Assembly: GCA_964588955.1 (NCBI GenBank) | Contig: CAZPQJ010000007.1 | Span: 3,128 to 67,127 of the forward strand | Source: an uncultured Gammaproteobacteria bacterium | GTDB lineage: Bacteria > Patescibacteriota > Patescibacteriia > UBA9934 > CAMTUG01 | Length of the DNA stretch: 64,000 nucleotides | Direction: 5' to 3' | In this document: piece by piece, positions 1-64,000 of the stretch | Layout: every line of letters starts with the position of its first letter | Numbering within the stretch: the stretch's first letter is position 1 | The notes under the pieces: model-generated | The model's database searches: none | Told to the model about the DNA's origin: nothing | Seen by the model: only the letters and a program-made list of their open reading frames with translations | Made by a program: the position numbers and the translations under genes

Positions 1-196
1 TGGTCGGCTTGTGTTTGGCAAGAACGCGCTTGGCAGACCAGGTGAGGAGGAGAATAAGGAGTGATTTCATAAAAACAAATAGTGAAAAGCCTAAGGTCCA
101 AACAATGTCTAAAAACTAAATGCGAAAATGTTAAACCGATTTAGTCTTTATGTTTTTAGTTTTTGTTTCGTCTTTTCAAGATTACGTATTTAGTCT

Positions 197-1951
197 TTAC
201 CGTTGCGGGGGTACTTCAAAGTACCTTAGCAAATACTCCGCAATCTGACCAAACAATGGCGCGGCAGTGGACTCAGCATACTGCACGTCGCGCGGGTGAT
301 CGATACGCACCACCATAGCGAACTTCGGGTCACCTACAGGGCCGTAGCCGGCAAAGGAACCGATTGTGGCATCACTGGAATAATGACCGTTGGCGCCAGC
401 CACCTGTGCGGTTCCCGTTTTGCCAGCAATGTAATACCCTGGCACACCCGCTTTCTTGCCGTGCCCATTCTCCACAACAGAAACCAACATGGCACTCACC
501 AAATTCGAAGTCTTTTCACTAATCACCTGCCGTATTTCTATAGGGGTCGTTTTCTCTACCCGCCCACTCGGATAATCTTTCTCCTCTACAATGTAGGGCT
601 GCATCAAGTGTCCGCCATTGCCAAGCGCCGCGTAAGCCGAGGCCATTTGTAGGGTGGTCGCCGTAATCCCTTGTCCAAAGGAAGCAGTGGCCGGATAGCA
701 ATCACTTTTTTGATCGAGCGAACTTATATCACCAGGCAGTTCCTTCGTTAACTCAATCCCCGTGTAGGAACCGAGCCCAAAGTTTTTCACGTAGTCGGCA
801 AATCGATCTTTACCCATGGTCTGCATCACAAAAATGACTCCTGTGTTGATGGACTCTTCCAGCACATTGGTCATGTTCTGCAATCCATACACGTGATCAT
901 CCGAGTTATGGATAGGAACATCACAGACCCCTTCCACGACACCCGTGTCTTCAAAAGTGGTCGACGGGGTCACCGCTCCAGCATCAATACCAGCAGCCAT
1001 GGTTAATCCTTTCATGATGGATCCCGGTTCGTAGGCATCAAAAATCGTCGGGTTGTTGAAGGTATTAATACTTTCCACGTTGCCATAATCATTAGGGTCA
1101 AAATCTGGCGATCCACACATAGCCAACACTTCTCCCGTGGTTGGATTCAAAATCACCACCGAACCGCCATCGGCACCATGTTTGAGCACCGCAGCGTTGA
1201 GCGCTTTGCAGGCGGTGTATTGAATGTTGCGATCGATGGTGAGCAACAAATCCGCGCCATCAACTGCTGGTTCATACGATCGATCACCAACCGGCACCAA
1301 GCGCCCGGCCGCTTGTTCCGATTGTAAAAACCCTGCCGTACCCGCCAACTCTTCATCCCAATAGCCTTCCGCTCCGTATTTGCCATTCACGCTTCCGTCA
1401 TCATTTGATCCAACAAAACCAAGAACCTGTCCGCCAAACCCTGTTTCCGGATAGGTGCGAAATGACTCGCGCACGTAGGCAATCCCGGCAAGTGCCCCGC
1501 TTTTTTTTGCCGCATCGATTTCCGCCAACTGCTCTTCTGGCACTTTGCGCTGAATAGGCTCGTAGGGATCTTCTTTCTTAGCCAGTTTATCTTGCAGCAG
1601 TAATTTGTCTTCATCGGTCATGCCCAAGATTCCGGCCAACGTCTCCGCCTCGGCATGTACATCTTTCACATTGCGTGGATCCGCATACACAAAACCCAGG
1701 TTGATGTTGGTGGCTACGGGGTAGCGTCCCCCATCTTTCAAATCACGGGCAAAAATTTCCCCGCGCTTGGGATACAAGTCTTCATAAAACGCATATTGCC
1801 CTTCGGCCAGAGCGGTGTAGTAGCCTCCATCGATCACCTGCAAGGTAAACAAACGCAACACAATAAATCCAGCACAGCCCAAAAAAAGAAACCGCAGCAC
1901 GGTTAAGCGCCCACTACCATCGGCTGAGGTTGTTTGGCGGCTTCCTCGCAT
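197..1951 (-). CDS. Penicillin-binding protein 2 / FtsI-type peptidoglycan D,D-transpeptidase
   Basis: 584-aa ORF with an N-terminal TM anchor. It carries the PBP transpeptidase motifs SxxK (PGSIMKGLT), SxN (HNSDD) and KTG (AGKTGTAQ). A dimerisation-domain-like N-terminal half is present. Confidence 0.85.
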   Translation of the reverse strand: MRGSRQTTSADGSGRLTVLRFLFLGCAGFIVLRLFTLQVIDGGYYTALAEGQYAFYEDLYPKRGEIFARDLKDGGRYPVATNINLGFVYADPRNVKDVHAEAETLAGILGMTDEDKLLLQDKLAKKEDPYEPIQRKVPEEQLAEIDAAKKSGALAGIAYVRESFRTYPETGFGGQVLGFVGSNDDGSVNGKYGAEGYWDEELAGTAGFLQSEQAAGRLVPVGDRSYEPAVDGADLLLTIDRNIQYTACKALNAAVLKHGADGGSVVILNPTTGEVLAMCGSPDFDPNDYGNVESINTFNNPTIFDAYEPGSIMKGLTMAAGIDAGAVTPSTTFEDTGVVEGVCDVPIHNSDDHVYGLQNMTNVLEESINTGVIFVMQTMGKDRFADYVKNFGLGSYTGIELTKELPGDISSLDQKSDCYPATASFGQGITATTLQMASAYAALGNGGHLMQPYIVEEKDYPSGRVEKTTPIEIRQVISEKTSNLVSAMLVSVVENGHGKKAGVPGYYIAGKTGTAQVAGANGHYSSDATIGSFAGYGPVGDPKFAMVVRIDHPRDVQYAESTAAPLFGQIAEYLLRYFEVPPQR

Positions 1952-1954
1952 AGG

Positions 1955-3133
1955 CTATTGGGGTAAACCAAAACTGAAGATGGATCCACTGCCGCGCGGA
2001 TTAGAAGAATGCTCAACTTCTTCGCCATCGTTGACTCCGTCGCCGTCGGTGTCCGGATTAGTGGGATCAGTGCCGTAGAAAAATTCAAACCCGTTGCCTA
2101 AGCCATCTTTGTCTGGATCCGTATCTTCTTCCGCCGCCGAAGCGGTATTGCCGGGCAAGGAACCAAAGGAAGAAGTCGCGCCGATCGGTGCGTGTGCCCG
2201 TGCCTCTTGCGAGGTCGGCAAAGCAGCAACGTTAAACCCAAGTTTGCCGAGCGCTTCCGTAATACTCGCGTTTGGATGCGGCGCCTCAATAGAAACCGGC
2301 TGATTGAAATCACTGACGTTGATTTCCAACGTTTGATCCGTCGTCGAGAACGTCAATCGATGGAGCAAAAACGACTTGCGTCCAATCCACAACGTACCCT
2401 GTCCGCTTCCCCAGGCGGCAATCTGGTCAGTCATCGCCTGAAACGTTTGCGGATCAATTGCCGTACCATGACGCATTTCCCAGAGCGTTGCCAAGAAAAC
2501 CGTCATCCCCTCTTTGTCGATGGTGAAGGTATACGGCAAGGCGGCATCGCCATCAATCACCTCAACGCCCCCTGTTTTCGAGGCGTCCACAAGATCAATC
2601 TTTCCCAGCAAGCGCGACAAATCATTCACGTCATCCTCGGTTACATCACGCAACCAATCGCCTCCGGAAAGAGCGGCAAACGAAAAAGTGTCGGGAATAA
2701 TAATCCATTGCTTTTCAAACGCGGACAAATCAACGTCGCCGTACACCGGAGCGTTAGCCAAATACAAATACCGTGTTCCCGCGATGTCGCGATACTCGCC
2801 ATACGGATTACCGTCTTCGACCGACGTGTTGATCGCAAACGTTTGCGCAAAGGATGGCTTGGTCTTGTCGGTCAAATCCACCTGCCCTTGTGAACCCACA
2901 TGTACAGAAAATTCCTCCGCGGGCGGAGGAAAAAAAGGCACACGGGAAACAGACGCGTCCGCCCATTCGGTTTTGATCGTCATGGTCTTTATTGTGGACA
3001 TGGTCTGCAGCATCCGTCGGACATCGCTATTCAAGCCGCGTCCAAAAAGGAACCAGCAAACAAGAACGGCGGCGCTCAAGAGCACCGCCGAGACCGCGAA
3101 CAGTCCAACCAATTTTGTCGGATTGATCTGCAT
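1955..3133 (-). CDS. Hypothetical membrane-anchored protein with C-terminal thrombospondin-type-3-like Ca-binding Asp repeats
   Basis: 392-aa ORF with an N-terminal TM helix. The C-terminus reads DPDKDGLGNGFEFFYGTDPTNPDTDGDGVNDGEE. It lies 4 bp upstream of the PBP gene on the same strand. Confidence 0.5.
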   Translation of the reverse strand: MQINPTKLVGLFAVSAVLLSAAVLVCWFLFGRGLNSDVRRMLQTMSTIKTMTIKTEWADASVSRVPFFPPPAEEFSVHVGSQGQVDLTDKTKPSFAQTFAINTSVEDGNPYGEYRDIAGTRYLYLANAPVYGDVDLSAFEKQWIIIPDTFSFAALSGGDWLRDVTEDDVNDLSRLLGKIDLVDASKTGGVEVIDGDAALPYTFTIDKEGMTVFLATLWEMRHGTAIDPQTFQAMTDQIAAWGSGQGTLWIGRKSFLLHRLTFSTTDQTLEINVSDFNQPVSIEAPHPNASITEALGKLGFNVAALPTSQEARAHAPIGATSSFGSLPGNTASAAEEDTDPDKDGLGNGFEFFYGTDPTNPDTDGDGVNDGEEVEHSSNPRGSGSIFSFGLPQ

Positions 3134-3138
3134 GAAGC

Positions 3139-3585
3139 TTAGGCGACTCTTACGTCATCTTCGCCCAGCATCTTACCATAAAACCACATCTCTTCGCCAA
3201 AGCCGGTCCAGACCAAACAGCGCAGTAATCCGCTGCCTTCCCCTTCGTACTGTTTGACCTCAAAGGCATCGCCTACTTCCTGTTCCACCTCGCCTTCGGC
3301 CAATTTGACCGATCCTTGATCTTCTTCCACCTCTTCGTAACTCTTGCTCAAATAGGTGGCGTAATCATCTTCCTCGGAAACTTCTTCTTCGCAGGGACGC
3401 AAGGAAATCAATTCGTCACCTTCCTGATCAATCACGAGCCATGCTCCGTCGGTTGACCACAGCCAGATCACGCGGTCGCCGGTCGCCAATTCTACTTTCT
3501 CAATTCCCGCAACCATGAACTCACGATCGTCTACGTATAAAAGCGCGTCCGTCGTTGCTTGTTCTAAAATCTCGTCAAAGGACAT
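3139..3585 (-). CDS. Hypothetical acidic protein
   Basis: 148-aa ORF rich in Glu/Asp. It is co-directional and tightly spaced with the two genes downstream. A putative promoter lies upstream: TTGACA-16-TATCAT at 3650..3623 on the minus strand. Confidence 0.5.
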   Translation of the reverse strand: MSFDEILEQATTDALLYVDDREFMVAGIEKVELATGDRVIWLWSTDGAWLVIDQEGDELISLRPCEEEVSEEDDYATYLSKSYEEVEEDQGSVKLAEGEVEQEVGDAFEVKQYEGEGSGLLRCLVWTGFGEEMWFYGKMLGEDDVRVA

Positions 3586-3701
3586 AAGGCATCGGTCAGC
3601 AAATAAATTATCTACATGTGCGATGATATCGTGAAAAAAAAATGTGTCAAGTACATCGCCGCAAAAAACAAAAACCGACTACGTTTTCGTAATCAGTTTC
3701 C

Positions 3702-3777
3702 TGGTCGGGCCGGCGGGACTTGAACCCACGGCCTCTACGTCCCGAACGTAGCGCTCTACCTACTGAGCTACGGCCCG
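3702..3777 (-). tRNA. tRNA-Pro (anticodon CGG)
   Basis: The reverse complement folds as a cloverleaf. The acceptor stem is CGGGCCG/CGGCCCG, the D-arm is GCTC-AGTAGGTA-GAGC, and the anticodon stem is CTACG/CGTAG around the loop TTCGGGA. G37 is present, the T-arm is GTGGG-TTCAAGT-CCCGC, and CCA is encoded. Confidence 0.8.
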
Positions 3778-3877
3778 ACATTGCAGCGCCTTCGTCGACG
3801 ATGCCCCAAGAAGATACCCAATCCCTTGAAAAAGATCAAGGTTTGGATTAGACTCATGGGCACAAGAATCGTTCGAA

Positions 3878-3992
3878 AATGGATGAGATTTCGTTGAACG
3901 GGATGCCAGACTCCGAAACGTATGAATAATACGTTGAGGGGTTGGCAGGGACCTGTGAAACGAAAGCTCGCCAGTTTTGAACGATTCTCTAA
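3878..3992. repeat. Copy 1 of a ~115-nt repeated structured element ('element B'), immediately upstream of tRNA-Pro(GGG)
   Basis: It shares three blocks with 20832..20950 and 35495..35612. The 5' block is gaaaatggatgagatttcgttgaacggg. A central hairpin reads acgtatgaataatacgt. The 3' block reads gaaacgaaagctcgccagttttgaacgattc. The ends pair with each other (gaaaatgg / ccagttttg). Confidence 0.55.
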
Positions 3993-4067
3993 CGGGCTAT
4001 GGCGCAGTGGTAGCGCGCTTGCATGGGGTGCAAGAGGTCGAGGGTTCAAGTCCCTCTAGCCCGACCA
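3993..4067 (+). tRNA. tRNA-Pro (anticodon GGG)
   Basis: The acceptor stem is CGGGCTA/TAGCCCG. The D-arm is GCGC-AGTGGTA-GCGC. The anticodon stem is CTTGC/GCAAG around the loop ATGGGGT. The T-arm is GAGGG-TTCAAGT-CCCTC, followed by ACCA. Confidence 0.8.
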
Positions 4068-4097
4068 AAAATTCTTACTTCGGTAGGAATTTTTTTG
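4068..4097 (+). terminator. Rho-independent terminator after the tRNA
   Basis: The stem aattcttac/gtaggaatt closes the loop ttcg and is followed by TTTTTTT. Confidence 0.7.
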
Positions 4098-4188
4098 TTG
4101 GGCTGGAGTAGACCAAACTAGACAAATTCTCTTCAATAGACTAAACCATACCCGTCTCAGAGCATCTCGCGCGAGACAGGAGACCTTC

Positions 4189-4644
4189 ATGCACGAAGAA
4201 ACGACGAAGCGCACGCAGAATCTGACAGCACTGGTGATTGCGCTTGTCAACAAAGGCGTGCTGATCGGTGAACGGGTGGCGATCAACGAAGGTGGTATCG
4301 TCTACTACGAATGGCCGATCGGGAGAAACAGGACGATCGTCATGAGCGTCCGTGACGACGGGCACTGGATCAGCGGCGGCTGGCCGGATCAGACCACGCT
4401 CGCGATCCACTTCCGAGATCCCACCTGGAGTCTCACCTTCTACGCATCGAGGGACGACACGCGCTTCACCTCCAGCAACGCGCCTCCCCTGCCGCGAGGA
4501 CTTAACAAACGAACGGCACCGCAAAACGGCTGGTATCGCTTCTGGAAAGACAAGCTCAACATCCCGACGGTCACGCTCACGCTCGAAGAGCTGGTGGCGA
4601 CCATCGCCTGGTACCTCAACTGGGCCACTCTCCGAGAACCCTAG
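4189..4644 (+). CDS. Hypothetical protein (Trp-rich), in a locally high-GC (~60%) cassette next to a tRNA
   Basis: 151-aa ORF preceded by the RBS acaGGAGAcc. A hairpin with a U-tract follows at ~4657-4720. The antisense ORF 4141..4656 is judged to be a shadow. Confidence 0.5.
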   Translation: MHEETTKRTQNLTALVIALVNKGVLIGERVAINEGGIVYYEWPIGRNRTIVMSVRDDGHWISGGWPDQTTLAIHFRDPTWSLTFYASRDDTRFTSSNAPPLPRGLNKRTAPQNGWYRFWKDKLNIPTVTLTLEELVATIAWYLNWATLREP

Positions 4645-4738
4645 CCTCACCCTCATCCCGCACCGCCTCGCGGTCGAAGCGCCCCCTCGCGCTCCTGCGG
4701 GCGGTGCGTTTTCGATTTTGAGGTATAATCAACCCACT

Positions 4739-5533
4739 ATGTTTCAAAAGCCTATACGACGCTTCCGACCACGAGGACAAGCAGTGGCTCATAAGGCTAC
4801 GTCTTGGGGACCAGTAGCGGAATGGTACGACAAACTACTAGAACAAAAAGGCACCTTTCAAAAAGAGGTCATTTTGCCAAACCTCCTGCGGATGATGCAG
4901 ATCAAACGTGGGATGAAGATTATTGATATTGCCTGCGGTACCGGATTTTTTAGCCGCACGTTTTTTCAACAAGGTGCCGAGGTAGTCGGAGTGGATATTT
5001 CTAAAGAATTAGTCGACATCGCCCGACACGATTCCCCGCCAGGGATCGACTACAAAGTAACGCCGGCGGAGAAGCTTGGCATTTTTGCGGATGCGTCATT
5101 TGACGCGGCGGTGATTATTCTCGCCATTCAAAATATTCAGCGCTATCAAAAAGCGTTGGCGGAAGCTGGGCGGGTGTTGAAACCGGGAGGAAAACTGTTC
5201 ATCGTCATGAACCACCCAACCTTTCGCATTCCCCGCGCCAGCGGATGGAAATTCATTGGCGAAGCGCAAGTGCGATTGGTGGAACGCTACCTAGGCGAAT
5301 TTGAAGTGGCTATGCGCACCCACGGCGAGGAGCACACCAGTGTGGAAACGGTCAGTTTTCATCGCCCGCTGCAAAGCTATGCCAAAGCCCTTAAGGCGGC
5401 AGGGCTTGCCATTACAGACATGGAAGAATGGATCTCTCATAAAGTCAGCGATTCTGGTCCACGTGCCGAAGCGGAAAATCGCGCTCGCCAAGAAATTCCC
5501 TTGTTCATGGCAATCGAAGCCACCAAGTTATGA
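4739..5533 (+). CDS. Class I SAM-dependent methyltransferase (Methyltransf_11/25-like)
   Basis: Motif I reads IIDIACGTGFFS. Acidic D and GGKLF follow it. The start was chosen at MFQKP. The upstream part of track ORF 4352..5533 is low-complexity and overlaps the 4189..4644 gene. TATAAT at 4724..4729 lies 9 nt before the ATG. Confidence 0.75.
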   Translation: MFQKPIRRFRPRGQAVAHKATSWGPVAEWYDKLLEQKGTFQKEVILPNLLRMMQIKRGMKIIDIACGTGFFSRTFFQQGAEVVGVDISKELVDIARHDSPPGIDYKVTPAEKLGIFADASFDAAVIILAIQNIQRYQKALAEAGRVLKPGGKLFIVMNHPTFRIPRASGWKFIGEAQVRLVERYLGEFEVAMRTHGEEHTSVETVSFHRPLQSYAKALKAAGLAITDMEEWISHKVSDSGPRAEAENRARQEIPLFMAIEATKL

Positions 5534-6192
5534 AAAAAATCCATCGCTTTCTGCTGCCATCTGATCTCGCCCATCAACTGCGAGATGTATTGAAAATGGA
5601 GATTGAGGAAGAGGTTGATTTGATTGACGGCGCAGGCGTGGAAGGTCGGGCGAAGATTGTTGCGCTGCAACCAAACGTCGAGGTGGAACTCACAAATATT
5701 CAACACAGTCAGGCGGAGCCGACGATTAAAGTCACTCTCTACGCCGCAATTTTGAAACGAGAAAACTTCGAAATGATTGTGCAAAAAGCCACCGAGGTTG
5801 GCGTGAGTGAAATTGTTCCCATCATCACGGCACGGACAATCAAAACGGGATTAAAACTTGATCGTCTGCAAAAGATTGCTGCTGAAGCGGCAGAGCAAGC
5901 CGGGCGAGCGGTGGTGCCGATCGTTCATGACGCGATTTCGTTCAAACAATCCCTTGTCGATTGCGCACGCAATGATGTGAATGTTATATCGGATCCCTCA
6001 GGCGAGGCACAGTGGCCCCGCCTATACGGATCCGTGGGGTTGTTCGTGGGACCCGAAGGTGGATGGACGCCGGAAGAACTACATGAAGCGCAGGCAGCCA
6101 AATGCCAACCTCAAACGCTGGGCAACCAAATTTTACGCGGAGAAACCGCGGCGGTCATCGCCACTTACCTTGCTGTGCACAAAAGACTATAG
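5530..6192 (+). CDS. rsmE: 16S rRNA (uracil1498-N3)-methyltransferase RsmE (SPOUT family)
   Basis: 220-aa ORF with the motifs GPEGGWT and LRGETAAV and a PUA-like N-terminus. It overlaps the upstream methyltransferase stop by 4 bp. Confidence 0.8.
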   Translation: MKKIHRFLLPSDLAHQLRDVLKMEIEEEVDLIDGAGVEGRAKIVALQPNVEVELTNIQHSQAEPTIKVTLYAAILKRENFEMIVQKATEVGVSEIVPIITARTIKTGLKLDRLQKIAAEAAEQAGRAVVPIVHDAISFKQSLVDCARNDVNVISDPSGEAQWPRLYGSVGLFVGPEGGWTPEELHEAQAAKCQPQTLGNQILRGETAAVIATYLAVHKRL

Positions 6193-6220
6193 TAGAGGGA
6201 GGGAGTGATCATCCCTTCCT

Positions 6221-7426
6221 GTGAAAAAAGCGTTTTTTCTTATTGCGATCGTGATCGTGGCCGTCGGGCTGGGATATGCCGGATATCGCTTATATCAGAG
6301 CGCCGGTGGTATTGGACCTGTTTTGTTGCCCGTTTCAGAAAACGCCGCCGAAGAAGTCATCGCCAACGCCTCGCCGTTTCAGATTCCCAGCGGCTTTTCG
6401 TTATCCGTATTTTCCAAAGATGTTCCCGGAGCGCGGGTAATGACGTATGACCCCGCAGGAACATTGCTTGTCAGTTTGACCTCAAAAAATAAAGTCGTTG
6501 CTTTGCCTGATAGTGATGGCAACGGCGCCGATGAAGTGATCACTGTCCTCGATGGACTAAGCCATCCGCACGGCATGATGTTTTATCAAGACAAACTGTA
6601 CGTCGCTGAAGAGCAACGGGTGGTCGGATACGACTACGACGCGACCGCGCATACAGCATCCAATCCGAAAAAACTGCTCGATCTTCCAAGCGGCGGCCGT
6701 CACACGACACGCACCTTGATGATGCTACCCTATCCACAAGAGACAACCGTGCTCATTTCCGTGGGTTCAAGCTGCGATGTGTGCAACGAGGCGGATCCAA
6801 ACACGCGCGCGGCGATTCTGGCCTACGACTTTACCACAGGCCAAATCAGCACCTACGCCACAGGGTTACGTAACGCCGTGTTTCTTGCCACACAACCGGT
6901 GGACGGGAGCACCTGGGCCACAGAGATGGGGCGCGATCACTTGGGCAACGACTTGCCGCCCGATGAAATTAATATCGTCAGCCCTGGCAAGGACTTTGGT
7001 TGGCCTATTTGCTACGGACAAAATATTCACGACACTACCTTCGACAAAAACCAATACATCCGCGACCCGTGCGCAGACAAGCAACCGTCGCACATCGACT
7101 TACCCGCACACGTGGCACCCCTTGGCCTCGCCTTTATTCCCGAGGAGGGTTGGCCGGAAGATTGGTGGTATGATTTGTTGGTGGCCGAACATGGCTCCTG
7201 GAATAGCACCACGCCCGTGGGATACAAAATCGCTCGTCTCAAATTGGACGCACAAGGAAATTATTCTGGAACGGAAGATTTTATGACGGGCTTTTTGCAA
7301 GGCGCCTTAGCCGCTGGTCGGCCAGTGGATATTTTGGTACAACCCGGGGGAACGGTCTATGTGTCCGACGACAAAGCCGGAGTGATTTATCGCTTAAATC
7401 GCCTTGTGGATCCCGCAGGGCTTTAA
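6221..7426 (+). CDS. PQQ-dependent sugar dehydrogenase (YliI/soluble aldose dehydrogenase-like beta-propeller)
   Basis: 401-aa ORF with an N-terminal TM/signal sequence. The layout is GSDH-like: FSLSVFSKDVPGARVMTYDPAGTLLVS, then HGSWNS, then YVSDDKAGVIYRL. Confidence 0.65.
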   Translation: MKKAFFLIAIVIVAVGLGYAGYRLYQSAGGIGPVLLPVSENAAEEVIANASPFQIPSGFSLSVFSKDVPGARVMTYDPAGTLLVSLTSKNKVVALPDSDGNGADEVITVLDGLSHPHGMMFYQDKLYVAEEQRVVGYDYDATAHTASNPKKLLDLPSGGRHTTRTLMMLPYPQETTVLISVGSSCDVCNEADPNTRAAILAYDFTTGQISTYATGLRNAVFLATQPVDGSTWATEMGRDHLGNDLPPDEINIVSPGKDFGWPICYGQNIHDTTFDKNQYIRDPCADKQPSHIDLPAHVAPLGLAFIPEEGWPEDWWYDLLVAEHGSWNSTTPVGYKIARLKLDAQGNYSGTEDFMTGFLQGALAAGRPVDILVQPGGTVYVSDDKAGVIYRLNRLVDPAGL

Positions 7427-7435
7427 TCCATAGCT

Positions 7436-7966
7436 ATGAAAAAACTTCTTTACGTTTTCTGTACCGTTGGACTGATCACCATCGCCGTCGTGCTGACCCT
7501 CACCTTCACTTCTCGTCCGACAACAACCACGAACGCGACAAACACCTCGACGAACACTAACGCCGTCGTGAATACTCCGACAGGGCGTCCGAATGGTGGC
7601 TTAGCGGTGCGACCCAATAAAGACGACTTGATTATCGTGAATAATTTAACAGCCAACGCGGTGGTAGAAAGCCCGCTTACGATTGAAGGTGAAGCGCGCG
7701 GCAGCTGGTACTTTGAAGCCGTCTTCCCTGTCGCTCTTTATGATGCCGATGGTAATGTGATCGCCAGTGGTCAGGCACAAGCACAAAGTGACTGGATGAC
7801 GAGCGACTATGTACCGTTTACGGTTACACTCACCTTTAGCAAACCTACCACCGAGACGGGTGTGTTGAAACTGATGAAAGACAATCCTTCCGGTGATCCC
7901 GCGCGCGATAACGCACTCGATATTCCCGTACGCTTTGTAGCGAGCGGTGAAGTCATCAATCAATAA
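7436..7966 (+). CDS. Secreted protein with a Gmad2 immunoglobulin-like domain
   Basis: A signal/TM sequence is followed by a Thr/Asn-rich linker. The C-terminus reads ESPLTIEGEARGSWYFEAVFPVALYDADGNVIASGQAQAQSDWMTSDYVPF, which is typical of Gmad2. Confidence 0.55.
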   Translation: MKKLLYVFCTVGLITIAVVLTLTFTSRPTTTTNATNTSTNTNAVVNTPTGRPNGGLAVRPNKDDLIIVNNLTANAVVESPLTIEGEARGSWYFEAVFPVALYDADGNVIASGQAQAQSDWMTSDYVPFTVTLTFSKPTTETGVLKLMKDNPSGDPARDNALDIPVRFVASGEVINQ

Positions 7967-7967
7967 T

Positions 7968-8291
7968 ATGGATTTAACGCAAAAGAAATGCGTGGCTTGC
8001 GAAGGCGGCACGCCACCACTCACGGCCGATCAAGTCGCGACGTACTTAGCGGAACTGAAAACGCCATGGGAAGTGATCGACAATAAAAAAATTCGCCATC
8101 TCTACACCTTCATCGATTTCAAGGAAGCGATGGCCTTCGTGAACAAGGTGGCCGACGTTGCCGAAGCGGAGCAGCATCATCCGGATATTACGGTCAGCTG
8201 GAATAAGGTAACGATCGAACTCACCACTCATTCCATTGGAGGCTTATCGGAAAACGATTTCATTGTGGCCAGCAAGATCGAGACGATCTAA
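7968..8291 (+). CDS. phhB: 4a-hydroxytetrahydrobiopterin dehydratase (pterin-4a-carbinolamine dehydratase, DCoH/PhhB)
   Basis: The [EA]EQHHPDI motif is present and the protein is ~108 aa. The start was chosen at MDLTQ. The track start at 7947 would overlap the upstream gene. Confidence 0.8.
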   Translation: MDLTQKKCVACEGGTPPLTADQVATYLAELKTPWEVIDNKKIRHLYTFIDFKEAMAFVNKVADVAEAEQHHPDITVSWNKVTIELTTHSIGGLSENDFIVASKIETI

Positions 8292-8863
8292 AAATCAATT
8301 CCTTCGCGTGCTTTGACGCCGGAATAAAAATAATGTTTGACTAACTTCACTTCCGAAACCAGATGCGCTTTTTTCTTAAAAGATTCTGGTGCATTGCGGC
8401 CGGTTAAAATCATTTCCAATCGATCGGGTTTGCGCTCTAACAAATCCAGTACCTCCTGCTCATCCAAAAATCCGAGTGCGGTACTTGAATTCACTTCATC
8501 CAGCACGAGCAGATCATAATGGTCAGACGTGATCAGCTCAAGCGCCTTAGCCAAACCGGCGCGACCGAGAGCGCGGTCTTCTTCGGTAATCGAAAAATCA
8601 AATCGACCGCTGACAGGATCAATGCGATCGCGTCCGAAGGCGTGCCATTCCACTCCAAGCCGATCGAACACACGGCGCTCCATGTAATGCTCCCCGCCTT
8701 TATCAAAATAGAGAAACGCCGCTTTCTTTCCCGCTCCCAGCGTACGAATCACCGACCCAATCGCCGAGGTTGTTTTCCCCTTGCCGTCGCCAGTAACGAC
8801 TTGAATCAAGCCGTAGCCTTGGCGGCCTTTAATGCGCTCATCAAGAATCGGCTGATCGCTCAT
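8288..8863 (-). CDS. cobO: Cob(I)yrinic acid a,c-diamide / cob(I)alamin adenosyltransferase (CobA/CobO/BtuR family)
   Basis: A P-loop (VVTGDGKGKTTSAIG) is followed by DEVN, HYDLLVLDE and LILTGRNAPE, which is characteristic of the family. Confidence 0.8.
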   Translation of the reverse strand: MSDQPILDERIKGRQGYGLIQVVTGDGKGKTTSAIGSVIRTLGAGKKAAFLYFDKGGEHYMERRVFDRLGVEWHAFGRDRIDPVSGRFDFSITEEDRALGRAGLAKALELITSDHYDLLVLDEVNSSTALGFLDEQEVLDLLERKPDRLEMILTGRNAPESFKKKAHLVSEVKLVKHYFYSGVKAREGIDF

Positions 8864-9996
8864 AGCAAACTGACGGTGCCAGCGTCGGCATCTACAAACA
8901 CCCGATCACCATTTTTCAACACCTGGGTGGCGTTTTTAGCAGCCACGATGCAGGGTTTTTTCAGTTCGCGGCAAACAATCGCCGCGTGTGACAAAATACC
9001 ACCAAAGTCGGTTACGACCGCAGCGCTTTGCATCATGAGCGGCAAATAATCTGGCGAAGTGAACTCACAGACTAAAATGTCATCGGAAGAAAGTTGTGTC
9101 GTCGCTATCTCTTCTGGACGCACCACCCGCACCGTCCCCTCTGCCGATCCGCTTGATCCCGTCCGCCCACGCGCTACGACCTCTCCTCCCCTTACCAAGG
9201 GGAGGCTGGGAGGGGTCTGCGAGATGGTCTGCGTCTGCGACGCCGGCGGCTGAAACTCTTTCCACAACTGCCGATTGTAATCAATAAACCACGTACCAAA
9301 ATCCGGCGTACACACGCCTTCAAAATATCCACACAAAACATTATCCACGAACTCGCCTTGCAGTTCATCGGCAATACGCTGACGGAGTGTGGAATCTTCA
9401 ACGCGAATCATCGAGACCAACTCTTCGACGTGTTCCTTAGCGCCCGGCTGCGGCGGAATCACTTTCCATTCCCCGTTAGCCACCCAAAACGTCATCGGCT
9501 CCCCTTCGTCGTGTATCCCTTGGGTGAGTTGATGGTGTGCACCGGCGACGATCTCTCCAAACACGCCTTGCGTAGATACAATAAAAATCGTCGACCACGT
9601 ATGCGCTTCAGGGTGCGGCATGAAATCAGCACGATACCCCGCGTGATCAATCGGTTGTTCGGCAAACCAAGTCATGGCTTCATCGACACTAGATCCTCGC
9701 GTGCGATATTTTGGTTGACTCACGTCATAGGGCACCAAACGCAAAGCACATTTTTCTTGCCCATGTTCAGCAAGCCAAGCAGCGACCGCTTCACTCATCT
9801 GCGCCACTTCCGTTGCGGGAAAGGATTGCGGCTGATCTGACGGCAAACCGATCAGGTCGCCGAGCACTTTCAAGCGCGCACGCTTCTCGTTGTCTTCGGC
9901 GCGAAAGGCGGCGGCGGTTGGCGAGCCAATCTTCTCCAACCATTCGGTAAGAGAAATCTGCGTCTTCAGCAACTCTGCCAAGTTTACTTTCTCCAT
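8860..9996 (-). CDS. Protein with a C-terminal PEP-utilising-enzyme mobile (phosphohistidine swivel) domain
   Basis: The C-terminus carries GRTGSSGSAEGTVRVV and then GGILSHAAIVCRELKKPCIV. The N-terminal ~250 aa are unassigned. It overlaps cobO by 4 bp. Confidence 0.6.
   Translation of the reverse strand: MEKVNLAELLKTQISLTEWLEKIGSPTAAAFRAEDNEKRARLKVLGDLIGLPSDQPQSFPATEVAQMSEAVAAWLAEHGQEKCALRLVPYDVSQPKYRTRGSSVDEAMTWFAEQPIDHAGYRADFMPHPEAHTWSTIFIVSTQGVFGEIVAGAHHQLTQGIHDEGEPMTFWVANGEWKVIPPQPGAKEHVEELVSMIRVEDSTLRQRIADELQGEFVDNVLCGYFEGVCTPDFGTWFIDYNRQLWKEFQPPASQTQTISQTPPSLPLVRGGEVVARGRTGSSGSAEGTVRVVRPEEIATTQLSSDDILVCEFTSPDYLPLMMQSAAVVTDFGGILSHAAIVCRELKKPCIVAAKNATQVLKNGDRVFVDADAGTVSLL
9180..9215. repeat. 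36-nt palindromic element embedded in-frame in the CDS (second copy at 22444..22480)
   Basis: The sequence is cctctcctccccttaccaaggggaggctgggagggg. The other copy differs at only ~2 positions. Here the element encodes ...TPPSLPLVRGGE... in the linker just before the swivel domain. Confidence 0.6.
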
Positions 9997-10000
9997 ACGA

Positions 10001-10519
10001 CTATTTTATATGCACGAGCGCCATGATTAACGCGTCTTTGCAAAAGTGCACACGATCAATGCGCCCTTCGGTCAAAATGCCAATCACTCCGCCAGCGGTG
10101 CCAATTTTTGGATGATCGGTGTAGCCAGCCACGCGGGCGGCGGTAGACATATCCATTCCTTGTTCAACAATCAGTTGACGCATATCCGCCGGCAGAGAAA
10201 ATCCAGGAGAAAACCCAATTGACAATTTCTCTCCGTCGTATACAGCACACACATCAAACTTCATCACGCAATCATCCATCACCGGCATGGTGATCGTTCC
10301 ACCCTCAATCCCTATGGAGTAATCGCAATCCTGAAACGCCGCTTTGGCGCGATTGATCGCCCCCGTCACGGTGCGCTCGAGCGTGTCCGGTTCCTCACCA
10401 ACGCCGGAATCCACCTCCACACCGATCACTTCAGCATCGGCAAACTTGGGATACAGCGCCAGCACCTCGCGAGTGGATTGCAACTTGCAGGCGTTTTGGG
10501 AACCAAGAACAACGCGCAT
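10001..10519 (-). CDS. Non-canonical purine NTP phosphatase (YjjX/inosine-xanthosine triphosphatase family)
   Basis: MRVVLGSQN is followed by E..S[GV]V, which resembles the YjjX fold. The start was chosen at the MRVV Met. Confidence 0.6.
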   Translation of the reverse strand: MRVVLGSQNACKLQSTREVLALYPKFADAEVIGVEVDSGVGEEPDTLERTVTGAINRAKAAFQDCDYSIGIEGGTITMPVMDDCVMKFDVCAVYDGEKLSIGFSPGFSLPADMRQLIVEQGMDMSTAARVAGYTDHPKIGTAGGVIGILTEGRIDRVHFCKDALIMALVHIK

Positions 10520-10520
10520 A

Positions 10521-10991
10521 TTAAGCGACAGGATGTTCACGACGCCATTTAACAATGTCTATTGCCGCCAGCGCCGCTTCGTAGCCTTTATTAAATTCAT
10601 TATCTCCCGACCGTGCCTCCACTTGCGCCATGGTCGTGACCGGCAAAACTTCGATCAGGATCGGCAGGTCATGGTCATGCATTACACGAACAAACCCTTG
10701 CTCGATCATGTTTAAAATCAATTCAAAATGAAAGGTCTCCCCTTTCATAATCACCCCGAAACAAACAATCGCCTCGTACTGCTTGGTCTTGGCCAACCGA
10801 TCCGCAGCCAAGGGAAGTTCGAGCGCACCCGGCAATACATGCACCTCCGACTCCGCTCCTGCCGCAGCAAGCAATTCGGCACACTTCTTGACCATCAAAT
10901 CTGTATGCTCGCGGTGCCACTTGGACTGCAGCAAAGCAATCTTAGCCCCCTCAATTTTCGGCAAGTTAGACGTATCGTAGGCGTGTTGCAT
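10521..10991 (-). CDS. ribH: 6,7-dimethyl-8-ribityllumazine synthase
   Basis: 156-aa ORF. KIALLQSKWH, LPGALELP and AIVCFGVIMKGETFHFE are typical of RibH. Confidence 0.85.
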   Translation of the reverse strand: MQHAYDTSNLPKIEGAKIALLQSKWHREHTDLMVKKCAELLAAAGAESEVHVLPGALELPLAADRLAKTKQYEAIVCFGVIMKGETFHFELILNMIEQGFVRVMHDHDLPILIEVLPVTTMAQVEARSGDNEFNKGYEAALAAIDIVKWRREHPVA

Positions 10992-11053
10992 AGGTTGGAA
11001 ACATTACGGGCGGGATCAAACGACCCCGCCCATTATCTTAACCTATCTTGGAT

Positions 11054-14000
11054 TTAACTGCATCCGCTGGTGCTGCCGCAGTTGAGGCATTTGTAGCAAG
11101 CGGCGTTACGGACCATGATCGAGCCACAGGTTTCACAGGCTGGGGCATCGGATTGATTATCGAAGGTGGAGGTATGGGAAACCGGAAGGGGTGAAGTGGC
11201 TGAGTGACTAGTGGTTAGGGGCTGGTCGGAAGAAGCACTCGTCGAAGCGATCGGTTCAGCGAAAATGTTCGCCTGTGCCTGTTTGACTTCCACCTTGGCA
11301 CTGGCGTCTTCGGCAGCAGCAGAGGATTGGGCGCTCGGGGCTTCGCTTGGGGCGATCACCGCGTTGACTCCCACCGTCATCTGCTCGTCTGGGGTCATAA
11401 ACTTCAAGGCCATCCAACGGAAAATGTAATCGACGATCGACTTGGCGATACGGATATGTTCGTTGTTGGTGTAACCACTCGGTTCGAAACGCATGTGCAC
11501 AAACTTGTTGACCAACACTTGCAATGGCACGCCATACTGCAACCCGATCGATACGCTCGTAGCAAACGCATCCATGAGCCCCGAAACAACCGTGCCTTCT
11601 TTGGCCATGGTGATGAACATCTCTCCAGGCTTACCATCATCGTACAATCCTACGGTGATGTAACCTTCATGAGAACCGATAGCGAATTTGTGGGTCATGG
11701 CGCGGCGCTCGTCTGGCAAGCGGCGGCGGCGTGGTTTATTGTCGACCTCGACTTCTTTGGTGGCGACGGTCGTAACTTTTGCTTTTTGATCTTTATCCAA
11801 GCTGGTGGTGAGCGGCTGCTGACGCTTCGATCCGTCACGGTAAATGGCGATCGCTTTTAATCCAAGACGGGCACCTTCCATATAAGCATCGATCACGTCT
11901 TGCACCGTGGATTCCTGCGGCATGTTGACCGTTTTGGAGATGGCTCCCGAAACAAACGGCTGCACCGCGGCCATCATGCGCACGTGGCCCATGTAGTGAA
12001 TCGAGCGCGTACCGTTTTTGGCTTTAAAGGCGCAGTCAAAAATCGGCAAATCTTTTTCTTGCAAATGAGGTGCGCCTTCCACGGTATCTTTTTCATCAAT
12101 GTATTTTAAGATGTCGTCAACCTGTTCTTTGGAGTATCCCAAACGCGTCAACGCTTCAGGCACCGTTTGGTTAACGATCTTAATCATTCCCCCACCGACC
12201 AACCACTTGTACTTCACGAGCGCGATGTCGGGTTCAATGCCGGTCGTGTCGCAGTCCATTAAGAACGAGATCGTTCCTGTTGGCGCAATCACCGAAATCT
12301 GCGCGTTGCGTACGCCAAACTGATCGCCATGGGAAACCATCTGCTCCCAAGCCTGACGGTGAGAAATCTGTAAGTCCTGTGGCACTCCAACATCGGACAC
12401 CTTGTAGGAAGCGTCGCGATGCATGCGCATCACTTCCATGCACGGCTCTGCGTTCACCTTGTAGCCATTGAACGGACCGATCTTCTCAGCAATCAACGCC
12501 GACTGATCGTAGCAGACACCGGAAAGCAACGAGGTAATGGCGGCAGCAAAGTTACGCGCCTCTTCAGAGTCGTAAGCCAAGCCACGACTCATGAGCAACG
12601 CACCAAGGTTAGCGTAGCCAATGCCGAGTGGCCGGAAATCATGCGAGTTCTGTTCGATCGCTGGTGTTGGGTAGCTGGAGTTGCCGACAGCAATTTCCAT
12701 GGCCGTAATCACCACGCGCGCCGCGGCAGAAAACGATTCCACATCAAATTCCTGTTTGTCGCCCATCTGCTTGCGGAAGCGCATCAAGTTGAGCGAAGAC
12801 AAGTTACAGGCCGTGTCGTTCAAGAACATGTATTCGCTACACGGATTGCTGGCGTGAATACGATCGGTATTTTTGCAGGTGTGCCATTTGTTAATGGTAG
12901 TGTCGTACTGCATACCCGGATCACCGGAATGCCAAGCCGACTCGCCAATCATCTGCATCAAATCGCGCGCTTTGTAACTGACGGACGGCTTGCCCGTGGT
13001 TACTTCTTTGGTTTGCCAATCGCCGCCGTTCTCTACCGCGCGAATAAACTCATCCGGTACACGCACCGAGTTGTTGGCGTTTTGAAAAAAGATAGAGGAG
13101 TAGGCAGCCCCATCAATAGAACCATCATAGCCGGCATCAATCAACGCCCACGCTTTTTTCTCTTCTTCCACTTTACATTTAATGAAGTCTTCAATGTCTG
13201 GGTGCTCAATGTTCAAAATAACCATTTTAGCGGCGCGGCGGGTTTTGCCTCCACTCTTAATGACTCCAGCAAAGGCGTCGAGTCCTTTCATAAAACTGAT
13301 CGGGCCAGACGATCGACCATTGCTGCCACCCAAGAATTCTTTGCTCGAGCGCAGCGGCGACAAGTTAATGCCGGAACCAGAACCATTCTTGAAAATCATC
13401 CCTTCGGTGGTACACAAGTGCAAAATGGAACGCATGTCGTCTTGCACCGAGTTGATGAAGCACGCGGAACATTGCGGGTGCGGGTTGATGCCCACGTTGA
13501 ACCACACCGGCGAGTTAAAGGCCGCCATTTGATTGACCAAAATGTGGGTCAGTTCGTGCTCAAAGATCTCCGCGTCTTCCGCCGTTTGGAAATAACCGTC
13601 TTTGCGTCCCCAGTCGGCCATGGTCACGGCCACGCGGGAAATAAGTTGTTTAACCGAGGTCTCACGATCAGCCTGTCCGACTTTGCCGCGGAAATATTTT
13701 TGCACCACAATGTTGGTGGCGGTCTGCGACCAAAAGTCCGGCACTTCTACGTTGGTTTGTTCAAAAACAGTGGCTCCTTTTTCATTGGTAATCTTGGCCG
13801 TACGCATCTGCCAGTTAATCAAATCATACGGATGTTTGCCGGGAGTAGTGAAATAGCGTTTAACCGTAATCCCATGCCCGTAACGCGGGGTGTGGTTATC
13901 ATCGCGTTTCTCTAAACGCCCCATGGCGTACTTCTTGCTGACGTGCGCCAAGTTCAAATCAATCAAGGTCAAGTTAACCACCTCGCGGACGTCGCCTGTA

Positions 14001-14269
14001 GAAGGCGTGGTGTGTCCATCAAACACGCGTACCAAGCGCCCGACGACTTGGTCGACAATGCGCTCGTACAATCCATCGTCTTTCATCCCTGCCTCGCTGA
14101 GCGCCGCGGCGATCGACTTGGCAAGTTTGGCGCGGTCGAAACTCTCTTCAGCGCCACTGCGTTTTTTCACCGACTTCAACGACGTCACATATTGCCACAC
14201 CGCCTCGCCCACTCCCTCGGTTGTTCCAGTCGCGGTTTGAGTAGATGGGGACGGAGAGAAGGTGGACAT
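11054..14269 (-). CDS. nrdJ: Ribonucleoside-diphosphate/triphosphate reductase, class II (adenosylcobalamin-dependent), with an N-terminal ATP-cone
   Basis: 1071-aa ORF. An ATP-cone lies at the N-terminus (VKKRSGAEESFDRAKL). The RNR active-site block reads SNPCSEYMFLNDTACNLSS. A C-terminal Zn ribbon reads CETCG...CYKCLNCG. Confidence 0.85.
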   Translation of the reverse strand: MSTFSPSPSTQTATGTTEGVGEAVWQYVTSLKSVKKRSGAEESFDRAKLAKSIAAALSEAGMKDDGLYERIVDQVVGRLVRVFDGHTTPSTGDVREVVNLTLIDLNLAHVSKKYAMGRLEKRDDNHTPRYGHGITVKRYFTTPGKHPYDLINWQMRTAKITNEKGATVFEQTNVEVPDFWSQTATNIVVQKYFRGKVGQADRETSVKQLISRVAVTMADWGRKDGYFQTAEDAEIFEHELTHILVNQMAAFNSPVWFNVGINPHPQCSACFINSVQDDMRSILHLCTTEGMIFKNGSGSGINLSPLRSSKEFLGGSNGRSSGPISFMKGLDAFAGVIKSGGKTRRAAKMVILNIEHPDIEDFIKCKVEEEKKAWALIDAGYDGSIDGAAYSSIFFQNANNSVRVPDEFIRAVENGGDWQTKEVTTGKPSVSYKARDLMQMIGESAWHSGDPGMQYDTTINKWHTCKNTDRIHASNPCSEYMFLNDTACNLSSLNLMRFRKQMGDKQEFDVESFSAAARVVITAMEIAVGNSSYPTPAIEQNSHDFRPLGIGYANLGALLMSRGLAYDSEEARNFAAAITSLLSGVCYDQSALIAEKIGPFNGYKVNAEPCMEVMRMHRDASYKVSDVGVPQDLQISHRQAWEQMVSHGDQFGVRNAQISVIAPTGTISFLMDCDTTGIEPDIALVKYKWLVGGGMIKIVNQTVPEALTRLGYSKEQVDDILKYIDEKDTVEGAPHLQEKDLPIFDCAFKAKNGTRSIHYMGHVRMMAAVQPFVSGAISKTVNMPQESTVQDVIDAYMEGARLGLKAIAIYRDGSKRQQPLTTSLDKDQKAKVTTVATKEVEVDNKPRRRRLPDERRAMTHKFAIGSHEGYITVGLYDDGKPGEMFITMAKEGTVVSGLMDAFATSVSIGLQYGVPLQVLVNKFVHMRFEPSGYTNNEHIRIAKSIVDYIFRWMALKFMTPDEQMTVGVNAVIAPSEAPSAQSSAAAEDASAKVEVKQAQANIFAEPIASTSASSDQPLTTSHSATSPLPVSHTSTFDNQSDAPACETCGSIMVRNAACYKCLNCGSTSGCS

Positions 14270-14362
14270 AGGCGTGGGCGTTAACGTGTTGATTTAATCC
14301 TTTAAGAGATGAAAAGAATGACGGGCTTTCGCAAGCACCAATCATTCTTTGACTCCTCTTCG

Positions 14363-14411
14363 CCACAACATCTTGTGGCAACAAAGGAGAGTATAACACA
14401 ATAGGTTGTGG
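14363..14411. promoter_or_regulatory. Two tandem NrdR-box-like palindromes upstream of nrdJ
   Basis: The boxes are ccacaaCATCttgtgg (14363..14378) and acacaaTAGGttgtgg (14396..14411). Their centres are ~33 bp apart, in the 5' region of the minus-strand nrdJ. Confidence 0.45.
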
Positions 14412-14481
14412 TAGAGCAAAGGGCGGGGTTATCCACAGAAAATCCCTCTCAAGCTCCCCTTTTCGGCAAGAAACGGATCGG

Positions 14482-15060
14482 TTAAAACCCCATCGTCAAA
14501 TTGATCGACGGCTGTTCCACGGCCTTTTCTTGAAAATCCACCGGCACTTCATGCAGAACTCCGAGACGGTCGTAATAGCGGATGATTCCGTATTTCTTCC
14601 CAAATTCATAGACCTCTTTTGTCACCTTCACGTCCATTTCACAATACTCTTTAATTTTGCCAATCTCTCCTTGTTTCCACCATTCCACCGCCTGCAGACC
14701 ATGGCCGCTTTTGCCATAGCCAAGGGTAGCCTGGGCAACATCGTCGAGCTTAACTCGAAATCCCAAAGATTTAGCGATCACTTCGAGCAGATCGAGCGAA
14801 GGAAAGGTCTGAAAATCGCCCGCGTAATAAACATTCATCACGTTATAATCGAACCCTTTGGTGTTATAGCCAATAATCCTCCCCGAGGTCTCCAACCGCT
14901 TCCACAACTTCGGCAAATCTGCCTCTTCGTAAGAGACGTACTCATCGGTTTCGTAGAAATAACAGCTGACCACGGAAATCTTTAATAACGAATGGTCGTA
15001 GGCTCCGACCTCCTGAAAGGTGTTTTGGGTTTCAATATCTAAGACGACTTCATTGGACAT
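14482..15060 (-). CDS. RNase H-like 3'-5' exonuclease domain protein (PolB-exo/YprB-like)
   Basis: Acidic motifs are spaced like Exo I-III: VLDIETQN, then GYNTKGFDYNV, then YCEMDV. The start was chosen at MSNEV, four nt after the upstream gene. Confidence 0.55.
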   Translation of the reverse strand: MSNEVVLDIETQNTFQEVGAYDHSLLKISVVSCYFYETDEYVSYEEADLPKLWKRLETSGRIIGYNTKGFDYNVMNVYYAGDFQTFPSLDLLEVIAKSLGFRVKLDDVAQATLGYGKSGHGLQAVEWWKQGEIGKIKEYCEMDVKVTKEVYEFGKKYGIIRYYDRLGVLHEVPVDFQEKAVEQPSINLTMGF

Positions 15061-15070
15061 AGCCGGATGA

Positions 15071-15622
15071 TTATAACACATCTTCGGGGTGGTAGGCTTT
15101 GAGCCACCCATCCTCGGCAAACGGGATCCAGTCGGTAAAAGGAAAATCCCGAGCAACAACCCGGCACCCCTTAGGAAGTTCGGTTAGGAGCTTGGGTTTA
15201 AGCCGTTCGATCATCGCTGGCAATAAAAAAAGTGTCACTACGTCTGCCGGAGGCAAGGAAACAAAAAAGAGATTTCCTGAACGCACGTCGACACGATCGG
15301 CCACACCAGCCAAGCGTGCTCGGACGCGAGTCACGATGCGCAAGAAGGGATTAATCTCATAGCCGATGGATTGCATTCCAAACTCCTTGGCCGCGACAAT
15401 CAACACCGATCCCGTACCACTACCCAAATCAACAAGCGTCTCCCCTGCTTTGCCATCCGCCAAGCGAATCATTCTACGCACAATTGATTTCGGTGTTCCC
15501 ACATACGGCGCACCCCACAAGACTCCTAAACCAAAAGAGGCGATGATGAGCGAAATCAACGCCAATAAGCCAGCAACAATAAGCAGTAGAGTAATCACGA
15601 TCGACGACATAATTTCAGGCAT
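15071..15622 (-). CDS. Class I SAM-dependent methyltransferase with N-terminal TM helices
   Basis: VDLGSGTGSVLIVAAK is motif I, followed by GYEINP. The start was chosen at MPEIMSS. The track N-terminus runs into repeat element A. Confidence 0.65.
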   Translation of the reverse strand: MPEIMSSIVITLLLIVAGLLALISLIIASFGLGVLWGAPYVGTPKSIVRRMIRLADGKAGETLVDLGSGTGSVLIVAAKEFGMQSIGYEINPFLRIVTRVRARLAGVADRVDVRSGNLFFVSLPPADVVTLFLLPAMIERLKPKLLTELPKGCRVVARDFPFTDWIPFAEDGWLKAYHPEDVL

Positions 15623-15637
15623 ACGTTCACTCAGGCT

Positions 15638-15838
15638 CTCCGAAGCGGACGGGGTAGACGTTGCTCCGCAGAGCAGAACAGCCGACCAACGGTTCGAGCG
15701 ACGGACAGAAAACCGCACAAACGATTAAACAAACACAGGCCTTGTAGGTCTGTGTTGTTCTGAGCTCGAACCGTTGGGTTGTTTCTTTAGGCCTTCTGCT
15801 CAAGGACAACGTCTGCCCCGGACGCGAAGGTGAGCCAC
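15638..15838. repeat. ~200-bp MITE-like element with imperfect terminal inverted repeats ('element A', copy 1)
   Basis: The left TIR is ctccgaagcggacggggtagacgttg. The right TIR is caacgtctgccccggacgcgaaggtgag. An internal 14-bp perfect palindrome is present (ccaacggttcgagc ... gctcgaaccgttgg). A near-identical inverted copy lies at 33181..33420. A half copy lies at 20732..20797. Confidence 0.75.
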
Positions 15839-15875
15839 GGGGTAGTCAGCAGCTCGCCATGTTGATGGGTTCGCT

Positions 15876-16379
15876 CTATTCGTACCAATGCTCGCAGTAA
15901 GGCGTCTCCGCAATACAATAGTGCTCCCACTTTTTGTTGGGATATTTCTTTAGCAAGTTGCGGGCGATCCAGCGATCGACGGAATAACGTCCAGCTCCGC
16001 TGAAAAATAACATCGCCGCCATGGAAAAAATCAAAATCTCTAAGCGCACGTCACCCGAAAAACCAATAGGAATCCGCTCGGAAAAAATAGAGCTAGCCAT
16101 TTCTACCAACAACATAAATCCCGACAACCGTGTCAAAAATCCGGGAATAATTAACGCTCCACCCAACAACTCCACAAAAGAAAATGCGAGCAAAATAATA
16201 AAAGCAACGGGTCCGGGTAAAATTTCTAAGAACGTGCCAGGATGCACCCGCATCATGAACAAACGACTAGCCCCGTGCAGTAAGAGCAACGTGCCAAGAG
16301 TAATGCGTGCCGGCAGCATCCCCCACATTGGCCGGGTGACAAAAATCGACAAAAGAAAATTCTCTTTTTTGATGGTCAT
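15876..16379 (-). CDS. DoxX-family membrane protein
   Basis: Four TM helices typical of DoxX are present. The C-terminus is Cys/His-rich (CIAETPYCEHWY). Confidence 0.55.
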   Translation of the reverse strand: MTIKKENFLLSIFVTRPMWGMLPARITLGTLLLLHGASRLFMMRVHPGTFLEILPGPVAFIILLAFSFVELLGGALIIPGFLTRLSGFMLLVEMASSIFSERIPIGFSGDVRLEILIFSMAAMLFFSGAGRYSVDRWIARNLLKKYPNKKWEHYCIAETPYCEHWYE

Positions 16380-16394
16380 AAACGGATCAACGGA

Positions 16395-17396
16395 TTAATC
16401 CCCTGTCGTTAAACGTACGCCTGCCTGCCACAATCCATCTTGACCATGTTCCCGCATCCAATACCAATATTCAACCCCCCAAAAATCCACCTCATCAAAT
16501 CCAGCCTGTTTGGCAAACGCCACATTAGCGGAAAGTTCCGTTGGCGTAAACTGGGAAGCGAGCTCTTCCGGTGTCTGTTCCTCAATTCCCTTGGTAAACC
16601 ACGGTTCCGCCTGCAGTTCCGAGACAATCACCTTATCCGTAAACGGGCGCACAGCCAAGGTTTTTGCGGCATAGTACTCGGGGCCCAGGGGATAGACCGA
16701 ATATCCGACTACATCATTCCAGGTAACACGATACATACTCACGCCCAATACATTGGCCGGGATAGCCGTGTCTAGCCAAAATTCATTCTCGCCGCTCGTG
16801 GTGAGTTGGATGGGCTTGTTGGAAAGGCGTTTCACAAGCGCGACTTCCTGATCAAACAATTCCGCGTCGGGAGTTGGACATTCACCAAAACTATAAAACG
16901 GTTCATTCTCTACTTGATAACGTTCAACAACTTCTTGATCGTCATAACGCCGGACGATATTTTCTAGCTCATCCAACAAACTTTGACGAGCTTCCGCGCG
17001 TGACATTTTTTCCGCCCAATCAGGAATATAACACTCGGGCCACCGGGGCACTTTGCGACCAATAGCCAATGTTACACGCACGTCACGCTTCGCGGCTTCG
17101 GCAAGCATCCAATCCAGATCATCAAAATGATAAACATGTTCTTCCGGCTCAAGCTCACTCCAATACACAGGCAAACGGACACGTTTAATCTGCAGCTCAT
17201 CCAGCATTGCCGTATACACCTCGCGCCAGCGCAATCCTAAATTTTCAGCGTAGACCGTGGAAAATGTTGCTCCGTAACTCACGGTGAGCGCATGCTGTTT
17301 TGTCCGCGCTCCCAGCACGGCCAAGACAGCGACAACCACCGCGAACAGAAAAAAGACTGCGCCCTCGGCCAACTTTTTGTGATGAATCCTCCTCAT
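16395..17396 (-). CDS. Glycoside hydrolase family 5-like (TIM-barrel, beta-mannanase/endoglucanase-type)
   Basis: An N-terminal TM is present. The NEP acid/base motif reads YQVENEPF. A later conserved Glu region and YWSELEP are also present. Confidence 0.6.
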   Translation of the reverse strand: MRRIHHKKLAEGAVFFLFAVVVAVLAVLGARTKQHALTVSYGATFSTVYAENLGLRWREVYTAMLDELQIKRVRLPVYWSELEPEEHVYHFDDLDWMLAEAAKRDVRVTLAIGRKVPRWPECYIPDWAEKMSRAEARQSLLDELENIVRRYDDQEVVERYQVENEPFYSFGECPTPDAELFDQEVALVKRLSNKPIQLTTSGENEFWLDTAIPANVLGVSMYRVTWNDVVGYSVYPLGPEYYAAKTLAVRPFTDKVIVSELQAEPWFTKGIEEQTPEELASQFTPTELSANVAFAKQAGFDEVDFWGVEYWYWMREHGQDGLWQAGVRLTTGD

Positions 17397-17412
17397 ACAA
17401 CACGTTTACACA

Positions 17413-19050
17413 CTAAACCTCTTCTCGTTTTTCTCGCACAAACGTCAACCAGCTTTCAATCACTTCAATCGCCATTTTAAATGGTGCCTCAATAATAAAA
17501 TCCATAAAGAAAAGAAAAACGTTGATACGCGGGGTACGCAAAGAAATCCAACGACCAGCACGAACAATGGGAAGGGTGAACACGTCGATGATCGCGCCGA
17601 AAATTCCTCGCTTCACCGTTGGTAAAACAACTTCTTTGCTAGATTGGCGGATGCGGATACCAAAGAACGTCACTAACGATAAGAACAACAAGAAAATAGC
17701 CATGGAAACCGCGTTAAAGCCAAACGTAATCAGAAGCACGCCAATAGCACCGTATGTTACCAGGAACGAGGCCGCATAAAGAACGGCAAAAATAACCGCC
17801 AATGACCCTTGATTCCACGGGCGTTTGACCTTGAAAATCAATTTCAATTCACCGGAACGATACACAATCGCTCGCACACCACGCTGGATGTCTTTGACGT
17901 GCTTCATGTTGACCTTGGTGGTAAGCGCAATGGCCGCCAATAAAAACGGCGGAAAAATAACGTTTACTCCCAAAGGGAAAAGCGAGGTTGTGTGGGAAAC
18001 GAGTAAATCGTATGGCAATTCTATCACCAGCGCCAAAAGCATCTTTGTAAAGAACAGAAAAAGAATGGCGCGAAACACCCGGTTGCGCTGACGAGAAACA
18101 AAGGTGCTAATGCGTGTACTTGCGGCTTTTTTCACCGCTTCATCAAGAAGTGCCGGATTAGCAGCTAACCCCAAAAAGGCATCAGGCTCTTTACCCGCTA
18201 CATCAAATAGCACATTAAACAACACTGCATAGCGCCCCACCTGGCGCGTTAGCTGCTCGCTAATAGGGTGCTTCACCTGATCATCGATCGTTTGCATGGT
18301 GGCGTCAAAATCCGCACAAATAAGCCGTGCCTCCTGTTCGGCATCGGCTCCACCCTTTTTCCAGCCCGGGTGATACAACGCAAACACGCGCGAACGCAAA
18401 CGCGCAATATCCGCTTTCAACAACGTGCGGTACACCGCTAAATACAACTGCAATTCCCGCTGGTCTTCCGGCAAACTCCCCTTTTGCCATTCCAGGTGCT
18501 CGCTAATAATACGAAAAGCAAACGACGCGAGAGCGTCTTCACGACTTGGCGGCATGAGCTTGCCTTCCACGTCGTTGGCCATAATGTCGAGGAGCCAATT
18601 GAACGCCCCTGCCGGATCTCGCGATTCGGCCGCGCTGCGCATGAGCTCGTTATATCGCGTCAGAATCTCGGCAATTTCATCAACGACAATAAGCGGTAAA
18701 GTGCTGTTAGGCAAGTACCGCGCCCAGATTAATTCGGTCAACAAATCCTGAGCTAACGCCTGCGCATCGATGTCTACCCCCACCCGGCGCTTAAGTACCC
18801 GACGAATAGCATTACGACGAAGCAAATGTTCTTCTTCGTATTCCAATACGTTGCGCAATTTTTCGTACATGGAAGCCGCCGTGCTAACGGTTTCCGAAAC
18901 ATGGATCGTTTCGTCACCGGGGTGGGCACGCACCGTTTCATCCAAATGAAAAATCGACGGGAGCTGACGGATCCGTTCATCCATTGGTCCGGACGGAGCC
19001 TCCCCGTGTCCTCCGCCGTGTCCTCCGCCGTGCCCTTCATCATGCGACAT
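17413..19050 (-). CDS. Hypothetical membrane protein
   Basis: 545-aa ORF. The N-terminus carries HGGGHGGGHGE. A ~330-aa soluble region is followed by ~5 TM helices. Confidence 0.5.
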   Translation of the reverse strand: MSHDEGHGGGHGGGHGEAPSGPMDERIRQLPSIFHLDETVRAHPGDETIHVSETVSTAASMYEKLRNVLEYEEEHLLRRNAIRRVLKRRVGVDIDAQALAQDLLTELIWARYLPNSTLPLIVVDEIAEILTRYNELMRSAAESRDPAGAFNWLLDIMANDVEGKLMPPSREDALASFAFRIISEHLEWQKGSLPEDQRELQLYLAVYRTLLKADIARLRSRVFALYHPGWKKGGADAEQEARLICADFDATMQTIDDQVKHPISEQLTRQVGRYAVLFNVLFDVAGKEPDAFLGLAANPALLDEAVKKAASTRISTFVSRQRNRVFRAILFLFFTKMLLALVIELPYDLLVSHTTSLFPLGVNVIFPPFLLAAIALTTKVNMKHVKDIQRGVRAIVYRSGELKLIFKVKRPWNQGSLAVIFAVLYAASFLVTYGAIGVLLITFGFNAVSMAIFLLFLSLVTFFGIRIRQSSKEVVLPTVKRGIFGAIIDVFTLPIVRAGRWISLRTPRINVFLFFMDFIIEAPFKMAIEVIESWLTFVREKREEV

Positions 19051-19097
19051 AGTGGATAGAGTTTAGCAAAAAATGCTGCAACTGATAAGAGCGCGAC

Positions 19098-20453
19098 TCA
19101 CACAATCAACGGCAACGGCCGCATTTCAGGTTCGCGCCCGCAGACAATATCTTCAATGCGGTATGTGCCGTGCGTCGGCGCTTCAACATATCCATTCCAA
19201 GCCATACGAGCAACACCCCCGGAGTTAATCCAATCAAACAGCCATTCGTTGATGTATCGAGGATCGGCCATTGGCACCCCTCCCCCCACATATTGCAACC
19301 AAACCTGATTAAATTTTTCTTGGCTGCCGATGGGCGGAGCGGCGATGATCGGCAACCCAAGAGAGGTGTAGAAACTTAACTCCGACGGCTTGGTCATGAG
19401 TACGTCTGTTTGATGAAGAAAATCGTTGAAACCTTGAAAATATGCTTGCCGGCTCTCAAACGTAGGGATGAGCAGACTTTTACCGATCTGCCGACCAAGC
19501 CCCATCTCCTTAGCGCTTTGTGCAAAATATTCCACCACCGGACCTTGCAGTCCACCCATTAAACATAACCGCACGCGGTTGCGCATGAGGAGCAGCTTTA
19601 AGGAACGCATCACCTCGACTCCCAGTTTCTTTTGCGCCCCCGCTCCGCCTACGGAAAACGTTAATGTTAGCGGATGAGTAGGTTTGGAAGTACACATGGC
19701 CATCGTTTTTCCAACTCGGGACTCGAGCACTTTTTGATAACGGGAAATAAAGATTCCTTTTGGATCCAAATTGCACAACCGCGCCATCAAATCTTTCTGC
19801 AATAATTTTTCTGGATACCCACCTATAAGATCCTTCGGTAACGGAAAACCAGTAAGGATGATTTGTTGTTCCGGTACGCCGTAGAGTTTCAAACGTTCCT
19901 GACAACGACCATTAGAAGCAAAATAGCGAATCTTGCTGGTTTTTGGATCAAGCGACACCCAGTGGCGGGCAATGTCGGCGTCGGTAGTCACACAATAAAT
20001 TTCCCCAGGGTAACCGAAATAATCCGCCATGAAAGCCACGGTAAAAAATGTTGTAACAATCGGCAAAGGATTTTGTCGCAGGCGATCAATAAGATCACGT
20101 CCTTGTCCCTTGGCAATTAAACGATAAATTTGTTTGAGCTGAAAACTCGGTTTAGAAAGATCGCGTCGCGGATAAAATGGAGGGATCTCTTGAAACTCAT
20201 CCATGATGCTAAAAGCCAGATCGCCAATAATGGGAATGGGCTTAAGGCGGGAGATGGTCTCATAGACCTGACGACTCGTTTGCCAGAGTTCTTTGTCTTT
20301 AGCGGGAATGCCTTTGTAGTTGTTGGCCGAAATGATTTCCCCTCCGCCCAAATCTTTCAAAGCAAAAGCGGCACGGGCGTGACCGTAGCCCATGTCAACG
20401 TCGATCACGTGGGCGAATTTTTCTTTGGAACCAATAGCGTGGTGATCCTTCAT
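19098..20453 (-). CDS. Putative GT-B fold glycosyltransferase (MGDG-synthase/MurG-like)
   Basis: The N-terminus carries a VDMGYGHARAA G-loop-like motif. The C-terminal half carries TFSVGGAGAQ and VLMTKPSELSFYTSLGLPII, which resemble a GT28 C-domain. Confidence 0.4.
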   Translation of the reverse strand: MKDHHAIGSKEKFAHVIDVDMGYGHARAAFALKDLGGGEIISANNYKGIPAKDKELWQTSRQVYETISRLKPIPIIGDLAFSIMDEFQEIPPFYPRRDLSKPSFQLKQIYRLIAKGQGRDLIDRLRQNPLPIVTTFFTVAFMADYFGYPGEIYCVTTDADIARHWVSLDPKTSKIRYFASNGRCQERLKLYGVPEQQIILTGFPLPKDLIGGYPEKLLQKDLMARLCNLDPKGIFISRYQKVLESRVGKTMAMCTSKPTHPLTLTFSVGGAGAQKKLGVEVMRSLKLLLMRNRVRLCLMGGLQGPVVEYFAQSAKEMGLGRQIGKSLLIPTFESRQAYFQGFNDFLHQTDVLMTKPSELSFYTSLGLPIIAAPPIGSQEKFNQVWLQYVGGGVPMADPRYINEWLFDWINSGGVARMAWNGYVEAPTHGTYRIEDIVCGREPEMRPLPLIV

Positions 20454-20731
20454 AGTGTACGCATTTTAGCACACTTGACGATGCACTAAAACATCTTCCC
20501 ACTTTCTTTGTTCCGTCAAAGAAAGAGGAGGTTATGAAACCGTCCGGCCTATCCTGCGTTCGCCGGGCCAGTAGCGGCAGAACATCCCTTGCTGCGGAAC
20601 TCGCTTCTCGGCTAACAAGATAAATAAGCCTCGTACGCTCAAACAATCCTCGCTTCTGAAGGAAAGGATGTTCTGCCGCACTGGCTCCGTCGTACTCGGA
20701 ACGGCCGGGGGCGAACGGGCAAGGGGCGAAC

Positions 20732-20797
20732 GGGACACGGACGGGGCTAATGTTGCTCCGCAGAGCAGAACAGCCGACCAACGGTTCGAGCGACGAG
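20732..20797. repeat. Truncated (left-half) copy of element A
   Basis: gggacacggacggggctaatgttgctccgcagagcagaacagccgaccaacggttcgagcgacg matches the element A left arm. It is preceded by three ggcgaacggg tandem repeats. Confidence 0.65.
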
Positions 20798-20831
20798 GGT
20801 TAGTTTCAAAAGCGCTTATCGTGGACGCACG

Positions 20832-20950
20832 GATTTCAGAAAATGGATGAGATACGAAGTCTTGGAGGCGAAGCAGGCTGCCGAGGCGTATGCACTGATA
20901 CGGTGAGGCAGCTGCGAGCCGAAAGACGAGTAGCTCGCCATTTTCTAAAT
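20832..20950. repeat. Copy 2 of element B (~115-nt structured repeat)
   Basis: It begins gaaaatggatgagat. Its central hairpin reads ggcgtatgcactgatacggtg. Its 3' block reads cgaaagacgagtagctcgccattttctaaatcc. The ends are complementary (gaaaatgg / ccattttc). Confidence 0.55.
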
Positions 20951-21004
20951 CCGCGGAAATATAAAAACCCCTCAGGTTACCCTAAGGAGTTTTTATATTT
21001 CCGA

Positions 21005-21253
21005 TTACTCGCGAGGAGCTTTCGGGCGAGCCACGTCGAGGTGGATCGGACGGCCGTCGATTTCGCTTCCGTCGAGTTCAGCGATAGCCTTTTGGGCTTC
21101 CTCTGCAGTCGAGAAGGTTACGAATCCGAAGCCTTTCTTCATAGGAACGTACACGTCGGTCACGGTTCCAACGCCAGCAAAGTGGTCGCGGACCATGTCC
21201 TCGGTAGCTCCGAAGGAAAGGTTGCCGATGAACAGGCGATTGCCATTGTCCAT
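21005..21253 (-). CDS. RRM-type RNA-binding protein
   Basis: 82-aa ORF. RNP-2 reads LFIGNL and RNP-1 reads KGFGFVTF. Confidence 0.85.
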   Translation of the reverse strand: MDNGNRLFIGNLSFGATEDMVRDHFAGVGTVTDVYVPMKKGFGFVTFSTAEEAQKAIAELDGSEIDGRPIHLDVARPKAPRE

Positions 21254-21349
21254 AGTTTTCGGTTAGGGGTATCTGCGCTCCGCCGTTCGCGGTCGTTGTT
21301 CGACGCTCGCTCGGTCGTCAGTACCGGATGAATTACGAGAACTACTATA

Positions 21350-22393
21350 TCACGAAACGGCCTTTTTGTCAATGGGGGTCGTCGATTTCCTTAGCCATTC
21401 CTTAAAAAATCTGCCAATTTGACCAGAAGCATGAGCCAAACCTATAGCCATAAACACCGCGTCGCGCAGGCGAATAATCAACACCAAGGCCAAGGCATTA
21501 ATCGTCACTCCAAGAAGGGCAAATAGACCGGTATTTGAGGCTTCCAGGAACCCTAACCCTCCTGGCACAGGAATCAGCAGCGCAAAACCAGGAATCGTGC
21601 TCGACAAAAGCGCCTGAGTAAAATTCAACGAGACCCCAAGAAAATGCGCAATAAACCAATTCTCAAACGTGCGGAAAGAAATCATCACCATCGACAAAAT
21701 AAGCAGCCACAAGATCATGAGCGGGCGATCACGTAAAAACGTTGTCATTTGTGCCTCCATCCCCTTCAACCATTCCTCCACATGATGAAACCGTTTGACG
21801 CGATTCAGCCTCAGCGAACGAAAAATGATCTGAAAGAATCCTTTGCCGGAAACCGTCGCGTAATAAAATGTTCCCACAACAGCCATAAAGATTAGCAACC
21901 CTGCGCCAACAATCACCCCCGCATTTCCAAGCGCCACCCCGCTCACAATCGCCAAAATAAATCCAATGGCAATAAAAAAGATAAACGCCGTGGTCTCGAA
22001 CGCCAAATCAATCACGACAGAACTCGTCGCGTGCTTGACCGGCACCCCATCTTCCGCCAGCAATCCCACACGAATCGGTTCAGAACCGAAAATTGACAGC
22101 GGCAAAATATACATAAACGCGTACCCAGACATGCGGTGCAAGTACAACCGCAAAAAGCCTAAGCGCTGTTTGCGCGGCAACCCTTCATTTACAATCACCC
22201 GCCAGCGATACACGTATAAGGCAAAATTGATCATTGAGGTAACGACATAAGCAGCGAACGGTGCAAAACCGAAGGCTAACAAGGTCATTACCACATTCTG
22301 TGGCCCTTCTTTCCAAATGAGTCCTGCCAAAATCGCCAAGCCCACGAGCAAAAGAAAAACAAATCCACCAATACGTTTCACGGCTATATGCAT
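21350..22393 (-). CDS. UPF0104 / lysylphosphatidylglycerol-synthase-TM-region family membrane protein (flippase-like)
   Basis: 347-aa ORF with ~8 TM helices. It has the family-typical N-terminal KR..G...L.V and an RWR block (YVYRWRVIV). Confidence 0.55.
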   Translation of the reverse strand: MHIAVKRIGGFVFLLLVGLAILAGLIWKEGPQNVVMTLLAFGFAPFAAYVVTSMINFALYVYRWRVIVNEGLPRKQRLGFLRLYLHRMSGYAFMYILPLSIFGSEPIRVGLLAEDGVPVKHATSSVVIDLAFETTAFIFFIAIGFILAIVSGVALGNAGVIVGAGLLIFMAVVGTFYYATVSGKGFFQIIFRSLRLNRVKRFHHVEEWLKGMEAQMTTFLRDRPLMILWLLILSMVMISFRTFENWFIAHFLGVSLNFTQALLSSTIPGFALLIPVPGGLGFLEASNTGLFALLGVTINALALVLIIRLRDAVFMAIGLAHASGQIGRFFKEWLRKSTTPIDKKAVS

Positions 22394-22411
22394 ACTCCAA
22401 ACATCATACCA

Positions 22412-22440
22412 AAAACCAGTGGTTTGTGACCACTGGTTTT
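22412..22440 (-). terminator. Rho-independent terminator downstream of hup
   Basis: A perfect palindrome, aaaaccagtggt-ttgtg-accactggtttt, carries T-runs. Confidence 0.65.
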
Positions 22441-22443
22441 GAT

Positions 22444-22480
22444 CCTCTCCTCCCCTTTCAAAGGGGAGGCTGGGAGGGGG
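22444..22480. repeat. 36-nt palindromic element (intergenic copy; see 9180..9215)
   Basis: The sequence is cctctcctcccctttcaaaggggaggctgggaggggg. Confidence 0.6.
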
Positions 22481-22484
22481 CTTT

Positions 22485-22766
22485 CTAAAGAACCGCTTCC
22501 TTGGCAGCTTTGGCCACGCGGAACTTCACCACCGTCTTCGCTGGAATCTGAATGGTAGCGCCCGTAGCCGGGTTGCGACCTGAGCGAGCAGCACGGTGCA
22601 CTTTGACCATTTTTCCCAAACCGTTCAAAGCAAACTCTCCGTTGGACTTCACTTGAGCGTAGGCGAGCTCAACGAGCTTGTCCATGAACATGCTCACGTC
22701 TTTCTTGGACATGCCGGTTTTTTCGGCGAGGGTCTGGAGCAACTGTGACTTGGTCATCTTAGCCAT
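22485..22766 (-). CDS. hup: HU-family nucleoid-associated DNA-binding protein
   Basis: 93-aa ORF. GRNPATGATIQIPAKTVVKFR matches the HU arm signature. Confidence 0.9.
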   Translation of the reverse strand: MAKMTKSQLLQTLAEKTGMSKKDVSMFMDKLVELAYAQVKSNGEFALNGLGKMVKVHRAARSGRNPATGATIQIPAKTVVKFRVAKAAKEAVL

Positions 22767-22868
22767 AAGGTTGGTGTGCGGCGAACCGCGTGATTAATTT
22801 TCGGAACAAAGGTTCCCTAACTGGCAATAAGTATAGCAAACCCCTGTTTTCTTGGGAATAGTGACAGG

Positions 22869-23120
22869 TTACTCTTCGTTCTCGGTTGCCTTGACAAGCC
22901 GAACCACCTCAGTGTCCATCTCGTCGACAATCCCGGCAATCTCCCCATCGATCTTCGCCTGTATTTGACGATTTTCCTCTAACGTTTGCGCCATTTTCTG
23001 ATCAACCTCCTCCATAAGCCGCGAAGTTTCCTCAATCGCTGCTTGGGTTTTGTCGATTTCTTTGGCCGTGGCATCGAGCATCTCCTGCTCTTCTGTGTCT
23101 TGTGGATGTTGGGGCTTCAT
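22869..23120 (-). CDS. Hypothetical acidic coiled-coil protein
   Basis: 83-aa ORF with heptad-like E/Q/K-rich sequence. It lies 4 bp downstream of the giant coiled-coil gene. Confidence 0.45.
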   Translation of the reverse strand: MKPQHPQDTEEQEMLDATAKEIDKTQAAIEETSRLMEEVDQKMAQTLEENRQIQAKIDGEIAGIVDEMDTEVVRLVKATENEE

Positions 23121-23123
23121 AGA

Positions 23124-26100
23124 TTATCCAAGCAGAAACTTAAGAAACTTCTTCATGAGAGACTTTCCTACGGCCTGTTTCTTTCCACCCCCCACTTTGT
23201 CCGCCAACAAGGATTCAAAGAAATCTGTCTGCGAGTCCCGACCACTCAAATCCCCAGAGACGCGTTCGTAGCCCTTACGCAATACTTGGTCAGTAATATA
23301 TTCTGGCGAATCTTTGCCAACCGAATCATTCCACTTCTCCACCATGGATTTAACGCGTGATTTACCACGCTCAACAGCCCCGCTCTTTTGTTCCTCTTCA
23401 TCCACGTCGTCTTGTTGCGACTTAACCAGCGCATCTACTTGATCGTTAGAAAAACCTAAGTTAGCGGCAATGTCTGGACGCATACCCCAATCCTTCATTT
23501 GATCGGCAGTAACGGTCGACAAGTCCACTTTCGTCTCATTCCCATCTTTATCCACATAATTTCTCTGGTTCGTATCTGGATCAATCACCAACTTTTCCTG
23601 GGCGCCCAAATCAATCACCCAACGATTTTCCGCATCTCTACTGATGCGATTCGGACGCGGAGCTACTTCCGGTTTTGGCACCGCCGCCGGCTCTGCTGCC
23701 TTACCACGTTTAATCTCATCAGACTGCTTATCTAAAGCCGTATTGGAATCAGTCAACGTAGCAACTTCCTGATTCAGACGCGCGATCACGGATTTCTCTT
23801 GCGCCACTTTTCCTTCTAACTCTTTCTTGTGGGCGGCAAGTTGATCCATCGATGTTTTAATCGTCTTCACGCCACCCATCTTGGCCTCTTTAAAGGCTTT
23901 TAATCTCTGTTCAAGACCATTTAAGTGACCATCCACGGCATCAAGCCGATCCTGGTTTTTCTCTTTTGACTCAGCCACCTTACGCTGTTGTTCTTTAAGG
24001 ATCTTAAGAGCCTGTTCGTTGGCCGCCTTCTTTTCCTCCAACCGAGCGACCATACGATCACGCGCTTCGTTGGCACGACGCTCAAAATCCTCTTTTTGCT
24101 GCAACAAGTTTCCTCTCTTACCTTCCAAGGCATTCCACTCTTCTTGCAAACGTTCCCCCGCCTCTTCAAAATCCTTAATCTGTTTGTCGAAACCCGCTTG
24201 ATCAGCCGCAGAAATTCCATGGGCGGCAGCCCCCTCCAACCCAAGCGTTACGTTGATTTTGGCATACTCCTCCTTCAAGTTTTCAACATTTTTTCGCACA
24301 CGAGCAGCGCCAACTTTTGTCGCGTCAACTTCCAGCGCCTTTTTTTCCTTCTGCTTATCAAGATCTTTAATTTTCCCTTCCACCCTGTTAATCAGTCGCT
24401 GATCGTTCCAAACACTCAAACGATCAATAGGGCTAGAAAAGCGCCTCTCAATACTTTCATACAAATCCGCAATAAACCCTTTGCTCTCCGTGGTTAATGC
24501 GGCCGCTTCTTTACCCGCTTCCTCCCCCATTGTGTCGCGCACAAGATCCGAAAAACTCCCCTCATAAGCAGGGGCGTCCGCCTTCTTGTCCGTTCCCGCG
24601 TCTTTTACCTCAGTCTCAACCTCCACTTCAACAGGCTCGCCCGCTTTCGCGCTTGGATCCTCAAATCTTCGTTCCATAGATTTGTTTATATTTCCTCCGG
24701 TGACTTTAGGTTTAATTTTTATGTGGGCGGTTTGATGCATTTGTTCTGCAACCCAGGCTTCTTTTTCTGGCCCAAGCGTCTCTCGTAATGTTGGAGAATG
24801 CAAGAGCTGTTGACTCATTTGATTGGCCAAACCAACAATCAACACGCGCTGGCGATTGGCCACCGCATCATCCCCCGCTTGGACGGCCGCGTTAAAATCA
24901 TCGACTGCCTGATCATAGGCGGTCTCCAGTTTCCCAAAAGCTACTGACTCTGGCGTCTCGGGTTTAGGTTCTTCTTCTACGGGCACAGGCGATACAACTT
25001 CCGGTTGTTTTTGCATGGCCGCCGCAAACGCTTTTCCTTCAGCCACTGCTTGCTGCAAATAAACTTCTCCGCCAGGAACAAGCAATCGCCGCTTTTTCAA
25101 CTGCTCCACGGTCATCAAACCATCCACTAATTCTTGGAAATAGATAAATCGATCTGGCTGCTTCAATTTCTTCGTGTCCCAAATATCCGTCCGCTGGGCT
25201 GTAACTTCGAGCAATTTTTCCAAGTCCCGAGCAGGTACTTCCGTGCCAGCCAGACGAGATTTCATAGGGCGTCGTCCGTAAGTGGCGCCGAGTTCAGGCG
25301 TCGGGGCGGAAGGAATCGTTTTTCTGTCCGCCTCTGGACGCAACCAATTTCTCAAACGTGCAAAGATCCCCGCGGGACGTTTTTGATCACCAACAGGCTG
25401 GGCATTTTCCGCGTAGACAAAACGTCTTGGTGCGGGCGCGGGGCGGTCGAGAACATCGATCTGATCATACAAAGGAGCCAACGTGTCCTTATACTGTTCG
25501 ACAAAGGCTGGAAAGTCAGAAAAACAGTCTTCTAGACGGTCTACCCTGAATGCGGCTTGCAAGTAGGCAACATCTGGTTGATCGCCCGCTAACTGACGAC
25601 GATATTGATCAACAATCAAACGACGATCCATAGAATCAAACGCGTTGAATCGCGCGTCCGGCAGGTTGGCGATACGCTCTTCCAACAGAAGCAACGCATT
25701 CTGGCGCTCTGTCCATCGCTGCGCCTCGGCAGACGTTAAGGTGTTTTCCACTGGACGATTGCGATCCGCAGCCGGAAGTATCCCCGCTTCCGTGTGTTCA
25801 TCGGGAGAAATCAATTGATCACGGCGTGCCTCAAGATTCTTTTGCAATCCGCGCAGCGCCTGCACGCGCTCACCCAACAAACCGTCCCGGGAATTTTGCA
25901 CCATCATCACAAGCTGTGCCGTCATGCGATCATTCGCTCGCGGATCGGCCAACAACTCCCCAATCACACGGCGACGTTCATCCATCGACACAGAATTTTT
26001 CCAAATGGTCGGATCCCCCGCTAAGGCCTCAATTTGATCTCGAAATGCCATCTCTGCGGCGCGATATTCTCCACTCTTCGGATCAATCTCAGCCGAAGTT

Positions 26101-28757
26101 GCGGACCAGCGGCGCTGTAACACAGACATCGATGACGAGTAACCCCTCTCATCTAATTGCTGTCTGAGTTCTTCACGTTGGGCAGACAAATCTTCCAAAT
26201 CATTTCCTAACAATCGAAGAGCCTGAGGGTCGTTACTCCCTTGTGCGCGCAAATCCTCATCCGGCATGCTCTCACTGTCTGCAGCCAGCAACAAAACTTC
26301 CAGTGGCGTCGTAAACGCTCCCCACTGACCAGGGTCGCCAATCTCCGCGGCGATGCGTTGTTCTACCTCTCGTAATTCTTCCAACCAACGATCCTCCTCA
26401 GCTTCCTCCTCGGCCATACTTCGCAAACCAGCCTTCTCCATGGTCGGCAGCGGCACAGCTCCTCCCGGCGTTGGAGTCATATCGACCCCTGGGGAGGTGT
26501 CGGGCATCGCAGCACCTTGAGCAATCAAATTATCAACCGTTGCAGATGCAACCGACCGCCCTTTTTCGGCCAGTGCCTGAATTTCTTTTACTAATGCCTG
26601 ATCAGATTCCAAATCTGGAAAGGCCTCCAGCAACGGCTCTATTTCTCCAGCCAAATCAATAAAACGCTGATTGATTTCCGCCCGCTCTTCGTCTGTATCT
26701 GCCAGGGCCAATGCGTTCGACAACGCGTCCCATCGCTCCACCAAAGGTTGATAGAAACCCGCGGCTTCGTGTTCCGCCGTCTGAGCTACAGCAGCCATAG
26801 AGGCATCAACAGCGGCATCGACGGGGGTGGAATCTATTGTCGCTGATCCTGTCACCGCCTCTACGACTGCACGCTTGGCTTCCATATACGGAGCCATGGC
26901 TCGCGTGAAAAGATCTTTAAATAGCTCCTGCTGCTTTTTCTTTTTTACCACTCCGTCTGGAATCGTAATCACACCCGTGACTTTGTACTCATTTATCGCC
27001 GCGATTAACTGCTGTTCTCGTGTCAGATCACCTTTCTTCGCTTTTTTCCAAATTCCAGACGAAGAAGGAGCCAAATTCTCCAGCACTGCAATTGTGGCTG
27101 CCCGTTCCGTTTCCCTAAATGCATCTACTTTTTGAATCGAGGCATCGATCAAAGCCTCACGAGCAGATCGTCTCATTCCTACCGAATCCTCAAGCGCTTT
27201 TGAGGGCAAGTGATAGGTGCGTTTCGAAGCCGACGTTGCCGCTGCAGCAACATCTGCTTGACGTTGTGCTTCTTCCGCTTCCGCCTGTTCTTTTGCCTCC
27301 ACGATACTTTCAACCAATTGGGCAAACGCTCGCACGTCGTCTCCTTCAAACTCCGGCTCCCGTACAGTTTGCAACGCCTCCTGACGAATCGCCTCGGCTT
27401 CTGCCGACGTACCCGCGGCTTCAATCCGTTCCGTAAAGGTACTAATAGTTTGTTGTTGCTCTACTTTTTTTGCCTCGGCTGCCTCCTGCTGTTTTGCTTC
27501 TACAATCGGCTGGACGCGAGCACTAAAATCCGCGGTTCCTTTTGCGCTATAGGCTGGTGGAACCATCACCTTAGCTGCCTCTGAAATGAGATCCCAAACC
27601 TCATCGAGCGTTCCCGCCTGTTCGATGCGTTGAAAAAACTCATCCGCCACCCGCTGGTGCTCCAGGCGATCCGCTTCCTTTTGCGCTTCACGCGCGTCCT
27701 TGTCTGCTTTCCATTTTGCCTCGAACTCACCTTGAACAATCCCTTTCTCTACCTCTTTTTCTAACAAATCATCGTGCACAACGTCTAACAACACCTCTGG
27801 AGTCGTTGTTAACGCTTCTGCCTTTTTCTTGAATGCCTCACGTGCGGCATCTTTTGCATCACCATCTTCCATCTTTTGCCACGCCTGCATGTCACGCACG
27901 ATCTCCGCGACACTGGTCTCAATAGCCTGTCGATTCTTTATCCAATCATCTTTTGATTGAGCCTTAATAAACCCCGGGTATCCCTCTTTTTTAGCGAACA
28001 CCTCAACAGAGTCCCGTTGCTGTTGCGTCAAGTCATCGAGTAAATCTCTCAACAACGCTTGCTCAGTCTGCCTCACCCCTTTTGTCTTGCCAAAACGCAT
28101 TTCTCTCGGCTTGCGTTCCAACTGACGCAGACTCACATCTAACGCGTCTTGCTGATCGGCGAATGCAGCAAACTTGACCACATCATCCGTACGATTAGCA
28201 AAAAAGGGGTATTGCGACGGATCAAGTCCGCTGCGCTTGGCTTTTAACCACAGTTGCAACATCTCGCGTCCGTGCTGCGTTGCCTTAAACATTTTGTCTG
28301 CTTTACGCTGTTCACCGACCGCAACATCTAATTCACGTCGTTTGAGAAAAAACGGATCGTCTTTCTGATCTGCCCCCTTGGTCGTATCAGCAGAAGCATC
28401 ACCGATTTTCGTATCAGGTTGGACATCAGGATTCGATTTTGACCTACCGTCTTGCGACCCGGCCCCCGCGCGACCGAGGATGCGATCTAATTCTTCCGCG
28501 ACCTTATTCGCCGTCTTTAGTCCATCTGCTTTAAAACCTTTATTAAACGCTTGTATATCACCCGATGCAATAAACTCATCTATGTGTTTGTGGCGTTTTA
28601 TTTCTGTATTTAAATCAGCACTCCATTTTTTTACAAAAAGAGGATTCAACAATTTCTTCCAGGCATTTTCTAGGTCCTCGGCACGCTTCTCTTCTTGCTT
28701 TTTTGCTGCTTCCACATTTGCAGCCGCTTCCGCAAAGGCGTTTTCTTCCTCGACCAT
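23124..28757 (-). CDS. Giant (1877 aa) coiled-coil protein, function unknown
   Basis: One uninterrupted ORF rich in E/A/K/Q/R/L throughout. No catalytic motif was recognised. Confidence 0.7.
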   Translation of the reverse strand: MVEEENAFAEAAANVEAAKKQEEKRAEDLENAWKKLLNPLFVKKWSADLNTEIKRHKHIDEFIASGDIQAFNKGFKADGLKTANKVAEELDRILGRAGAGSQDGRSKSNPDVQPDTKIGDASADTTKGADQKDDPFFLKRRELDVAVGEQRKADKMFKATQHGREMLQLWLKAKRSGLDPSQYPFFANRTDDVVKFAAFADQQDALDVSLRQLERKPREMRFGKTKGVRQTEQALLRDLLDDLTQQQRDSVEVFAKKEGYPGFIKAQSKDDWIKNRQAIETSVAEIVRDMQAWQKMEDGDAKDAAREAFKKKAEALTTTPEVLLDVVHDDLLEKEVEKGIVQGEFEAKWKADKDAREAQKEADRLEHQRVADEFFQRIEQAGTLDEVWDLISEAAKVMVPPAYSAKGTADFSARVQPIVEAKQQEAAEAKKVEQQQTISTFTERIEAAGTSAEAEAIRQEALQTVREPEFEGDDVRAFAQLVESIVEAKEQAEAEEAQRQADVAAAATSASKRTYHLPSKALEDSVGMRRSAREALIDASIQKVDAFRETERAATIAVLENLAPSSSGIWKKAKKGDLTREQQLIAAINEYKVTGVITIPDGVVKKKKQQELFKDLFTRAMAPYMEAKRAVVEAVTGSATIDSTPVDAAVDASMAAVAQTAEHEAAGFYQPLVERWDALSNALALADTDEERAEINQRFIDLAGEIEPLLEAFPDLESDQALVKEIQALAEKGRSVASATVDNLIAQGAAMPDTSPGVDMTPTPGGAVPLPTMEKAGLRSMAEEEAEEDRWLEELREVEQRIAAEIGDPGQWGAFTTPLEVLLLAADSESMPDEDLRAQGSNDPQALRLLGNDLEDLSAQREELRQQLDERGYSSSMSVLQRRWSATSAEIDPKSGEYRAAEMAFRDQIEALAGDPTIWKNSVSMDERRRVIGELLADPRANDRMTAQLVMMVQNSRDGLLGERVQALRGLQKNLEARRDQLISPDEHTEAGILPAADRNRPVENTLTSAEAQRWTERQNALLLLEERIANLPDARFNAFDSMDRRLIVDQYRRQLAGDQPDVAYLQAAFRVDRLEDCFSDFPAFVEQYKDTLAPLYDQIDVLDRPAPAPRRFVYAENAQPVGDQKRPAGIFARLRNWLRPEADRKTIPSAPTPELGATYGRRPMKSRLAGTEVPARDLEKLLEVTAQRTDIWDTKKLKQPDRFIYFQELVDGLMTVEQLKKRRLLVPGGEVYLQQAVAEGKAFAAAMQKQPEVVSPVPVEEEPKPETPESVAFGKLETAYDQAVDDFNAAVQAGDDAVANRQRVLIVGLANQMSQQLLHSPTLRETLGPEKEAWVAEQMHQTAHIKIKPKVTGGNINKSMERRFEDPSAKAGEPVEVEVETEVKDAGTDKKADAPAYEGSFSDLVRDTMGEEAGKEAAALTTESKGFIADLYESIERRFSSPIDRLSVWNDQRLINRVEGKIKDLDKQKEKKALEVDATKVGAARVRKNVENLKEEYAKINVTLGLEGAAAHGISAADQAGFDKQIKDFEEAGERLQEEWNALEGKRGNLLQQKEDFERRANEARDRMVARLEEKKAANEQALKILKEQQRKVAESKEKNQDRLDAVDGHLNGLEQRLKAFKEAKMGGVKTIKTSMDQLAAHKKELEGKVAQEKSVIARLNQEVATLTDSNTALDKQSDEIKRGKAAEPAAVPKPEVAPRPNRISRDAENRWVIDLGAQEKLVIDPDTNQRNYVDKDGNETKVDLSTVTADQMKDWGMRPDIAANLGFSNDQVDALVKSQQDDVDEEEQKSGAVERGKSRVKSMVEKWNDSVGKDSPEYITDQVLRKGYERVSGDLSGRDSQTDFFESLLADKVGGGKKQAVGKSLMKKFLKFLLG

Positions 28758-28829
28758 AAAGGTATAGCTATGAACACTCAGCGTTTAAGGCAATGTTCGA
28801 GGCAATCATATCACGCACCGGCAACTTCC

Positions 28830-30044
28830 TCAATCTTTTTTCTTACTAATGCCTCCAAAAAGTTCCGTCAGGCGAGCGACGTACTTTTCCATCGCCAAGT
28901 CGGCGACGGTGGCGCGGATGGCGTCTGCAGTGGCAAAAAGATGATCTTTCTCCGCGTCAATGGTAGAGAGAGTAGAAAGCAAATCATTCTTGTCACCCGC
29001 CGCGAATAAAAAGCCATTCTCTCCTTCGCGAATCAATTCCGCCACTCCGCCAATATCTGCCGCTACTACAGGCAAACCAGACTGCAAAGCTTCATAAATC
29101 ACCGTTGGTGAGTTTTCATAGCACAATGAAGGCACGACTAAGGCATCGGAGATTTGAAAGAGCTTAACCAACTGATCCATCGCCAAAAAACCTACGTAGT
29201 TAAAACGACGATCTTGCTTAGCTGTCGATTGAATAAAGGCAGACAACGAACCCTCCCCGGCGATCGTGAGCTCGAACGGCACATGTGAAGCTTTGAGACT
29301 TTCGATCAAAAAACGGATACCCTTATGCTCTTCCAGCTGGCCAACAAACAACAAACGCATTGACCCCGTTGAACGAACAAGGCGCGGCAAATAGCGCGTA
29401 TGCGGAGCAGGATTCATCATCACCCGCACGTCGCTCTTTGGGAAAAAGCGTCGTGCTTGATAAAACTCTTGCAAGAATCGTGATGGCGAAAGTACCACCG
29501 TTGGCGAGCCCATCAACCAACGACAAATCCGGGTATACACCCCGCGCGCGAAACGAATACAACATCGCGACCGCTCACTGCCGGCAATAATCAGTCCACT
29601 GGGAACAGAAAGCTGCACGTCATGAACATGGTGCACGTGCGGCAATCCACACGAACGAATCGCTCGCGGAATCATCAGTCCAATCCCCTTCAAATTATTA
29701 GTCCACACAACATCGGGTTGAATTTCTTTCAACAAGCGTCGAACAACGATCGCATTGAAAGGATTGAACATGTCAATAATGTGCCACAGCAAACGCAAAG
29801 GCGCCGGATGTTTGTAATCGCGCAACGAGTGATAGAAATTAAGAGGATAGTAACGATAAATGCGCTCATTGGACTTTTCTTCTAGCCGTGGCACGAGCGT
29901 TTTCGTACCGCCATACGGACGCGTGGTGATCACGTGGATTTTGTGTCCGGACGCCAATAATTCCGTGACAATCCGGGTGAGAACAATTTCCGCGCCGCCG
30001 CGAAGATACGGTGGATATAAGTTAGTGATGATGACAATCTTCAT
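28830..30044 (-). CDS. Glycosyltransferase family 4 (GT-B, group 1)
   Basis: The C-domain reads FVGQLEEHKGIRFLI and then E..P.V..EA...G.PVVAADIGG....I.EGENGFLF. This is the EX7E region. Confidence 0.8.
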   Translation of the reverse strand: MKIVIITNLYPPYLRGGAEIVLTRIVTELLASGHKIHVITTRPYGGTKTLVPRLEEKSNERIYRYYPLNFYHSLRDYKHPAPLRLLWHIIDMFNPFNAIVVRRLLKEIQPDVVWTNNLKGIGLMIPRAIRSCGLPHVHHVHDVQLSVPSGLIIAGSERSRCCIRFARGVYTRICRWLMGSPTVVLSPSRFLQEFYQARRFFPKSDVRVMMNPAPHTRYLPRLVRSTGSMRLLFVGQLEEHKGIRFLIESLKASHVPFELTIAGEGSLSAFIQSTAKQDRRFNYVGFLAMDQLVKLFQISDALVVPSLCYENSPTVIYEALQSGLPVVAADIGGVAELIREGENGFLFAAGDKNDLLSTLSTIDAEKDHLFATADAIRATVADLAMEKYVARLTELFGGISKKKD

Positions 30045-31092
30045 ATACGGTGATTAATCGCTCCAGTAGTCGATCCCAGTCGTACTCCTCTACCACCCGC
30101 TTGCGCGCGTTAGCTCCCAGTTTCCCACAAAAGACCTCGTCATTCAACAACTGGTCGATGGCGCGGGTAAGCGCGGAAGCGTCGCCAGGTGGCACCAACA
30201 ATCCTGTCTGCCCATCTTTAACCACCGTGCGCACGCCGGGCAAATCCGAAGCGATGGTGGGAATACCGCTCGCCGCCGCTTCCAATGCCACCAACCCAAA
30301 TGCCTCAGCCGATGATGTTGAAGGAAAAAGATGCATCGTCGCCAAACGATAACATGTCGGCAGCTCTTCCGGTGAACGGCTACCAACAAAATGCACACGG
30401 TCAGAGGAGACAGATGCTTCAAAACCCGCTCGCAAATCTCCATCGCCGATAATCACTAGATGGGCGGAGAAAGAAGGAGAAAGAAGGAGAAACGATTGAA
30501 GAAGAGTAGGAACACCTTTAAAGGCATGAGCAGTATCAAGCCCGCCGACAAACACCAACACCGGAGCGTTCGCCGGGATCGCGAGTTGCGTTCGCAACAT
30601 GGCTTCTTCTCCCGTGGCCACGGGATGAAAACGACGAATATCTACACCGAACGGCAGTTCAACAAGACGCGCCAAACGACGGAAACGGCGCAACGCCGAA
30701 GCCGCGGCATAATCCAACGAACTGACCAAAATCTTTTTTGCCCGCAAAAGAATGAGCGGTTGAATCAAGGTGCGATGCAAGCGAAACACCAATCCTTTGA
30801 TTCCCCTTGCCCGCGCGTCCATGTGATAGGTCAGGACAATGGGTCGACGGCAAAAAAGCGCGACCTGTTCCGCTCCGCCATACAAGGGATAGTGCAAATG
30901 CACCACGTCAAACGCGTTCAAACGCCGCAATTGCTGCGGCGAAAAAAATCCGGCATTGCCAATCTTCCAGGCGGGCGTGAACACCTCCACCTCGTGCCCC
31001 AAGGCGCGTAAGCGTTCCGTATACTCGTAGGCGACCGAGCCCATCCCCCCGCGATACGGAGGATAAACCGGCGTGACCTGGGCAATCTTCAT
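30022..31092 (-). CDS. Glycosyltransferase family 4
   Basis: The N-terminus reads MKIAQVTPVYPPYRGGMG. The C-domain reads SSAEAFGLVALEAAASGIPTIASDLPGVRTVVKDGQTGLLV. The start was chosen at the MKIAQ Met. Confidence 0.8.
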   Translation of the reverse strand: MKIAQVTPVYPPYRGGMGSVAYEYTERLRALGHEVEVFTPAWKIGNAGFFSPQQLRRLNAFDVVHLHYPLYGGAEQVALFCRRPIVLTYHMDARARGIKGLVFRLHRTLIQPLILLRAKKILVSSLDYAAASALRRFRRLARLVELPFGVDIRRFHPVATGEEAMLRTQLAIPANAPVLVFVGGLDTAHAFKGVPTLLQSFLLLSPSFSAHLVIIGDGDLRAGFEASVSSDRVHFVGSRSPEELPTCYRLATMHLFPSTSSAEAFGLVALEAAASGIPTIASDLPGVRTVVKDGQTGLLVPPGDASALTRAIDQLLNDEVFCGKLGANARKRVVEEYDWDRLLERLITVYEDCHHH

Positions 31093-31096
31093 ACAA

Positions 31097-31435
31097 TTAT
31101 TTTTTCTCCGGCTCTTGCGCGCGATCAATCGCGATCTTGCGAACAAGTTCCGTCAACTCTTTGTGATGCTGGTCTTGCCGCGCGGCCAAACGAAAAATCG
31201 TATAAAACAACACCGGCAAAGAAATGTACACCATCAAATCCGCGCCGCGTCCCACCCCAACAAGCTGGGCAATGACGTCTGTTGTCTGTGGACTAAAGGC
31301 CACTAAAATAACCAGCGCCCAAAACACCATCCACAAAAGAAACCAGCCCGCGGCAACTTTTTGCGCGCGGTATTGTTTATAAATACGCACGATCACGATC
31401 ACGGCAAAGGCGATTAAAAAAAGCTTGAAGAGCAT
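31097..31435 (-). CDS. DUF2304-family small membrane protein (GT2-associated)
   Basis: 112-aa ORF with 3 TM helices and a Q/H/E-rich C-terminus. It sits next to a Dpm1-like GT2 gene, as is typical for the family. Confidence 0.55.
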   Translation of the reverse strand: MLFKLFLIAFAVIVIVRIYKQYRAQKVAAGWFLLWMVFWALVILVAFSPQTTDVIAQLVGVGRGADLMVYISLPVLFYTIFRLAARQDQHHKELTELVRKIAIDRAQEPEKK

Positions 31436-31440
31436 AGGTA

Positions 31441-32127
31441 TTAACGCAAAAATTTACCTTTCATAAAGTCATAGGCCACGCGAAAGGCCGCCGAAGTACT
31501 TTGACCTTGGGCGCGACTTTTGGCCAAAGTCTCCTGGGTATAACGAATAGTTACCGGTACCTCCTGATACCGCAACTTTTGAATAGCAATTTGATCGGGA
31601 ATTTCGGAGGCGTGAGCCATGCGATCAAGGGTAATGCGCACGCGCTCGGCAGCGGAGCGCGAGAAGGCGCGAAAGCCGCAATGCGTGTCCGTCAACCATA
31701 AGCCGGAGAACAAAAACGTAAACGCGGGAATCATGGCGTGCATCAACCGTCGGGCAAGCGGAATATTTTGTACCTCTCCTAAATAGCGCGAACCGAGGGT
31801 TACGTCTACCTTACCCGTGGCGATTGGTGTGATGATTGGTAAAATATCCGATCCTTGCATTTGGCCGTCGGCGTCAAAGTGAACAATAATATCAGCGGCG
31901 AGCTGGCGTAAAGCAAAATCGGTTCCGGTTTGCAAGGCTGCCCCTTGGCCGCGATTTACGACATGGGTTAGCACGTACGCCCCCGCTTGGCGTGCCTTCG
32001 CTCCCGTCGCATCGCGCGAACAATCGTCCACCACCACTACGGCGGAAACAAAGAGAGCGGCATCGCGAACCGAATCCGCAATCCGCTCCCCCTCATTGTA
32101 CGCGGGAATCACAGCCACTACCTTCAC
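31441..32127 (-). CDS. Glycosyltransferase family 2 (dolichyl-phosphate-mannose-synthase-like)
   Basis: VIPAYNEGERI is followed by a DD motif (VVVDDCSRD) and then DADGQ (DxD). Confidence 0.8.
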   Translation of the reverse strand: MKVVAVIPAYNEGERIADSVRDAALFVSAVVVVDDCSRDATGAKARQAGAYVLTHVVNRGQGAALQTGTDFALRQLAADIIVHFDADGQMQGSDILPIITPIATGKVDVTLGSRYLGEVQNIPLARRLMHAMIPAFTFLFSGLWLTDTHCGFRAFSRSAAERVRITLDRMAHASEIPDQIAIQKLRYQEVPVTIRYTQETLAKSRAQGQSTSAAFRVAYDFMKGKFLR

Positions 32128-33140
32128 AGAGTCGTGAGTAAAATTTTATTAGCTTTGACGTATTCAATCGTTTTGCGCAAGCCATCTTCTAAGCGCACGA
32201 GCGGCAGCCAACCGAGCGCTTCGCGAGCGCGAGAAATGTTAGGAAGCCCGAGCGAGGTTAGAAAAAGCAACGCGGGTTCAAACGTAACCTGCGAGGTGGA
32301 GCCCACCATTGTCACAATCTGCCGAGCGACATCGGCAATCTTCACATCCACGTCGTTACCAATATTCACCACGCGCGTTTCCGGACCACTCCCCATTAAA
32401 CGCGTGAGACCGTCTACGCAATCACTCACGTACAACAACGAAGTAGAAAATTGTTCGTCGCCGTACACCACCAAATCTTTCTGATCAATGGCGTTTAAGA
32501 CAAAATCAGGAATCAAGTGACCGTCAAACAGTGGCATCCGCGGTCCGTAGACGCGGAAGATGCGAGCAATTTTCGTTTCAATGCCGTGCACTTGCGCGTA
32601 GGTTTCGAACATCGTTTCTGAAAAACGACGTCCTTCATCGTAACAAGCGCGCGGCGAAAGCTGATCAACCACGCCATTCATCTCTTCGGTAAACACCGTT
32701 CGTTCGGCACTGCGAGATCCGTACACAACCGCACTAGAGGCAAGAAGAATCTTGGCGCGATATTTTACCGCCAAATCCAGCACGGTTCGATTACCAACAC
32801 TGCTAGAAAGCAGTGTTTGCATTTTAAATTGATCGAACTTTTTGATGGATGTTGGGCAGGCTAAATGATAGATCTCTTGAATCCCTTGAAATTTGATTTG
32901 AAAATGAGCCAATTCCGGAAACGATTCCAAATGAATCGGTTCATTAACATCGAGACGCAAAAATTGAAAATCGGGACTCTGAAGCAATCCATTAATGTTC
33001 TGTTCATGCGAGGTGGCAAAGTTGTCGACGCAGATCACTCGATGGCCTTCACTTAACAAGCGCTCACACAAATGCGAGCCAATAAATCCGGCGCCGCCGG
33101 TTACCAAAATATTTTTTTTGCCTGATTCCAAGGTCGACAT
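32124..33140 (-). CDS. NAD-dependent epimerase/dehydratase, UDP-glucuronate decarboxylase (UXS)-like
   Basis: NILVTGGAGFIGSHLCERLL is a Rossmann GxxGxxG motif. YxxxK is present, and the length matches the UXS/ArnA-type SDR-e family. Confidence 0.7.
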   Translation of the reverse strand: MSTLESGKKNILVTGGAGFIGSHLCERLLSEGHRVICVDNFATSHEQNINGLLQSPDFQFLRLDVNEPIHLESFPELAHFQIKFQGIQEIYHLACPTSIKKFDQFKMQTLLSSSVGNRTVLDLAVKYRAKILLASSAVVYGSRSAERTVFTEEMNGVVDQLSPRACYDEGRRFSETMFETYAQVHGIETKIARIFRVYGPRMPLFDGHLIPDFVLNAIDQKDLVVYGDEQFSTSLLYVSDCVDGLTRLMGSGPETRVVNIGNDVDVKIADVARQIVTMVGSTSQVTFEPALLFLTSLGLPNISRAREALGWLPLVRLEDGLRKTIEYVKANKILLTTL

Positions 33141-33180
33141 ACGTGAAGTAGTTTAGCGCAAAAGAACGAACTTGTCATGC

Positions 33181-33420
33181 TCGGACTCCCCTCCCACGTC
33201 CGAGCCAGACGTTGTCCTTGAGCAGAAGGCCTAAAGGAACAACCCAACGGTTCGAGCTCAGAACAGCAGAGATCTACACGTTCAGTTATTATTTGTTGTG
33301 TTCGTTTGACTTTCCGTCCGTCGCTCGAACCGTTGGTCGGCTGTTCTGCTCTTCGGAGCAACGTCTGTCCCGTCCGTGTCCGGGTCGCCCGAGCAATAGG
33401 CGACCCGAAGCGGACGGGGC
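33181..33420. repeat. Element A, copy 2 (inverted relative to copy 1)
   Basis: Its reverse complement matches 15638..15838 over the TIRs and both internal arms. It also contains gggtcgcccgagcaataggcgaccc, a hairpin. Confidence 0.75.
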
Positions 33421-33599
33421 GGAATGGGTTTGGTCAGATCACGCCGACCGAGATGTTCGAGCGGCAGGAGAAGATCTGTACAACACAGAACAATTTAATC
33501 TAATCTTTCAAACACCCCTATGCTGAGCAAGAACATCGAGGTTGTTTCTCTTGTAGGCCTGATCTGACCAACACAGACCGACCCGGGAGCGAGGGGCGC

Positions 33600-34775
33600 C
33601 TATTGCGTCAGCGTCAGCGTCGGTGTCGGGGTGGGTGTCGGGGTGGGTGTCGCAGCTAGCATCTGTTGCTCCGCCCAAGCAACTTCAAGCTCACGACCCA
33701 TAATGAGCGCTCGCTCGGCGTTCAAGCGCCCGGCGCCCATTTGTCCAGCGTATTTTGTTCCACGCACGTTCAGCGGATCAACAGAAAGTTTGATCACTGT
33801 TTGAATTTGTTCCACGGTTAATTCAGGAAAACCCCCTTTAATAAGCGCGGCCACAGCCGTCACCTGCGGGGCGGCAACCGAAGTGCCTTCGTACGGTCCG
33901 TTATAGGCCTCGCCAAACGTAGGATCTTTAGGGCGGTATTCCACCGAACTGTAAACCCCTGTTCCCGGCGCCGTTACATCAGTGCAATCAGAACCGTAGT
34001 TAGAAAAATCCGCTTTAGCATCGTCTTCATCACTCGCAGCCACGCCCAACACCCAATCTTCCAAAGGTGTCCCCATACACACCGGATAAATCGGCGTGTC
34101 ATTCATGTCGACTCCCCCACCGTCTTCATTGCCAACCGCGGCCACAATCACCACCCCTTGGCGATAGGCGTCGCGAATCGCCCGCTCAAAATTCGCATCA
34201 AAGGTGTAACTGGCAAAGCTCATGTTAATAACATTCGCGCCTTGTTCCACGGCATAACGCACGCCAGAAGCTGCGTCGCGTTCGTTGCCAGCCCCCAAAC
34301 CATCCAGCACCCGCACCGGCATAATCTGCGCGCGCCAGTTGATCCCAGCTATTCCTTGACTATTATTGGTTTCCGCGGCGATGATTCCAGAAACAGCCGT
34401 GCCATGATTGATGGCGTCTACATACAATCCGTGGTCGTTATCTGGATGCGGGTCGTTATCGTTCCCCACAAAATCCCAACCATGAACGTCGTCGATAAAG
34501 CCATTGCCGTCGTTATCGATGCCGTCACCAGCGGTCTCGCCACTGTTGCTCCAAATCTTATTTTCTAAATCTGGATGATCAATATCCACGCCGCTGTCGA
34601 TTACCGCAATCACCACATCGCGATTACCAACCGTAATGTCCCACGCCGACTGCGCCGAAATTTGACGCAAGTACCATTGAGAATCTTTGGCCAAGGGATC
34701 ATTCGGCTCGCGCGCGTACGCTGGAGCGGCCGCAAGGCTACCAATAAGGGCGATGATCAAAAAAAACTTCTTCAC
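33600..34775 (-). CDS. Subtilisin-like serine protease (peptidase S8)
   Basis: The Asp, His and Ser catalytic motifs are present: VIDSGVDIDHPDL, HGTAVSGIIAA and GTSVAAPQVTAVAAL. A signal peptide and a C-terminal (TP)n tail are present. Confidence 0.85.
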   Translation of the reverse strand: MKKFFLIIALIGSLAAAPAYAREPNDPLAKDSQWYLRQISAQSAWDITVGNRDVVIAVIDSGVDIDHPDLENKIWSNSGETAGDGIDNDGNGFIDDVHGWDFVGNDNDPHPDNDHGLYVDAINHGTAVSGIIAAETNNSQGIAGINWRAQIMPVRVLDGLGAGNERDAASGVRYAVEQGANVINMSFASYTFDANFERAIRDAYRQGVVIVAAVGNEDGGGVDMNDTPIYPVCMGTPLEDWVLGVAASDEDDAKADFSNYGSDCTDVTAPGTGVYSSVEYRPKDPTFGEAYNGPYEGTSVAAPQVTAVAALIKGGFPELTVEQIQTVIKLSVDPLNVRGTKYAGQMGAGRLNAERALIMGRELEVAWAEQQMLAATPTPTPTPTPTLTLTQ

Positions 34776-35464
34776 AGCGCCATGGTTTTTCGCAACTCTT
34801 CTTTAATCTCCTCTGAATCCGGTGCCAACACCGCCGCTTGGCGATAAGCCGAAAGCGCTTGATCAATATCGCCTTGGGCCACGTATAGTCGCCCCAATTT
34901 CACGTAGAACGAAGAACTTTCTGGATTATCAATCAATGCTTGCTTCAAAAGGGGGATCAACTGATCCGCGCGATCATCCATGCGATAGCCTGTGTAGTAA
35001 CGATACAGCTTGTTGTAAGCAATTTCTGAAGGATCCTGTTCAATAGCTTTTTTATAATAATCTTCTGCTGCCATCGGGTCGCCCATATCGATCACAATGT
35101 CGCCCATATTATTCCAGGCGGTTTCGTTACCAGGATCCCCTGACGTTACTACAGTGTAATCAGCAAAGGCCAGCTGCAACTTGCCCAAACGTTGGTAGGC
35201 GTTGGCGCGCAAAAAGTACAAATCAAGAGCGTAAGCTCCTGCCGCTTCTTTGTCCGTAATCTGGGTGGTCAAATCCGCCACGGTTTGTTCAAACTCCGCT
35301 CGCTTATCGTCTGGCAAATTGACTTCGATTTCACTCAAGCGCTCCACCGGAGGCGGCGTTGGCACCGGCTCAGACGGCTTTAAGACAAAGAGATATGCTA
35401 CCGCCCCAGCAGCGAGAATCAACGACACGAACACGATTAACAGAGAAGGTTTGGATTGAGACAT
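34772..35464 (-). CDS. Tetratricopeptide-repeat protein with an N-terminal TM anchor
   Basis: TPR-like helices carry W/Y/A/P signatures (AYQRLGKLQLAFADY, AWNNMGDI, YYKKAIE). The start was chosen at MSQSK. The track N-terminus overlaps repeat element B. Confidence 0.65.
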   Translation of the reverse strand: MSQSKPSLLIVFVSLILAAGAVAYLFVLKPSEPVPTPPPVERLSEIEVNLPDDKRAEFEQTVADLTTQITDKEAAGAYALDLYFLRANAYQRLGKLQLAFADYTVVTSGDPGNETAWNNMGDIVIDMGDPMAAEDYYKKAIEQDPSEIAYNKLYRYYTGYRMDDRADQLIPLLKQALIDNPESSSFYVKLGRLYVAQGDIDQALSAYRQAAVLAPDSEEIKEELRKTMAL

Positions 35465-35494
35465 AGCAATAGTCTTTTTTATCGAGAATCTTTT

Positions 35495-35612
35495 TAAAAT
35501 TGATGGATTTTCGTTGAACGGGCTGTTGAGCTCGGGAGACGTATGGATATATACGTCGAGCGAGTCAACGGGCGCCCGTGAGACGAAAAGACGCAATTTT
35601 AAAGAGATTCTA
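35495..35612. repeat. Copy 3 of element B
   Basis: It begins aaaattgatggattttcgttgaacggg. Its central hairpin reads acgtatggatatatacgt. Its 3' block reads gagacgaaaagacgcaattttaaagagattc. Confidence 0.55.
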
Positions 35613-35783
35613 GTATAGCAAAACCAAACACCTCCTGCCAATGGCAGGAGGTGTGAGGTAGGCGCAGTGACGACCCGCCCGAAGGCAAGATGGTGTACGC
35701 CAAGGTTTGTGCTGCCTGTGGACCAGAGCACCCGAGAGCGCGCCGGAGACAGAACAGCGATTCAGGATCCGGTACTCGTTTAA

Positions 35784-38700
35784 CTAGTAAACGAGGGTTC
35801 CACCCGTGAGCGGCAACGACTTGACGTAGGTACCGTCAACATCTGTGCCCTGGGTGTCATCATCCCAGATGATCGATCCATCCGGATCCGTACCGGCGTT
35901 GGTAGACACTTCGCTGTCGCGTGGGATGTCGAAGCGCACCGTGTCGTCGTCGCTCGAGCTTGCGCCCGTGGTGTCGACGTACAAGGAGTAGGTTTCGGTT
36001 GCACCCGCGGCGATTTCAACGGAGGTGGTGAGGTCCATAACGATGTACGTTACGACTTCATCCGCGCCACAAGAAGCGCCAGTGGAATCAAGGAAGGTCC
36101 AGTCACCATCCACGTCGAGGTCGTCAGACAAATCGTCGTAGTTGTAGAACGAGAAGTCTGCAGCCGCGAGCGCTGGAGAGGCGTCACATTGGTTCCAGTC
36201 TGGATCCGCTTCACCGTTGTTGTCGGTCGAAGTCATCTTGAAGGTCAACTCGTCGAGAGTCACGTAACCGTGAGAATCGGCGGCGATGTTCAAGCGGAGC
36301 ACTTCGTCCAAGCCTGGGATAGCCGAGCCAGACGGAGAACCACTTGCGCGGCTCAACGTTGGCTTGGTCTTGCGCAATTCGAAGGTGTCGGCGGTCTGGT
36401 CAGTACCAGAGTCAACAGTGGTCGTACCGGAGCTCACGCCTGTGTAAGACGTGGTGTCGGCATCGATACCGATGACCAAGGTGTCGCCAGAGGCGGCGCC
36501 AGAAGCTGAAACGGTGCTGGTGTCAACAGTAACGGTCAGGTCGGCCGTACCGTCAACAGGCACGAACATATCGAGACCTTCGAAGGTCGCGACGCCGCTG
36601 GAGAACACGGAGCTGGAGGTCTTGGTTTGACCGTCCTCATCTTCGTAGCTCACCGAAACGGAGTCAGCAGCTTCGTCAGCGCCGGCGTTGGTGATGTTTA
36701 CGGTGTCCACGATGAAGGACTCCGTAGCGGCGGTGAAGCGGAAGACACCAACCTCAACGTCGGAGCTGCCTCCAATGATGATGGTCGAGTCTGGGCTGTC
36801 AGAGCCGAGAGCGGTGGTCAAGGTACCGTTGGCAACCACACCAACTTCGATGGTGTCAGCAGTGTTACCGTCGGTCAAGGTGATCGAAGAACCAGTCAAC
36901 TGGTCTCCGTCTTCGTCTTCGGCGACGATATCGCCAACAACGGCGATTTCAACCGCGTACTCGTCTGGGGTAGCAACCACGGAAAGGTTGGCGAGGTCAC
37001 AAGTGACCGTCAACTTCTCGGTGCTGCCGGCAGGAATGGTCCAGTCAAAGCCGTCGAAGCTGACGTCGGCGCTAGAATCCGGAGATTCTGGGCCGTCGAC
37101 CAACTCACCGTCGGCGTTGTAGATGGAGCAAGAAGTGATGCGATCGTCTGCAGCGAGGGCAGAGATATCACCAGCCTCATCGAAGGTGTCATCACCGTCA
37201 GAGTCCACCAAAATGTGGAAGTCAGCGGTGGTAACCGTAATGTCGGAAGCTTCACCAGCGGCGAAGGAGAATCCGACCATGTCCACGTCTTGAGAGCCCT
37301 TCACCACCGTGGCGGAAGACGGTGATCCAGCCAAGTTGATGGTCAAAGAAGCGTCGTTCAAAACCATGGCGTTACCGTTCAAGTCAGCGTTCGGAACGAT
37401 GTCGGTTCCGACCACAAGGTTGTTACCTTGGGCGTCCTCGGCGTCGGTCGCGCTGCTGTCCATGACAGCGGTAATAGTGTCATCAGCGGCGGCGTCTCCG
37501 GTGTCAATGATGTCGGTCACCAAAGACAAGTCCCAAGAGTCACCGGCAGCGATGTCGAACTCGTCACTGAAGACGAGGGTCTGGGTGTTGTCGCCAATCG
37601 TGGCCAACTCTTCTGGCCCCATCAAGGTCGAGCCATCTTCCTTAACGATGCGGAAGTTCTCGAAGTTGAAGTCGGTACCGTCGTCAGCATCGGTCATGGT
37701 CAAGTCAAAGTTCAAGGAGTTCACGGTGGCGTCGTTCTGAGACGTCAAGGTGAAGTTGAAAATGGCTTGATCATCGCCACCAATCTGAAGATCCGTGGCA
37801 GCGGAAGGACCGTTGAAGGCAAAGGTAAGTTTGCCACCGATGATGTTCACAAAGGAACATTCATCGCCGGAAGTAGCACAAGCGGCACCGTCATCGCCCA
37901 TGTTGTTGGTGACTTGCATGCCGAAGCCGAAGTCGCCACCAATGGCGGTAAGGTCCGAGTTCTCTTCCAAAGCGGTCGCGATGGTGTCGTTCGGGTCGCC
38001 GCCGATCTTGGCGGTCACCTTGAAGGTCTTGGTGTTGCCGTCGAGAACAGTGTAGGCGTCGTCGAAGGTGAAGAGCACCAAGTCGTTGCCGATGGATTCA
38101 CCGTCAGCGATCTTGGTTGAGCTCTGCCACAATTCGTACTCGTCGTGATCTTCCGCTTTGTCGACGTTCAACGTAAGCGATTCGATCATGGCGTCCTCGT
38201 TGTTGGCGTCGATGGTAAAACGAGCGATTTCCGCACCTTCCTCACCGATGGTGACATCGGAGAGAGAACCGGTTTCGTCAATCGTCACGGTACCAACTTC
38301 AGCGCCGTCAGTGAGGGTGTTCCATTCGCTGGAAACCGGGAAGTCGCCGTTCACGGATTCAGCTGTAGAGGTCACAGCATCTTCGCTTTCGATTTCGAAA
38401 GCAACGGAAGCGGTGCTCAAATCAGCGTCAACCGTGGTGACGTCACCAGTCAACCAAACCGTTTCGGTGTCGCCATCAGCAACCTCGATTCCGAGGCTGG
38501 AGAAGGTCACGTCGCGGGTGGTGGAGTTGATGCTCTTTCCGTTGGTCAAGCGTTGGCCATTCCAGTACACGTACAGGTTGGCAAACACATCGACGCTAGC
38601 CACACCGGTGAAGTGGAAAGCAAGGTTGCTGACGGTCACGTCAGAACCACTGGCTTCCAAATCAACAGCCATAAGCTGAACGTTGGTGGCGCTCAACGGA

Positions 38701-39482
38701 ACGGTTTGTCCCGATGGGCTGTCACCATTCTCGCTGACCGTAAGACCGCCGCTAACGGTGGTCGTACCCGTAGCTTGCTGAGAAGCGTCCGAGAGGGCAG
38801 GCACTTCAGAGCTAATAGAGCTACCGGTGGAGTAGTCAGAGAGAGCCACGGAAGAATCCGTGATCACGAACTGGCTCATCAAGCGGTTGTCGGTCATACC
38901 GGCGGAAGAGACGGAACGCTTTTCCCCATCCCAAATGAGATAGGTGGTGCTGCCGTCTTTCACCATCATGCCGTCAACGAGCTCAGCGGTCATCATCGAG
39001 GAGCCTTCGGAGTAGTCAGTGAAGAATACATCCGGGACGTCAATGATCCACTTGTTCCAGTCGCTGCCGTACAAATCCGTAGCAACCTCTTCGGTTTCTA
39101 CCCAGCGGATTTCTCCGTCGGTGGTAACCACGTAGGTCTTCGGATCGGTGTCAATTTTCACCATCCATGTGCCGGGGCGCACGACGATGTTGCCGGCGAG
39201 CGGGTAGCTCGCGAGCTGGGAATCACTAACCGTCATGACGTCGTTGAAGTTCGAGTACCACGTCATGTAGGTTTTTTCGTTCGGGAAGGTCCAGCGTTCA
39301 CCACCGTAGTAGTAATACACCGTCGAAAGGCTGCCTTTGATAAGGTCGCCGTTCGAAAGGGTCGTTTCCGCGCTGGCTGCGAGAGGAGCGACGAAGGAAG
39401 CGGCGCCGACAGACCACAAAATGGTCGCGACAGCCACAGCCACCGTGAACGCTCGTTTCCCGAGAGTCATAGCATTCTGCAT
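35784..39482 (-). CDS. Large (1232 aa) secreted cell-surface protein (S-layer/adhesin-like, repeated beta domains)
   Basis: A signal peptide is present. The protein is rich in Thr/Ser/Asp/Gly/Val with repeated Ig-like segments. No catalytic motifs were recognised. Confidence 0.6.
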   Translation of the reverse strand: MQNAMTLGKRAFTVAVAVATILWSVGAASFVAPLAASAETTLSNGDLIKGSLSTVYYYYGGERWTFPNEKTYMTWYSNFNDVMTVSDSQLASYPLAGNIVVRPGTWMVKIDTDPKTYVVTTDGEIRWVETEEVATDLYGSDWNKWIIDVPDVFFTDYSEGSSMMTAELVDGMMVKDGSTTYLIWDGEKRSVSSAGMTDNRLMSQFVITDSSVALSDYSTGSSISSEVPALSDASQQATGTTTVSGGLTVSENGDSPSGQTVPLSATNVQLMAVDLEASGSDVTVSNLAFHFTGVASVDVFANLYVYWNGQRLTNGKSINSTTRDVTFSSLGIEVADGDTETVWLTGDVTTVDADLSTASVAFEIESEDAVTSTAESVNGDFPVSSEWNTLTDGAEVGTVTIDETGSLSDVTIGEEGAEIARFTIDANNEDAMIESLTLNVDKAEDHDEYELWQSSTKIADGESIGNDLVLFTFDDAYTVLDGNTKTFKVTAKIGGDPNDTIATALEENSDLTAIGGDFGFGMQVTNNMGDDGAACATSGDECSFVNIIGGKLTFAFNGPSAATDLQIGGDDQAIFNFTLTSQNDATVNSLNFDLTMTDADDGTDFNFENFRIVKEDGSTLMGPEELATIGDNTQTLVFSDEFDIAAGDSWDLSLVTDIIDTGDAAADDTITAVMDSSATDAEDAQGNNLVVGTDIVPNADLNGNAMVLNDASLTINLAGSPSSATVVKGSQDVDMVGFSFAAGEASDITVTTADFHILVDSDGDDTFDEAGDISALAADDRITSCSIYNADGELVDGPESPDSSADVSFDGFDWTIPAGSTEKLTVTCDLANLSVVATPDEYAVEIAVVGDIVAEDEDGDQLTGSSITLTDGNTADTIEVGVVANGTLTTALGSDSPDSTIIIGGSSDVEVGVFRFTAATESFIVDTVNITNAGADEAADSVSVSYEDEDGQTKTSSSVFSSGVATFEGLDMFVPVDGTADLTVTVDTSTVSASGAASGDTLVIGIDADTTSYTGVSSGTTTVDSGTDQTADTFELRKTKPTLSRASGSPSGSAIPGLDEVLRLNIAADSHGYVTLDELTFKMTSTDNNGEADPDWNQCDASPALAAADFSFYNYDDLSDDLDVDGDWTFLDSTGASCGADEVVTYIVMDLTTSVEIAAGATETYSLYVDTTGASSSDDDTVRFDIPRDSEVSTNAGTDPDGSIIWDDDTQGTDVDGTYVKSLPLTGGTLVY

Positions 39483-39641
39483 AAGGAATTTTCCTTTTCT
39501 TTCGTTTAATGATAGAGCGATGAAGCGGCCTATGCGGCCTCGACCTTTCAGCTTCTTCGCGTGATAAACACATCCGGTGTGCCGACCTTATTGGTCAACA
39601 CTCGTTGATCCGCAAAACGGACCAACGAGTAGTGAGCAATG

Positions 39642-40724
39642 CTACTCAATCGGGGACAAATCTACTGAGGCGTCTTGCTGGGCAACAATCGACAATTCCA
39701 AGGCGGCGATTTGCGCTTCCACTTCGCTAATCGTGTTATCAATTTCATCCAATTGTTCGAACGCAGAACGATAACCACCAGCAGCCATAATATTCATCGC
39801 TTCATGCACTTGCGTGTTCACGTGCTGCAAACGCGAGGTCATGAACTTCAAATCTGTGCCGACAGGAAGTGTTACGGCGCCCGCAGCAACAACATGTTGA
39901 ATCACAGCGACGCGACCGAGAGCTAATTTGACTTGAGCATCGATGGAAAGAAGATTTTGCTGGAACGATTTTTGCAAATCTTCCGTAACGACTCCTTGCT
40001 GCTGCGATGCTTCCGCAGAAGTAACGAGTACCTCGACCGCTTCATCGCCTGCTTGCTCAGCATCTTCTTTTGCGCCAGCGACATCAACCTCTGAAGCATC
40101 ATCGAGAGCTAATGCCGTTTGATCAATAGAGGCGGCGTATTCATTTGCCTTTGCGTCTAAAGCGCTCGCAACTGCCACCGCTTCTTCGCTTCCTTGTAAA
40201 CTCTTCAACGACGTTTTCGCTTCCGCGACTTCATTCTTAAAGGCACTGACCGCCGATTTCATGCGCTCCGTTTTATCGCTGGAATCGGAATGACTGATCG
40301 AGCTCGCTTCAGCCAAACGACGGCTAGCAAACTCCATGTGCAACGCAGCGCGCTTTTGATCGGAAATAGTAATGGAAAGTTGTGCTTGTTCCGTAGCAAT
40401 CTTGATAGGATACAACATGTCGCCAGGTACAGATTCGTACGCGGCGTTCACCGAGGTCATCCAACCACCGGCGGCCAACACCAAAATACCAATCCCAACC
40501 ATGAGTGGGCGCAACACCGCGTGACGGAATTCAAACAAAAATGTATCCGCGTAATCGCGCAAGGTGTAAACCGGACGGGAAACATCTTCCGCGCCAATCA
40601 TGCGAAGCAAAGCTTCCCGGGCAGCGTTCGTCTGCTCGGGCGTGCGCGCACCAAACTCCGGTTTGTCTCGGAGGGAACGCAACGCTTTAGTTATTTCGCG
40701 ATTGATCGTCATAATCATTTTCAA
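39642..40724 (-). CDS. Putative anti-sigma factor (single TM, DUF5667-like extracytoplasmic coiled-coil domain)
   Basis: It overlaps the ECF sigma gene by 38 bp on the same strand. A cytoplasmic N-terminus, one TM helix and an Ala/Glu-rich helical ectodomain are present. Confidence 0.5.
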   Translation of the reverse strand: MKMIMTINREITKALRSLRDKPEFGARTPEQTNAAREALLRMIGAEDVSRPVYTLRDYADTFLFEFRHAVLRPLMVGIGILVLAAGGWMTSVNAAYESVPGDMLYPIKIATEQAQLSITISDQKRAALHMEFASRRLAEASSISHSDSSDKTERMKSAVSAFKNEVAEAKTSLKSLQGSEEAVAVASALDAKANEYAASIDQTALALDDASEVDVAGAKEDAEQAGDEAVEVLVTSAEASQQQGVVTEDLQKSFQQNLLSIDAQVKLALGRVAVIQHVVAAGAVTLPVGTDLKFMTSRLQHVNTQVHEAMNIMAAGGYRSAFEQLDEIDNTISEVEAQIAALELSIVAQQDASVDLSPIE

Positions 40725-41274
40725 TGTGGTGCTGATCCAGAAGTTCTCGTAAAGCTTTTAGCGCTCGGTGTAACTGTGTTCGTACGGCTCCCTCATTCTT
40801 TTCCAGTGCTTCACCGATTTCACGCATCGACATTTCATCTAAGTACCGCATCACCACCACGTCACGATATTCTTCTTTCAATCTTGGTAAGAGCTGCGCA
40901 ATCGCTTCGATGGAGATAACCGTGGAAAGTGTTCCTTCAATCACTTCGTGTGAGTCACCAATAATGTGTTCGCCTTCGCTCATGTCTACCTCTTGCGGAC
41001 GTCGCGACTTGGTGCGATAGAAGTTTGCGCAGACCGTTCGAGCAATGCGATAGAGAAATGGCGAGACGTTTTCGACCGGGGTCGTTTGCATGTACTCCCA
41101 CGCTCGCACGAACACTTCAGACAAGGCGTCTTCAGCGTCGTTTCGCGTTGGCAGCTTAAAGGTCAAATAGCGACTGATACGGGACTCATACAAGTTGTAT
41201 AATTCACCGAACGCTCTTTGATCCTTATTGCGGTAAACCCGCAATAAGAGAAACTTTTCACGTTGGGTGTTCAT
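40687..41274 (-). CDS. RNA polymerase sigma-70 family ECF sigma factor
   Basis: The region-2 motifs FGELYNLYESRISRY and AEDALSEVFVRAW are present. Region 4 reads VVVMRYLDEMSMREIGEALEKNEGAVRTQLHRALKAL. Confidence 0.8.
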   Translation of the reverse strand: MNTQREKFLLLRVYRNKDQRAFGELYNLYESRISRYLTFKLPTRNDAEDALSEVFVRAWEYMQTTPVENVSPFLYRIARTVCANFYRTKSRRPQEVDMSEGEHIIGDSHEVIEGTLSTVISIEAIAQLLPRLKEEYRDVVVMRYLDEMSMREIGEALEKNEGAVRTQLHRALKALRELLDQHHIENDYDDQSRNN

Positions 41275-41477
41275 ACTCCCGTCTACTTAATAAGTCGCCA
41301 ACAAAAACAAAACGTTACAGTGCGTTTCCGAGGCCGACCTATTATAGCAGATCGTTATGGCAAAAAGTGACCGTTTTTCGCCGTTTTATAGACATCTTGT
41401 GGATGATCCAACCCTCTCGTTGGAAGATGTTTCTTACCATAAATTGGGAAAATCCTCAATAGTCATGGGTAAAAAAC

Positions 41478-41506
41478 TTGACAAGATTACCAACTCTGTC
41501 TACACT
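41478..41506 (+). promoter_or_regulatory. Sigma-70-type promoter (TTGACA-N17-TACACT) for the HTH gene
   Basis: A canonical -35 (41478..41483) and -10 (41501..41506) lie ~30 bp upstream of the ATG at 41537. Confidence 0.6.
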
Positions 41507-41536
41507 AGCGTGGACAAAGTAACGTGTTAAATACCT

Positions 41537-41821
41537 ATGTCCGCCCAAGTCATTCGACTCTCTGTGTCAGAAGCTGCCAAAATCTTCGGAGTCAGCACAC
41601 GCACCGTGCGTCGTGCCATCGCCGAAGAAGCAATCACCTATGTTGTGGTTCAAGGCCGTTATAAAATTAACTTTGAATCTCTCTTACGGTGGTCGCAAGA
41701 AACAAGTACCGTACGCAACAAACGCGATCGCCAAGGGATTGGTCAGTTTGTGGATCAGTGGAAAATTAAAAACAAACTGTACTCCCCTAACCCAAAGATA
41801 GTAGAATCTCAACAGCACTAA
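41537..41821 (+). CDS. Helix-turn-helix DNA-binding protein (excisionase/MerR-like HTH_17)
   Basis: The HTH reads LSVSEAAKIFGVSTRTVRRAIAEEAI. The protein is small (94 aa). It is divergent from the sigma/anti-sigma operon. Confidence 0.6.
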   Translation: MSAQVIRLSVSEAAKIFGVSTRTVRRAIAEEAITYVVVQGRYKINFESLLRWSQETSTVRNKRDRQGIGQFVDQWKIKNKLYSPNPKIVESQQH

Positions 41822-41822
41822 T

Positions 41823-43805
41823 GTGACGTTCCGATTCTCTTTACTTATTACCATCGCTTCCCTGCTTTTGACGGCTATGCCGGTGCGGGCTTCTTCTAGC
41901 GACTCCGTGCGCACGGCAAACTACTTTTTACTTTCCGGTACAACTCTCGACGACAAGGCCACGCGCGCCACACTCGAAAAATACGATTTGCTTGTTCTCC
42001 CCATTTTAGCGCAAGAATATAACGTCGACTTTTTGAAAGAGGCGCGTGAAGTGAATCCAGATATTATTATCTTGGCGTATGTCCCAACCGTTAGTTGGAA
42101 CAACGTATGGTCATCGGATCTCTACAAAAAACTCAAAAAAGGCATTAAGCCTTCTTGGTGGCTAAAAGACAAAAGCGGCAAACAAGTTTCCATTTGGCCA
42201 AACACAGAGGCACTCAACCTGACCACGGATTGGTACAAGTATTTAGCCGATTGGACCGTCGACGATATTTTGTCTTCAGGATATTGGGATGGTGTGTTTT
42301 ACGATGAAGTGAGCGCGGAAATTAATTGGGTTTCCAACCTGAATATTTCTGACGCGGATTGGACACAGGGACTTGTAAACTTGTTCACACGCACACGCAC
42401 GCGAGCAGGCAAAGATACGATCATTGTCATGAACGGATCAAGCAACGACAAACTCATGCCGCTCACCAACGGCCGTATGTATGAATCCTTCCCTACTCCT
42501 TGGGAGGCAGGTGGTAGCTGGAGCGAAATCGAAAGCCGTTACTTGTCGCAACAAGATAATGTAAGTGGCGAGCCGACCTTTATTATCAACGGCAACAGCG
42601 ACAATACCGGCAATAAAACAGACTATCAAAAAGTCCGCTACGGCCTTACCTCCACTCTGCTCGGCGACGGCTACTTCGGGTACGACTTCGGCACCGAGTC
42701 GCACGGACAAACATGGTACTACGACGAATACGACGCCTTCTTAGGCGAACCTGCCGGTGATCCGAAAGACTTACTGAACCCAAGCAACACAACAATCAAA
42801 CCAAGCGTGTGGGCACGCGATTTCGATAAAGGCAAGGCCGTAGTCAATTCCACGAGTACCACGCAGAAGGTGCGTCTAGATGGCGAATACGAAAAACTTC
42901 ACGGCAGCCAAGATCCATCTACCAACGATGGCCGCATTATTTCTCAGCTCACGTTGCCGGCGGAAGACGGTATTGTTTTGTTGCGCCCATTAGAAACCGT
43001 CAACGACGCGGTTTATAAAAACGGAGCTTTCATTCGCATCTACGATGAAAATGGAGAAACCAAACGTAACGGATTTTTTGCCTACGACTCCGGTGCCACC
43101 GGAGGAGATTTAGTGATCTCCACGGACATGAACAACGACGGCAAACAAGAATTAGTGAGCGCCAACAAAAATCGGGTCGACATTTATGACGCCAACGGCT
43201 CTCTACACGCCTCGTTCTTTCCTTATACCAGCGCTTACACAGGCGGGGTAAACATTGCCATTGGCGATTTGGAAAACGACGGCACGATGGAGATTGTCAC
43301 AGGCACGGAAGATGGTGGCGGTCCGCAAATTCGTATTTTCAATAAAGACGGAGTACTCATCAATCCGGGATTTTTTGCTTACGACACGGCCTTCCGTGGC
43401 GGGGTCAATGTGACCATCGGCGACTTAAACGGCGACGCCACCAAAGAAATCGTGGCCGGCGCAGGCGTTGGCGGCGGGCCGCATGTGCGTGTCTTTAACA
43501 AAGATGGAAAACTGATCAACCCAGGGTTCATGGCTTATGACCCGTCTTTCCGCGGAGGAGTCAACGTGGCCGCGGCAGACGTGGACGGCGATGGCGTAAA
43601 AGAAATCATTACCGGCCCAGGCAAAGGAGGCAAACCGGAAGTAAAGGTATATACTAAAGATGGTATTGCTCTGAATACCGGTTTCCTTGTTTCAGAAACC
43701 ACAGACACAAGCGGAGTTGAAGTTTCCGCTGGAGATTTGGACGGCGATGGCAAAGAGGAAATCTTTACGGTGAGTTCTGACGTGTTCACCCTTTCCTTGT
43801 TCTAA
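41823..43805 (+). CDS. Secreted protein: putative glycoside-hydrolase-like N-domain plus C-terminal FG-GAP (integrin-alpha-type) repeats
   Basis: A signal peptide is present. The C-terminal half has 6 or more repeats of the form DxNxDGxxEIVTG...GGPxVRVFNKDG. Confidence 0.55.
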   Translation: MTFRFSLLITIASLLLTAMPVRASSSDSVRTANYFLLSGTTLDDKATRATLEKYDLLVLPILAQEYNVDFLKEAREVNPDIIILAYVPTVSWNNVWSSDLYKKLKKGIKPSWWLKDKSGKQVSIWPNTEALNLTTDWYKYLADWTVDDILSSGYWDGVFYDEVSAEINWVSNLNISDADWTQGLVNLFTRTRTRAGKDTIIVMNGSSNDKLMPLTNGRMYESFPTPWEAGGSWSEIESRYLSQQDNVSGEPTFIINGNSDNTGNKTDYQKVRYGLTSTLLGDGYFGYDFGTESHGQTWYYDEYDAFLGEPAGDPKDLLNPSNTTIKPSVWARDFDKGKAVVNSTSTTQKVRLDGEYEKLHGSQDPSTNDGRIISQLTLPAEDGIVLLRPLETVNDAVYKNGAFIRIYDENGETKRNGFFAYDSGATGGDLVISTDMNNDGKQELVSANKNRVDIYDANGSLHASFFPYTSAYTGGVNIAIGDLENDGTMEIVTGTEDGGGPQIRIFNKDGVLINPGFFAYDTAFRGGVNVTIGDLNGDATKEIVAGAGVGGGPHVRVFNKDGKLINPGFMAYDPSFRGGVNVAAADVDGDGVKEIITGPGKGGKPEVKVYTKDGIALNTGFLVSETTDTSGVEVSAGDLDGDGKEEIFTVSSDVFTLSLF

Positions 43806-43847
43806 CCTTTTTCCACCCACCAAACAACCGCTTTCTTCCTTTCCCCT

Positions 43848-45635
43848 ATGATCCACATCTTTCGTAAATCGCTGGAAATCGCTTCACAGCCAGGCAAATT
43901 GGTGAGCCGACCGCTGCAAAAAATTTTTCACCACCACTACGCGGAAAAGCGGTTTGCCCGCACGTTGTTTGTGGTGGATATTGTGGTGCTTGTTAGCATC
44001 GCTGTTTCCGTGGGACTTATTTTAGCCTTTACGGTTTTCCGACCAGCAAAAATTGTTAATCTTGTGCATGTAGACGCGACCGTGGCGCCAAGCGATGTTG
44101 TTTCCGGAGGATTATCGACACTCATCTTCCGCTACGAAAACACGTCGAGCGAGGAGTTGCGTTTCGCGCGCCTCAATCTAGGCTTCCCTGCCCATTTTGA
44201 ACAAACAGAAGCCCCGGCGGATCTCACGGAAGTCGCTCCACAAACCTACGACCTTGGGAGCATCGCCCCAGGAGCCAACGGATCGATCAAACTCTCCGGA
44301 GTCATGTTTGGCGACGTGGGTGGCGATCAAGTTTTTCAAAGCACCTTGAGTTTTGTTTATGGTCCGAACGACCGCACCGCCACCAAGTTCAGCGAGCACG
44401 TTTTTCATCCGTCGCATTCAACCTTGGCTCTTGAACTCACCCTCCCCGATCGCGTGGTACAAGGCCAGCAAGCGCAAGGAAAGATCACTTACAAAAACAC
44501 CGGCACGGTAGACTTTCCACAAATCCAAATCGAACCGATCTGGCCAGAAGGGTTCGTACTGGTGAGTAGTTCTCCGGCATTACTGGCCGAAGGCAATTCG
44601 TTCATACTCAACGGATTGCAAGCGGGTCAAGAAGGCACGATTTCGTTCGTTGGCCAAATGCCTCCCACAGAATCGGTCGACTTTATCTTCAACCCCAGCT
44701 TTACCTTTGGTGATGATTATTACACCCAAGATCGTCTGACGCAAAACGTCAAACTTCTTCCCTCACAAATAAAAACCACTACCACGTTCTCTCCTGAAAC
44801 GATTACGCCAGGGGGAACGATGGTGGTTACCGTCGCTTACGAACACATTGGCGAACTTCCCATCAACGACTTGGCGATCAATATCAACACGCTTAATCAG
44901 CCCCTCTTTCAAAAACCATCCTACGAAGTGTTGCAAACAGTGACAGCCGTACAACCGGGAGACATCGGGAGTGCCAGTATCACCGTGCGCTTTAATAGCA
45001 GCATTGACGCCAGAACAGTCAGTACGTACCAACAATTAAGCGCGCTCGTGAAAACCTACGTCAATTACACGCTAACCCAAGACGATCTTCCACCAGCGCA
45101 AATCAGTCTTCTTGGCGCATCCGACAGTTTGAACATCACCAGTCCTGTGGTGCTGGAATCGTTTGGACGCTACGCCTCGCCGCAAGGCGATCAGCTTGGG
45201 CGCGGACCATTGCCGCCGCTTGTTGGCGAAGAAACGAAGTATTGGGTGTTTATGACCATTCGTGGAACAACAAATGATTTAGAGAATCTCAAAATGGACG
45301 CGGACTTAGGTCCTGGAGTCACCTTCACCGGCAAACAAAGTGTTTCCTATGGAGAGAGCTTGAATTACAACACAACAGATCACTCGATCACCTGGACGAT
45401 TGGATCGCTTCCGCCGACGTTGGCACCCGGCAGTCAAATGGTTTCCGTGGCCTTCGAAGTAGCCATCACTCCAACCGCCGACATGATTGGCAAAACCCCA
45501 ACCCTGCTCGCTTCCCCGCTCGTCAGCGCCCGCGACACCTTTACGGGCACCTTCGTCAGCGCCCGCGGTAGCACCATCACGACAAACTTACCATACGATT
45601 CCATGGCCGCGGGACTCGGCGTGGTGGAGGAATAG
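43848..45635 (+). CDS. Hypothetical membrane-anchored extracellular protein
   Basis: 595-aa ORF with an N-terminal TM helix. The remainder is beta-rich and unassigned. Confidence 0.5.
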   Translation: MIHIFRKSLEIASQPGKLVSRPLQKIFHHHYAEKRFARTLFVVDIVVLVSIAVSVGLILAFTVFRPAKIVNLVHVDATVAPSDVVSGGLSTLIFRYENTSSEELRFARLNLGFPAHFEQTEAPADLTEVAPQTYDLGSIAPGANGSIKLSGVMFGDVGGDQVFQSTLSFVYGPNDRTATKFSEHVFHPSHSTLALELTLPDRVVQGQQAQGKITYKNTGTVDFPQIQIEPIWPEGFVLVSSSPALLAEGNSFILNGLQAGQEGTISFVGQMPPTESVDFIFNPSFTFGDDYYTQDRLTQNVKLLPSQIKTTTTFSPETITPGGTMVVTVAYEHIGELPINDLAININTLNQPLFQKPSYEVLQTVTAVQPGDIGSASITVRFNSSIDARTVSTYQQLSALVKTYVNYTLTQDDLPPAQISLLGASDSLNITSPVVLESFGRYASPQGDQLGRGPLPPLVGEETKYWVFMTIRGTTNDLENLKMDADLGPGVTFTGKQSVSYGESLNYNTTDHSITWTIGSLPPTLAPGSQMVSVAFEVAITPTADMIGKTPTLLASPLVSARDTFTGTFVSARGSTITTNLPYDSMAAGLGVVEE

Positions 45636-45649
45636 TAATTTGATAAAAT

Positions 45650-45689
45650 AAAAACATAGACGGGAGTCTCTACTCCCGTCTATGTTTTT
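45650..45689. terminator. Bidirectional intrinsic terminator between convergent genes
   Basis: aaaaacatagacgggagt-ctc-tactcccgtctatgttttt is a perfect 18-bp stem with A/T tracts on both sides. Confidence 0.75.
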
Positions 45690-45731
45690 CCTTGAAAAGG
45701 GATCCTTACGCGACTGGGGGGGCAAGTCAAC

Positions 45732-46946
45732 CTACTTCTTCAACACTCGTTGATACGCCTCCATGATTTTTTGATAATGCACTTCCGGGGCGTAGAGCTG
45801 TTCTGCACGATGACGCCCCGCACGGCCAAGAGCGGTGGCGTAAACAGGATCTTCAGCCACACGCGCAATGGCTTGGCGCAATCCTTGTACATCTCCCGGT
45901 TCAAATAACAATCCCGTTTGCGCGTCAGCCACCACTTCTGGCAAGGCTCCGACACGACTAGCGATCACCGGTTTACCAAGCGCCATCGCCTCAACCGCGA
46001 CAAGTCCAAACACTTCATGCCACAATGACGGCACAATCACCGCTCGGGCGCCGCGCACCAAATCCCACAAGGCCTCCCCGCTCTGGTACCCCTCAAATGT
46101 TACGTTGTTCATTTTATCGCCTTCTATGTGCAGATGTTGCTCTTCTGGTCCTGTGCCGACGATCTTGCACGGTACCCCCGGCATCTCCTGCATGGCGCGC
46201 AATAACACATCTACCCCCTTCTCTTCCACCAATCGCCCGTAATACAACACGTAACCGCTATCTTGGTACCGCGGCGCTTCAGCCACAAGACTCGTAAACA
46301 ACGGCACTTGCGTAAAACGCGCGCGATCAAAGCCGGCGGCAACATACGTGTTTTCTACGTATTGCGACGAAGTTAAAAACTGGTCAATCGTACGCGAATA
46401 ACTTTGCCGCAAGCGATGAAGTTTAAAACTCAGCGCCTGAGCGAACGAAGCGCGGTAAGAGTCTTTGTGAAAACGAGAGAACGTAAGCGTAGCCAGCGAC
46501 TTATGCGCCAAGTTTTCCGATCCGCCATGACGCCACATCATGTAATTGGGCGCGATTAAATGATAATCATGCACGCTCATGACGATGGGAATTTTTTCTT
46601 GTTTTAAAACATCGAGCACCGACGGCGAGATTTGTCCGTAAACGTTATGCACGTGTGCAACATCGGGGCGCGTGCGCTGAATGAGTTCACGCATCTTCCG
46701 CGCCGCTTCAAACGAATAGAGCATGCGGGCAAACGTTCGCAACCCTTGCCAACCGCCACGCACTTCCCCCGTCTCCACCGGACTCACAAAATAACGATCG
46801 TAGATACTCGGCGCGTTTTTCGCGTCTTTCATGGCAAAAGGAATCACCTCGTGACCGTGTGCCGTTAACAAATCTGAGAGCTCCATCATGTAGCGATCCG
46901 CTCCCCCCTTGGGCCAATAATATTTGTTGATTTGGAGAATCTTCAT
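45732..46946 (-). CDS. Glycosyltransferase family 4
   Basis: The N-terminus reads MKILQINKYYWPKGGADRY. The C-domain reads EVFGLVAVEAMALGKPVIASRVGALPEVVADAQTGLLFEPGD. The start was chosen at MKILQ. Confidence 0.8.
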   Translation of the reverse strand: MKILQINKYYWPKGGADRYMMELSDLLTAHGHEVIPFAMKDAKNAPSIYDRYFVSPVETGEVRGGWQGLRTFARMLYSFEAARKMRELIQRTRPDVAHVHNVYGQISPSVLDVLKQEKIPIVMSVHDYHLIAPNYMMWRHGGSENLAHKSLATLTFSRFHKDSYRASFAQALSFKLHRLRQSYSRTIDQFLTSSQYVENTYVAAGFDRARFTQVPLFTSLVAEAPRYQDSGYVLYYGRLVEEKGVDVLLRAMQEMPGVPCKIVGTGPEEQHLHIEGDKMNNVTFEGYQSGEALWDLVRGARAVIVPSLWHEVFGLVAVEAMALGKPVIASRVGALPEVVADAQTGLLFEPGDVQGLRQAIARVAEDPVYATALGRAGRHRAEQLYAPEVHYQKIMEAYQRVLKK

Positions 46947-47617
46947 ACCATGGCGATCAAAACAGACGTAAACCCAAACAGGCGCTGACGGACGATTTTG
47001 ACACGCGCTTCTTTCGGAAACAAACGTCGCAGCGATCGAGCGGATAACAAGGTGAGTTTCCCTGGCGTTCCCTCGTGTTTGCGTCCGAGAAGTTGATAAA
47101 AAAGATTGCGCGCGTCGGTTGGCAGCCAATGCAAGAACGGGATCATGGTGTGGGATTCAATGGGGAACGATCGCGAAGGGGTAGTAAGAAACACCCGCTT
47201 GCCGACACGCAAACACTCTCGTACAAACGCTTCTTGCGATTTCGTATACCCCACATGCTCGATGACCGCGTTTGAAAACACCACATCGAACTGTTTGTCC
47301 GCAAACGGCAAATGCTTACCATCTCCCTGAACAACCGTTACGGCAGGATAACGTTTATGAAAAGCTGTAAGATCATCAACGCCAACAGCGGTGATTTTTT
47401 CTGGATGCTCATACCACTCTTCCAAAAAGTTTTCCGCTCGTTCGCCGCTGGCCGCTCCGGAAACACCGACATCTAAAATCGTGGTGGCAAACGTCGGCCG
47501 CATCTGCCGCAAAAACAATCGGAACTTGCGCTTACGCGATGTAATCGTTAGCCGATGGGTGAGTTTCCACACCAACCCGTTTGGCCACTGCCAGAGTGTT
47601 TGAGATAACCAGGACAT
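46943..47617 (-). CDS. Class I SAM-dependent methyltransferase
   Basis: Motif I reads ILDVGVSGAASG. Post-I D and VFSNAVIEHV follow. The start is uncertain: MSWLS was chosen, and the track start is 47686. Confidence 0.6.
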   Translation of the reverse strand: MSWLSQTLWQWPNGLVWKLTHRLTITSRKRKFRLFLRQMRPTFATTILDVGVSGAASGERAENFLEEWYEHPEKITAVGVDDLTAFHKRYPAVTVVQGDGKHLPFADKQFDVVFSNAVIEHVGYTKSQEAFVRECLRVGKRVFLTTPSRSFPIESHTMIPFLHWLPTDARNLFYQLLGRKHEGTPGKLTLLSARSLRRLFPKEARVKIVRQRLFGFTSVLIAMV

Positions 47618-47619
47618 AC

Positions 47620-47760
47620 TAGAAAAAATTCGAAATACGAAATACCAAATCCGAAATAAATTCAAAATTCGAATAGGAAAATCCACAAACAGTTTTCCCT
47701 TTTTCCCATCTCCTTTTTCCGATTGTTTCGAATTTAGAATTTCGGATTTCGGATTTCATA
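47620..47760. repeat. Palindromic intergenic element (aaatccgaaat / atttcggattt arms; polypurine ggaaaaaggagatgggaaaaaggg core)
   Basis: ccaaatccgaaataaattcaaaattcgaa pairs with ttcgaatttagaatttcggatttcgg. The core is related to the GGAGAAA-rich elements at 59290, 61170 and 62770. Confidence 0.5.
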
Positions 47761-49282
47761 TGACTTTCTCTTCCTCGCCTAACACCGCCACAAATCCTGC
47801 GTACATCCACAAGTAAATGGCTAGCGATCGCACTTCAAAAAAGGTCGCTAAGAACGCGTTGAGGGCAACAGCAATCATGGCACCAGCAAATCCAAAAGCC
47901 AGTGAGCAGATGAACGGATCTTTGCTCGCGCGCCCCACACGCAGAGCGTAGAAAAACAAGGCCAAGTACATCCACAAGAAAAATCCTATGCCAAGCGTGC
48001 CCGTTTCTCCCCAAATCGAAAACCAGTTATTGTCGATGTACCCCGCCGTTCCATATACGCCAAACGGCAAGCCAAGCGTGTCGTACACTTTGGTGTTGTG
48101 AAACAGAATCGCTGTTCCCCCGCCGTACATGCCTGGCCCCCAACCAAAAATCGGCGCGGCTGGCACAACACTGGTTACCGTTTGCACAACCCAAAACAAT
48201 CGCCCAAGTCCGTAGTACTCCCCTTGCCAACGTTCGTACGAGAAGGCTTCAAAGAACCGTTCGGCAACGGTTTGCTGCGGGACGTCGATCAGGCTATTAA
48301 CGATAATGCCCGTGTAGGCCAAATAGCCAACAATCACGGCAGCGATCACTCCGAGTCCAATCAGCACTTTGCGGTCGCGTCGCACATACAAGGCGATGAA
48401 CAAAAATCCCAAGACAAATCCAAACCAGCTCGAACGCGAGTACGTCAAAATGAGCGCGGGAATGCCGAGCAAAAAAAGCCACGGCAGTTCTTTACGCTCC
48501 GCGCGCACCAATTTTTCATACAAAAAGCTAGCGGCGATGATCAGGAAAAAAGCGAGAAACACCCCCAGGCGGTCGTAACGCCCAAGCGTGGCAAACACGC
48601 GGCTGCCCGCGTCCCAAAACTGAATTGTCCCTTCGGTAATCTGAAACTCGCCAAAAGTGCGTGTTTCTGATGGAAGCAAAAAGGTATCCAAAGGCGTACC
48701 AACAACGGCTTGCGTGAGCGCGATCGCCGCCTGCAGACAAACCACACCAAAAAGTACCATCGTCAATCGGTGGACAAAGGCTTTGTCGGGGCGCAACATG
48801 ATGACCGCAAAGTAAATGAGAATGAAACGGATGATGGAGCGAATACCAAACAAGGCAATCGTCGGATCAACTAAATTGAAGACACTGGAGGCGCCAAGAG
48901 CGATGAGGAAAAAGATGAACGGCATGGTCAATGGATTGGCACGAAACCGTTCGCCGCGGCTGAGCATGCGAATAAGTGCCACGACAAAAATGAGGTACAC
49001 CAATCCTTCAGAAAAAAATCTGGCGAATAGATACAAGTCGTCTGGCATCCACTTGAGCAAAAACGGTTCAAATGGCAAATAGACAGACAAAAACGCCAAG
49101 CTCCAGAGTGGCTTCACGATGGTCAAAAAAAGAAAAACAATGGCGATGAGCGTGCCAAGCACAAACGTTGGCGACAAAAAGACCACGCCAAGCACAGCAA
49201 ACACGAGCACAGCCAAAACAGAAACAAGAATAAGCGGCATGCGCTCGTCGCTGTGCTTATACGCCTCCCGCAAGTTGACCAT
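47756..49282 (-). CDS. O-antigen ligase/polymerase (Wzy_C) family membrane protein
   Basis: About 12 TM helices are present. The signature LILTYSRSSWFGFVLGF (Wzy_C motif) is present. The start is uncertain, between 49240 and 49354. TATAAT lies 9 nt upstream of the ATG at 49282. Confidence 0.7.
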   Translation of the reverse strand: MVNLREAYKHSDERMPLILVSVLAVLVFAVLGVVFLSPTFVLGTLIAIVFLFLTIVKPLWSLAFLSVYLPFEPFLLKWMPDDLYLFARFFSEGLVYLIFVVALIRMLSRGERFRANPLTMPFIFFLIALGASSVFNLVDPTIALFGIRSIIRFILIYFAVIMLRPDKAFVHRLTMVLFGVVCLQAAIALTQAVVGTPLDTFLLPSETRTFGEFQITEGTIQFWDAGSRVFATLGRYDRLGVFLAFFLIIAASFLYEKLVRAERKELPWLFLLGIPALILTYSRSSWFGFVLGFLFIALYVRRDRKVLIGLGVIAAVIVGYLAYTGIIVNSLIDVPQQTVAERFFEAFSYERWQGEYYGLGRLFWVVQTVTSVVPAAPIFGWGPGMYGGGTAILFHNTKVYDTLGLPFGVYGTAGYIDNNWFSIWGETGTLGIGFFLWMYLALFFYALRVGRASKDPFICSLAFGFAGAMIAVALNAFLATFFEVRSLAIYLWMYAGFVAVLGEEEKVI

Positions 49283-49309
49283 AATGGGATTATTATAACA
49301 CAAAGTCAA

Positions 49310-49338
49310 CGCCCCTGAAGGAGTTTCCTTCAGGGGCG
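49310..49338 (-). terminator. Terminator hairpin of the upstream lipoprotein gene (CCCCTGAAGG palindrome family)
   Basis: The sequence is cgcccctgaagg-agtttc-cttcaggggcg. Related hairpins lie at 57720..57757 and 52972..53005. Confidence 0.55.
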
Positions 49339-49449
49339 TAAGAATCTCTCGCACCCCTTCAGGAAGATCTCCCTTCAGGGCGCGTTGGCGGAGGTCGGTC
49401 CCGCTCTCTTGATACTCGACCTACAGCGGGACTTCTCCTCGCTGGATGC

Positions 49450-51042
49450 CTACTTCCAGTAGGCGTTGATGTAGGCGCCGTCGTTGGCGCCCGTCTTGGA
49501 GCCGTCGCCGTCGTCATCGGTCGAAACCGGGACGGCGAAGAGCGGAGCCTCGTCGTCGCGGTAGAGGTTGCCCACCACCGCGAACTCGTAGACGCCGTCG
49601 CCATCCGTGTCGCCGATGTTGGCGGCCCCCCATTGGACCTCGGCCCCGTCGAAGTACTCGACCTGGAGCACTTCGAACCCCGTGGGGAACTCCATCGGCT
49701 CGGAGACGATCTCGGTGGTCAGCACCCCGAAGTCGGCAGTGGCGATCACGGTCCACTCGAGGGTGTCCCAGCTCCAGGACCAGATCTGCCCCCCGTAGAA
49801 GCCCTCAGGGAGCTCCCAGGTGACGATCGAGAGGCCGTCGTCGATCTCCGTGCCGGTGTCGGCGGTATCGGCGTCGACAGCCGTGTCGGAGTCCTCGGTC
49901 CCGACGCCCGTGCCCGCGGTGTCCGCCGCGGAGTCGATGCCGGTCTCGACGGACCCGGTGGCCGTGTCGACCGTGCCGGTGTCGGTGGCCGTGTCGGAGT
50001 CGACCGCGGTGTCGGCCTCGGCGGTGTCGCTGTCCGCGACCGCGCCGGAGTCCGAGTCGACGAGCACGATACCGGAATCGCTCCCGGTGTCCGTGTCGCT
50101 GTCGACGCCGGTGTCGATCGCGCCGGTGTCGGTGTCCTCGGGCAGACAGTCGTCGCCCTCGTCCACCTGGCCGTCGCAGTCGTTGTCGATCTTGTCGCAC
50201 TCCTCGACGGCGCTCGGGTTGATGGCCTCCGCGTTGTCGTCGCAGTCGATCGCGCCGCTGACGGTGGTGAAACCGTCGCCGTCACAGTCGTTGTCGACGC
50301 ACGGGTCTTCCTCCGCGGAATCCGCCGCGGTGTCGGTGTCCCCGGTGCCGCCGGAGTCGACGGTGCCGGAGTCTTCGGGCTCGGCGCCCGTGTCGACGAC
50401 CTCGCAGCCCTCGTCGACCAGCCCGTCGCAGTCGTCGTCCCGCTCGTTGGAGCAGGTCTCGACCGCACCGGGGTTGACCGACTTGTAGTCGTCGTCACAG
50501 TCGCCCGGGAGGCTCGCGTCGGCGCACTCGGCGCCTTCACAGAACCCGTCGCCGTCGTTGTCGTATTCGCCGACCACGGTGCCGCTGTCAGCGTCCGTGT
50601 CGGAATCGGTGTCGGTGTCCGCGTCCGAATCCGTGTCGGCATCCGTGTCCGAGTCCGCATCGGTGTCGCTGTCGGAATCCGAATCGGTGTCCGAGTCCGT
50701 GTCAGCGTCCGTGTCGGAATCGGTGTCGGTGTCCGCGTCGGAGTCGGTGTCCGTGTCCGCCTCGCCGGTATCGACACTGCCGCTGCCGGCCGTGTCGACG
50801 ATCTCGCCGGTGTCGGTGTCCGTGCCCGAGTCCGTGTTGGTGTCCACGATCCCCGAGTCTTCCCCGGAGTCCGTCTCGACCGTTCCCGTCTCGGTGTCCG
50901 CCGTGTCGACCGGGGCGCTGTCGCCCGTGTCGATCTCGCCCGTCTCCCCCTGCTCGACGCTGCCGGTGTCGGCGACATCGTAGTCGAGGTCGATCGGGTT
51001 GCTGTCGCAGCCGACGAGGATCAAGCTGATGATCAGGAACAT
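49450..51042 (-). CDS. Lipoprotein with acidic (DTD/DSD)n tract and MopE-like Asp/Cys-rich 'putative metal-binding' repeats
   Basis: The lipobox is LILVGC. It is followed by tandem DxDxDGDGxxxxxDCDDxxxxxxPGAxExCxxxDxDCDG-type units and a W-rich C-domain. GC is ~67%. Confidence 0.7.
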   Translation of the reverse strand: MFLIISLILVGCDSNPIDLDYDVADTGSVEQGETGEIDTGDSAPVDTADTETGTVETDSGEDSGIVDTNTDSGTDTDTGEIVDTAGSGSVDTGEADTDTDSDADTDTDSDTDADTDSDTDSDSDSDTDADSDTDADTDSDADTDTDSDTDADSGTVVGEYDNDGDGFCEGAECADASLPGDCDDDYKSVNPGAVETCSNERDDDCDGLVDEGCEVVDTGAEPEDSGTVDSGGTGDTDTAADSAEEDPCVDNDCDGDGFTTVSGAIDCDDNAEAINPSAVEECDKIDNDCDGQVDEGDDCLPEDTDTGAIDTGVDSDTDTGSDSGIVLVDSDSGAVADSDTAEADTAVDSDTATDTGTVDTATGSVETGIDSAADTAGTGVGTEDSDTAVDADTADTGTEIDDGLSIVTWELPEGFYGGQIWSWSWDTLEWTVIATADFGVLTTEIVSEPMEFPTGFEVLQVEYFDGAEVQWGAANIGDTDGDGVYEFAVVGNLYRDDEAPLFAVPVSTDDDGDGSKTGANDGAYINAYWK

Positions 51043-51339
51043 GTGGGTCTCCTTGCAGGCACTCTGGCCTGCCATGGGTTCACGCTTTCAGGAACGTCTC
51101 AAACGCACAAACGTGGATTGCGCTCGAGAAAAGGGAGGAGATTCGGCTCCTTTGTCCTAGTTCCGCAACGATTTACCATCATCACGAAACAGGAAAATAT
51201 AGCATAAAAATGGGGTTTTGTCAATGGTACATGGCCAATATTGGCCAAAAAATGCCATTAAACGCGAAGACGCCGCCCGAGGAGTGAACCTGGGCGGACG
51301 TCGTTGGAGGTCAGGGCCCGGTCGGGTTGGTAGAAGCGG

Positions 51340-52857
51340 CTAGGGGGCGGTGATCATGCGGGAGTAGTCGCCGTCGCCGTCGGGGTCGACCAGGGTGACG
51401 GAGTTGGGCACCCCGTCCGTGCTGGAGTGGATGCTGGCCGAGGCGTCGTCGGCGAGCGAGGTGCCGTCCGGGAAGTAGGCGTCGACGGTGGCGCTGTCGC
51501 TGCCGCCGAGGCACAGGTCCATGGTGAAGGCGAAGTACCAGGAGGTGCCGCCGAGGAAGCTACTCGAGACCGTCACCCCGACCACGCCTTCCGGGGACCA
51601 CTCGCCGCTGAGCGCCGAGCCACCCCCGGTGACTTCGGCCACGAACGAGTCGGGCTGGCCGTTGTTGCTGTTCAACTCGACCAGGAACTCGCACGGATCC
51701 TCGTCGACGCTACCGTCACAGTCGTTGTCGAGGCCGTCGCTGCCCTTGTCGGCGGCGCCGGGGTGGATGGTGTCGTCGGTGTCGTCGCAGTCGTCGTCGT
51801 TGTCGACGTAGTCGGAGGGAGCCGTGCAACTCGTGAAGGTGTCACTCGGGTCGCCGTAGCCGTCCTCGTCGCCGTCGTAGTAGCGGGTGACCTCGTCGAC
51901 CGCGCGGTCGTGGATGTCGCCGTCGCAGTCGTTGTCCACGCCGTCGGTGGCGCAGGTCTCCGGGGCGCCGGTGTAGGTGGCGGCGTCGTAGTCGTTGCAG
52001 TCGAGGGTGTTGTCGACGAAGCCACCGGGCGCCTCGCAGCCTTCGGTGGAGGAGCTGGCGTTGCCCTGGCCGTCGGCGTCGACGTCGGCGTAGAAGGGAC
52101 TCATCACCCCCTCGTCGACGCTCTCGTCACAGTTGTCGTCGACGCCGTTGCAGGACTCGGGGGCACCGGGGTAGATGGTGCCGTCGTCGTCGTTGCAGTC
52201 GTCGGCGTTGGCCGACCACCCGGGGAAGGCCTCGCAGGCGAGGATCGTCGACGCGTTGCTGCCGTAGGTGTCGCCGTCGGCGTCGATGTAGATGGTGGTG
52301 TAGAGACCCTCCTCGTCCGTGTCGACCCAGGTGTCCCAGGTGTCGCAGTCGTTGGGCTGACCGTCACAGACCTCCGGCGCGCCGGGGTAGATCCAGGCGT
52401 TGTCGTCGTCGCAGTCCCAATGGAACTCGCTCGGGTCGCCGTCACCGTCCTCATCGTAGTAGTCGTCGTCGGTGAGCTGCTCGTAGGCGTCGGAGAGCTC
52501 CCCGCCGTTGGCTGCCACGAACTCCTCGAGGGTGTCGATGTCGCAGGCCATGGCCACGCCGTTGCTGTCGTTGAAGCCGTCGCCGTCGCTGTCCATGGCC
52601 CAGATGTTGTCGACGTGGTAGGTGTCGGCGTCGTCGGCCGCGCCGTCGCAGTCGTTGTCGACTCCTCCGTCGCACAGCTCGACCGCCCCGGGGTGGATGT
52701 TGGGGTCGGCGTCATCGCAGTCCCCGCCGAGCTCGGTGTAGCTGTCTCCGTCGTCGTCGACGTAGTAGCCCTTCTCGGTCGAACCCGACTTGTCAGTGGG
52801 ATTGCGACCGGTACCGGCACAGGCCGCGAGGAGGAGGATGAGGGAAAGGTAGCGCAT
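51340..52857 (-). CDS. Lipoprotein with MopE-like Asp/Cys-rich repeats
   Basis: The lipobox is LLLAACAG. There are 5 or more DCDD..PGA.E.C.G.DNDCDG repeats. GC is high. Confidence 0.7.
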   Translation of the reverse strand: MRYLSLILLLAACAGTGRNPTDKSGSTEKGYYVDDDGDSYTELGGDCDDADPNIHPGAVELCDGGVDNDCDGAADDADTYHVDNIWAMDSDGDGFNDSNGVAMACDIDTLEEFVAANGGELSDAYEQLTDDDYYDEDGDGDPSEFHWDCDDDNAWIYPGAPEVCDGQPNDCDTWDTWVDTDEEGLYTTIYIDADGDTYGSNASTILACEAFPGWSANADDCNDDDGTIYPGAPESCNGVDDNCDESVDEGVMSPFYADVDADGQGNASSSTEGCEAPGGFVDNTLDCNDYDAATYTGAPETCATDGVDNDCDGDIHDRAVDEVTRYYDGDEDGYGDPSDTFTSCTAPSDYVDNDDDCDDTDDTIHPGAADKGSDGLDNDCDGSVDEDPCEFLVELNSNNGQPDSFVAEVTGGGSALSGEWSPEGVVGVTVSSSFLGGTSWYFAFTMDLCLGGSDSATVDAYFPDGTSLADDASASIHSSTDGVPNSVTLVDPDGDGDYSRMITAP

Positions 52858-52933
52858 CTCGATTGACTCCGTTGGGGTGATCTCCCTAAGAAAAGCACTT
52901 GGAAACCCAGTAACTTCCGCATGGGGAGATAGG

Positions 52934-52962
52934 GTTATACCCAGGAACTGTCAAATTGTCAA
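52934..52962 (-). promoter_or_regulatory. Candidate promoter (TTGACA-N17-TATAAC) for the 51340..52857 gene
   Basis: On the minus strand, ttgaca is at 52962..52957 and tataac at 52939..52934. Confidence 0.4.
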
Positions 52963-53018
52963 TATAATGAGGATCCCCTCAGGAAGAGCGCTTCCCGAGG
53001 GGATCTTGAGAAACCCGG

Positions 53019-54629
53019 TCAAAACTTGCCGTCACAGTCGTCGTCGTAGGCGTCGTCGGGCGCGTCGTAGGCGCCGGGGTGGGTGGAGTCGTTGCTGTCG
53101 TCGCAGTCGCCGTTGTGGTCGACGTAGCCTTCCGGACAGATTCCGTCCTTGGCGGCAATCCCGCCCACGGAGTCGCCGTAGCCGTCGTTGTCGGCGTCCG
53201 GGAAGCAGGCCACTTCGCAGACGTTGTCTTCGTCGATGACGCCGTCACCGTTGTTGTCGACGCCGTCGCACTCCTCGACGTCACTGCAGTCCGCGATCCC
53301 GTCGCTGTCGGCGTCGAAACCTTCGTCAACCTCATCATCGCAGTCGTCGTCGAGGCCGTTGCAGATCTCTTCCGCGTCGGGGTTGATCGCCGCGTCGGCA
53401 TCGTCACAGTCGCCGCTCTCCGCGATGTAGCCAGAGGGCGCGCTGCAGTTCTCGATGCTGTCGCGACTGTCACCGAAGCCGTCGTTGTCGCCATCGTAGT
53501 ACCAGGTGGTGGCTCCGGTGGCGTCGGACTCGTCGGTGGTGCCGTCGCAGTCGTTGTCCGCGCTGTCGCAGACCTCGCTCGCGCCGGGGTTGATCGTCGA
53601 ATCGCCGTCGTCGCAGTCGCCCTTGGCTTCGACGTAGCCGCTCGGGGCGGTGCAGGTCGTCTCGCTCTTGCGGGCGAGGCCGTACCCGTCGCTGTCCGCG
53701 TCGAGGTAGAACGTGGAAGTGCCCACGGCGCTGTCGGGATCGATCTCGCCATCGCAGTCGTCGTCGAGGCCGTTGCAGGTCTCGATCGCGTCCGGGTTCA
53801 CTTCCGCGCTCGTGTCGTCGCAGTCGCCCGCGTCCACCACGTAGCCCGAGGGCTCGTAGCAACTGACGACCGCGTCGCCCGGGTTGCCGAAGCTGTCACC
53901 GTCGTTGTCCGCGAACCAGGTCGGGGCACCGAAGGCGTCGCCCTCGTCGACGCTGCCATCGCAGTCGTTGTCGAGGCCGTCGCAGTACTCGGTAGCGCCC
54001 AGGTGCACGCCCACGTCGGCGTCGTTGCAGTCGTCGGCGTTCTCGACGTACTCCTCGGGCACGGAACAGGCCAGGGTGGAGGAACTCGCGTTCCCCTGCC
54101 CGTCGCCGTCCGCGTCTTCGTAGAACGTCAGCTCGACGCCTTCGTCGACGCCCCCGTCGCAGTCGTTGTCCGCACTGTCGCAGACTTCGCTCGCGCTCGG
54201 GTTGACGTCGCTGCGCGCGTCGTCGCAGTCGTTGGCGTTCACGACGTAGCTCGGGATCTCCACGCAGGTGGTGATCTCGATGCTGGCGTCGCCGTAGCCG
54301 TCGCCGTCGCCGTCGAAGTAGCGCGCGTCGCCATCGTCGCTCTCGCCATCGCAGTTGTCGTCCACGCCGTTGCCGCAGATCTCGGCCACGCCAGGGTTGA
54401 CGCTCGCGTTGTTGTCGTCGCAGTCGGCCTCAGCGCCGTAGCCGTCGCCGTCGTTGTCCGTGTCGACGACCCCACCGCTGTCGCTGTCGACGTTGGTGTC
54501 GCTGTCGTCGCCGCCGGTCTCGACGTTGCCGGTCTCTTCGACCGAATCGGCCGAGTCGACATCGTCCGAATCCCCGTTGTACGGGGGCAGGAACATGTCC
54601 ATGCAGGCACTCAAAAGGAGCAAGATCAC
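53019..54629 (-). CDS. Lipoprotein with MopE-like Asp/Cys-rich repeats
   Basis: The lipobox is LLLSAC. There are ~9 repeats of the form DADGDGxG....C.....YV....DCDD.....NPGA.E.C...DNDCDG. Confidence 0.7.
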   Translation of the reverse strand: MILLLLSACMDMFLPPYNGDSDDVDSADSVEETGNVETGGDDSDTNVDSDSGGVVDTDNDGDGYGAEADCDDNNASVNPGVAEICGNGVDDNCDGESDDGDARYFDGDGDGYGDASIEITTCVEIPSYVVNANDCDDARSDVNPSASEVCDSADNDCDGGVDEGVELTFYEDADGDGQGNASSSTLACSVPEEYVENADDCNDADVGVHLGATEYCDGLDNDCDGSVDEGDAFGAPTWFADNDGDSFGNPGDAVVSCYEPSGYVVDAGDCDDTSAEVNPDAIETCNGLDDDCDGEIDPDSAVGTSTFYLDADSDGYGLARKSETTCTAPSGYVEAKGDCDDGDSTINPGASEVCDSADNDCDGTTDESDATGATTWYYDGDNDGFGDSRDSIENCSAPSGYIAESGDCDDADAAINPDAEEICNGLDDDCDDEVDEGFDADSDGIADCSDVEECDGVDNNGDGVIDEDNVCEVACFPDADNDGYGDSVGGIAAKDGICPEGYVDHNGDCDDSNDSTHPGAYDAPDDAYDDDCDGKF

Positions 54630-54868
54630 GGGACCTCCAGGGTAGGATAATCTTCAAAACAGAGCAGGCCCCTATTTTGAAGATCGGTTGGGGAAAAGTG
54701 CTAATCGTTGCTTTTGGCCTGACTTATGCCCTTGTCAGTCCAAAAACACCTCTCAAATTAGCCTTGTTTTCCTTGTCCGCGAACTGTAGTTCTTATCACG
54801 ATAATCAAGAAACGTCAAGCAATTGCGCCTCCCCAGGGAGTACCCGGGGAGGCGCAAGCAGTCAGGGA

Positions 54869-56722
54869 CTAGCCGTCGATGATGCCGTCGCAGTCGTCGT
54901 CGAAGCCGTTGCAGGCGGCCTCAGGGGTGACACCATCGTCCCCCAGGCAGTCTTCGGCGCCCGGGTGAACCCCGGAGTCCTCGTCGCTGCAGTCGCCGTC
55001 GCAGACGGTGTAGCCATCGCCGTCCGCGTCAGTGGTGTCCGTATCCGGGTTGATACCGGCATCGTTATCGTCGCAGTCGTCGGCGTTGTCAACGTAACCT
55101 TCGGGCGCCACACAGGCGTCGTAGGTGACGCTCGCGTCGCCGAAGCCGTCGCCATCGGCGTCGGCGTAGAACGTGCTGGTGTCGATCGCGGAGTCTTCGT
55201 CCACGTCGCCGTCGCAGTCGTTGTCGACGCCGTCGCAGAGTTCGTCGGCGTCGGGGTTGATCAACGGATCCATGTCGTCGCACTCGGAGCACGCTGCGAA
55301 CCCATCGCCATCCGCGTCTTCGACCCCCACCGACCCATCGCAGTTGTAGTCGAGGCCAGCGTTACAGGCCTCGGGCGCGCCGGGGTAGTAGGCGGCATCG
55401 CTGTCGTCGCAGTCGTCGACGTTGTCGACGTAGCCCTCCGGCGCCACGCAAGCGTCGTAGGTGACGCTCGCGTCGCCGTAGCCGTCGCCGTCCGCATCGG
55501 CGTACCAGGTGCTCGCGTCGATCGCATCGTCCTCGTCCACGTCGCCATCGCAGTCGTTGTCGACCTCGTCGCAGAGCTCGTCGGCGTCGGGGTTGATGTC
55601 GACGTTGGAGTCGTCGCAGTCAGTGGTGGTTCGCGCGTAGCCAACGACGCTACCGCAGGAAATGATCGATCCAGAGGGATCGCTCGATCCGTAGCCATCG
55701 TCGTCAGCATCAAGGTAGAGCGGCACCGCGTCCAGCGCGGAGTACTCATCCGTCTCCCCGTCGCAGTCGTCGTCCTTGCCGTTGCAGTACTCGTCGGCGT
55801 CGGGGTAGATGGCTGCGTCGCTGTCGTTGCAGTCAACGTCGCTCGTGTAGCCGTCGCCGTCGAGATCGACAGGCGCGGTGTCGACGATCACGCCACTGTC
55901 ACCGGTGTCGGCCGTGTCGATCGTACCGGTGTCACCCGTGTCCGTGGTGTCGACGATCCCTCCGGTGTCGGTGTCGATCGCGGTGTCCACGGTGTCACCC
56001 GTGCCAGTGTCGCCGGTGTCGGCCGTGTCGACCGTACCGGTGTCGGTGTCCTCAAGCGGACAGATCTCGCCTTCGTCCACGTCGCCGTCGCAGTCGTTGT
56101 CCGCGCTGTCGCAGACTTCGGTGGCGCCGGGGTTGATGGCGTAGCTCGTGTCGTCACAGTCGTCCCCGTTGAAGACATACCCAATGGGGATGTCGCACTG
56201 CACCTGGATGGTCGAGGCGTCGCCGTAGCCGTCGTGATCCGCATCCTCGTACAAGGTGAACATGTCCTCGGCGGCGTTGTCGACATAGCCGTCGCAGTTG
56301 TCGTCGAGGTTGTTGCACGCCTCGAGCGCGCCGGGGTGAACGGCCGCGTCGGAGTCGTCGCAATCGTCGGACTCCAGCACCCAGGCTGCGCCATCGGAAG
56401 GCTGGCTGCAGCTTTCGTAGGCATCCTCGGTTTTGCCGTAGCCGTCGCCGTCGAGATCGAGGTACCAGGTACGTGTTCCCTCTTCGTCGACCTCGCCATC
56501 GCAGTCGTTGTCGACATCATCGCAGACTTCGGTGGCGTCCGGGTGGACGGCCGCATCGTTGTCGTCGCAGTCCTCGTCGGAACCGTAGCCGTCGCCGTCC
56601 GCGTCAAGCGCGGGCAGGCTGACGGAATCGTCAATCGCCGTCTCGTCGTTTCCGCCCTTCCCCGAGTCTTGCGGGAGGGGGCAGCCAGCGAGAAGAAACA
56701 GGAACAGGATGAAGGAACGCAT
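54869..56722 (-). CDS. Lipoprotein with MopE-like Asp/Cys-rich repeats
   Basis: The lipobox is LLAGC and the start is at MRSFILF. The C-terminus reads DCLGDDGVTPEAACNGFDDDCDG and is shared with the next gene. Confidence 0.7.
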   Translation of the reverse strand: MRSFILFLFLLAGCPLPQDSGKGGNDETAIDDSVSLPALDADGDGYGSDEDCDDNDAAVHPDATEVCDDVDNDCDGEVDEEGTRTWYLDLDGDGYGKTEDAYESCSQPSDGAAWVLESDDCDDSDAAVHPGALEACNNLDDNCDGYVDNAAEDMFTLYEDADHDGYGDASTIQVQCDIPIGYVFNGDDCDDTSYAINPGATEVCDSADNDCDGDVDEGEICPLEDTDTGTVDTADTGDTGTGDTVDTAIDTDTGGIVDTTDTGDTGTIDTADTGDSGVIVDTAPVDLDGDGYTSDVDCNDSDAAIYPDADEYCNGKDDDCDGETDEYSALDAVPLYLDADDDGYGSSDPSGSIISCGSVVGYARTTTDCDDSNVDINPDADELCDEVDNDCDGDVDEDDAIDASTWYADADGDGYGDASVTYDACVAPEGYVDNVDDCDDSDAAYYPGAPEACNAGLDYNCDGSVGVEDADGDGFAACSECDDMDPLINPDADELCDGVDNDCDGDVDEDSAIDTSTFYADADGDGFGDASVTYDACVAPEGYVDNADDCDDNDAGINPDTDTTDADGDGYTVCDGDCSDEDSGVHPGAEDCLGDDGVTPEAACNGFDDDCDGIIDG

Positions 56723-56870
56723 CGTTTTCTCCGGTCTTGGTGGGTGGGTCATACGGCTCTTTTGGTTTAGAGCCGACAAAGAAACCTACACGTTAAAGAC
56801 CAAAAAGTCAAGGGTTAAGACGTCATTACGCCTCCCCAGGGAGTACCCGGGGAGGCGTAAAAGTCAGGGA

Positions 56871-57473
56871 CTAGCCGTCCTTCTTGCCGTCACAATCGTC
56901 GTCGATGCCGTTGCAGCCTGCCTGCGGGGTGACCCCGTCATCGGCCAGGCAATCTTCTGCGCCCGGGTACATGCCGTTGTCCGCGTCGTTACAATCGCCG
57001 GCGCAAGTCGTGTAGCCATCGCCGTCGCTGTCGAAGCCTTCATCAACGCCGCCGTCGCAGTCGTCGTCGAGGCCGTCGCAGATCTCCATGGCGTTCGGGT
57101 TGATGACCGAGGAGGTGTCGTCACAGTCGGTGTTGTCGACCACGTAGCCCGCGACTTCCTCGCAGGAGGTGACCATCGCGCCCGCGTCCCCGAAGCCGTC
57201 GGCGTCGAGGTCGAGGTAGTAGAGGGTGGCGTCCGTGGCCGCGTTGTCCACTTGGCCGTCGCAGTTGTCGTCGAAGCCGTTGCAGACTTCTTCTGCCCCG
57301 GGGTAGACGCTCGCGTTGTCATCGTCACAGTCGTCGCCGAACACGAACCCGTCGTGGTCGCTGTCGATCTGATCGACGCCCGCTGTGGAATCGACCACTT
57401 CCGACGCCGTGTCGACATCGTTGAGTTGGATCGACGCAGAGGAACAGGCCAGCAAGAAGATAATCAAGGACAT
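56871..57473 (-). CDS. Small lipoprotein with MopE-like repeats (paralog of 54869..56722)
   Basis: The lipobox is LLACSS. The C-terminus reads DCLADDGVTPQAGCNGIDDDCDG. A ~50-nt 3' region including a terminator hairpin is shared with 54826..54877. Confidence 0.7.
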   Translation of the reverse strand: MSLIIFLLACSSASIQLNDVDTASEVVDSTAGVDQIDSDHDGFVFGDDCDDDNASVYPGAEEVCNGFDDNCDGQVDNAATDATLYYLDLDADGFGDAGAMVTSCEEVAGYVVDNTDCDDTSSVINPNAMEICDGLDDDCDGGVDEGFDSDGDGYTTCAGDCNDADNGMYPGAEDCLADDGVTPQAGCNGIDDDCDGKKDG

Positions 57474-57719
57474 GGATGATCTCCGGTAGAGATATGGATG
57501 CCATTTGCAGGTCTCTTGTAATCAAGAGCCAACAAAGAAACCTACACGCCGGAAGCCGAAAGGTCAAGGGTGGTAATACGTGGATTTTCAAAAAACGCCA
57601 GCTGCAAGGCGCGGGGAAGCCGGCGAAGGAGCCGTATCTAAACATACGGCGACAAGACGGCGGGGCCCCGCAACACAGCAGATGGCGGAATTTTGGAAAT
57701 CCATAATCCAAAATATGAA

Positions 57720-57757
57720 GCGCCCCTGAAGAAGAGAGAGCTTCCTTCAGGGGCGCA
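57720..57757 (-). terminator. Terminator hairpin (CCCCTGAAG palindrome) after the 57824 gene
   Basis: gcgcccctgaag-aagagagagcttc-cttcaggggcgc is followed on the sense strand by a T-rich tract. Confidence 0.55.
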
Positions 57758-57823
57758 AAGAGTTTCTTCGTCGCGCCCCCTTGGGAAGATTCCTCTTCTT
57801 CAGGGGCGCCTCGTTGTGCCGGG

Positions 57824-59158
57824 CTAGTAGCGCGTGGACCAGATCCAGTCACCGATGATGTAGGCGATCAACTCGCCCCCGTCTTCGACACCCGACTCCT
57901 TCGAGTAGGTGTAGTAGACCTCGGAGACGCCGGACCCCGAGGAGTCCGTGCAGACCCAGGAGATTTCTCCCCGGATCTCCACGTCGTCGGTGCCCTCGCC
58001 GGTCGACTCGACCGAGAAGTTGACGCCGTCGCCGTTGACGCAACCCGCGTTGATGCGGGCGGCCTCACCGGACTCCATCGTGTACACCTCGGAGATGGTG
58101 TCGGTGCTCGACGCGGTCGTGCCCAGGGACGAATCCCAGGACCAGCCAACGCTCGTCGCGACCTCCGCCTCGGTGTACATGGCCGCGCACTCCTCGGGCG
58201 AGACCCAGGTGAACGTACAGGTGTACGTCTCCGAGCCCGAGCCCGTGTCGCCGGTGTCGGTCGTGTCCTCGATGCAGGCGGCGGGGTTGCCCTCGCCGTC
58301 GTCACCGCACACCTTCCCGGCGGACGCGCAGTCGTAGGACTCGACCGCGGTGTGCTCCTCGTTGCAGTAGTACGTCACATCCCCGACGCACTTGGGGTAC
58401 TCGGAGCAGTCGATGCCCGACCCAGTGTCGCCGGTGTCCTCGCAGGCGTCGCCCTCGTCCACGCTGCCGTCGCAGTCGTTGTCGATCCCGTCGCACTTCT
58501 CGGTGGCGCCGGGGTTGACCTCGGGGTTGGCGTCGTCGCAGTCGACATCGTCGTAGCCGTCGTCGTCCGCATCGTCGTCGGCACAGGCGTCACCTTCGTC
58601 GGAGTGGCCATCACAGTCGTCGTCGAAGCCGTTGCAGGTCTCGGTGGCGCTGGGGTTGATGGCCCAGTTCCCGTCGTCGCAATCGCCTTCGTCCTCGGTG
58701 TAGCCGTCGCCGTCCGCGTCGTCGTCGGTGTCGCAGTCCTCGTCGATCGAGCCGTCGCAGTCGTTGTCCACGCCGTTGCCGCAGATCTCGGACGCGCCGG
58801 GGTAGACGCTGGCGTCGCTGTCATTGCAGTCGACACCTTCGCCGTAGCCGTCGTTGTCGACGTCCGTGTCGGTCTCGCAGACTTCATCGACGTCGCCGTC
58901 GCAGTCGTCGTCGAGGCCGTTGCACTTCTCGGTCGCGCCGGGGTAGATGGCGGAGGAGGTGTCGTCGCAGTCAACGTCGTCGCCGTAGCCGTCGCCGTCG
59001 GCATCGACCGGACCGGTGTCCGTGTCGGTGTCGCCGGTCTCGGCCGTCTCGCCGGTCTCCGCGGTCTCGTGGGAGTCCGCGGTGTCGACCGAGCCGGTGT
59101 CTCCGACGTCGGTACGGATGTTGTTGGCAAGCCCGCAGGCCATCAGGGTGATCAACAT
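57824..59158 (-). CDS. Lipoprotein with MopE-like repeats and a Cys-rich C-terminal domain
   Basis: The lipobox is LMACG and the start was chosen at MLITLMACG. There are 6 repeats, followed by a C-domain rich in C/W/Y. Confidence 0.65.
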   Translation of the reverse strand: MLITLMACGLANNIRTDVGDTGSVDTADSHETAETGETAETGDTDTDTGPVDADGDGYGDDVDCDDTSSAIYPGATEKCNGLDDDCDGDVDEVCETDTDVDNDGYGEGVDCNDSDASVYPGASEICGNGVDNDCDGSIDEDCDTDDDADGDGYTEDEGDCDDGNWAINPSATETCNGFDDDCDGHSDEGDACADDDADDDGYDDVDCDDANPEVNPGATEKCDGIDNDCDGSVDEGDACEDTGDTGSGIDCSEYPKCVGDVTYYCNEEHTAVESYDCASAGKVCGDDGEGNPAACIEDTTDTGDTGSGSETYTCTFTWVSPEECAAMYTEAEVATSVGWSWDSSLGTTASSTDTISEVYTMESGEAARINAGCVNGDGVNFSVESTGEGTDDVEIRGEISWVCTDSSGSGVSEVYYTYSKESGVEDGGELIAYIIGDWIWSTRY

Positions 59159-59194
59159 GGGGTGATACTCCGCGGCTTCAAGCCGCGCTCGCAC

Positions 59195-59432
59195 TGTTAC
59201 GGGAACCGGAAACTCACACAGGATTGTGCGTCCGTCGTCGTTGTCCAGGAATTGAACCTTTCGGACGGACGGAAGTTGGGGAACAGGATTGGGAGATAAA
59301 GATGGAGAAAGAGGGAGAAAAATGGATATTGGGAAAAAATTCTTTTCCCTTTCTCCTATCTCCTATTTTCTCCTACTTTTTCTCTATCCACCCAATTCCA
59401 CAACTTCCATCCGCCTATACAGATTCAATCTC
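59195..59432. repeat. Upstream module copy 1 (~240 bp): conserved 5' leader hairpin plus GGAGAAA-rich palindrome, directly upstream of the 57824..59158 gene
   Basis: It runs ggaaccggaaactcacacaggattgtgcg-tccgtcgtcgttgtcc...gaacctttcggacggacggaagttgggg, then ggagataaagatggagaaagagggagaaaaatggatattggg...ttcttttccctttctcctatctcc, then ccacaacttccatccgcc. It matches 61069..61292. Confidence 0.7.
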
Positions 59433-59534
59433 AGGTAACTGATCTTGTAAAGAACCCTCGCAGACCACGAACGTTTCATGATCTCTGAGAGTGGGTCCTC
59501 GGACTGTGTGCCGAGAACCCATCGAACGTCGAAC

Positions 59535-61028
59535 CTACTCCTCCTCGGACTCGGTCTGCTTGGCGCGGGCGGCGTCGGCTTCGGCCTTGGCTTGCGCCTG
59601 GGCTTCCAGCCGCGCCCTCTTCTGGTCGGCGAACTCGAGGCGATCACTGCCGACGATCGCCATCTTCAAGGAGAAGATCGCGCCGACACCCGCCGTGTCA
59701 TCGGTCCGCTCGTTGTGCTCCAAGGTGATGATCTGGACCCCCGTGTTGTAGGTGACCTGACCGGCCGCCTCGAACGCGAAGTTCCCGACCCGGAAGTCCC
59801 CGAAGCCGCTGAGGCCATAGAGGACTCCGCCGACCTGGGACTCCATGAGGGCGTCCTGGTCGAACAGACCGACCTGGACACCGTGCAGACCGATCACCCC
59901 GCCGATGCCGATCTCGTTGATCGGCTTCGCGTAGACACTGAACGTGCCCGCGTAGCCCAACGAGTCACCGGACAGGATCGCGCTGTAGCCACCGAACGCG
60001 GCACGGGCGTAGCGGTGATCGACGCCGAGGTGCGCTACCAGACCCGGGCCGATGAGCCCGGTGTCGAGGACGACACCCCCACCGATGCCGAGGGTGGGCC
60101 AGAACGCGCGGTTGTGCGCGTCCTTGAGCTCGGTGGTACGGACGTAGGCGGTGTCCGCGGTCTTGCGGACGGCGTCCACGATCTCGAGGGATCCCTTGAT
60201 CTCCTCGATCCGCAGGGAGTTCTCGGTCTGGAGCCCATCGATCTTCCCCTCGGCCGTCGCGAGACGACCGTTGGTCTTCACGAGCTCGCTCTGCTCGGCC
60301 TTGCCGTCGAGGCGCTTGCCGAGCAAGATCGCCGCGGCGAAGGACGAGTCCGTGGCGGAGGAGCAGTACACACTGTCTCCGCTCACCACGGTCCAGACCC
60401 CTTCGGCTCGGTTGATGGTGTACCCGTCCGGGACGCTCTGCGTGGCGGCGTAGGCGAACCCCACCGTCTCGCAGAAATCGACCCGCTGCATCTCCGCGAG
60501 GATCTTGGAGTGCTCGTCCACGGTGGCCGAGACCTTCTTCACCTCGCCGGCGGCCCAGTTGGCGGTGCGCTTCGCGTCCATCGCATCGACGACGTCCCGG
60601 TTGCCCGAGTCGGCGTCGATCGCCACCTCACACTTGAGGACGTCGGAGTCGAAGTTGAAGACGAAGCCGTCCTTCTCGCACACCGGCCGTCCGGCCTTGT
60701 CGCTCCACACCAGGCCAGAGACGGAACCGAAGTTCCCTCCGCCGATGATGGGGCGCTCGAGGTCGGACTTCCGCCAGTGGCGGATGGTGCCGTGGACGCG
60801 GTAGGACAACTCGACGGCGGCCCGCAGGCTCACCGGCTCGTCGGCCTTGGCGTCGCAGTCCGTCTTCGGGCACTCGTCCTTCTTCGGCTCGGCCTTCTTC
60901 TCGTCCGCGGCGACCGTGGTCGTCGTGGTCGTGGCCGTCGTGGCGGTGGTGGTGGCCGGGGTGGTCTTCGCGCTGGGGTTGGCGCCCGCAAACGCGGGAG
61001 CGGAAACGAGAACCAGGGAGATCAACAT
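59535..61028 (-). CDS. Secreted protein with a Thr-rich linker and a Gly-rich beta-strand (porin/OMP beta-barrel-like) C-region
   Basis: A signal peptide reads MLISLVLVSAPAFAGA. (T/A)n and CPKTDCD follow. Alternating Gly/hydrophobic segments and an Ala/Glu-rich helical tail follow. GC is high. Confidence 0.55.
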   Translation of the reverse strand: MLISLVLVSAPAFAGANPSAKTTPATTTATTATTTTTTVAADEKKAEPKKDECPKTDCDAKADEPVSLRAAVELSYRVHGTIRHWRKSDLERPIIGGGNFGSVSGLVWSDKAGRPVCEKDGFVFNFDSDVLKCEVAIDADSGNRDVVDAMDAKRTANWAAGEVKKVSATVDEHSKILAEMQRVDFCETVGFAYAATQSVPDGYTINRAEGVWTVVSGDSVYCSSATDSSFAAAILLGKRLDGKAEQSELVKTNGRLATAEGKIDGLQTENSLRIEEIKGSLEIVDAVRKTADTAYVRTTELKDAHNRAFWPTLGIGGGVVLDTGLIGPGLVAHLGVDHRYARAAFGGYSAILSGDSLGYAGTFSVYAKPINEIGIGGVIGLHGVQVGLFDQDALMESQVGGVLYGLSGFGDFRVGNFAFEAAGQVTYNTGVQIITLEHNERTDDTAGVGAIFSLKMAIVGSDRLEFADQKRARLEAQAQAKAEADAARAKQTESEEE

Positions 61029-61068
61029 GTCAGACTCCGTTGCGGCATTCTAGCCGCGTTGAGCACTC

Positions 61069-61292
61069 TTGGAACCGGGAAACTCACGCAGAATTGCGCG
61101 CCCGTCCGTTGTGTCCTTTTGGGTATTGAACCTTTCGGACGGACGGAAGTCGGGGTGGGAAGATAAAATAGGAGAAATGAGGAGAAAGAAGGATATTGGG
61201 GAAGACTTTCTCCCTTTCTCCTATTTTCTCCATCTTTTTCTTTTTATCCTTCCAAGATCCACAACTTCCATCCGCCACGATCAATTCAATCC
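61069..61292. repeat. Upstream module copy 2 (matches 59195..59432), directly upstream of the 59535..61028 gene
   Basis: The layout is the same three parts. The GGAGAAA palindrome is ataggagaaatgaggagaaagaaggatattggggaagactttctccctttctcctattttctcc. Confidence 0.7.
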
Positions 61293-61330
61293 AATCTATT
61301 TTGAGTAGGTTCAGTTGTAATGAACACCGA

Positions 61331-61725
61331 TAAGGTTCGACATAGCTCAGAAACGAGGAGGAGGCGTTCTGAACGACATCAAACCGTATCGAAGGTCATT
61401 TTTAGGGACAATTCGCAGATCTTGCGAACGCCTAAAAGTAGCAGGAAATTGGGTTTTTGTCAAGGGGTTTGTGGAGAAAATGGGAAAAATAGGAGAAATA
61501 AGGAGAAAATGGGAGAAAAATACCAAAACAAAACAACGTCCGCTTTATCGACCTGAGAATCACCTGTCGTGATGAGGAGGAGGCATCATGACCGTGCGGT
61601 CTCAGGCCGGCAAAAGGGGCGTTGTGGCGGGCACCTTACCAAAGCCCCGAGGGGGCGTCAAGAAGGTTATAAACAATAGAAAAATAGGAGAAATAAGGAG
61701 AAAGTTGGAGAAAAGTGACAAAAGC
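61331..61725. repeat. Tandem ~190-bp duplication (two units) ending in GGAGAAA-rich tracts
   Basis: Unit 1 runs gaggaggaggcg ... gtcaagggg ... aaaataggagaaataaggagaaaatgggagaaaa. Unit 2 runs gaggaggaggca ... gtcaagaagg ... aaaataggagaaataaggagaaagttggagaaaa. The shared DNA is read in different frames by the two small track ORFs. It is therefore judged non-coding. Confidence 0.5.
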
Positions 61726-62090
61726 TATTTTTTCGAAGCCAAATCTTTTGTCGAGAAAATATATCTATTTAACAACACTTGAACCGCCCGTAATTGTGCG
61801 CGCAACAACTCTGCGTCTATAATCTGAACTTTTCCCCGCTCCAATAAGAGGTCCGTCCAATGCAGTGCTTCAATGAGAGATCCACGCGCATTGTAGTTAA
61901 ACTTGTTGCGATCAAGAAAATGAAATCTTCCAAACCCCTCCGCGATATTCGCGCCAATGGAATCAATAGCAGAAATCCACTGATCCCCAATCACTTTCTT
62001 TGTTTGCCAATCGAATTTATCATAAAGAAGCCAGGCGCATTTTGATATTTGCCTGGCCTCACGGTAAACAGCGAGATCATATAAATCCAT
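61725..62090 (-). CDS. Four-helix-bundle protein (23S rRNA-intervening-sequence protein family)
   Basis: 121-aa ORF with the family-typical IANNIAEG-like core (GANIAEGFGR) and length. Confidence 0.7.
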   Translation of the reverse strand: MDLYDLAVYREARQISKCAWLLYDKFDWQTKKVIGDQWISAIDSIGANIAEGFGRFHFLDRNKFNYNARGSLIEALHWTDLLLERGKVQIIDAELLRAQLRAVQVLLNRYIFSTKDLASKK

Positions 62091-62132
62091 ATCCCCTTTC
62101 TCTTTTCTCCTTCTTTCTCCTACTTTTTCCCT

Positions 62133-62765
62133 CTATCCTTCATGAATCAACTGATGTCGACGACGAATGCGTTCTGCTTTTAACATGACAAAGGCTACGC
62201 CCGCCAAGCCACCAAGAACGGCTCCGGCGAAGGCGTTCAAGGGAATGTTGGGTCGCACCGGCCAGCGGGAGTTTAAGGGGTCATCGACTAATTGAATGCT
62301 GATCGATCCACCAGAGGTGTACTGCCAACCTTCGGTCACAATCACGCTCGAAAGCGCGCGGGCAATGAGTTCCGCTTGGGCAACATCTGGGTGATAGACA
62401 GCGATGGTGAGCAACCCTGTGCCGCGCGTTACCGTAGCGGCGACGGTTTTACCCCAAGTCTTGCGGCGCTTGTTGGCATCGGTGGGAAAGTAATCGCGGT
62501 CGATTTGACTAGAGGTAGCCATCACTTTGTCGAAGAAGGTGGTGGTGTAAATGACGTTGGTAATGTCTTCGGCCACGCGCTCGGCCGAACGACTGGCGGT
62601 GTAGGCATCAACGGTGCCAAGTTGTTGAATGATCAGCAAGCGTACGGTGGAGCTATAGGCCAACGGACGCAACAGAGAAAGCACCACACCCAACAAAATA
62701 CCAACAGCGGCCATGATGACAATGCTGTGCCAAAAATTTAACAAGGCGGAAGTATGGCGGGACAT
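62133..62765 (-). CDS. Polysaccharide chain-length determinant (Wzz/CapA/YveK-like co-polymerase)
   Basis: Two TM helices are present, at the N-terminus and at the C-terminus (GGLAGVAFVML). A periplasmic domain lies between them and a basic tail follows. Confidence 0.6.
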   Translation of the reverse strand: MSRHTSALLNFWHSIVIMAAVGILLGVVLSLLRPLAYSSTVRLLIIQQLGTVDAYTASRSAERVAEDITNVIYTTTFFDKVMATSSQIDRDYFPTDANKRRKTWGKTVAATVTRGTGLLTIAVYHPDVAQAELIARALSSVIVTEGWQYTSGGSISIQLVDDPLNSRWPVRPNIPLNAFAGAVLGGLAGVAFVMLKAERIRRRHQLIHEG

Positions 62766-62900
62766 AGAAAGATAAAAATAAAAAGTAGGAGAAAAAAGGA
62801 GAAAGGAGAAAGTGGGATAAACGGAGAAAATAGGATATTGGGGAAAGGACTTTCCCCTTTCTCATACTTTATCTTTTCTCCATCTTTTTTTTATCTCTTT
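62765..62900. repeat. GGAGAAA-rich palindromic element (copy outside the high-GC island)
   Basis: The sequence is gtaggagaaaaaaggagaaaggagaaagtgggataaacggagaaaataggatattggggaaaggactttcccctttctcatactttatcttttctcc. Confidence 0.6.
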
Positions 62901-63949
62901 CCCAATTCTACCTCAAAGGTCATCTCCACACCAGTGCGATTCACAACAATGGTCACACGATCACCAGGATTGAAACGCGCCAACACGTCGGCGAGCGATT
63001 CCGTGTCGCTCACCGAAACATCGGAAACGCGCTCCACCACATCGCCCTTTTGCAGCCCGGCAGTAATAGCCGGTGAACCCAGAGTGATGCTAGAAATTTC
63101 TGTACCGAGACGGGACGGATGTACAGACGCACCAAGATAAGCGCGGCTCATTTCTCCGTTGCGAATAATCGTTTTGATGGCAGAGAGCATTTGATGGATA
63201 GGCAAAGCCCCCACTCCACCGACAGACCCTTCCGTTTTCGCCAGCGTCAGGGCGACAAATTCTCCAGAACTGTTGGCAACAATACCCGAAGGAAGAATGA
63301 TTTGATCAGCCAAGGCCATGTTAGACGTAAAGGTTTCCGCGGCGGTTATAGAAGTGCTGGAAATTACCTGACGCGGATTAACCACGGCGGTCGGCACAAT
63401 AGCGTCATCGCCCACCACGGCATACACCGCCTCTCCCCCTTGCATTCCTTCAGAATCACCAAACGGCACCACGGGCAACCCGGAGGCATTACTCACGTGC
63501 GCCATAACAAGCGATGAGAGCGGATCGAAGTCGATGGTGTCAATTGCGTATAGCGTGTCGCCAATGCGGGCAGAAACAAGCCCAACGGAAGCGCTGGTGA
63601 ATACGTCAGTTGTGGTAGCGATCCAGCCATCGGACGTGACCACCACCCCCACCCCTTTTTCTTGTCCGGCCGTAAACGTTCCATCTGCACTAGGGGGATA
63701 AAACAGAACAAGCGCCGGCGCGACCGAACGACGCACGTTACCAAGGGCTTCATCAACACTGCCTGGAAGCGGACGTGGTTTTGTACCAGAAAACTGGGTG
63801 TTGCTTGTATCGCTCTGCTGCAACGAAGCGCTATAGCGAATCAAATAGGTTCCGCTAGCCACGGCGCCGAGAATGCCGGCCAAGGCACCGATCACCAAAA
63901 CAGGGATGGTTAATTTCAAGATAGGCTTCAGAGCGTTTGGGATAGGCAT
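62891..63949 (-). CDS. HtrA/DegP-like trypsin-fold serine protease with C-terminal PDZ domain (possibly 5'-extended beyond window)
   Basis: An N-terminal TM helix is present. The Ser region is degenerate (IVANSSGEFV). The C-terminal PDZ reads GDVVERVSDVSVSD...GDRVTIVVNRTGVEMTFEV. The reading frame stays open to the window edge. Confidence 0.5.
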   Translation of the reverse strand: MPIPNALKPILKLTIPVLVIGALAGILGAVASGTYLIRYSASLQQSDTSNTQFSGTKPRPLPGSVDEALGNVRRSVAPALVLFYPPSADGTFTAGQEKGVGVVVTSDGWIATTTDVFTSASVGLVSARIGDTLYAIDTIDFDPLSSLVMAHVSNASGLPVVPFGDSEGMQGGEAVYAVVGDDAIVPTAVVNPRQVISSTSITAAETFTSNMALADQIILPSGIVANSSGEFVALTLAKTEGSVGGVGALPIHQMLSAIKTIIRNGEMSRAYLGASVHPSRLGTEISSITLGSPAITAGLQKGDVVERVSDVSVSDTESLADVLARFNPGDRVTIVVNRTGVEMTFEVELGKR

Positions 63950-64000
63950 ACCAATCAATTCTTTACGGATAATCTGTCGCAGGCTGAGGCTCGCCGTAGC

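Follow-up and report, generated by a model that had tools for sequence, protein, structure and literature searches.

Organization of the block

Within the window, by which we mean the whole 64-kb stretch of DNA analysed, the stretch from about 49.3 to 61.1 kb has a GC content of 0.65-0.70, up from ~0.50, and holds seven co-oriented minus-strand genes (I1 to I7, Table 1), as the initial annotation had described for a GC-rich island. The block sits, as had also been proposed, in a polysaccharide locus, with Wzz-like, Wzy_C and GT4 neighbours. Likely starts were adopted for I1 (51042), I4 (56722) and I6 (59158), and the likely start of the Wzy_C protein, MVNLRE, is backed by its alignment with L001 and L002 (L numbers denote the related loci described below).

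Table 1. Positions in the window of the block genes, their control regions and the flanking genes.
Feature	Positions	Strand	Description
GT4 glycosyltransferase	45732..46940	-	Downstream of Wzy_C; conserved partner of the locus
Methyltransferase	46943-47686		Between the Wzy_C and GT4 genes
Wzy_C membrane protein	47756..49282	-	O-antigen ligase/polymerase/O-OTase superfamily; directly downstream of the block
I1	49450..51042	-	Acidic lipoprotein, 530 aa, pI about 4, GC3 0.93; signal peptide MFLIISLILVGC, SD/TD dipeptide tract, 2 PF11617 units, acidic linker, unique C-terminal domain
Spacer I2-I1	51043..51339	-	GC about 0.51; terminator hairpin, promoter, 5' leader
I2	51340..52857	-	Acidic lipoprotein, 505 aa, GC3 0.93-0.94; 5 PF11617 stretches, unique C-terminal domain
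I3	53019..54629	-	Acidic lipoprotein, 536 aa, GC3 0.90; 7 PF11617 stretches, 31 Cys
Spacer I4-I3	54630..54868	-	GC 0.49; GC-rich terminator hairpin, promoter-like block, leader
I4	54869..56722	-	Acidic lipoprotein, 617 aa, GC3 0.84; 7 PF11617 stretches, 25% Asp
I5	56871..57473	-	Short acidic lipoprotein, 200 aa, GC3 0.85; 2-3 units
I6	57824..59158	-	Acidic lipoprotein, 444 aa, GC3 0.92; 4 PF11617 units, unique Cys-rich C-terminal domain
Upstream module of I6	59172..59415	-	GGAGAAA palindrome, CCGTCCGTCCGAAAGGTTCAAT box, two small hairpins, GGAG, ATGTTGATC
I7	59535..61028	-	Secreted orphan protein, 497 aa, GC3 0.92; N to C: signal peptide MLISLVLVSAPAFA, Thr/Ala tract, Cys-containing N-domain, helical (coiled-coil-like) middle, Gly-rich strand region (about 310-460), charged helical tail
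Upstream module of I7	61042..61276	-	Paralogue of the I6 module
Four-helix-bundle protein (PF05635 / TIGR02436)	61725..62090	-	Between the Wzz-like gene and I7
Wzz-like (GNVR / CspC-MPA1) chain-length-determinant-like protein	62133..62765	-	Upstream border of the conserved layout

Six of the seven proteins matched the Pfam model PF11617 (Cu-binding_MopE) above its curated cut-off (2-7 stretches, E 2e-14 to 2e-72), which agrees with the six MopE-like repeat lipoproteins annotated initially, and the same search gave no PF11617 match in I7. With the likely starts the lipoboxes read LVGC, LAAC, LSAC, LAGC, LLAC and LMAC; the first four had been given correctly, and the last two replace LACS and MACG. 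The six lipoproteins are extremely acidic, with a pI of about 4, 19-25% Asp and 5-15 DxDxDG motifs per protein, and the His content of the block proteins is 0-1.2%. The four-Cys unit is invariant across 73 homologues. Nearly all of I3 consists of units of about 68 aa, and the description of these proteins as built almost entirely of repeats fits I3, I4 and I5, but not I1, I2 and I6, whose unique C-terminal domains span 120-190 aa. The PF11617 paralogues share 28-48% pairwise identity, so that tandem amplification, suggested earlier, holds only in the sense of an old family. The AlphaFold2 model of I5 (pLDDT 81, and >90 at residues 35-145) is almost devoid of regular secondary structure and gave no significant fold match in the PDB; such a confident but irregular model is what would be expected of a metal- and disulfide-stabilised repeat. 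The model of I7 (pLDDT 30) was unusable, and genome and metagenome searches returned no homologue of this protein, the two weak matches (E 2e-7 and 5e-6) being to unannotated proteins.

Each block gene has its own promoter and terminator. The spacer between I2 and I1 carries a near-consensus promoter (TTGACA-17-TATATT with TG), and TGCTATATTTT and neighbouring blocks of this spacer are kept in L002. In the spacer between I4 and I3 the promoter-like block reads TTGACG...GTGATAAGAAC and the leader contains TCAGGCCAAAAGCAACG; these blocks, upstream of I3, have conserved counterparts at L002 780-1015. Some leader modules occur twice within the block: the upstream modules of I6 and I7 are 75% identical over 255 nt and fold only weakly better than shuffled sequences, and I4 and I5 have in common a C-terminal module and the leader motif GTGTAGGTTTCTTTGTyGGCTCT. 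GGAGAAA arrays with a 10-nt period are truly internal in only one spacer, I6-I7 (59304-59367); they also occur 5' of I7 (61171-61707) and outside the block (62104-62114, 62788-62875 and 30466-30486). The claim that the same GGAGAAA palindromes lie inside and outside the block stands for the I6-I7 spacer, 62104-62114 and 62788-62875, but not for the palindrome at 47635-47761, whose sequence is different.

The compositional shift is confined to the reading frames

The seven block ORFs (49450-61028) have GC3 values of 0.84-0.93 (0.85-0.93 with corrected starts) and the 36 other ORFs of the window 0.43-0.69 (Mann-Whitney, p=3e-8), so that the comparison of GC3 and codon usage proposed in the initial annotation placed the block far from every other ORF. 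The six spacers among the block genes have a GC content of 0.47-0.54, close to the ~50% first reported. The first 25 codons of the block genes already have a GC3 of 0.72-0.96 and the last 25 one of 0.84-1.0, and the 150 nt 5' of the genes have ~0.5 GC; the compositional jump coincides with start and stop codons and belongs to the reading frames alone. Furthermore, GC3 is 0.89-0.96 in repeat domains, non-repeat domains and I7 alike, and the anomaly is not an effect of repeats or of amino-acid composition.

At 4-fold sites the base frequencies are A.15, C.30, G.31 and T.24 in the backbone genes of the window, and A.02, C.63, G.29 and T.06 in the block genes. TTC, TAC, ATC and AAC account for 95-98% in the block genes and for 33-57% in those of the backbone, and AAG, GAG, CAG and all 4-fold boxes are shifted too. 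Across 14 loci the log-odds of C/T and G/A endings were raised by about 1-4, mostly ~2; the shift is mainly one of S over W, with a modest extra preference for C over G. The block spacers exceeded the backbone spacers by 3-14 GC points (0.50 vs 0.45 in the window, 0.44 vs 0.41 in L004, 0.60 vs 0.57 in L010 and 0.48 vs 0.38 in L018), an excess that may stem from a regional influence or just from terminator hairpins rich in GC.

The block is conserved in Uhrbacteria-like genomes

Related loci were found with the Wzy_C protein as search anchor. The 19 genome loci obtained were nearly all labelled Ca. Uhrbacteria or Patescibacteria, and the source genome is a Patescibacteria, Uhrbacteria-like and thus one of the ultra-small (CPR) bacteria. 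The recurrent layout comprises a Wzz-like gene, a secreted coiled-coil/Gly-rich protein, Cys-rich lipoproteins, the Wzy_C gene and a GT4 gene, and the block occupies the same place in Uhrbacteria-like genomes whose Wzy proteins are 35-72% identical. A high-GC3 gene block was present upstream of Wzy in 13 of the 14 related GTDB genome loci with at least 1 kb of sequence on that side, and also in L020 and in 13 of 15 metagenome contigs; L012 and L031 are without the anomaly. Backbone GC3 among the loci with a jump ranges from about 0.2 to 0.8, block and backbone values being 0.67-0.86 vs 0.32-0.38 in L004, 0.77-0.84 vs 0.30 in L013, 0.90-0.93 vs about 0.75 in L010 and 0.92 vs 0.74 in L020. A Wzz-like gene marks the edge of the block in L007, L009, L010, L012 and L013, where its product is 47-54% identical, and in L020, where it was called as well. 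It is followed by positional counterparts of I7 with the same architecture in L007, L009, L010, L013, L018 and L020; one positional counterpart of I7 gave a sub-threshold OMP_b-brl match (E 0.006). The four-helix-bundle gene of the window has a backbone-like GC3 of 0.43, and a similar small gene of L018 (83-451), recognised from its N-terminal sequence alone, has the corresponding position there. The 64-kb window yielded neither a reverse transcriptase nor a template/variable repeat pair, and no mobility genes, integrase, tRNA target or flanking repeats were found.

The nearest protein by identity is an L002 homologue (52%), and the I1 orthologue of that locus (3534-4976) has the same architecture, with a C-domain 37% identical. 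Between the window and L002 identical residues share their codon about as often as chance predicts (0.70 vs 0.71 expected and 0.67 vs 0.65); although synonymous sites are saturated, block GC3 is 0.91-0.94 in both, and the flanking genes, near saturation, have GC3 values of 0.50-0.60. Gene content differs even among the window, L002 and L001/L023, and no orthologues could be detected for I7 and for most C-terminal domains; therefore, cassette replacement also happens. In distant relatives the slot holds TSP3-like units (L041), a collagen-like gene (L013) or plain beta-rich lipoproteins (L034, L036 and L038), and the relatives that are most distant and lowest in GC have upstream genes outside PF11617 and a smaller shift.

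Origin of the codon usage

We consider it probable that the block is a resident, fast-evolving, lineage-wide surface module whose codon usage is kept by selection on the coding sequence. Its protein sequences and gene content would turn over fast while position, promoters and codon usage are conserved. G/C-ending codons, C-ending ones above all, have an advantage of ~e^2 in odds over A/T-ending ones, a shift that holds for backbone GC3 from 0.23 to 0.75 in most lineages, with spacers near the backbone; this would amount to a mutation-selection balance, in which synonymous-site selection at the translation or mRNA level opposes the mutational bias of each genome. By exclusion, selection is the most likely force, and we likewise infer what it selects for. 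Against this, translational selection is expected to be weak in CPR bacteria. The ribosomal protein L25 genes of L004 and L008, identified by N-terminal sequence only and the one control likely to be well expressed, have backbone-like GC3 values (0.35 and 0.29), and therefore the block does not display ordinary expression-linked codon bias.

An unlikely alternative is that the Wzz-Wzy interval acts as a landing site, its surface genes being replaced time and again from GC-richer donors (other Patescibacteria or high-GC phyla), GC3 being a partly ameliorated donor signature. The different gene content of close relatives, the different families in distant ones and the lower block GC3 in low-GC genomes, as partial amelioration would give, are in its favour, as are the existence of high-GC Uhrbacteria (L010, L020, L031) and the 4-fold C and G frequencies of a Corallococcus MopE gene (.49 and.37), which come near those of I7 (.57 and.34). 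However, imports would bring their spacers along, and spacers are backbone-like in seven loci; two spacers of the window share promoter and leader blocks with L002, and leader modules are duplicated within the block (I6/I7, I4/I5). High-GC genomes show the excess too (0.93 vs 0.75 in L010, 0.92 vs 0.74 in L020), and therefore no anomaly-free source population is in sight. The saturated yet equally GC-rich synonymous sites of the window and L002, the 52% identity to the L002 homologue as nearest protein, and the lack of mobility genes or flanking repeats also speak against a landing site. GC-biased gene conversion, or a mutational bias of the region such as might come from frequent recombination between repeats or within a surface locus that is diversifying, is improbable. 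A shift mainly of S over W is its expected signature, the locus is repeat-rich and variable, and the spacers are slightly GC-enriched; but a force of ~e^2 would bring neutral spacers from 0.45 to ~0.86 GC, and 0.50 is seen. Moreover, the jump falls at start and stop codons, the non-repetitive I7 and the unique C-domains are as GC3-rich as the repeats, and the four-helix-bundle gene between the Wzz-like gene and I7 has a GC3 of only 0.43.

The initial annotation had proposed a laterally acquired island from a diderm donor. Recent transfer of the seven genes from a high-GC diderm such as Myxococcota would account for a codon usage radically unlike that of the backbone, for a repeat family abundant in Myxococcota, and for the OMP_b-brl match of one I7 counterpart (E 0.006, sub-threshold); it is nevertheless very improbable, and is contradicted by the same Wzz-Wzy_C position across the Uhrbacteria-like clade. 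Spacer blocks shared with L002, saturated synonymous sites and the lack of mobility features (integrase, tRNA target, flanking repeats) run counter to recent acquisition as well, as do spacers of 0.47-0.54 GC with arrays also found in the backbone, an own promoter per gene and paralogues only 28-48% identical. The diderm donor rested on I7, which is without relative in genome or metagenome searches or detectable diderm relative, and in other Uhrbacteria the Wzz-like gene is followed by counterparts of the same architecture. An assembly or binning chimera, joining genes of a high-GC organism to a Patescibacteria contig, is hardly credible. The composition changes abruptly and the source is a metagenome-assembled genome; yet high-GC coding sequence and backbone-like spacer alternate seven times in 11.7 kb, backbone-type repeat arrays lie within the block, and the same architecture recurs in >20 independently assembled contigs of unrelated studies and assemblers, which confirms the initial rejection of a chimera.

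Proposed role of the block

The 11.7-kb block, probably a resident part of the locus for cell-envelope glycans in Uhrbacteria-like Patescibacteria, encodes a secreted coiled-coil/Gly-rich protein (I7) together with six extremely acidic, disulfide-rich PF11617-repeat proteins that are lipid-anchored. These products most likely form a variable, Ca2+-loaded cell-surface coat, which would function in the envelope or in attaching to partner cells. Ca2+ binding is plausible from the motif content of the sequences. Glycosylation of the coat by the adjoining Wzy_C and GT4 enzymes is a plausible hypothesis only.

Comparison with known systems

Like acquired islands and variable O-antigen and capsule cassettes, the block consists of compositionally deviant, variable genes in a Wzz/Wzy/GT locus, but it is kept in place across a whole clade, its deviation is confined to reading frames without mobility features, and the same odds shift is seen in genomes of very different GC. 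The enrichment in TTC, TAC, ATC and AAC resembles the selected codon bias of highly expressed genes, which Sharp and co-workers reportedly described in 2005 for C-ending NNY codons. The log-odds shift of ~2-4 would exceed the figure reported for fast-growing bacteria; unlike in expression-linked bias, AAG, GAG, CAG and the 4-fold boxes are shifted too, and a putative ribosomal-protein gene of relatives is without the shift.

Staphylococcal SD-repeat adhesins are glycosylated by the GT4 enzymes SdgA and SdgB, and the SD/TD tract of I1 gave a weak match to staphylococcal Sdr/Clf SD-repeat models, far below the family cut-offs. PglL-type O-OTases carry a Wzy_C domain and often lie beside their targets (PMC3643930). 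As in PglL loci, a Wzy_C membrane protein and a GT4 enzyme adjoin S/T/D-rich secreted proteins here, where, in comparison with the PglL and staphylococcal systems, nothing tells an O-OTase from a ligase or polymerase.

The PF11617 unit of ~68 aa with four conserved Cys (YxDxDGDGYG...C..P.GYV....DCDD.....PGA.E.CDG.DNDCDG..DE) is shared with MopE-related proteins of Myxococcota, Bacteroidota and others, which are 37-52% identical to I3 over most of its length. The family had been said to be known mainly from Myxococcota, but the top database matches also include Bacteroidota, Pseudomonadota and Patescibacteria. Unlike other members, the block proteins are short lipoproteins of a CPR bacterium, without partner domains (Lectin_C, fibrinogen_C, T9SS tail, LTD), and are encoded in a conserved glycan-locus slot; their GC3 lies far above the backbone, whereas PF11617 genes from Chitinophagaceae, Flavobacteriales, Corallococcus and a 47%-GC Myxococcota MAG, the four other genomes examined for this, are backbone-like. 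MopE* and CorA are copper-binding surface proteins of methanotrophs (PMC3423442, PMC3912023), and the copper site of MopE* consists of two His and a kynurenine in a beta-sandwich (PMC3423442). Only residues 1-48 of MopE* (PDB 2VOV) align with one unit (E 7e-4); the copper site lies outside this stretch, and the block proteins lack such a domain and are nearly devoid of His. Copper binding, suggested initially, is unsupported, and for these proteins the family name says nothing on copper. Dense DxDxDG motifs (5-15 per protein) with Cys, together with the irregular, putatively metal- and disulfide-held fold of the I5 model, recall thrombospondin type-3 and bacterial TSP3 Ca repeats; no TSP3 HMM match was obtained for the block proteins in the Pfam search, and Ca2+ binding is putative here. 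In one relative, L041, a true TSP3-like protein occupies the slot of the block.

Codon choice in the block

Over the stretch from 49.3 to 61.1 kb the GC content of the window was 0.65-0.70, up from ~0.50 before it, and it dropped to 0.44-0.46 beyond it. The seven ORFs of this interval (I1 to I7, hereafter the block) had a third-codon-position GC (GC3) of 0.84-0.93 vs 0.43-0.69 for all other ORFs of the window (Mann-Whitney p = 3e-8), so that the contrast in composition with the flanks, proposed in the initial annotation, was borne out. GC1 and GC2 were raised only mildly, and therefore the anomaly is one of codon choice. The spacers separating the seven genes had a GC content of 0.47-0.54. In the first and the last 25 codons GC3 was 0.72-0.96 and 0.84-1.0, respectively, the GC content of the 150 nt upstream was ~0.5, and downstream of the genes the GC-rich sequence was confined to terminator hairpins. 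Within the genes, GC3 was equally high (0.89-0.96) in the repeats, in the unique domains and in I7.

All codon families were shifted: AAG accounted for 95-100%, GAG for 77-91% and TTC, TAC, ATC and AAC for 95-98% of their families, CTC exceeded CTG and GTC exceeded GTG, whereas the non-block genes (the backbone) preferred TTG, AAA, GAA, TTT, ATT and GAT. At 4-fold sites the frequencies of A, C, G and T were.15,.30,.31 and.24 in the backbone and.02,.63,.29 and.06 in the block. When 14 loci with a backbone GC3 from 0.23 to 0.75 were each compared with their own backbone, the log-odds of C over T and of G over A were up by ~1-4, mostly ~2, and those of C over G rose by ~0-1 only. The block spacers, by their GC values, shifted by only 0.1-0.6 log-odds units. 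A reading in which only C-ending codons were in excess and G was unchanged was tempered because the G/A log-odds also rise. A MopE gene of Corallococcus likewise leans to C. On the plus strand, antisense ORFs shadow every block gene over nearly its full length; they are an expected by-product, because a GC3 of ~0.9 makes antisense codons start with G or C, and they were rejected as gene evidence. At the other end of the window lies a divergent pair of tRNA-Pro genes, 215 nt apart, with anticodons CGG and GGG; the latter decodes CCC, a codon favoured in the block.

Several genes served as controls. PF11617 (Cu-binding_MopE) genes elsewhere had the GC3 of their neighbours, both in Chitinophagaceae (0.31) and Flavobacteriales (0.34-0.37) and in Corallococcus and a 47%-GC Myxococcota MAG. 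A putative ribosomal protein L25 gene (L004 and L008, two related loci) had backbone-like GC3, which argues against the usual expression-linked codon bias. Near the start of the window, a protein with a bacterial TSP3 calcium-binding repeat had a GC3 of 0.58, i.e., that of the backbone, so that acidic Ca-binding repeats need no GC-rich codons in this genome. The top backbone GC3 (0.69) was that of a 1232-aa secreted protein with no match in Pfam or NCBIfam, whose counterparts in L002 (the nearest related locus), L007 and L010 were recognised through a common N-terminal sequence; it is a candidate for a major surface or S-layer protein.

Coordinates of features in the window and in related loci
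Feature	Location	Position	Strand
Seven block ORFs	window	49.3-61.1 kb interval	minus
Antisense ORFs	window	49633-51207, 51427-52866, 53079-54650, 54677-56770, 56709-57479, 58352-59299, 59478-61166	plus
tRNA-Pro pair	window	3702-3777, 3993-4067	divergent
TSP3-repeat protein	window	1955-3133	
1232-aa secreted protein	window	35784-39482	
GGAGAAA arrays (10-nt spacing)	window	30466-30492, 59304-59367, 61171-61225, 61473-61512, 61687-61707, 62104-62114, 62788-62875	
I6 upstream module	window	59172-59415	
I7 upstream module	window	61042-61276	
Two tandem units between the 4HB gene and I7	window	61330-61700	minus
I7 positional counterpart	L010	5047-6462	
I7 positional counterpart	L007	1336-2355	
I7 positional counterpart	L018	1057-2595	
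Collagen-like repeat gene	L013	5560-7062	

The same block in related genomes

The products encoded in the flanks were PBP2, a class II ribonucleotide reductase, GT4 enzymes, a Wzy_C protein, a Wzz/GNVR-like protein, a PDZ protease, a four-helix-bundle (4HB) protein and a DUF5667 protein. With the Wzy_C protein as the query against GTDB species representatives, 19 loci with 35-72% identity were found, and where their labels were specific these were Candidatus Uhrbacteria or 'Patescibacteria group'. The Wzy_C relatives and the common gene order indicate that the window comes from an Uhrbacteria-like bacterium of the Patescibacteria (CPR). The TPA MAGs L003, L005, L010, L011, L013, L014, L018 and L019 are labelled 'uncultured Gammaproteobacteria bacterium', yet their locus and gene order are of the Uhrbacteria type; these labels are probably wrong.

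In the relatives, the sequence directly upstream of Wzy_C was again GC-rich, irrespective of genome GC, and held genes for lipoproteins, most of which have PF11617-type units, with a GC3 far above that of the neighbouring genes. A high-GC3 block was present in 13 of the 14 genome loci with at least 1 kb upstream of Wzy (the exception being L012), and a metagenome scan yielded 27 more contigs, some from organisms already represented among the genome loci, with a block in 13 of the 15 that had enough upstream sequence. The closest relatives occur in the Hainich H41 groundwater metagenomes. An Uhrbacteria contig found via a protein match (L020) carries the PDZ protease, the GNVR protein and three PF11617 genes followed by the next gene, and the GC3 of these three was 0.90-0.94 vs 0.60-0.80. 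In L007, L009, L010, L012, L013 and L020 the block has the Wzz-like gene at its edge. Even among the most distant relatives, which are also the lowest in GC, this slot is occupied by lipoprotein genes of raised GC3 (0.44-0.58 vs 0.20-0.29); they belong to other families, one of them (L041) being TSP3-like. In addition, a partly N-masked gene for a collagen-like (GxxGxx) repeat lies within the GC-rich block of L013, a relative with 40% GC.

GC3 of block and backbone genes in related loci
Locus	Block GC3	Backbone GC3
L001	0.92	0.55-0.60
L002	0.88-0.95	0.52-0.63
L004	0.67-0.86	0.32-0.38
L005	0.79-0.97	about 0.5
L008	0.75	about 0.3
L009	0.79-0.93	about 0.65
L010	0.90-0.93	about 0.75
L013	0.77-0.84	0.30
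L018	0.64-0.79	0.37

Between the window and L002, identical residues used the same codon at frequencies of 0.70 vs 0.71 by chance and of 0.67 vs 0.65, which denotes a complete turnover of the synonymous sites of the block, and the GC3 of the compared block genes was 0.91-0.94 in both copies. In the flanking genes synonymous sites were near saturation, with a GC3 of 0.50-0.60. We conclude that a known protein family is in an unusual evolutionary regime, i.e., a conserved G/C-ending codon excess, limited to the coding sequence, across a CPR clade. A search of the literature on such a CDS-limited codon excess in CPR found no description of it.

Origin of the block and maintenance of its codon bias

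An island of deviant composition is routinely taken for a recent horizontal transfer, and the initial annotation had proposed an island laterally acquired from a diderm. Of the usual signs of a genomic island, deviant composition is present, but it is absent from the spacers, which are backbone-like, and the jump coincides with the ends of the coding sequences. No integrase or transposase ORF was found among the genes of the block interval, no tRNA lies near it (the only tRNAs of the window are at 3.7-4.1 kb), and flanking repeats are lacking, the two block borders having only chance 8-11-mers in common. The patchy distribution of a recent island was not observed either, the block being conserved in position in nearly all loci of both the genome (13/14) and metagenome (13/15) sets and in L020. 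Furthermore, the L002 gene adjoining Wzy has the architecture of I1 (lipobox, SD/TD tract, two units, acidic linker and a related C-terminal domain), and the spacers upstream of I1 and I3 contain promoter/leader blocks common to L002: TTGAC..GTGATAAGAAC, TCAGGCCAAAAGCAACG and TGCTATATTTT. The block is thus a resident and not an insertion, and recent import is excluded. An assembly chimera is likewise excluded by the seven alternations of composition between coding sequence and spacer and by the recurrence of the block in many independent assemblies; on this point the initial annotation, which had argued for a genuine part of this genome, was right. Its tandem amplification stands as a gene family, though as an old and not a recent one, since the paralogues are only 28-48% identical. 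A continuing replacement by GC-rich cassettes would fit the variable gene content, but we consider it unlikely, given the backbone-like spacers, the promoter blocks common to L002 and a GC3 excess that is still seen in the relatives richest in GC.

A regional mutation bias or biased gene conversion has a lower probability: at the required strength either would push the spacers from 0.45 to ~0.86 GC, and 0.50 was observed; the 4HB gene, located between the Wzz-like gene and I7, has a GC3 of only 0.43; and conversion between repeats cannot account for I7 or for the unique domains. We favour, with moderate confidence, a force acting on the coding sequence itself, namely selection on synonymous sites balanced by the mutation bias of each lineage, which would also account for the roughly constant log-odds shift. 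Such selection might favour fast or accurate decoding by G34 tRNAs, since these proteins have hundreds of Asp, Asn, Cys and Tyr codons that are critical; it might instead act on the stability or structure of the mRNA, or on keeping the reading frame. More tentatively, strong selection on synonymous sites could keep a conserved set of surface genes at extreme G/C-ending, mostly C-ending, usage independently of genome GC, as a gene-specific 'codon dialect' that would control or protect translation or mRNA, for example where partners must supply queuosine and the G34 tRNAs (Asp, Asn, Tyr, His) are left unmodified, or through codon-dependent mRNA stability.

Codon selection is assumed to be negligible in this phylum; should the dialect reading be true, the reduced and slow-growing CPR would provide a first clear example of intense selection at the codon level. 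A textbook-looking island is here an old resident, with an anomaly confined to the reading frames and re-created in genomes of ~30 to 62% GC. The block hence offers a natural experiment for telling synonymous-site selection apart from transfer, mutation bias and biased gene conversion, and GC3-based detectors of transfer will mislabel such resident genes.

Block proteins

The repeat family proposed in the initial annotation was confirmed, I1-I6 scoring 53.8-239.5 bits against PF11617 in 2-7 stretches each (curated Pfam cut-off, 27 bits). NCBIfam gave only weak matches, of the SD/TD tract of I1 to staphylococcal Sdr/Clf repeat models. The description of all six as almost entirely repeat fails for I1, I2 and I6, which also have unique C-terminal domains; these have no detectable counterparts in 49 related loci, except that of I1 in L002. 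When a short hydrophobic signal peptide ending in [LVI][ASTVILM][GAS]C was sought, the lipoboxes LVGC, LAAC, LSAC, LAGC, LLAC and LMAC were located at residues 9-15 of I1-I6 (most plausible starts), with an unusual M at position -2 in I6. By these signals, I1-I6 are predicted to be lipid-anchored proteins; genes for the Lgt/LspA machinery do not lie in the window. They have a pI of about 4, 19-25% Asp, at most 1.1% each of Lys and Arg, 2.5-6.5% Cys and 5-15 DxDxDG motifs per protein, and in an alignment of I5 with 72 homologues the C and D columns of the four-Cys, Asp-rich unit were invariant or nearly so. The structure model of I5 (pLDDT 81, core >90) is almost without helices or strands and found no structural neighbour in the PDB; a confident yet irregular model is as expected for a repeat held by disulfides and bound cations. 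Ca2+ binding by I1-I6 is a reasonable expectation from these motifs.

I7 matched neither PF11617 nor any other Pfam or NCBIfam model, and no homologue was found by word-index search, genome scan, metagenome scan or a profile built from I7 and two weak relatives, which were the only ones returned by a full HMMER scan; a local HMM gave one marginal match, to the counterpart in L013 (E 0.03). Its AlphaFold2 model had a pLDDT of 30, and the protein ends in a charged helix. In L007, L009, L010, L013, L018 and L020 the gene that directly follows the Wzz-like gene is built like I7, with a signal peptide, a coiled coil and a strand domain rich in Gly, and in some cases also one PF11617 unit or a Cys domain after the signal peptide. 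Judged by this build, I7 is a fast-evolving, lineage-specific protein and not the marker of a diderm donor for which it had been taken. The Gly-rich C-terminal domains of some counterparts have aromatic ends (...AGFVF, ...RARF; those of L010 and L007 end in F), and one counterpart had a sub-threshold OMP_b-brl match (E 0.006). Both features are odd, as the phylum is generally taken to lack an outer membrane.

Leader modules and intergenic repeats

By eye, each block gene has its own promoter-like element (TTGAC at -35 and a TG-extended -10) and its own terminator hairpin. A consensus promoter and terminator scan gave no overall enrichment over shuffles, and one near-perfect promoter, upstream of I1. 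The upstream modules of I6 and I7 are 75% identical over 255 nt and the identity extends through the first three codons (ATGTTGATC), while the proteins are unrelated; I4 and I5 have a leader motif and a C-terminal module in common. The similarity indicates that leader modules were duplicated within the block. Two small hairpins differ between the I6 and I7 modules, apparently by compensatory changes (GCGCAA..UGCGU vs GCACAA..UGUGU). In folding, the leader common to I6 and I7 did only slightly better than shuffled sequences (z -2.2 and -0.8), and with these values a riboswitch is not claimed.

The GGAGAAA arrays are often long purine/pyrimidine palindromes bordering genes, and look like an intergenic repeat specific to this genome, either REP-like or acting as a bidirectional terminator. 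Their reported presence both inside and outside the block holds for one internal spacer, for the stretch upstream of I7 and for three places outside; the palindrome at 47.7 kb, which had been grouped with them, differs in sequence. Each of the two tandem units between the 4HB gene and I7 comprises a GGAGAAA array, a TTGAC promoter-like box and ~100-150 nt with GCCTCCTCCTC, an anti-Shine-Dalgarno-like CCUCC motif, and contains only tiny ORFs; these units may be small RNAs. At the gathering level, Rfam detected only the two tRNAs in the window, and at a relaxed level only spurious miRNA-like hairpin matches on palindromes. A diversity-generating retroelement, considered because the 4HB gene is Avd-like, was rejected: neither a YxDD-type RT ORF nor a template/variable repeat pair was found in the window.

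Surface role and comparison with known systems

Beside Wzy_C and GT4 genes, the block encodes conserved but hypervariable acidic, Cys-rich lipoproteins and an orphan secreted protein, which rank as prime candidates for the surface structures shown by episymbiotic CPR cells to partners and phages. The C-terminal domain of I1 is 37% identical between genomes in which Wzy is 68% identical, and the rapid divergence of the block proteins fits such exposure.

The sole solved relative of the repeat unit is the first 48 residues of MopE* (2VOV). MopE* and CorA have a beta-sandwich domain with a copper site formed by two His and kynurenine, an oxidised Trp (PMC3423442, PMC3912023). This site is outside the stretch aligned to the block unit (residues 1-48), and the block proteins essentially lack His (0-1.2%), so that the copper binding proposed initially is unsupported. 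A second likeness concerns the glycan neighbours. The block always adjoins the Wzy_C protein (domain match E 4.5e-10), which may be an O-oligosaccharyltransferase, a polymerase or a ligase, and GT4 enzymes, and I1, I4 and I6 contain TD/SD/TG tracts. By analogy, we propose that I1-I6 could be surface-coat or adhesion proteins that bear glycans. O-oligosaccharyltransferases of the PglL type have a Wzy_C domain and are often encoded beside their substrates (PMC3643930), and what the present locus has in common with such an O-glycosylation locus is a Wzy_C membrane protein adjoining Ser/Thr-rich exported proteins as candidate substrates.

Follow-up and report, generated by a model that had tools for sequence, protein, structure and literature searches.

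Two neighboring genes on the minus strand of the 64-kb window (the whole stretch of DNA that was analysed, 64,000 nucleotides) raise the question of why paralogs with diverged coding bodies carry nearly the same ends. The initial annotation had taken a common C-terminus, the same ~50 nt after each stop codon, a hairpin and a common upstream box to point to a recent tandem duplication or recombination. All four shared blocks are present on alignment. We favor, with a probability of roughly 0.7, an account in which a unit was duplicated long ago, the coding bodies diverged and the functional cis-elements were held near-identical.

Two paralogous MopE-motif genes

49450..61028, minus strand: island of seven genes, six for PF11617 repeat proteins and one ORFan, all on the same strand
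54869..56722, minus strand: gene A, an open reading frame for a 617-aa protein
56871..57473, minus strand: gene B, an open reading frame for a 200-aa paralog of gene A

Gene A encodes seven PF11617 MopE-motif stretches, a Thr/Asp-rich linker and a C-terminal module specific to A and B, and it matches Pfam PF11617 with 239.9 bits over the 7 stretches (E = 1.5e-72). Gene B, which encodes two MopE motifs and the C-terminal module common to gene A, scores 88.3 bits over 2 stretches, and both genes are above the Pfam gathering threshold of 27 bits for this family. An NCBIfam search returned no match for A or B, and a PDB fold search with an AlphaFold model of B (pLDDT 85) returned no significant match. 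The B protein has an identical entry in NCBI and in Logan. Judged by a basic n-region, a hydrophobic h-region and a lipobox of the form [LVI][ASTVI][GAS]C, the marks of a lipoprotein (SPase II) signal, the signal of the A protein, MRSFILFLFLLAGC, reads as canonical. The B protein begins with MSLIIFLLAC, in which a lipobox-like LLAC can be read; only 9 aa precede the Cys, and neither K nor R is present. The signal peptide of B is atypically short. A GGAG at 56732-56729, which precedes the ATG by 6 nt, reads as the ribosome-binding site of gene A, and gene B has a GGAG at 57484-57481. A and B are cysteine- and aspartate-rich proteins. We infer that they would bind calcium, be rich in disulfides and reach the surface of an episymbiotic CPR cell, either as anchored or as secreted proteins.

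The A protein ends in PGAEDCLGDDGVTPEAACNGFDDDCDGIIDG and the B protein in PGAEDCLADDGVTPQAGCNGIDDDCDGKKDG, each directly before the stop codon, and 38 of 52 amino acids are identical across the final 52 codons, in agreement with the common C-terminus described initially. Among 241 retrieved homologs, the C-terminal variant PGAEDCLxDDGVTPxAxCNGxDDDCDG is found in A and B only. Gene B aligns colinearly with gene A over residues 1-218 and again over the C-terminal module of gene A. Identity between the gene bodies is 33-58%, and an indel of ~340 aa makes A the longer protein.

The duplication is tandem and old

56823..56825, minus strand: head-to-tail duplication junction, from local alignments of three junctions

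In the spacer between B and A, homology of the 3' block stops at 56825 and homology of the 5' block begins at 56823, so that a single base separates them, and the duplicated units run from 57581 to 56825 and from 56823 to 54822. The copies are colinear and their homology ends abut, as expected of a tandem segmental duplication. An independent Logan assembly of run SRR16481186 (L001) is 100% identical over 56087-58485; because this stretch takes in gene B with the sequence on either side of it, as well as the B/A junction, an assembly artefact is ruled out.

The tandem part of the original proposal is borne out by this junction, but the recent part is not. Across the shared 52 codons, which together with ~46 non-coding bases form the whole basis of the A/B divergence statistics, pS is 0.49 and dS is ~0.8. 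Where the amino acids of A and B are identical, the codons are also identical in 25 of 38 cases (0.66). This value is not above the background of 0.77 observed with non-orthologous MopE motifs of the island, indicating that synonymous sites are saturated and that the duplication is therefore old. A duplication so recent that little time had elapsed for the shared blocks to change would fit the clean junction, the identical 29-nt hairpin core and the 18 nt that are identical between A and B across the stop codon. It is nonetheless very improbable, as the 52 codons adjoining these stretches are saturated, the bodies differ in sequence and in length to the extent given above, and the promoter spacer has diverged between well-conserved flanks (described below). 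A and B go back to an old head-to-tail duplication of a single promoter-CDS-hairpin unit, and as such are a product of ordinary gene-family evolution.

The ancestral unit of this old duplication would have consisted of a sigma-70-type promoter, a 5' UTR with GGAG, a coding sequence for a MopE-motif lipoprotein with the C-terminal module, and a 3' stem-loop. Illegitimate recombination may have duplicated it head-to-tail in this lineage, after the split from its nearest sequenced relatives. Later the A and B coding bodies would have diverged and changed in repeat number, leaving A ~340 residues longer. Near-identity would have been retained at the 5' end in the -35, in the -10/+1 block and in the ribosome-binding site, and at the 3' end in the hairpin and the short 3' UTR, and the C-terminal module would have changed little.

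The shared 3' block and its hairpin

54822..55024, minus strand: 3' shared block, copy A, with the last ~52 codons, stop codon (54869-54871), 3' UTR and hairpin (blastn and alignment)
56825..57026, minus strand: 3' shared block, copy B (blastn and alignment)
54823..54857, minus strand: hairpin T_A, 29-nt core at 54826-54854, stem base G:C plus two U:A pairs
56826..56860, minus strand: hairpin T_B, 29-nt core at 56829-56857, stem base A:U

The two 3' blocks are 81.8% identical over 203 nt by blastn, and other pairs of MopE repeats fall below this at 66-75%. Identity grades from 88% in the last 95 nt to 77% in the preceding 108 nt with no sharp boundary. The report of the same ~50 nt after each stop codon holds, with 3 substitutions and 1 indel in ~46 nt of 3' UTR and a 29-nt core that is exact. 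These differences include a compensatory pair, the stem base being G:C in T_A and A:U in T_B. The binomial probability of such conservation is 9e-10 at p = 0.49 and 0.004 at p = 0.23.

The core, CGCCTCCCCAGGGAGTACCCGGGGAGGCG, occurs exactly two times in the 64-kb window, with 0 matches in 100 shuffles. Both hairpins are located 9-17 nt past the stop codon and fold as RNA at -34.9 kcal/mol (T_A, z = -5.8) and -32.5 kcal/mol (T_B, z = -6.0), a stability that 0 of 200 shuffles reached. The hairpin was initially called perfect, which is correct in that the sense (minus-strand) RNA has an unbroken stem of 15-17 bp; however, one of these pairs is a G.U wobble, whose plus-strand counterpart is a bulged A, so that it pairs in the sense RNA only. 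In the A and B hairpins the stability advantage of sense over antisense RNA is only 1.1-1.4 kcal/mol, and sense RNA is the more stable strand in 10 of 12 island hairpins.

Like Rho-independent (intrinsic) terminators, the A and B hairpins are GC-rich, sense-favored stem-loops that follow a stop codon and lie directly upstream of the next promoter. Unlike such terminators they have no U-tract directly after the stem, where the 3' tails read AAUUGCUUGACG and UGACGUCUUAAC, and for this reason they are not canonical intrinsic terminators. A terminator consensus scan called neither of them. The interrupted tail UCUUCGCGUUUAA, present on other island hairpins, is missing from the A and B copies. In Rfam nothing reached the gathering score, and sub-threshold microRNA-like matches involved only long hairpins elsewhere in the island. 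We suggest that the 3' stem-loop may work as RNA in gene orientation, where it would end or stabilise the transcript, and that it may also shield the promoter starting 4-14 nt downstream. A strong stem-loop without a U-tract is apparently kept under constraint at these gene ends.

A different explanation for the near-identity is concerted evolution, in which an old duplication was followed by recent short-tract gene conversion that made the two copies uniform in the 3' UTR and hairpin, and perhaps in the -10/+1 block as well. This would explain why loop, wobble and stem sequence are identical beyond what structure demands, when the ortholog in the related genome L084 differs in loop and 5' arm, and a repeat-filled locus could support the recombination. 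We regard it as unlikely, since the supposed tract still contains the 3 substitutions and 1 indel, compensatory pair included, and identity falls without a sharp edge. Furthermore, conservation at the 5' end coincides exactly with the -35 and -10/+1 blocks and leaves out the spacer that separates them, which has diverged, a pattern that suggests selection over a conversion tract.

Given that the hairpin is a GC-rich palindrome in intergenic DNA, and that the window holds other dispersed hairpin repeats (15646-15824, 20724-20795, 33197-33390 and the AGGAGAAA elements), it could also be asked whether a mobile REP/MITE-like or integron attC-like element inserted independently behind A and B. This is scarcely credible. 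There are two copies only in 64 kb, their homology continues unbroken into the coding sequence and stops exactly at the duplication junction, and an ortholog is located at the same place in L084, on which grounds the REP/MITE reading is rejected. An integron gene cassette with attC is likewise rejected on the lack of an integrase and the presence of promoter-like sites at the genes themselves; no integrase or recombinase domain was detected in the tested open reading frames of the window, and no attC core sites (RYYYAAC / GTTRRRY) were seen by eye around the hairpins. The hairpin, with its loop made degenerate, had 0 matches in a 185,579-species genome collection. The sole match in JGI metagenomes (L002) is unrelated, being a different hairpin behind a porin-like gene.

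Promoter-like boxes upstream of both genes

56769..56823, minus strand: promoter-like box of gene A, -35 TTGACT at 56811-56806, 17-nt spacer, -10 TAGGTT at 56788-56783
57525..57581, minus strand: promoter-like box of gene B, -35 TTGACC at 57567-57562, -10 TAGGTT at 57544-57539

The upstream box AGCCRACAAAGAAACCTACACG is found at 56771-56792 and 57527-57548. It is present at both genes as first described, but the interval assigned to the second copy, 57536..57580, was ~9 nt off and is corrected here to 57527..57570. The sense-strand reading TTGACY-N17-TAGGTT was confirmed at both boxes. Between A and B the -35 block is identical at 8/8 positions and the block from -10 to +15 at 23/24, as opposed to 10/16 in the spacer. 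A conserved TCTTTGTCGGCTCT follows the -10 of the gene A box. The box sequence named alongside the hairpin 29-mer is TAGGTTTCTTTGTYGGCTCT.

Measured against sigma-70-type promoters (a -35 like TTGACA, a spacer of 16-18 nt and a -10 like TATAAT), the candidate -35 matches at 5/6 positions, the spacer is 17 nt, and the candidate -10 TAGGTT agrees at 3/6 consensus positions (T1, A2 and T6). The A and B boxes do not reach the 9-of-12 rule of a sigma-70 promoter prediction. The TAGGTT boxes are without the TGn extension that is present in most other candidate promoters of the lineage. Sites of the form TTGACN-N17-TANNNT lie within intergenic DNA or border on it, and the pattern recurs in relatives. 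A conserved 5'-UTR stem-loop, GGCUCU...AGAGCC, is not claimed, as the A and B copies fold differently.

Every island gene has a strong GC-rich hairpin after it and a TTGAC-N17-TAnnnT-like site before it, and it is plausible on these sequence signals that each has its own promoter and terminator. A and B would then each be transcribed separately from their own promoter. A functional role of the cis-elements and of the C-terminal module is the likeliest explanation for their conservation, and selection on the cis-elements is a likelier reason for the near-identity than recency. To our knowledge, promoter, ribosome-binding-site and transcript-end signals are essentially uncharacterised in Patescibacteria, and the present analysis supplies candidates for all three in one lineage of this group.

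Relatives and comparable systems

The spacer downstream of gene A, consisting of the hairpin and the next promoter, is conserved block by block in L084, where the orthologous spacer keeps the 3' arm of the hairpin, the -35, CGTGATAAGAAC and a 17-nt block of the 5' UTR. The L084 hairpin is ~25-30% diverged and was recognised only through alignment of the whole spacer; blastn of the A/B hairpin and promoter box against the L083 and L084 loci gave no match.

PF11617, annotated as a 'putative metal-binding motif' family, has thousands of homologs and takes its name from the N-terminus of Methylococcus capsulatus MopE (PDB 2VOV). Its repeat proteins are found in Myxococcota, Bdellovibrionota and many uncultured bacteria. 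There is a weak sequence match to MopE residues 1-48 (2VOV, E = 7e-4), and this is the sole link to Cu/Ca metal binding. A literature search on PF11617 found nothing relevant. A and B resemble other members in their ~69-aa unit, DxDxDGxG ... C ... P.GYV ... DCDD.D..V.PGA.E.CDG.D.DCDG, and in a secreted or surface character. They differ in their host, a Patescibacteria genome of ~50% GC, and in the private C-terminal variant, which carries a 9-10-aa insertion (DCLxDDGVTPxAx) and ends 4 residues past the motif.

Mycoplasma vlp, vsp and vsa are clusters of variable surface lipoprotein genes. As an analogy only, the A/B locus is like them in belonging to a small-genome host-dependent bacterium, in its repeat-rich tandem lipoprotein paralogs with a conserved 5' region each, and in evolving fast relative to its flanks. 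It is unlike them in that its promoter spacer has no homopolymer tract, invertible segments and a recombinase are lacking, and the protein family is unrelated. No sign of phase variation was seen.

The island and its composition

The finding itself is ordinary, a tandem duplication of textbook type whose regulatory ends are conserved, but its context is curious. The island is flanked by GNVR/four-helix-bundle genes on one side and by Wzy_C-methyltransferase-GT4 genes on the other. It is syntenic with L083 and L084 and hypervariable, its genes being 37-52% identical to those of the relatives as compared with 64-81% for the flanks. A homolog search with the seventh gene found nothing.

In the rest of the window GC3 is ~0.55, as compared with 0.85-0.93 in the island. 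Horizontal acquisition of the island from a GC-rich donor was set aside: the spacers have 44-54% GC and promoters of the native type, and the syntenic locus in two other species shows the same elevated GC3, which makes a simple recent transfer unlikely. The preference for C-ending codons extends to all resident genes, the ORFan included (GC3 0.85-0.98), occurs in at least three species and sets the locus apart from the remainder of the genome. On the bolder reading given next, it could be due to very high expression, to biased gene conversion specific to the locus or to genes captured repeatedly from a GC-rich host. The literature search on Patescibacteria codon usage yielded no relevant work.

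A bolder and rather doubtful idea is that the A/B pair is a visible step in a 'surface-protein nursery' of Uhrbacteria-like CPR bacteria, a fixed GNVR-Wzy_C site at which autonomous promoter-to-hairpin modules for MopE/TSP3-type proteins, with extreme C-ending codons and hairpin insulators, are duplicated, expanded and replaced much faster than the flanks. If this were true, the insulating hairpins would let modules shuffle without disturbing their neighbors. The locus, hypervariable and compositionally aberrant as it is, offers a reasonable place in which to seek the proteins by which these episymbionts attach to their hosts.

Genes A and B are head-to-tail copies of one unit

Two neighbouring paralogs for cysteine- and aspartate-rich, putative surface proteins, genes A and B, have the following positions in the window.

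54869-56722, minus strand: gene A, 617 aa, PF11617 repeat protein (239.9 bits)
56871-57473, minus strand: gene B, 200 aa, PF11617 repeat protein (88.3 bits)
56771-56792 and 57527-57548, minus strand: two copies of a promoter-like upstream box

Exact matches and alignments recovered all of the shared blocks that the initial annotation had named. Exactly two copies of the 29-mer CGCCTCCCCAGGGAGTACCCGGGGAGGCG are present in the 64 kb (54826-54854 and 56829-56857), and 100 shuffled sequences contained none. Over 203 nt, the 3' blocks (54822-55024 and 56825-57026) share 81.8% identity, as compared with 66-75% for the remaining MopE-repeat pairs of the same genes. Both upstream boxes read TTGACY-N17-TAGGTT on the coding strand; the second had been placed ∼9 nt off. 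As an independent assembly (Logan, run SRR16481186) is 100% identical to the window over 56087-58485, an assembly artefact is excluded for gene B and the B/A junction.

Local alignment of the three junctions showed that, within the spacer between B and A, homology of the 3' block stops at 56825 and that of the 5' block begins at 56823, with one base between them. Segments 57581-56825 and 56823-54822 are thus head-to-tail copies of a unit that comprises promoter, 5' UTR, coding sequence, 3' UTR and hairpin. Consistent with tandem duplication of this whole unit, protein B is colinear with residues 1-218 plus the C-terminal module of protein A, and the C-terminal variant PGAEDCLxDDGVTPxAxCNGxDDDCDG is exclusive to A and B among 241 homologs retrieved. 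The ∼340 additional residues of A comprise a Thr/Asp linker and extra repeats. Within gene A we also observed a tandem duplication with a period of 336 nt (55057-55261 versus 55393-55597, 87% identity over 205 nt), indicating that repeat expansion is ongoing in this gene.

Both proteins belong to PF11617, the "putative metal-binding motif" (MopE-type) family. Their composition (∼22-25% Asp, 6% Cys and DxDxDG motifs) suggests that they are probably calcium-binding, disulfide-rich extracellular repeats. The signal of A has a canonical lipobox while that of B is unusually short. The sole relative with a solved structure is MopE, through its N-terminal 48 residues (2VOV, E = 7e-4). An AlphaFold model of B (pLDDT 85) is nearly devoid of regular secondary structure, and a PDB fold search with it gave no significant match.

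The duplication is not recent and its non-coding ends are conserved

The tandem duplication had been described as recent, an age that synonymous sites contradict. Over the last 52 codons A and B share 73% protein identity with pS = 0.49, dS ∼0.8 and dN ∼0.18. Where the amino acid is the same, codons agree at 25 of 38 positions (0.66), compared with a background of 0.77 among 13 non-orthologous MopE motifs from the island (49450-61028, minus strand; seven genes), a value this high because codon bias is strong. Synonymous sites thus carry no signal of recency, and the duplication is not recent.

From stop codon to hairpin end (∼46 nt) the copies differ by only three substitutions and one indel, and two of these substitutions convert one stem pair from G:C to A:U. 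So few changes would be expected with a probability of 9e-10 at the synonymous divergence and of 0.004 at the overall coding divergence (23%). Constraint is the likelier reason; less probably, a short gene-conversion tract over the 3' UTR may account for this likeness, as the loop and a G.U wobble are the same in both hairpins, an identity that structure alone does not demand. At the 5' end, CCCTTGAC is identical at 8/8 positions and the stretch from CGTG through TAGGTT to +15 at 23/24, whereas the spacer between these blocks matches at 10/16; selection on a promoter would be expected to leave such conserved blocks around a diverged spacer. Both genes also have ACCGGAGA in common, with GGAG 6-7 nt 5' of either ATG.

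Genes A and B are probably autonomous transcription units

As sense RNA the A and B hairpins form an uninterrupted 15-17-bp stem (-34.9 and -32.5 kcal/mol, z ∼-6). The G.U wobble would become an A.C mismatch in antisense RNA, and for the A and B hairpins the sense form is more stable by just 1.1-1.4 kcal/mol. In 10 of 12 island hairpins from three genomes, stability is greater for sense RNA, which lends modest support to action as RNA in gene orientation. There is no U-tract 3' of the A/B hairpin and a consensus terminator scan did not call it; we therefore regard it as terminator-like or as a 3'-end stabiliser, not as a canonical intrinsic terminator. Between its end and the -35 that follows lie 4-14 nt. 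The genome employs U-tract terminators elsewhere, as seen in a canonical bidirectional one (AAAAACATAGACGGGAGT…ACTCCCGTCTATGTTTTT, 45650-45689) between convergent genes 43848-45635 (plus strand) and 45732-47129 (minus strand).

Each of the seven island genes has a strong hairpin 3' of the stop and a promoter-like site 5' of the start. In the remainder of the window, most operon-packed genes have no strong post-stop hairpin. Genes A and B are probably transcribed autonomously, each as its own unit.

The 350-nt spacer 5' of gene B (57474-57823, minus strand) contains a nested double hairpin (57715-57812, -71 kcal/mol), a stretch (∼57640-57700) alignable with 9690-9760 of L083, a syntenic locus in a related genome, and a canonical terminator (stem plus T6, 57612-57595) immediately before the gene B box. 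These features may belong to a separate small transcript.

The surrounding locus is hypervariable and has high GC3

The window ribonucleotide reductase shares 82% and 77% identity with its counterparts in two Patescibacteria/Parcubacteria MAGs, and 64-68% with those of Candidatus Uhrbacteria. Two homologs of A led to the syntenic loci L083 (GCA_947084965.1) and L084 (Hainich groundwater), in which the flanks are conserved (64-81% identity). One flank carries GNVR and four-helix-bundle genes; the opposite one carries Wzy_C, a methyltransferase, GT4, a DUF11-like gene and GHL15/FG-GAP. Between the flanks, genes vary in number and size and share just 37-52% identity with those of the window. No counterpart of the A/B box was found in L083 or L084. 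L084 795-1006 is the ortholog of the spacer 3' of gene A and retains a hairpin that has diverged yet keeps the 3' arm (GGGGAGGCGC), indicating that the hairpin is older than the species split. This spacer also retains a -35 (CTTGAC), CGTGATAAGAAC, a 17-nt 5'-UTR block and CCTGGAG, giving phylogenetic support to the promoter assigned to the gene neighbouring A.

Island genes have a GC3 of 0.85-0.93 (C3 0.66, A3 0.025) versus 0.48-0.63 in other window genes, with a single one at 0.69; island spacers are 44-54% GC. A recent foreign insertion would be one explanation, but the syntenic genes of L083 (4340-15363) and L084 (3-4976) are likewise high (0.89-0.98 versus 0.52-0.63), while an IS200 transposase inserted at the syntenic locus of the relatives has 0.39. 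High GC3 is thus gene-specific and long-standing, and a recent insertion is unlikely. We found no literature on the extreme GC3 of such loci. This hypervariable, high-GC3 locus is a more unusual object than the A/B pair itself.

Plus-strand ORFs of 480-700 aa span the island genes in antisense (54677-56770, 53079-54650, 51427-52866, 49633-51207 and 59478-61166). They arise because A-ending codons, TTA, CTA and TCA among them, are nearly absent on the coding strand, and are ruled out as genes, being a by-product of codon usage.

Other repeats and neighbouring genes

Genes 57824-59194 and 59535-61028, whose proteins are unrelated, have a common upstream leader of ∼240 nt (75-94% identity). It contains a long hairpin with arms made of 10-nt-periodic AGGAGAAA/TTTCTCCT repeats; CGGATGGAAGTTG and CAACTTCCGTCCG flank this hairpin. 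Repeats of TTTCTCCTATTTT type occur 20 times versus 1.1 expected by chance, and lie either side of the four-helix-bundle gene 61725-62090.

59201-59430 and 61071-61291: shared ∼240-nt leaders
61160-61250, 61475-61520, 61680-61715, 62094-62132, 62782-62870 and 30470-30492: TTTCTCCTATTTT-type repeats

Gene 61725-62090 is PF05635-like solely by 58% identity to two PF05635 genes of L083, which stand either side of the GNVR gene. The ORFan 59535-61028 (minus strand, 497 aa) has a signal peptide; its C-terminal half is Gly-rich and its tail charged. Searches gave no match in Pfam or NCBIfam and no homolog among 5.8 billion proteins, and the 484-aa protein at the corresponding position in L083 shows no detectable similarity to it.

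A 39-nt non-coding block (…GCACGGTCATGATGCCTCCTCCTCATCACGAC…, ∼61560-61598, minus strand), 3' of a TTGACG-N17-TAAGGT site, matches L083 3812-3850 at 97% identity, between species that share just 77% identity in ribonucleotide reductase; the block may represent a small RNA or leader. Lastly, a dispersed intergenic repeat of ∼180 nt (15646-15824, 20724-20795 and 33197-33390; 85-93% identity) carries within it a long inverted repeat (CAGAACAGCCGACCAACGGTTCGAGC / GCTCGAACCGTTGGGTTGTTCTG) and, like the island leaders, includes a CGGACGGA-type motif.

Follow-up and report, generated by a model that had tools for sequence, protein, structure and literature searches.

We conclude that an ancient structured leader stands before each of two neighbouring surface-protein genes in an Uhrbacteria-like clade of CPR bacteria. 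On balance, we favour the reading that this repeated module is an RNA leader with three layers rather than a promoter, and that it serves at the RNA level as the leader and intercistronic module of one operon. The two copies and the genes behind them were located in the window, by which we mean the whole 64-kb stretch of DNA that was analysed:

57824..59158, minus strand: gene of a 444-aa MopE-repeat lipoprotein (PF11617, E 4e-41; N-terminus MLITLMAC; GC3 0.93)
59144..59455, minus strand: module copy A, between the orphan gene and the MopE-repeat lipoprotein gene (MAFFT, blastn, local alignment)
59535..61028, minus strand: gene of a 497-aa secreted orphan protein with a signal peptide and a Thr-rich linker (GC3 0.92)
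61014..61325, minus strand: module copy B, 5' of the gene for the 497-aa secreted orphan (aligned locally to copy A; blastn)

An earlier, sequence-only reading had described two near-identical intervals here, and pairwise alignment bore out their homology at 72-79% identity (E 1.7e-44). The homology extends over about 312 nt, beyond the coordinates first given on both sides. A sensitive blastn search against the 64-kb window found the copies 74% identical over 301 columns (E 1.7e-44), local alignment of 59144-59455 with 61014-61325 gave 336 columns (72% identity with gaps counted, ~84% at positions aligned in both), and a MAFFT alignment of the two gave a mean column identity of 79%. The upstream limit of homology is a GTTCWTTACAA motif. 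The downstream limit lies past the ATG, through the first five codons, ATGTTGATC(A/T)CCCTG, which encode MLIT/SL. Both copies lie directly 5' of the minus-strand starts at 59158 and 61028, as had been stated, and CGGAGT precedes both start codons. The modules also differ from the coding sequences in composition, as the same reading had noticed, with a GC content of 44.5% and 46.4% vs 67% in both genes. We rejected an assembly artefact or chimera, because about 16-28% of positions differ between the copies, independent assemblies show this two-copy layout too, and high-GC genes lie on both sides of copy A.

The 497-aa protein had been called porin-like, a label for which we found no support. 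It has no Pfam or NCBIfam match, a word-indexed homologue search found none, and an exhaustive search among 1.8 billion representatives returned only two weak relatives. The single-sequence AlphaFold model was unusable (pLDDT 36), and an exact-protein look-up of the ORF found it not on record.

Folding of the minus strand placed the following structures in and beside the modules:

59156..59187, minus strand: SD-proximal hairpin, GGAG and ATG of the MopE lipoprotein gene (fold)
59215..59230, minus strand: small hairpin P4 of copy A (CGCACAATCCTGTGTG)
59228..59235, minus strand: seg3 of copy A (ACGGACGC), alternative pairing partner of seg2
59250..59430, minus strand: main long hairpin of copy A (MFE -83 kcal/mol, z -8.6)
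61026..61058, minus strand: SD-proximal hairpin, GGAG and ATG of the orphan gene (fold)
61085..61100, minus strand: small hairpin P4 of copy B (CGCGCAATTCTGCGTG)
61102..61109, minus strand: seg3 of copy B (ACGGACGG), complementary to the 3' arm CCGTCCGT as an alternative helix
61119..61294, minus strand: main long hairpin of copy B (MFE -76 kcal/mol, z -7.1; sense more stable than antisense), with base GATTGAAT:GGTTCAAT and outer stem GGCGGATGGAAGTTGTGG:CCCCGACTTCCGTCCGTCC
61315..61434, minus strand: R2, a conserved hairpin of the leader whose apical loop is CCUCCUCC; module B opens with GTTCATT, the 3' basal strand of R2

Each copy forms one long hairpin, with z about -6.7 to -8.6 across folds of copies A and B. 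In both, ccacaacttccatccgcc and ggacggacggaagttgggg form the outer arms on either side of one ~180-nt hairpin, and the GGAGAAA part lies inside it. The leader hairpin seen earlier (tccgtc..ggacggacgg) corresponds instead to an alternative helix between the 3' arm and a segment downstream of it. The core order of the leader is the UUACAA motif, the long hairpin, seg3, the small hairpin, the SD-proximal hairpin, GGAG and AUG, where the long hairpin consists of seg1 (GGCGGAUGG) paired with seg2 (CCGUCCGUCC) and closed by GAUUGAAU:GGUUCAAU. In the local alignment, seg1 and seg2 with the base are 100% identical between A and B, and the insertion is ~75% identical with indels. P4 shows a compensatory change, a G-C pair in B being A-U in A. 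By eye, we also observed a differently sequenced hairpin at the place of P4 in L019, L020 and L021. At the gathering score, no cis-regulatory RNA or riboswitch family of Rfam 15 matched the module, and at E up to 10 there were only far sub-threshold microRNA-precursor and other unrelated families, none of them on R1 or R2. The idea that GGTTCAAT is tRNA-like or an att site was dropped, as no tRNA was detected there and the motif forms one side of the base of the hairpin, covarying with its partner.

In seven related genomes of Uhrbacteria-like CPR bacteria, this pair of neighbouring genes has the long-hairpin leader 5' of each member, and the names that sources gave to Wzz-like homologues assign the clade to Patescibacteria / Candidatus Uhrbacteria. 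The locus reads PDZ protease, Wzz-like gene, leader, orphan, second leader, lipoprotein in L015, L019, L020, L021, L022/23 and L024/25, with orphans of 450-497 aa across the orthologous loci. All 13 leader copies have the hairpin, with z from -4.6 to -10.9 in per-sequence folds against shuffles, which carry the support for it, as length variation in the 5' arm defeated MAFFT alignment for covariation. The mRNA strand folds more stably than the antisense strand in 12 of the 13, with several differences below 2 kcal/mol and a slight bias towards the sense strand, because the hairpin limits came from sense-strand folds. The apical sequences of the 13 hairpins cannot be aligned, yet they are always paired. 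Hairpin length is 45-81 nt in relatives without an array insertion, 125-133 nt in L015, which has GTAAGCA arrays, and 176-181 nt in the window. For R2, 15 of its 39 pairs have compensatory changes across seven genomes. The leaders fall into type I (CGUCCGUCC/GGACGGACG) and type II (CGCCCGUCC/GGACGGGCG), in which the paired segments change together.

This co-change would also be expected of a conformational switch, in which seg2 pairs with seg1 or seg3 and a ligand, a protein or the CCUCCUCC loop (R2/R1) decides between them, setting translation or stability of the cistron. The seg2:seg3 duplex beats shuffles in 10 of the 13 leader copies at a constant distance and is the sole helix that RNAalifold recovered from the raw alignment, and R2, with its anti-SD-like loop, is conserved with its 15 compensatory pairs. 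However, the MFE always favours seg1:seg2, and seg1 resembles seg3, so the complementarity could derive from an old internal repeat. An Rfam match is absent, we found no terminator or SD-sequestering partner for seg3, and one would expect a switch to be locked by a 100-nt tip insertion, which adds to the stability of seg1:seg2. We consider this explanation improbable.

The leader types also bear on the origin of the near-identity of A and B. In L015, L019 and L024, the first leader is type I and the second is type II. Both leaders in the window are type I, and therefore one copy replaced the other. The comparison shows the downstream copy A to have been overwritten by the upstream type (B), in a putative gene conversion or replacement of ~312 nt that runs into codon 5, and this would be why the copies are so alike in the window. 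By type signatures, L020 and L022 have undergone the opposite replacement. Neither the direction nor the timing of the conversion is certain: in L015, MopE natively begins MLLLTLMAC, similar to the shared ATGTTGATC start, so that an A-to-B transfer of part of the tract may have occurred.

The module had been read as a portable cassette. We found it neither specific to the window nor widely portable: the copy pair is old and clade-wide, and in every locus examined the leader signature occurs at these two positions only, on the coding strand only. Scans of genome, metagenome and viral contigs found no further copies of the module. Two matches to CCTTTCGGACGGACGGAAGT among genome contigs were due to chance, lying in coding sequence of Promethearchaeota and Luteolibacter MAGs, and the source genome was evidently outside the scanned representatives. 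Seven chance matches to GGAGAAANNNGGATATTGGGRAA among metagenome contigs lay in low-GC coding or repeat DNA, and a module 20-mer found nothing in viral contigs. A triple GGAGAAA array was found in 16 phage contigs with direct arrays, which look iteron-like by eye and are unrelated to the hairpins. A 5' leader cassette shared by two unrelated secreted proteins, and its exchange between positions, stood up to the comparison; wide portability and a promoter function (see below) did not.

Could the module be neutral DNA, an old segmental duplication of the upstream region joined by a selfish palindromic repeat, with no role in expression? The inserted hairpin family does look selfish, being gained and lost between close relatives, and the downstream genes evolve very fast. 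We nevertheless think this unlikely, because the leader hairpin has been retained at both positions in seven genomes despite sequence turnover, the hairpin is biased to the sense strand with its signature on the coding strand only, and the stems are 100% conserved between A and B vs ~75% for the insertion.

The GGAGAAA palindrome had been taken as part of the leader. We found it to be a separate, lineage-specific insertion that adds 103-116 nt at the long hairpin's tip and has relatives in the arms of PF05635 elements:

59282..59397, minus strand: apical insertion in copy A, of the family shared with the B insertion
61156..61258, minus strand: apical insertion in copy B, an ORF-less IVS-like hairpin with periodic GGAGAAA/TTTCTCC arms and a GGATATTGGG loop
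61678..62141, minus strand: ORF-bearing element, whose PF05635/TIGR02436 gene (61725..62090) has a GGAGAAA arm (62093-62141) on one side and a TTTCTCC arm (61678-61717) on the other
62766..62890, minus strand: hairpin C, the third GGAGAAA hairpin that has no ORF, at the junction of the PDZ protease and Wzz-like genes

The PF05635 ("23S rRNA intervening-sequence protein") gene lies 0.4 kb upstream of the module and has a 121-aa product. The B insertion matches the arms at 62093-62141 and 61678-61717 as well as 62766-62890, and the insertion arms are 82% identical to those of the neighbouring PF05635 element over 56 nt (E 6e-8) in the window; the corresponding identity in L015 is 77-83%. In L015, an ORF-less tip (GGAGACAC, loop, GTCTCCAC) equals the element arms GGAGACACT-ATG...TAG-TATCTCCAC joined at the ORF borders. 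All seven PF05635 genes examined are flanked by inverted periodic arrays, each gene with its own repeat motif in its arms; unrelated genes are not. These sequence comparisons show that the tip insertion and the inverted arms flanking the nearby PF05635 gene are of one family, and the insertion would therefore be an ORF-less, intervening-sequence-like element. The window holds three ORF-less GGAGAAA hairpins, one ORF-bearing element and two solo arrays (61464-61521, 30459-30495), all but one of these within 3.7 kb. The loops of insertions A and B and of hairpin C are only 20-30 nt long, without an ORF.

The insertion is absent from the orthologous hairpins of five relatives (L019, L020, L021, L022 and L024), and in L015 another repeat, GTAAGCA, occupies this tip. 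Both the type-I and the type-II leader of L015 bear one and the same array hairpin at their tips. At the PDZ-Wzz junction, the window has the ORF-less hairpin C, L015 has an ORF-bearing PF05635 element, and six other relatives have no insertion, one of them with a Wzz-like protein 89% identical. The tips in L015 and the states of this junction, taken together, suggest that insertion was repeated and directed to tips, or that short patches were copied from an element nearby. We saw no clear target-site duplication against the uninterrupted hairpins (L019, L021, L024) or the uninterrupted PDZ-Wzz junctions, the tip sequences being too diverged. An insertion at the tip lengthens the helix and leaves the base unmoved, which would explain its tolerance.

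The repeats themselves could be DNA or dsRNA sites for a multimeric protein, possibly the neighbouring PF05635 four-helix-bundle protein, controlling both genes. The GGAGAAA period is 10 nt in most arrays, the motif is specific to each PF05635 gene, direct 10-nt GGAGAAA arrays without an inverted partner occur in phage contigs (iteron-like by eye), and Coxiella S23p relatives form pentamers (PMC4990558). On the other side, L015 has 7-nt tandem repeats at the same position, we found no evidence that PF05635 proteins bind specific sequences, and five relatives have the leader without any array, so arrays are not needed for the leader. We regard such control as very unlikely.

Two sites bear on where transcription would begin and end:

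57595..57612, minus strand: first terminator-like site downstream of P2, after the MopE gene
61435..61463, minus strand: promoter P2, TTGACA-N14-TGcTACTTT, which lies beyond the duplicated block and precedes copy B alone

The P2 motif TTGACA-N14-TGnTAnnnT occurs at the same place in all seven genomes, 110 nt upstream of copy B. On the minus strand from the orphan gene to the MopE gene, our scan found no promoter-like or terminator-like site. The only intrinsic-terminator hits in the module hairpins were on the plus strand, within the palindrome, and none was on the minus strand. Nor did the promoter scan, whose consensus may not fit CPR promoters, find a -35/-10 pair inside 59144-59455 or 61014-61325, and no relative has a -10 conserved 16-18 nt after TTACAA. 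Given that possible mismatch of consensus, there may be a weak promoter before copy A. The original proposal, that a promoter within the module drives each gene separately, draws on the -35-like TTTACA/ATTACA that opens both copies and on the TTGAC-17-TAnnnT promoters that other genes of the high-GC block each have, yet it seems hardly tenable to us, since nothing was found by the scan after TTACAA, the GTTCATT with which copy B begins is the 3' strand of the R2 stem, and the strong, conserved P2 lies outside the block, upstream of copy B only.

In our favoured reading of the module as an RNA-level leader, both genes would be transcribed from P2 as one mRNA. On that mRNA, the module would act as a double-stranded processing or stabilising site, probably as an RNase III substrate by analogy with rRNA intervening sequences, and would supply the same translation-initiation region to each cistron. 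The choice between seg1:seg2 and seg2:seg3, with the upstream CCUCCUCC loop (R2), could modulate access to the SD.

Among known systems, the closest comparison is with rRNA intervening sequences. The Coxiella S23p intervening sequence has a 28-bp inverted-repeat stem, tandem heptamers (GACAGAT) beside its ORF, and excision by RNase III (PMC4990558). Intervening sequences with S23p/PF05635 ORFs occur in the 23S rRNA of Coxiella, Leptospira and Xanthomonas, and also among CPR 16S and 23S insertions (PMC4990558, PMC11270868). The elements described here share with them a long stem made of terminal inverted repeats, tandem short repeats in the stem (here GGAGAAA with a 10-nt period, with other motifs in six further CPR elements), short ORF-less versions, and a position at the tip of a pre-existing RNA helix (PMC4990558, PMC11270868). 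A PF05635 four-helix-bundle ORF in the loop is shared by element 61678-62141 only, not by the module copies or hairpin C. In contrast to the rRNA cases, our elements occur within the leaders of mRNAs and in gaps between protein genes; the Rfam matches in the window are limited to two tRNA-Pro genes, with no rRNA among them. Cutting here would sever or trim an mRNA rather than fragment ribosomal RNA. Compared with MITEs, terminal inverted repeats are present and a transposase parent is not, the only ORF between matching arms being PF05635.

Correia/NEMIS elements of Neisseria are 100-160-nt hairpins with inverted ends that are co-transcribed in 5' UTRs or intercistronic spacers, are cut by RNase III, alter mRNA stability, and are present or absent between close strains. 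Ours share the size range and the inverted ends of those hairpins and also come and go between close relatives. They differ in that we saw no TA target duplication or IHF site, in having arms of periodic short repeats, and in that the ORF-bearing relative encodes PF05635 rather than a transposase. Stabilisers of the ompA 5' UTR type are stable hairpins near the 5' or processed end of mRNAs for secreted surface proteins, with conserved structure and free sequence. The present leader also places a stable hairpin before surface-protein genes and keeps its structure while sequence changes; unlike those leaders, it is repeated before a second cistron, has an alternative pairing partner and, in the window lineage, carries an inserted repeat. 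Gene conversion and concerted evolution are known between rRNA operon leaders and between tufA and tufB. As there, paralogous segments are more alike than orthologues and the direction differs between lineages; here, however, the tract is a ~312-nt non-coding leader plus five codons before unrelated proteins.

Tentatively, we propose that PF05635 hairpin elements are a CPR mobile family that settles at the tips of transcribed hairpins and in intercistronic mRNA gaps, not only in rRNA, and whose ORF-less derivatives become modules for operon processing or control. In a bolder extension, the periodic arms may be recognition sites for the cognate four-helix-bundle protein.

For annotation, the lesson is that near-identical upstream "cassettes" can arise by conversion between old paralogous leaders and need not be portable promoters. 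To our knowledge, intervening sequences with S23p/PF05635 ORFs have been an unexplained curiosity of rRNA for ~30 years, their origin, mobility and the role of the protein not being known, and we are aware of almost nothing on gene regulation in CPR bacteria. This locus shows an element of that kind, an inverted periodic-repeat stem with or without an ORF, inside CPR protein-coding operons, with one intervening-sequence-like copy placed precisely where a conserved mRNA hairpin has its tip, and with presence varying between close relatives. Such natural "filled" and "empty" sites allow the movement of the element and its effects on the transcript to be studied. The locus also reveals, before fast-evolving surface proteins, a system of strongly structured leaders that is specific to the clade and comprises R1, R2 and the repeated hairpin module.

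The sequence-only reading held that two near-identical stretches precede two adjacent minus-strand genes, and alignment bears this out. The intervals are homologous, with 79% column identity in a MAFFT pairwise alignment, and in a sensitive blastn search of the window, copy A, which precedes the lipoprotein gene, and copy B, which precedes the orphan gene, found each other at E 1.7e-44, with no third full copy in the 64 kb. By local alignment the homology spans 59144-59455 (A) and 61014-61325 (B) on the minus strand, over 336 columns, with an identity of 72% including gaps and ~84% where both copies have a base. Its boundaries are GTTCWTTACAA at the start and, within the coding sequences, ATGTTGATC(A/T)CCCTG at the end. 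As had been proposed, both copies end directly at the minus-strand start codons, with GGAG before each, and their GC content (44-46%) is unlike that of the genes behind them (67%). The codon-position GC of the two minus-strand ORFs (GC3 0.92-0.93) marks them as the real genes. The first matches PF11617, in agreement with its description as a MopE-repeat lipoprotein; the second encodes a 497-aa secreted protein for which we sought a family assignment and found none.

When the minus-strand RNA was folded, most of each copy formed one long imperfect hairpin, and the whole leaders reached -114 and -107 kcal/mol (z about -7). The ccacaacttccatccgcc and ggacggacggaagttgggg elements noted from sequence are present, but the fold makes them the outer arms of this hairpin, segment 1 (GGCGGAUGGAAGUUGUGG) and segment 2 (CCCCRACUUCCGUCCGUCC). 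The upper two thirds consist of GGAGAAA/UUUCUCC arrays. Downstream of the hairpin lies segment 3 (ACGGACGG), which is complementary to segment 2, followed 3' by a small hairpin in which A and B differ by one compensatory G-C/A-U change; an SD-proximal hairpin and then GGAG and AUG come next. The tRNA-T-loop-like GGUUCAAU is the 3' strand of the hairpin base and pairs with GAUUGAAU.

Source names carried by homologues of the PF05635 ('IVS protein') and Wzz-like proteins put the organism in Patescibacteria/CPR, near Candidatus Uhrbacteria. We compared seven genomes: the window and the orthologous loci L015, L019, L020, L021, L022/23 and L024/25. In all of them the genes run DUF5656 (no call in L022/23), PDZ protease, Wzz-like gene, orphan (450-497 aa) and lipoprotein, with an intergenic region of ~550 nt before the orphan and a second spacer of 220-370 nt after it. 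L015, L019, L020, L022, L024 and the window have, in the second spacer, a shorter module paralogue that begins near TTTACAA; the duplication is therefore old and not window-specific. Within each locus the signature motifs are confined to these two sites, always on the coding strand. The main hairpin is found in 13 of 13 leader copies (z -4.6 to -10.9), 12 of the 13 fold better as mRNA than as the complementary strand, and the apical halves, though unalignable, are paired in all, with covariation of the main hairpin based on per-sequence folds and not on a statistical covariation test.

The leaders fall into type I (CCGTCCGTCC/RAAGGTTCAA) and type II (CCCGCCYGTCC/TGGTTCAAACC). L015, L019 and L024 carry type I ahead of the orphan gene and type II ahead of the following one; in the window both leaders are type I, and in L020 and L022 both are type II. 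This distribution shows that one copy has replaced the other, in a direction that differs among lineages. Copies A and B agree at 100% of stem positions but at only ~75% in the insertion, where indels also occur. The replacement was thus not very recent, and the stems are constrained.

The first intergenic region is kept throughout, in the order P1, R1, P2, R2, module. Promoter P1 is conserved in six of the seven genomes and promoter P2 (TTGACA-N14-TGnTAnnnT) in all seven. The two conserved hairpins are as follows.

61522-61661, minus strand: R1, with its own promoter P1 at 61633-61661, ending in a U run
61315-61434, minus strand: R2, within the leader directly after P2, with a same-type loop, CCUCCUCC

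R1 is a ~100-nt hairpin RNA with an anti-Shine-Dalgarno-like apical loop, GCCUCCUCCUC; it is conserved across the seven genomes with compensatory changes in 14/35 pairs, and resembles either a small RNA gene or a terminated leader. R2 shows compensatory changes in 15/39 pairs, and its loop might base-pair with the Shine-Dalgarno sequences, GGAG(G), of downstream genes. Rfam gave no family match for the leader, R1 or R2.

The GGAGAAA part of the module is an element distinct from the leader. Related arrays, and PF05635 genes nested in inverted arrays, lie at the following positions.

62766-62890: hairpin C, a third hairpin, of GGAGAAA-N3 arrays and their inverse, between the PDZ protease and Wzz-like genes
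61464-61521 and 30459-30495: solo GGAGAAA-N3 arrays
Window 61678-62141: PF05635 gene
L011 300-790 and L012 9960-10440 (other CPR loci): PF05635 genes
L015 8860-9320 and 9960-10420: PF05635 genes
L016 9920-10420 and 13750-14220 (another CPR locus): PF05635 genes

All seven PF05635 genes, from the window and CPR loci fetched via homologues, are flanked by inverted arrays in which a short motif recurs periodically, and each element has its own motif (GGAGAAA, GTAATAA, GTAAGYR, AGAAATT, TTGAGATAA and others). The same examination found no inverted periodic arrays around control genes. In the gene tables returned, the PF05635 genes are co-oriented with the flanking genes on both sides. At 61464-61521, four TTTCTCC repeats (minus-strand reading) fill the T-rich spacer directly upstream of the P2 -35, where relatives have an ordinary T-rich spacer. 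The triple array at 30459-30495 is in frame within a family-4 glycosyltransferase-like ORF (30022..31146, minus strand), encodes ...SFLLLSPSFS... and may be a captured half element or a coincidence.

The main hairpin measures 45-81 nt without arrays (L019, L020, L021, L022, L024); arrays bring it to 125-133 nt in L015 and to 176-181 nt in the window. The additional sequence of L015 consists of GTAAGCA heptamers, the arm motif of a PF05635 element 1.5 kb upstream, and its tip (GGAGACAC, loop, GTCTCCAC) equals the arms of that element joined at ORF start and end. The additional sequence of the window matches hairpin C and the arms of the local PF05635 element. L015 carries the same insertion in its type-I and type-II leaders, which points to independent tip insertion or short-patch copying. 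At the PDZ/Wzz junction, the window has the ORF-less hairpin C and L015 an ORF-bearing PF05635 element (8868-9332); six other relatives have no insertion, among them one with an 89%-identical Wzz-like protein, where the gap is 4 nt. Such a pattern indicates that the elements were gained repeatedly or lost precisely. In L022, the second leader copy (12568-12648) bears a small AT-rich GTAATTA/TAATTAC hairpin at the main-hairpin tip, making it a third lineage with a tip insertion.

The Coxiella IVS, which RNase III excises, has a 28-bp inverted-repeat stem and tandem heptamer repeats beside an S23p ORF (PMC4990558), an architecture matched by the array-flanked PF05635 genes here. PF05635 ORFs and short ORF-less insertions have been reported at helix tips of CPR rRNA genes (PMC11270868); in the literature searched, PF05635 elements are described solely within rRNA insertions. 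The inserted hairpin is built like an S23p-type intervening sequence and by analogy may work alike, but it lies outside rRNA, the defining location, and the insertions in A and B have no ORF. It resembles Correia-type MITEs in its leader and spacer placement, but has neither a transposase parent nor a visible target duplication.

The two genes belong to a 12-kb block (49000-61000) of minus-strand genes with GC3 0.84-0.93, comprising MopE-repeat lipoproteins and the orphan, in a CPR genome of ~51% GC; GC stays host-like in its intergenic spacers. High GC also marks the orphan and lipoprotein genes of this locus in all relatives examined, which makes the block old within the clade. A second duplicated upstream region belongs to two other block genes, at 56780-56870 and 57474-57560 on the minus strand; it is a different promoter/leader, CCCTTGACyTTT...GTGTAGGTTTCTTTGTyGGCTCT, with a GGCTCT/AGAGCC hairpin after it. 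In L015 (20008-20372) and L022 (14256-15110), the high-GC surface-protein block has IS200/IS605-type Y1 transposase genes at its edge.

Scans found no promoter-like site in or adjoining copy A and no terminator-like site on the minus strand from P2 to 57612, and every other gene in the high-GC block comes with its own TTGAC-17-TAnnnT promoter and terminator hairpin. From these sequence signals we infer a single transcript from P2 through the orphan and MopE genes. A switch, in which segment 2 pairs with segment 3 in place of segment 1 and the anti-Shine-Dalgarno-like loops of R2 and R1 perhaps take part, is a possible alternative, with significant segment 2:segment 3 complementarity in 10 of the 13 copies. 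Neutral duplication, arrays that bind protein and a promoter cassette are all less likely than the reading that follows. On the P2 transcript, the module would serve the first cistron as its leader and recur between the cistrons ahead of the second. It would most likely be a double-stranded module acting at the RNA level, processed or stabilising, and would provide both cistrons with the same initiation region.
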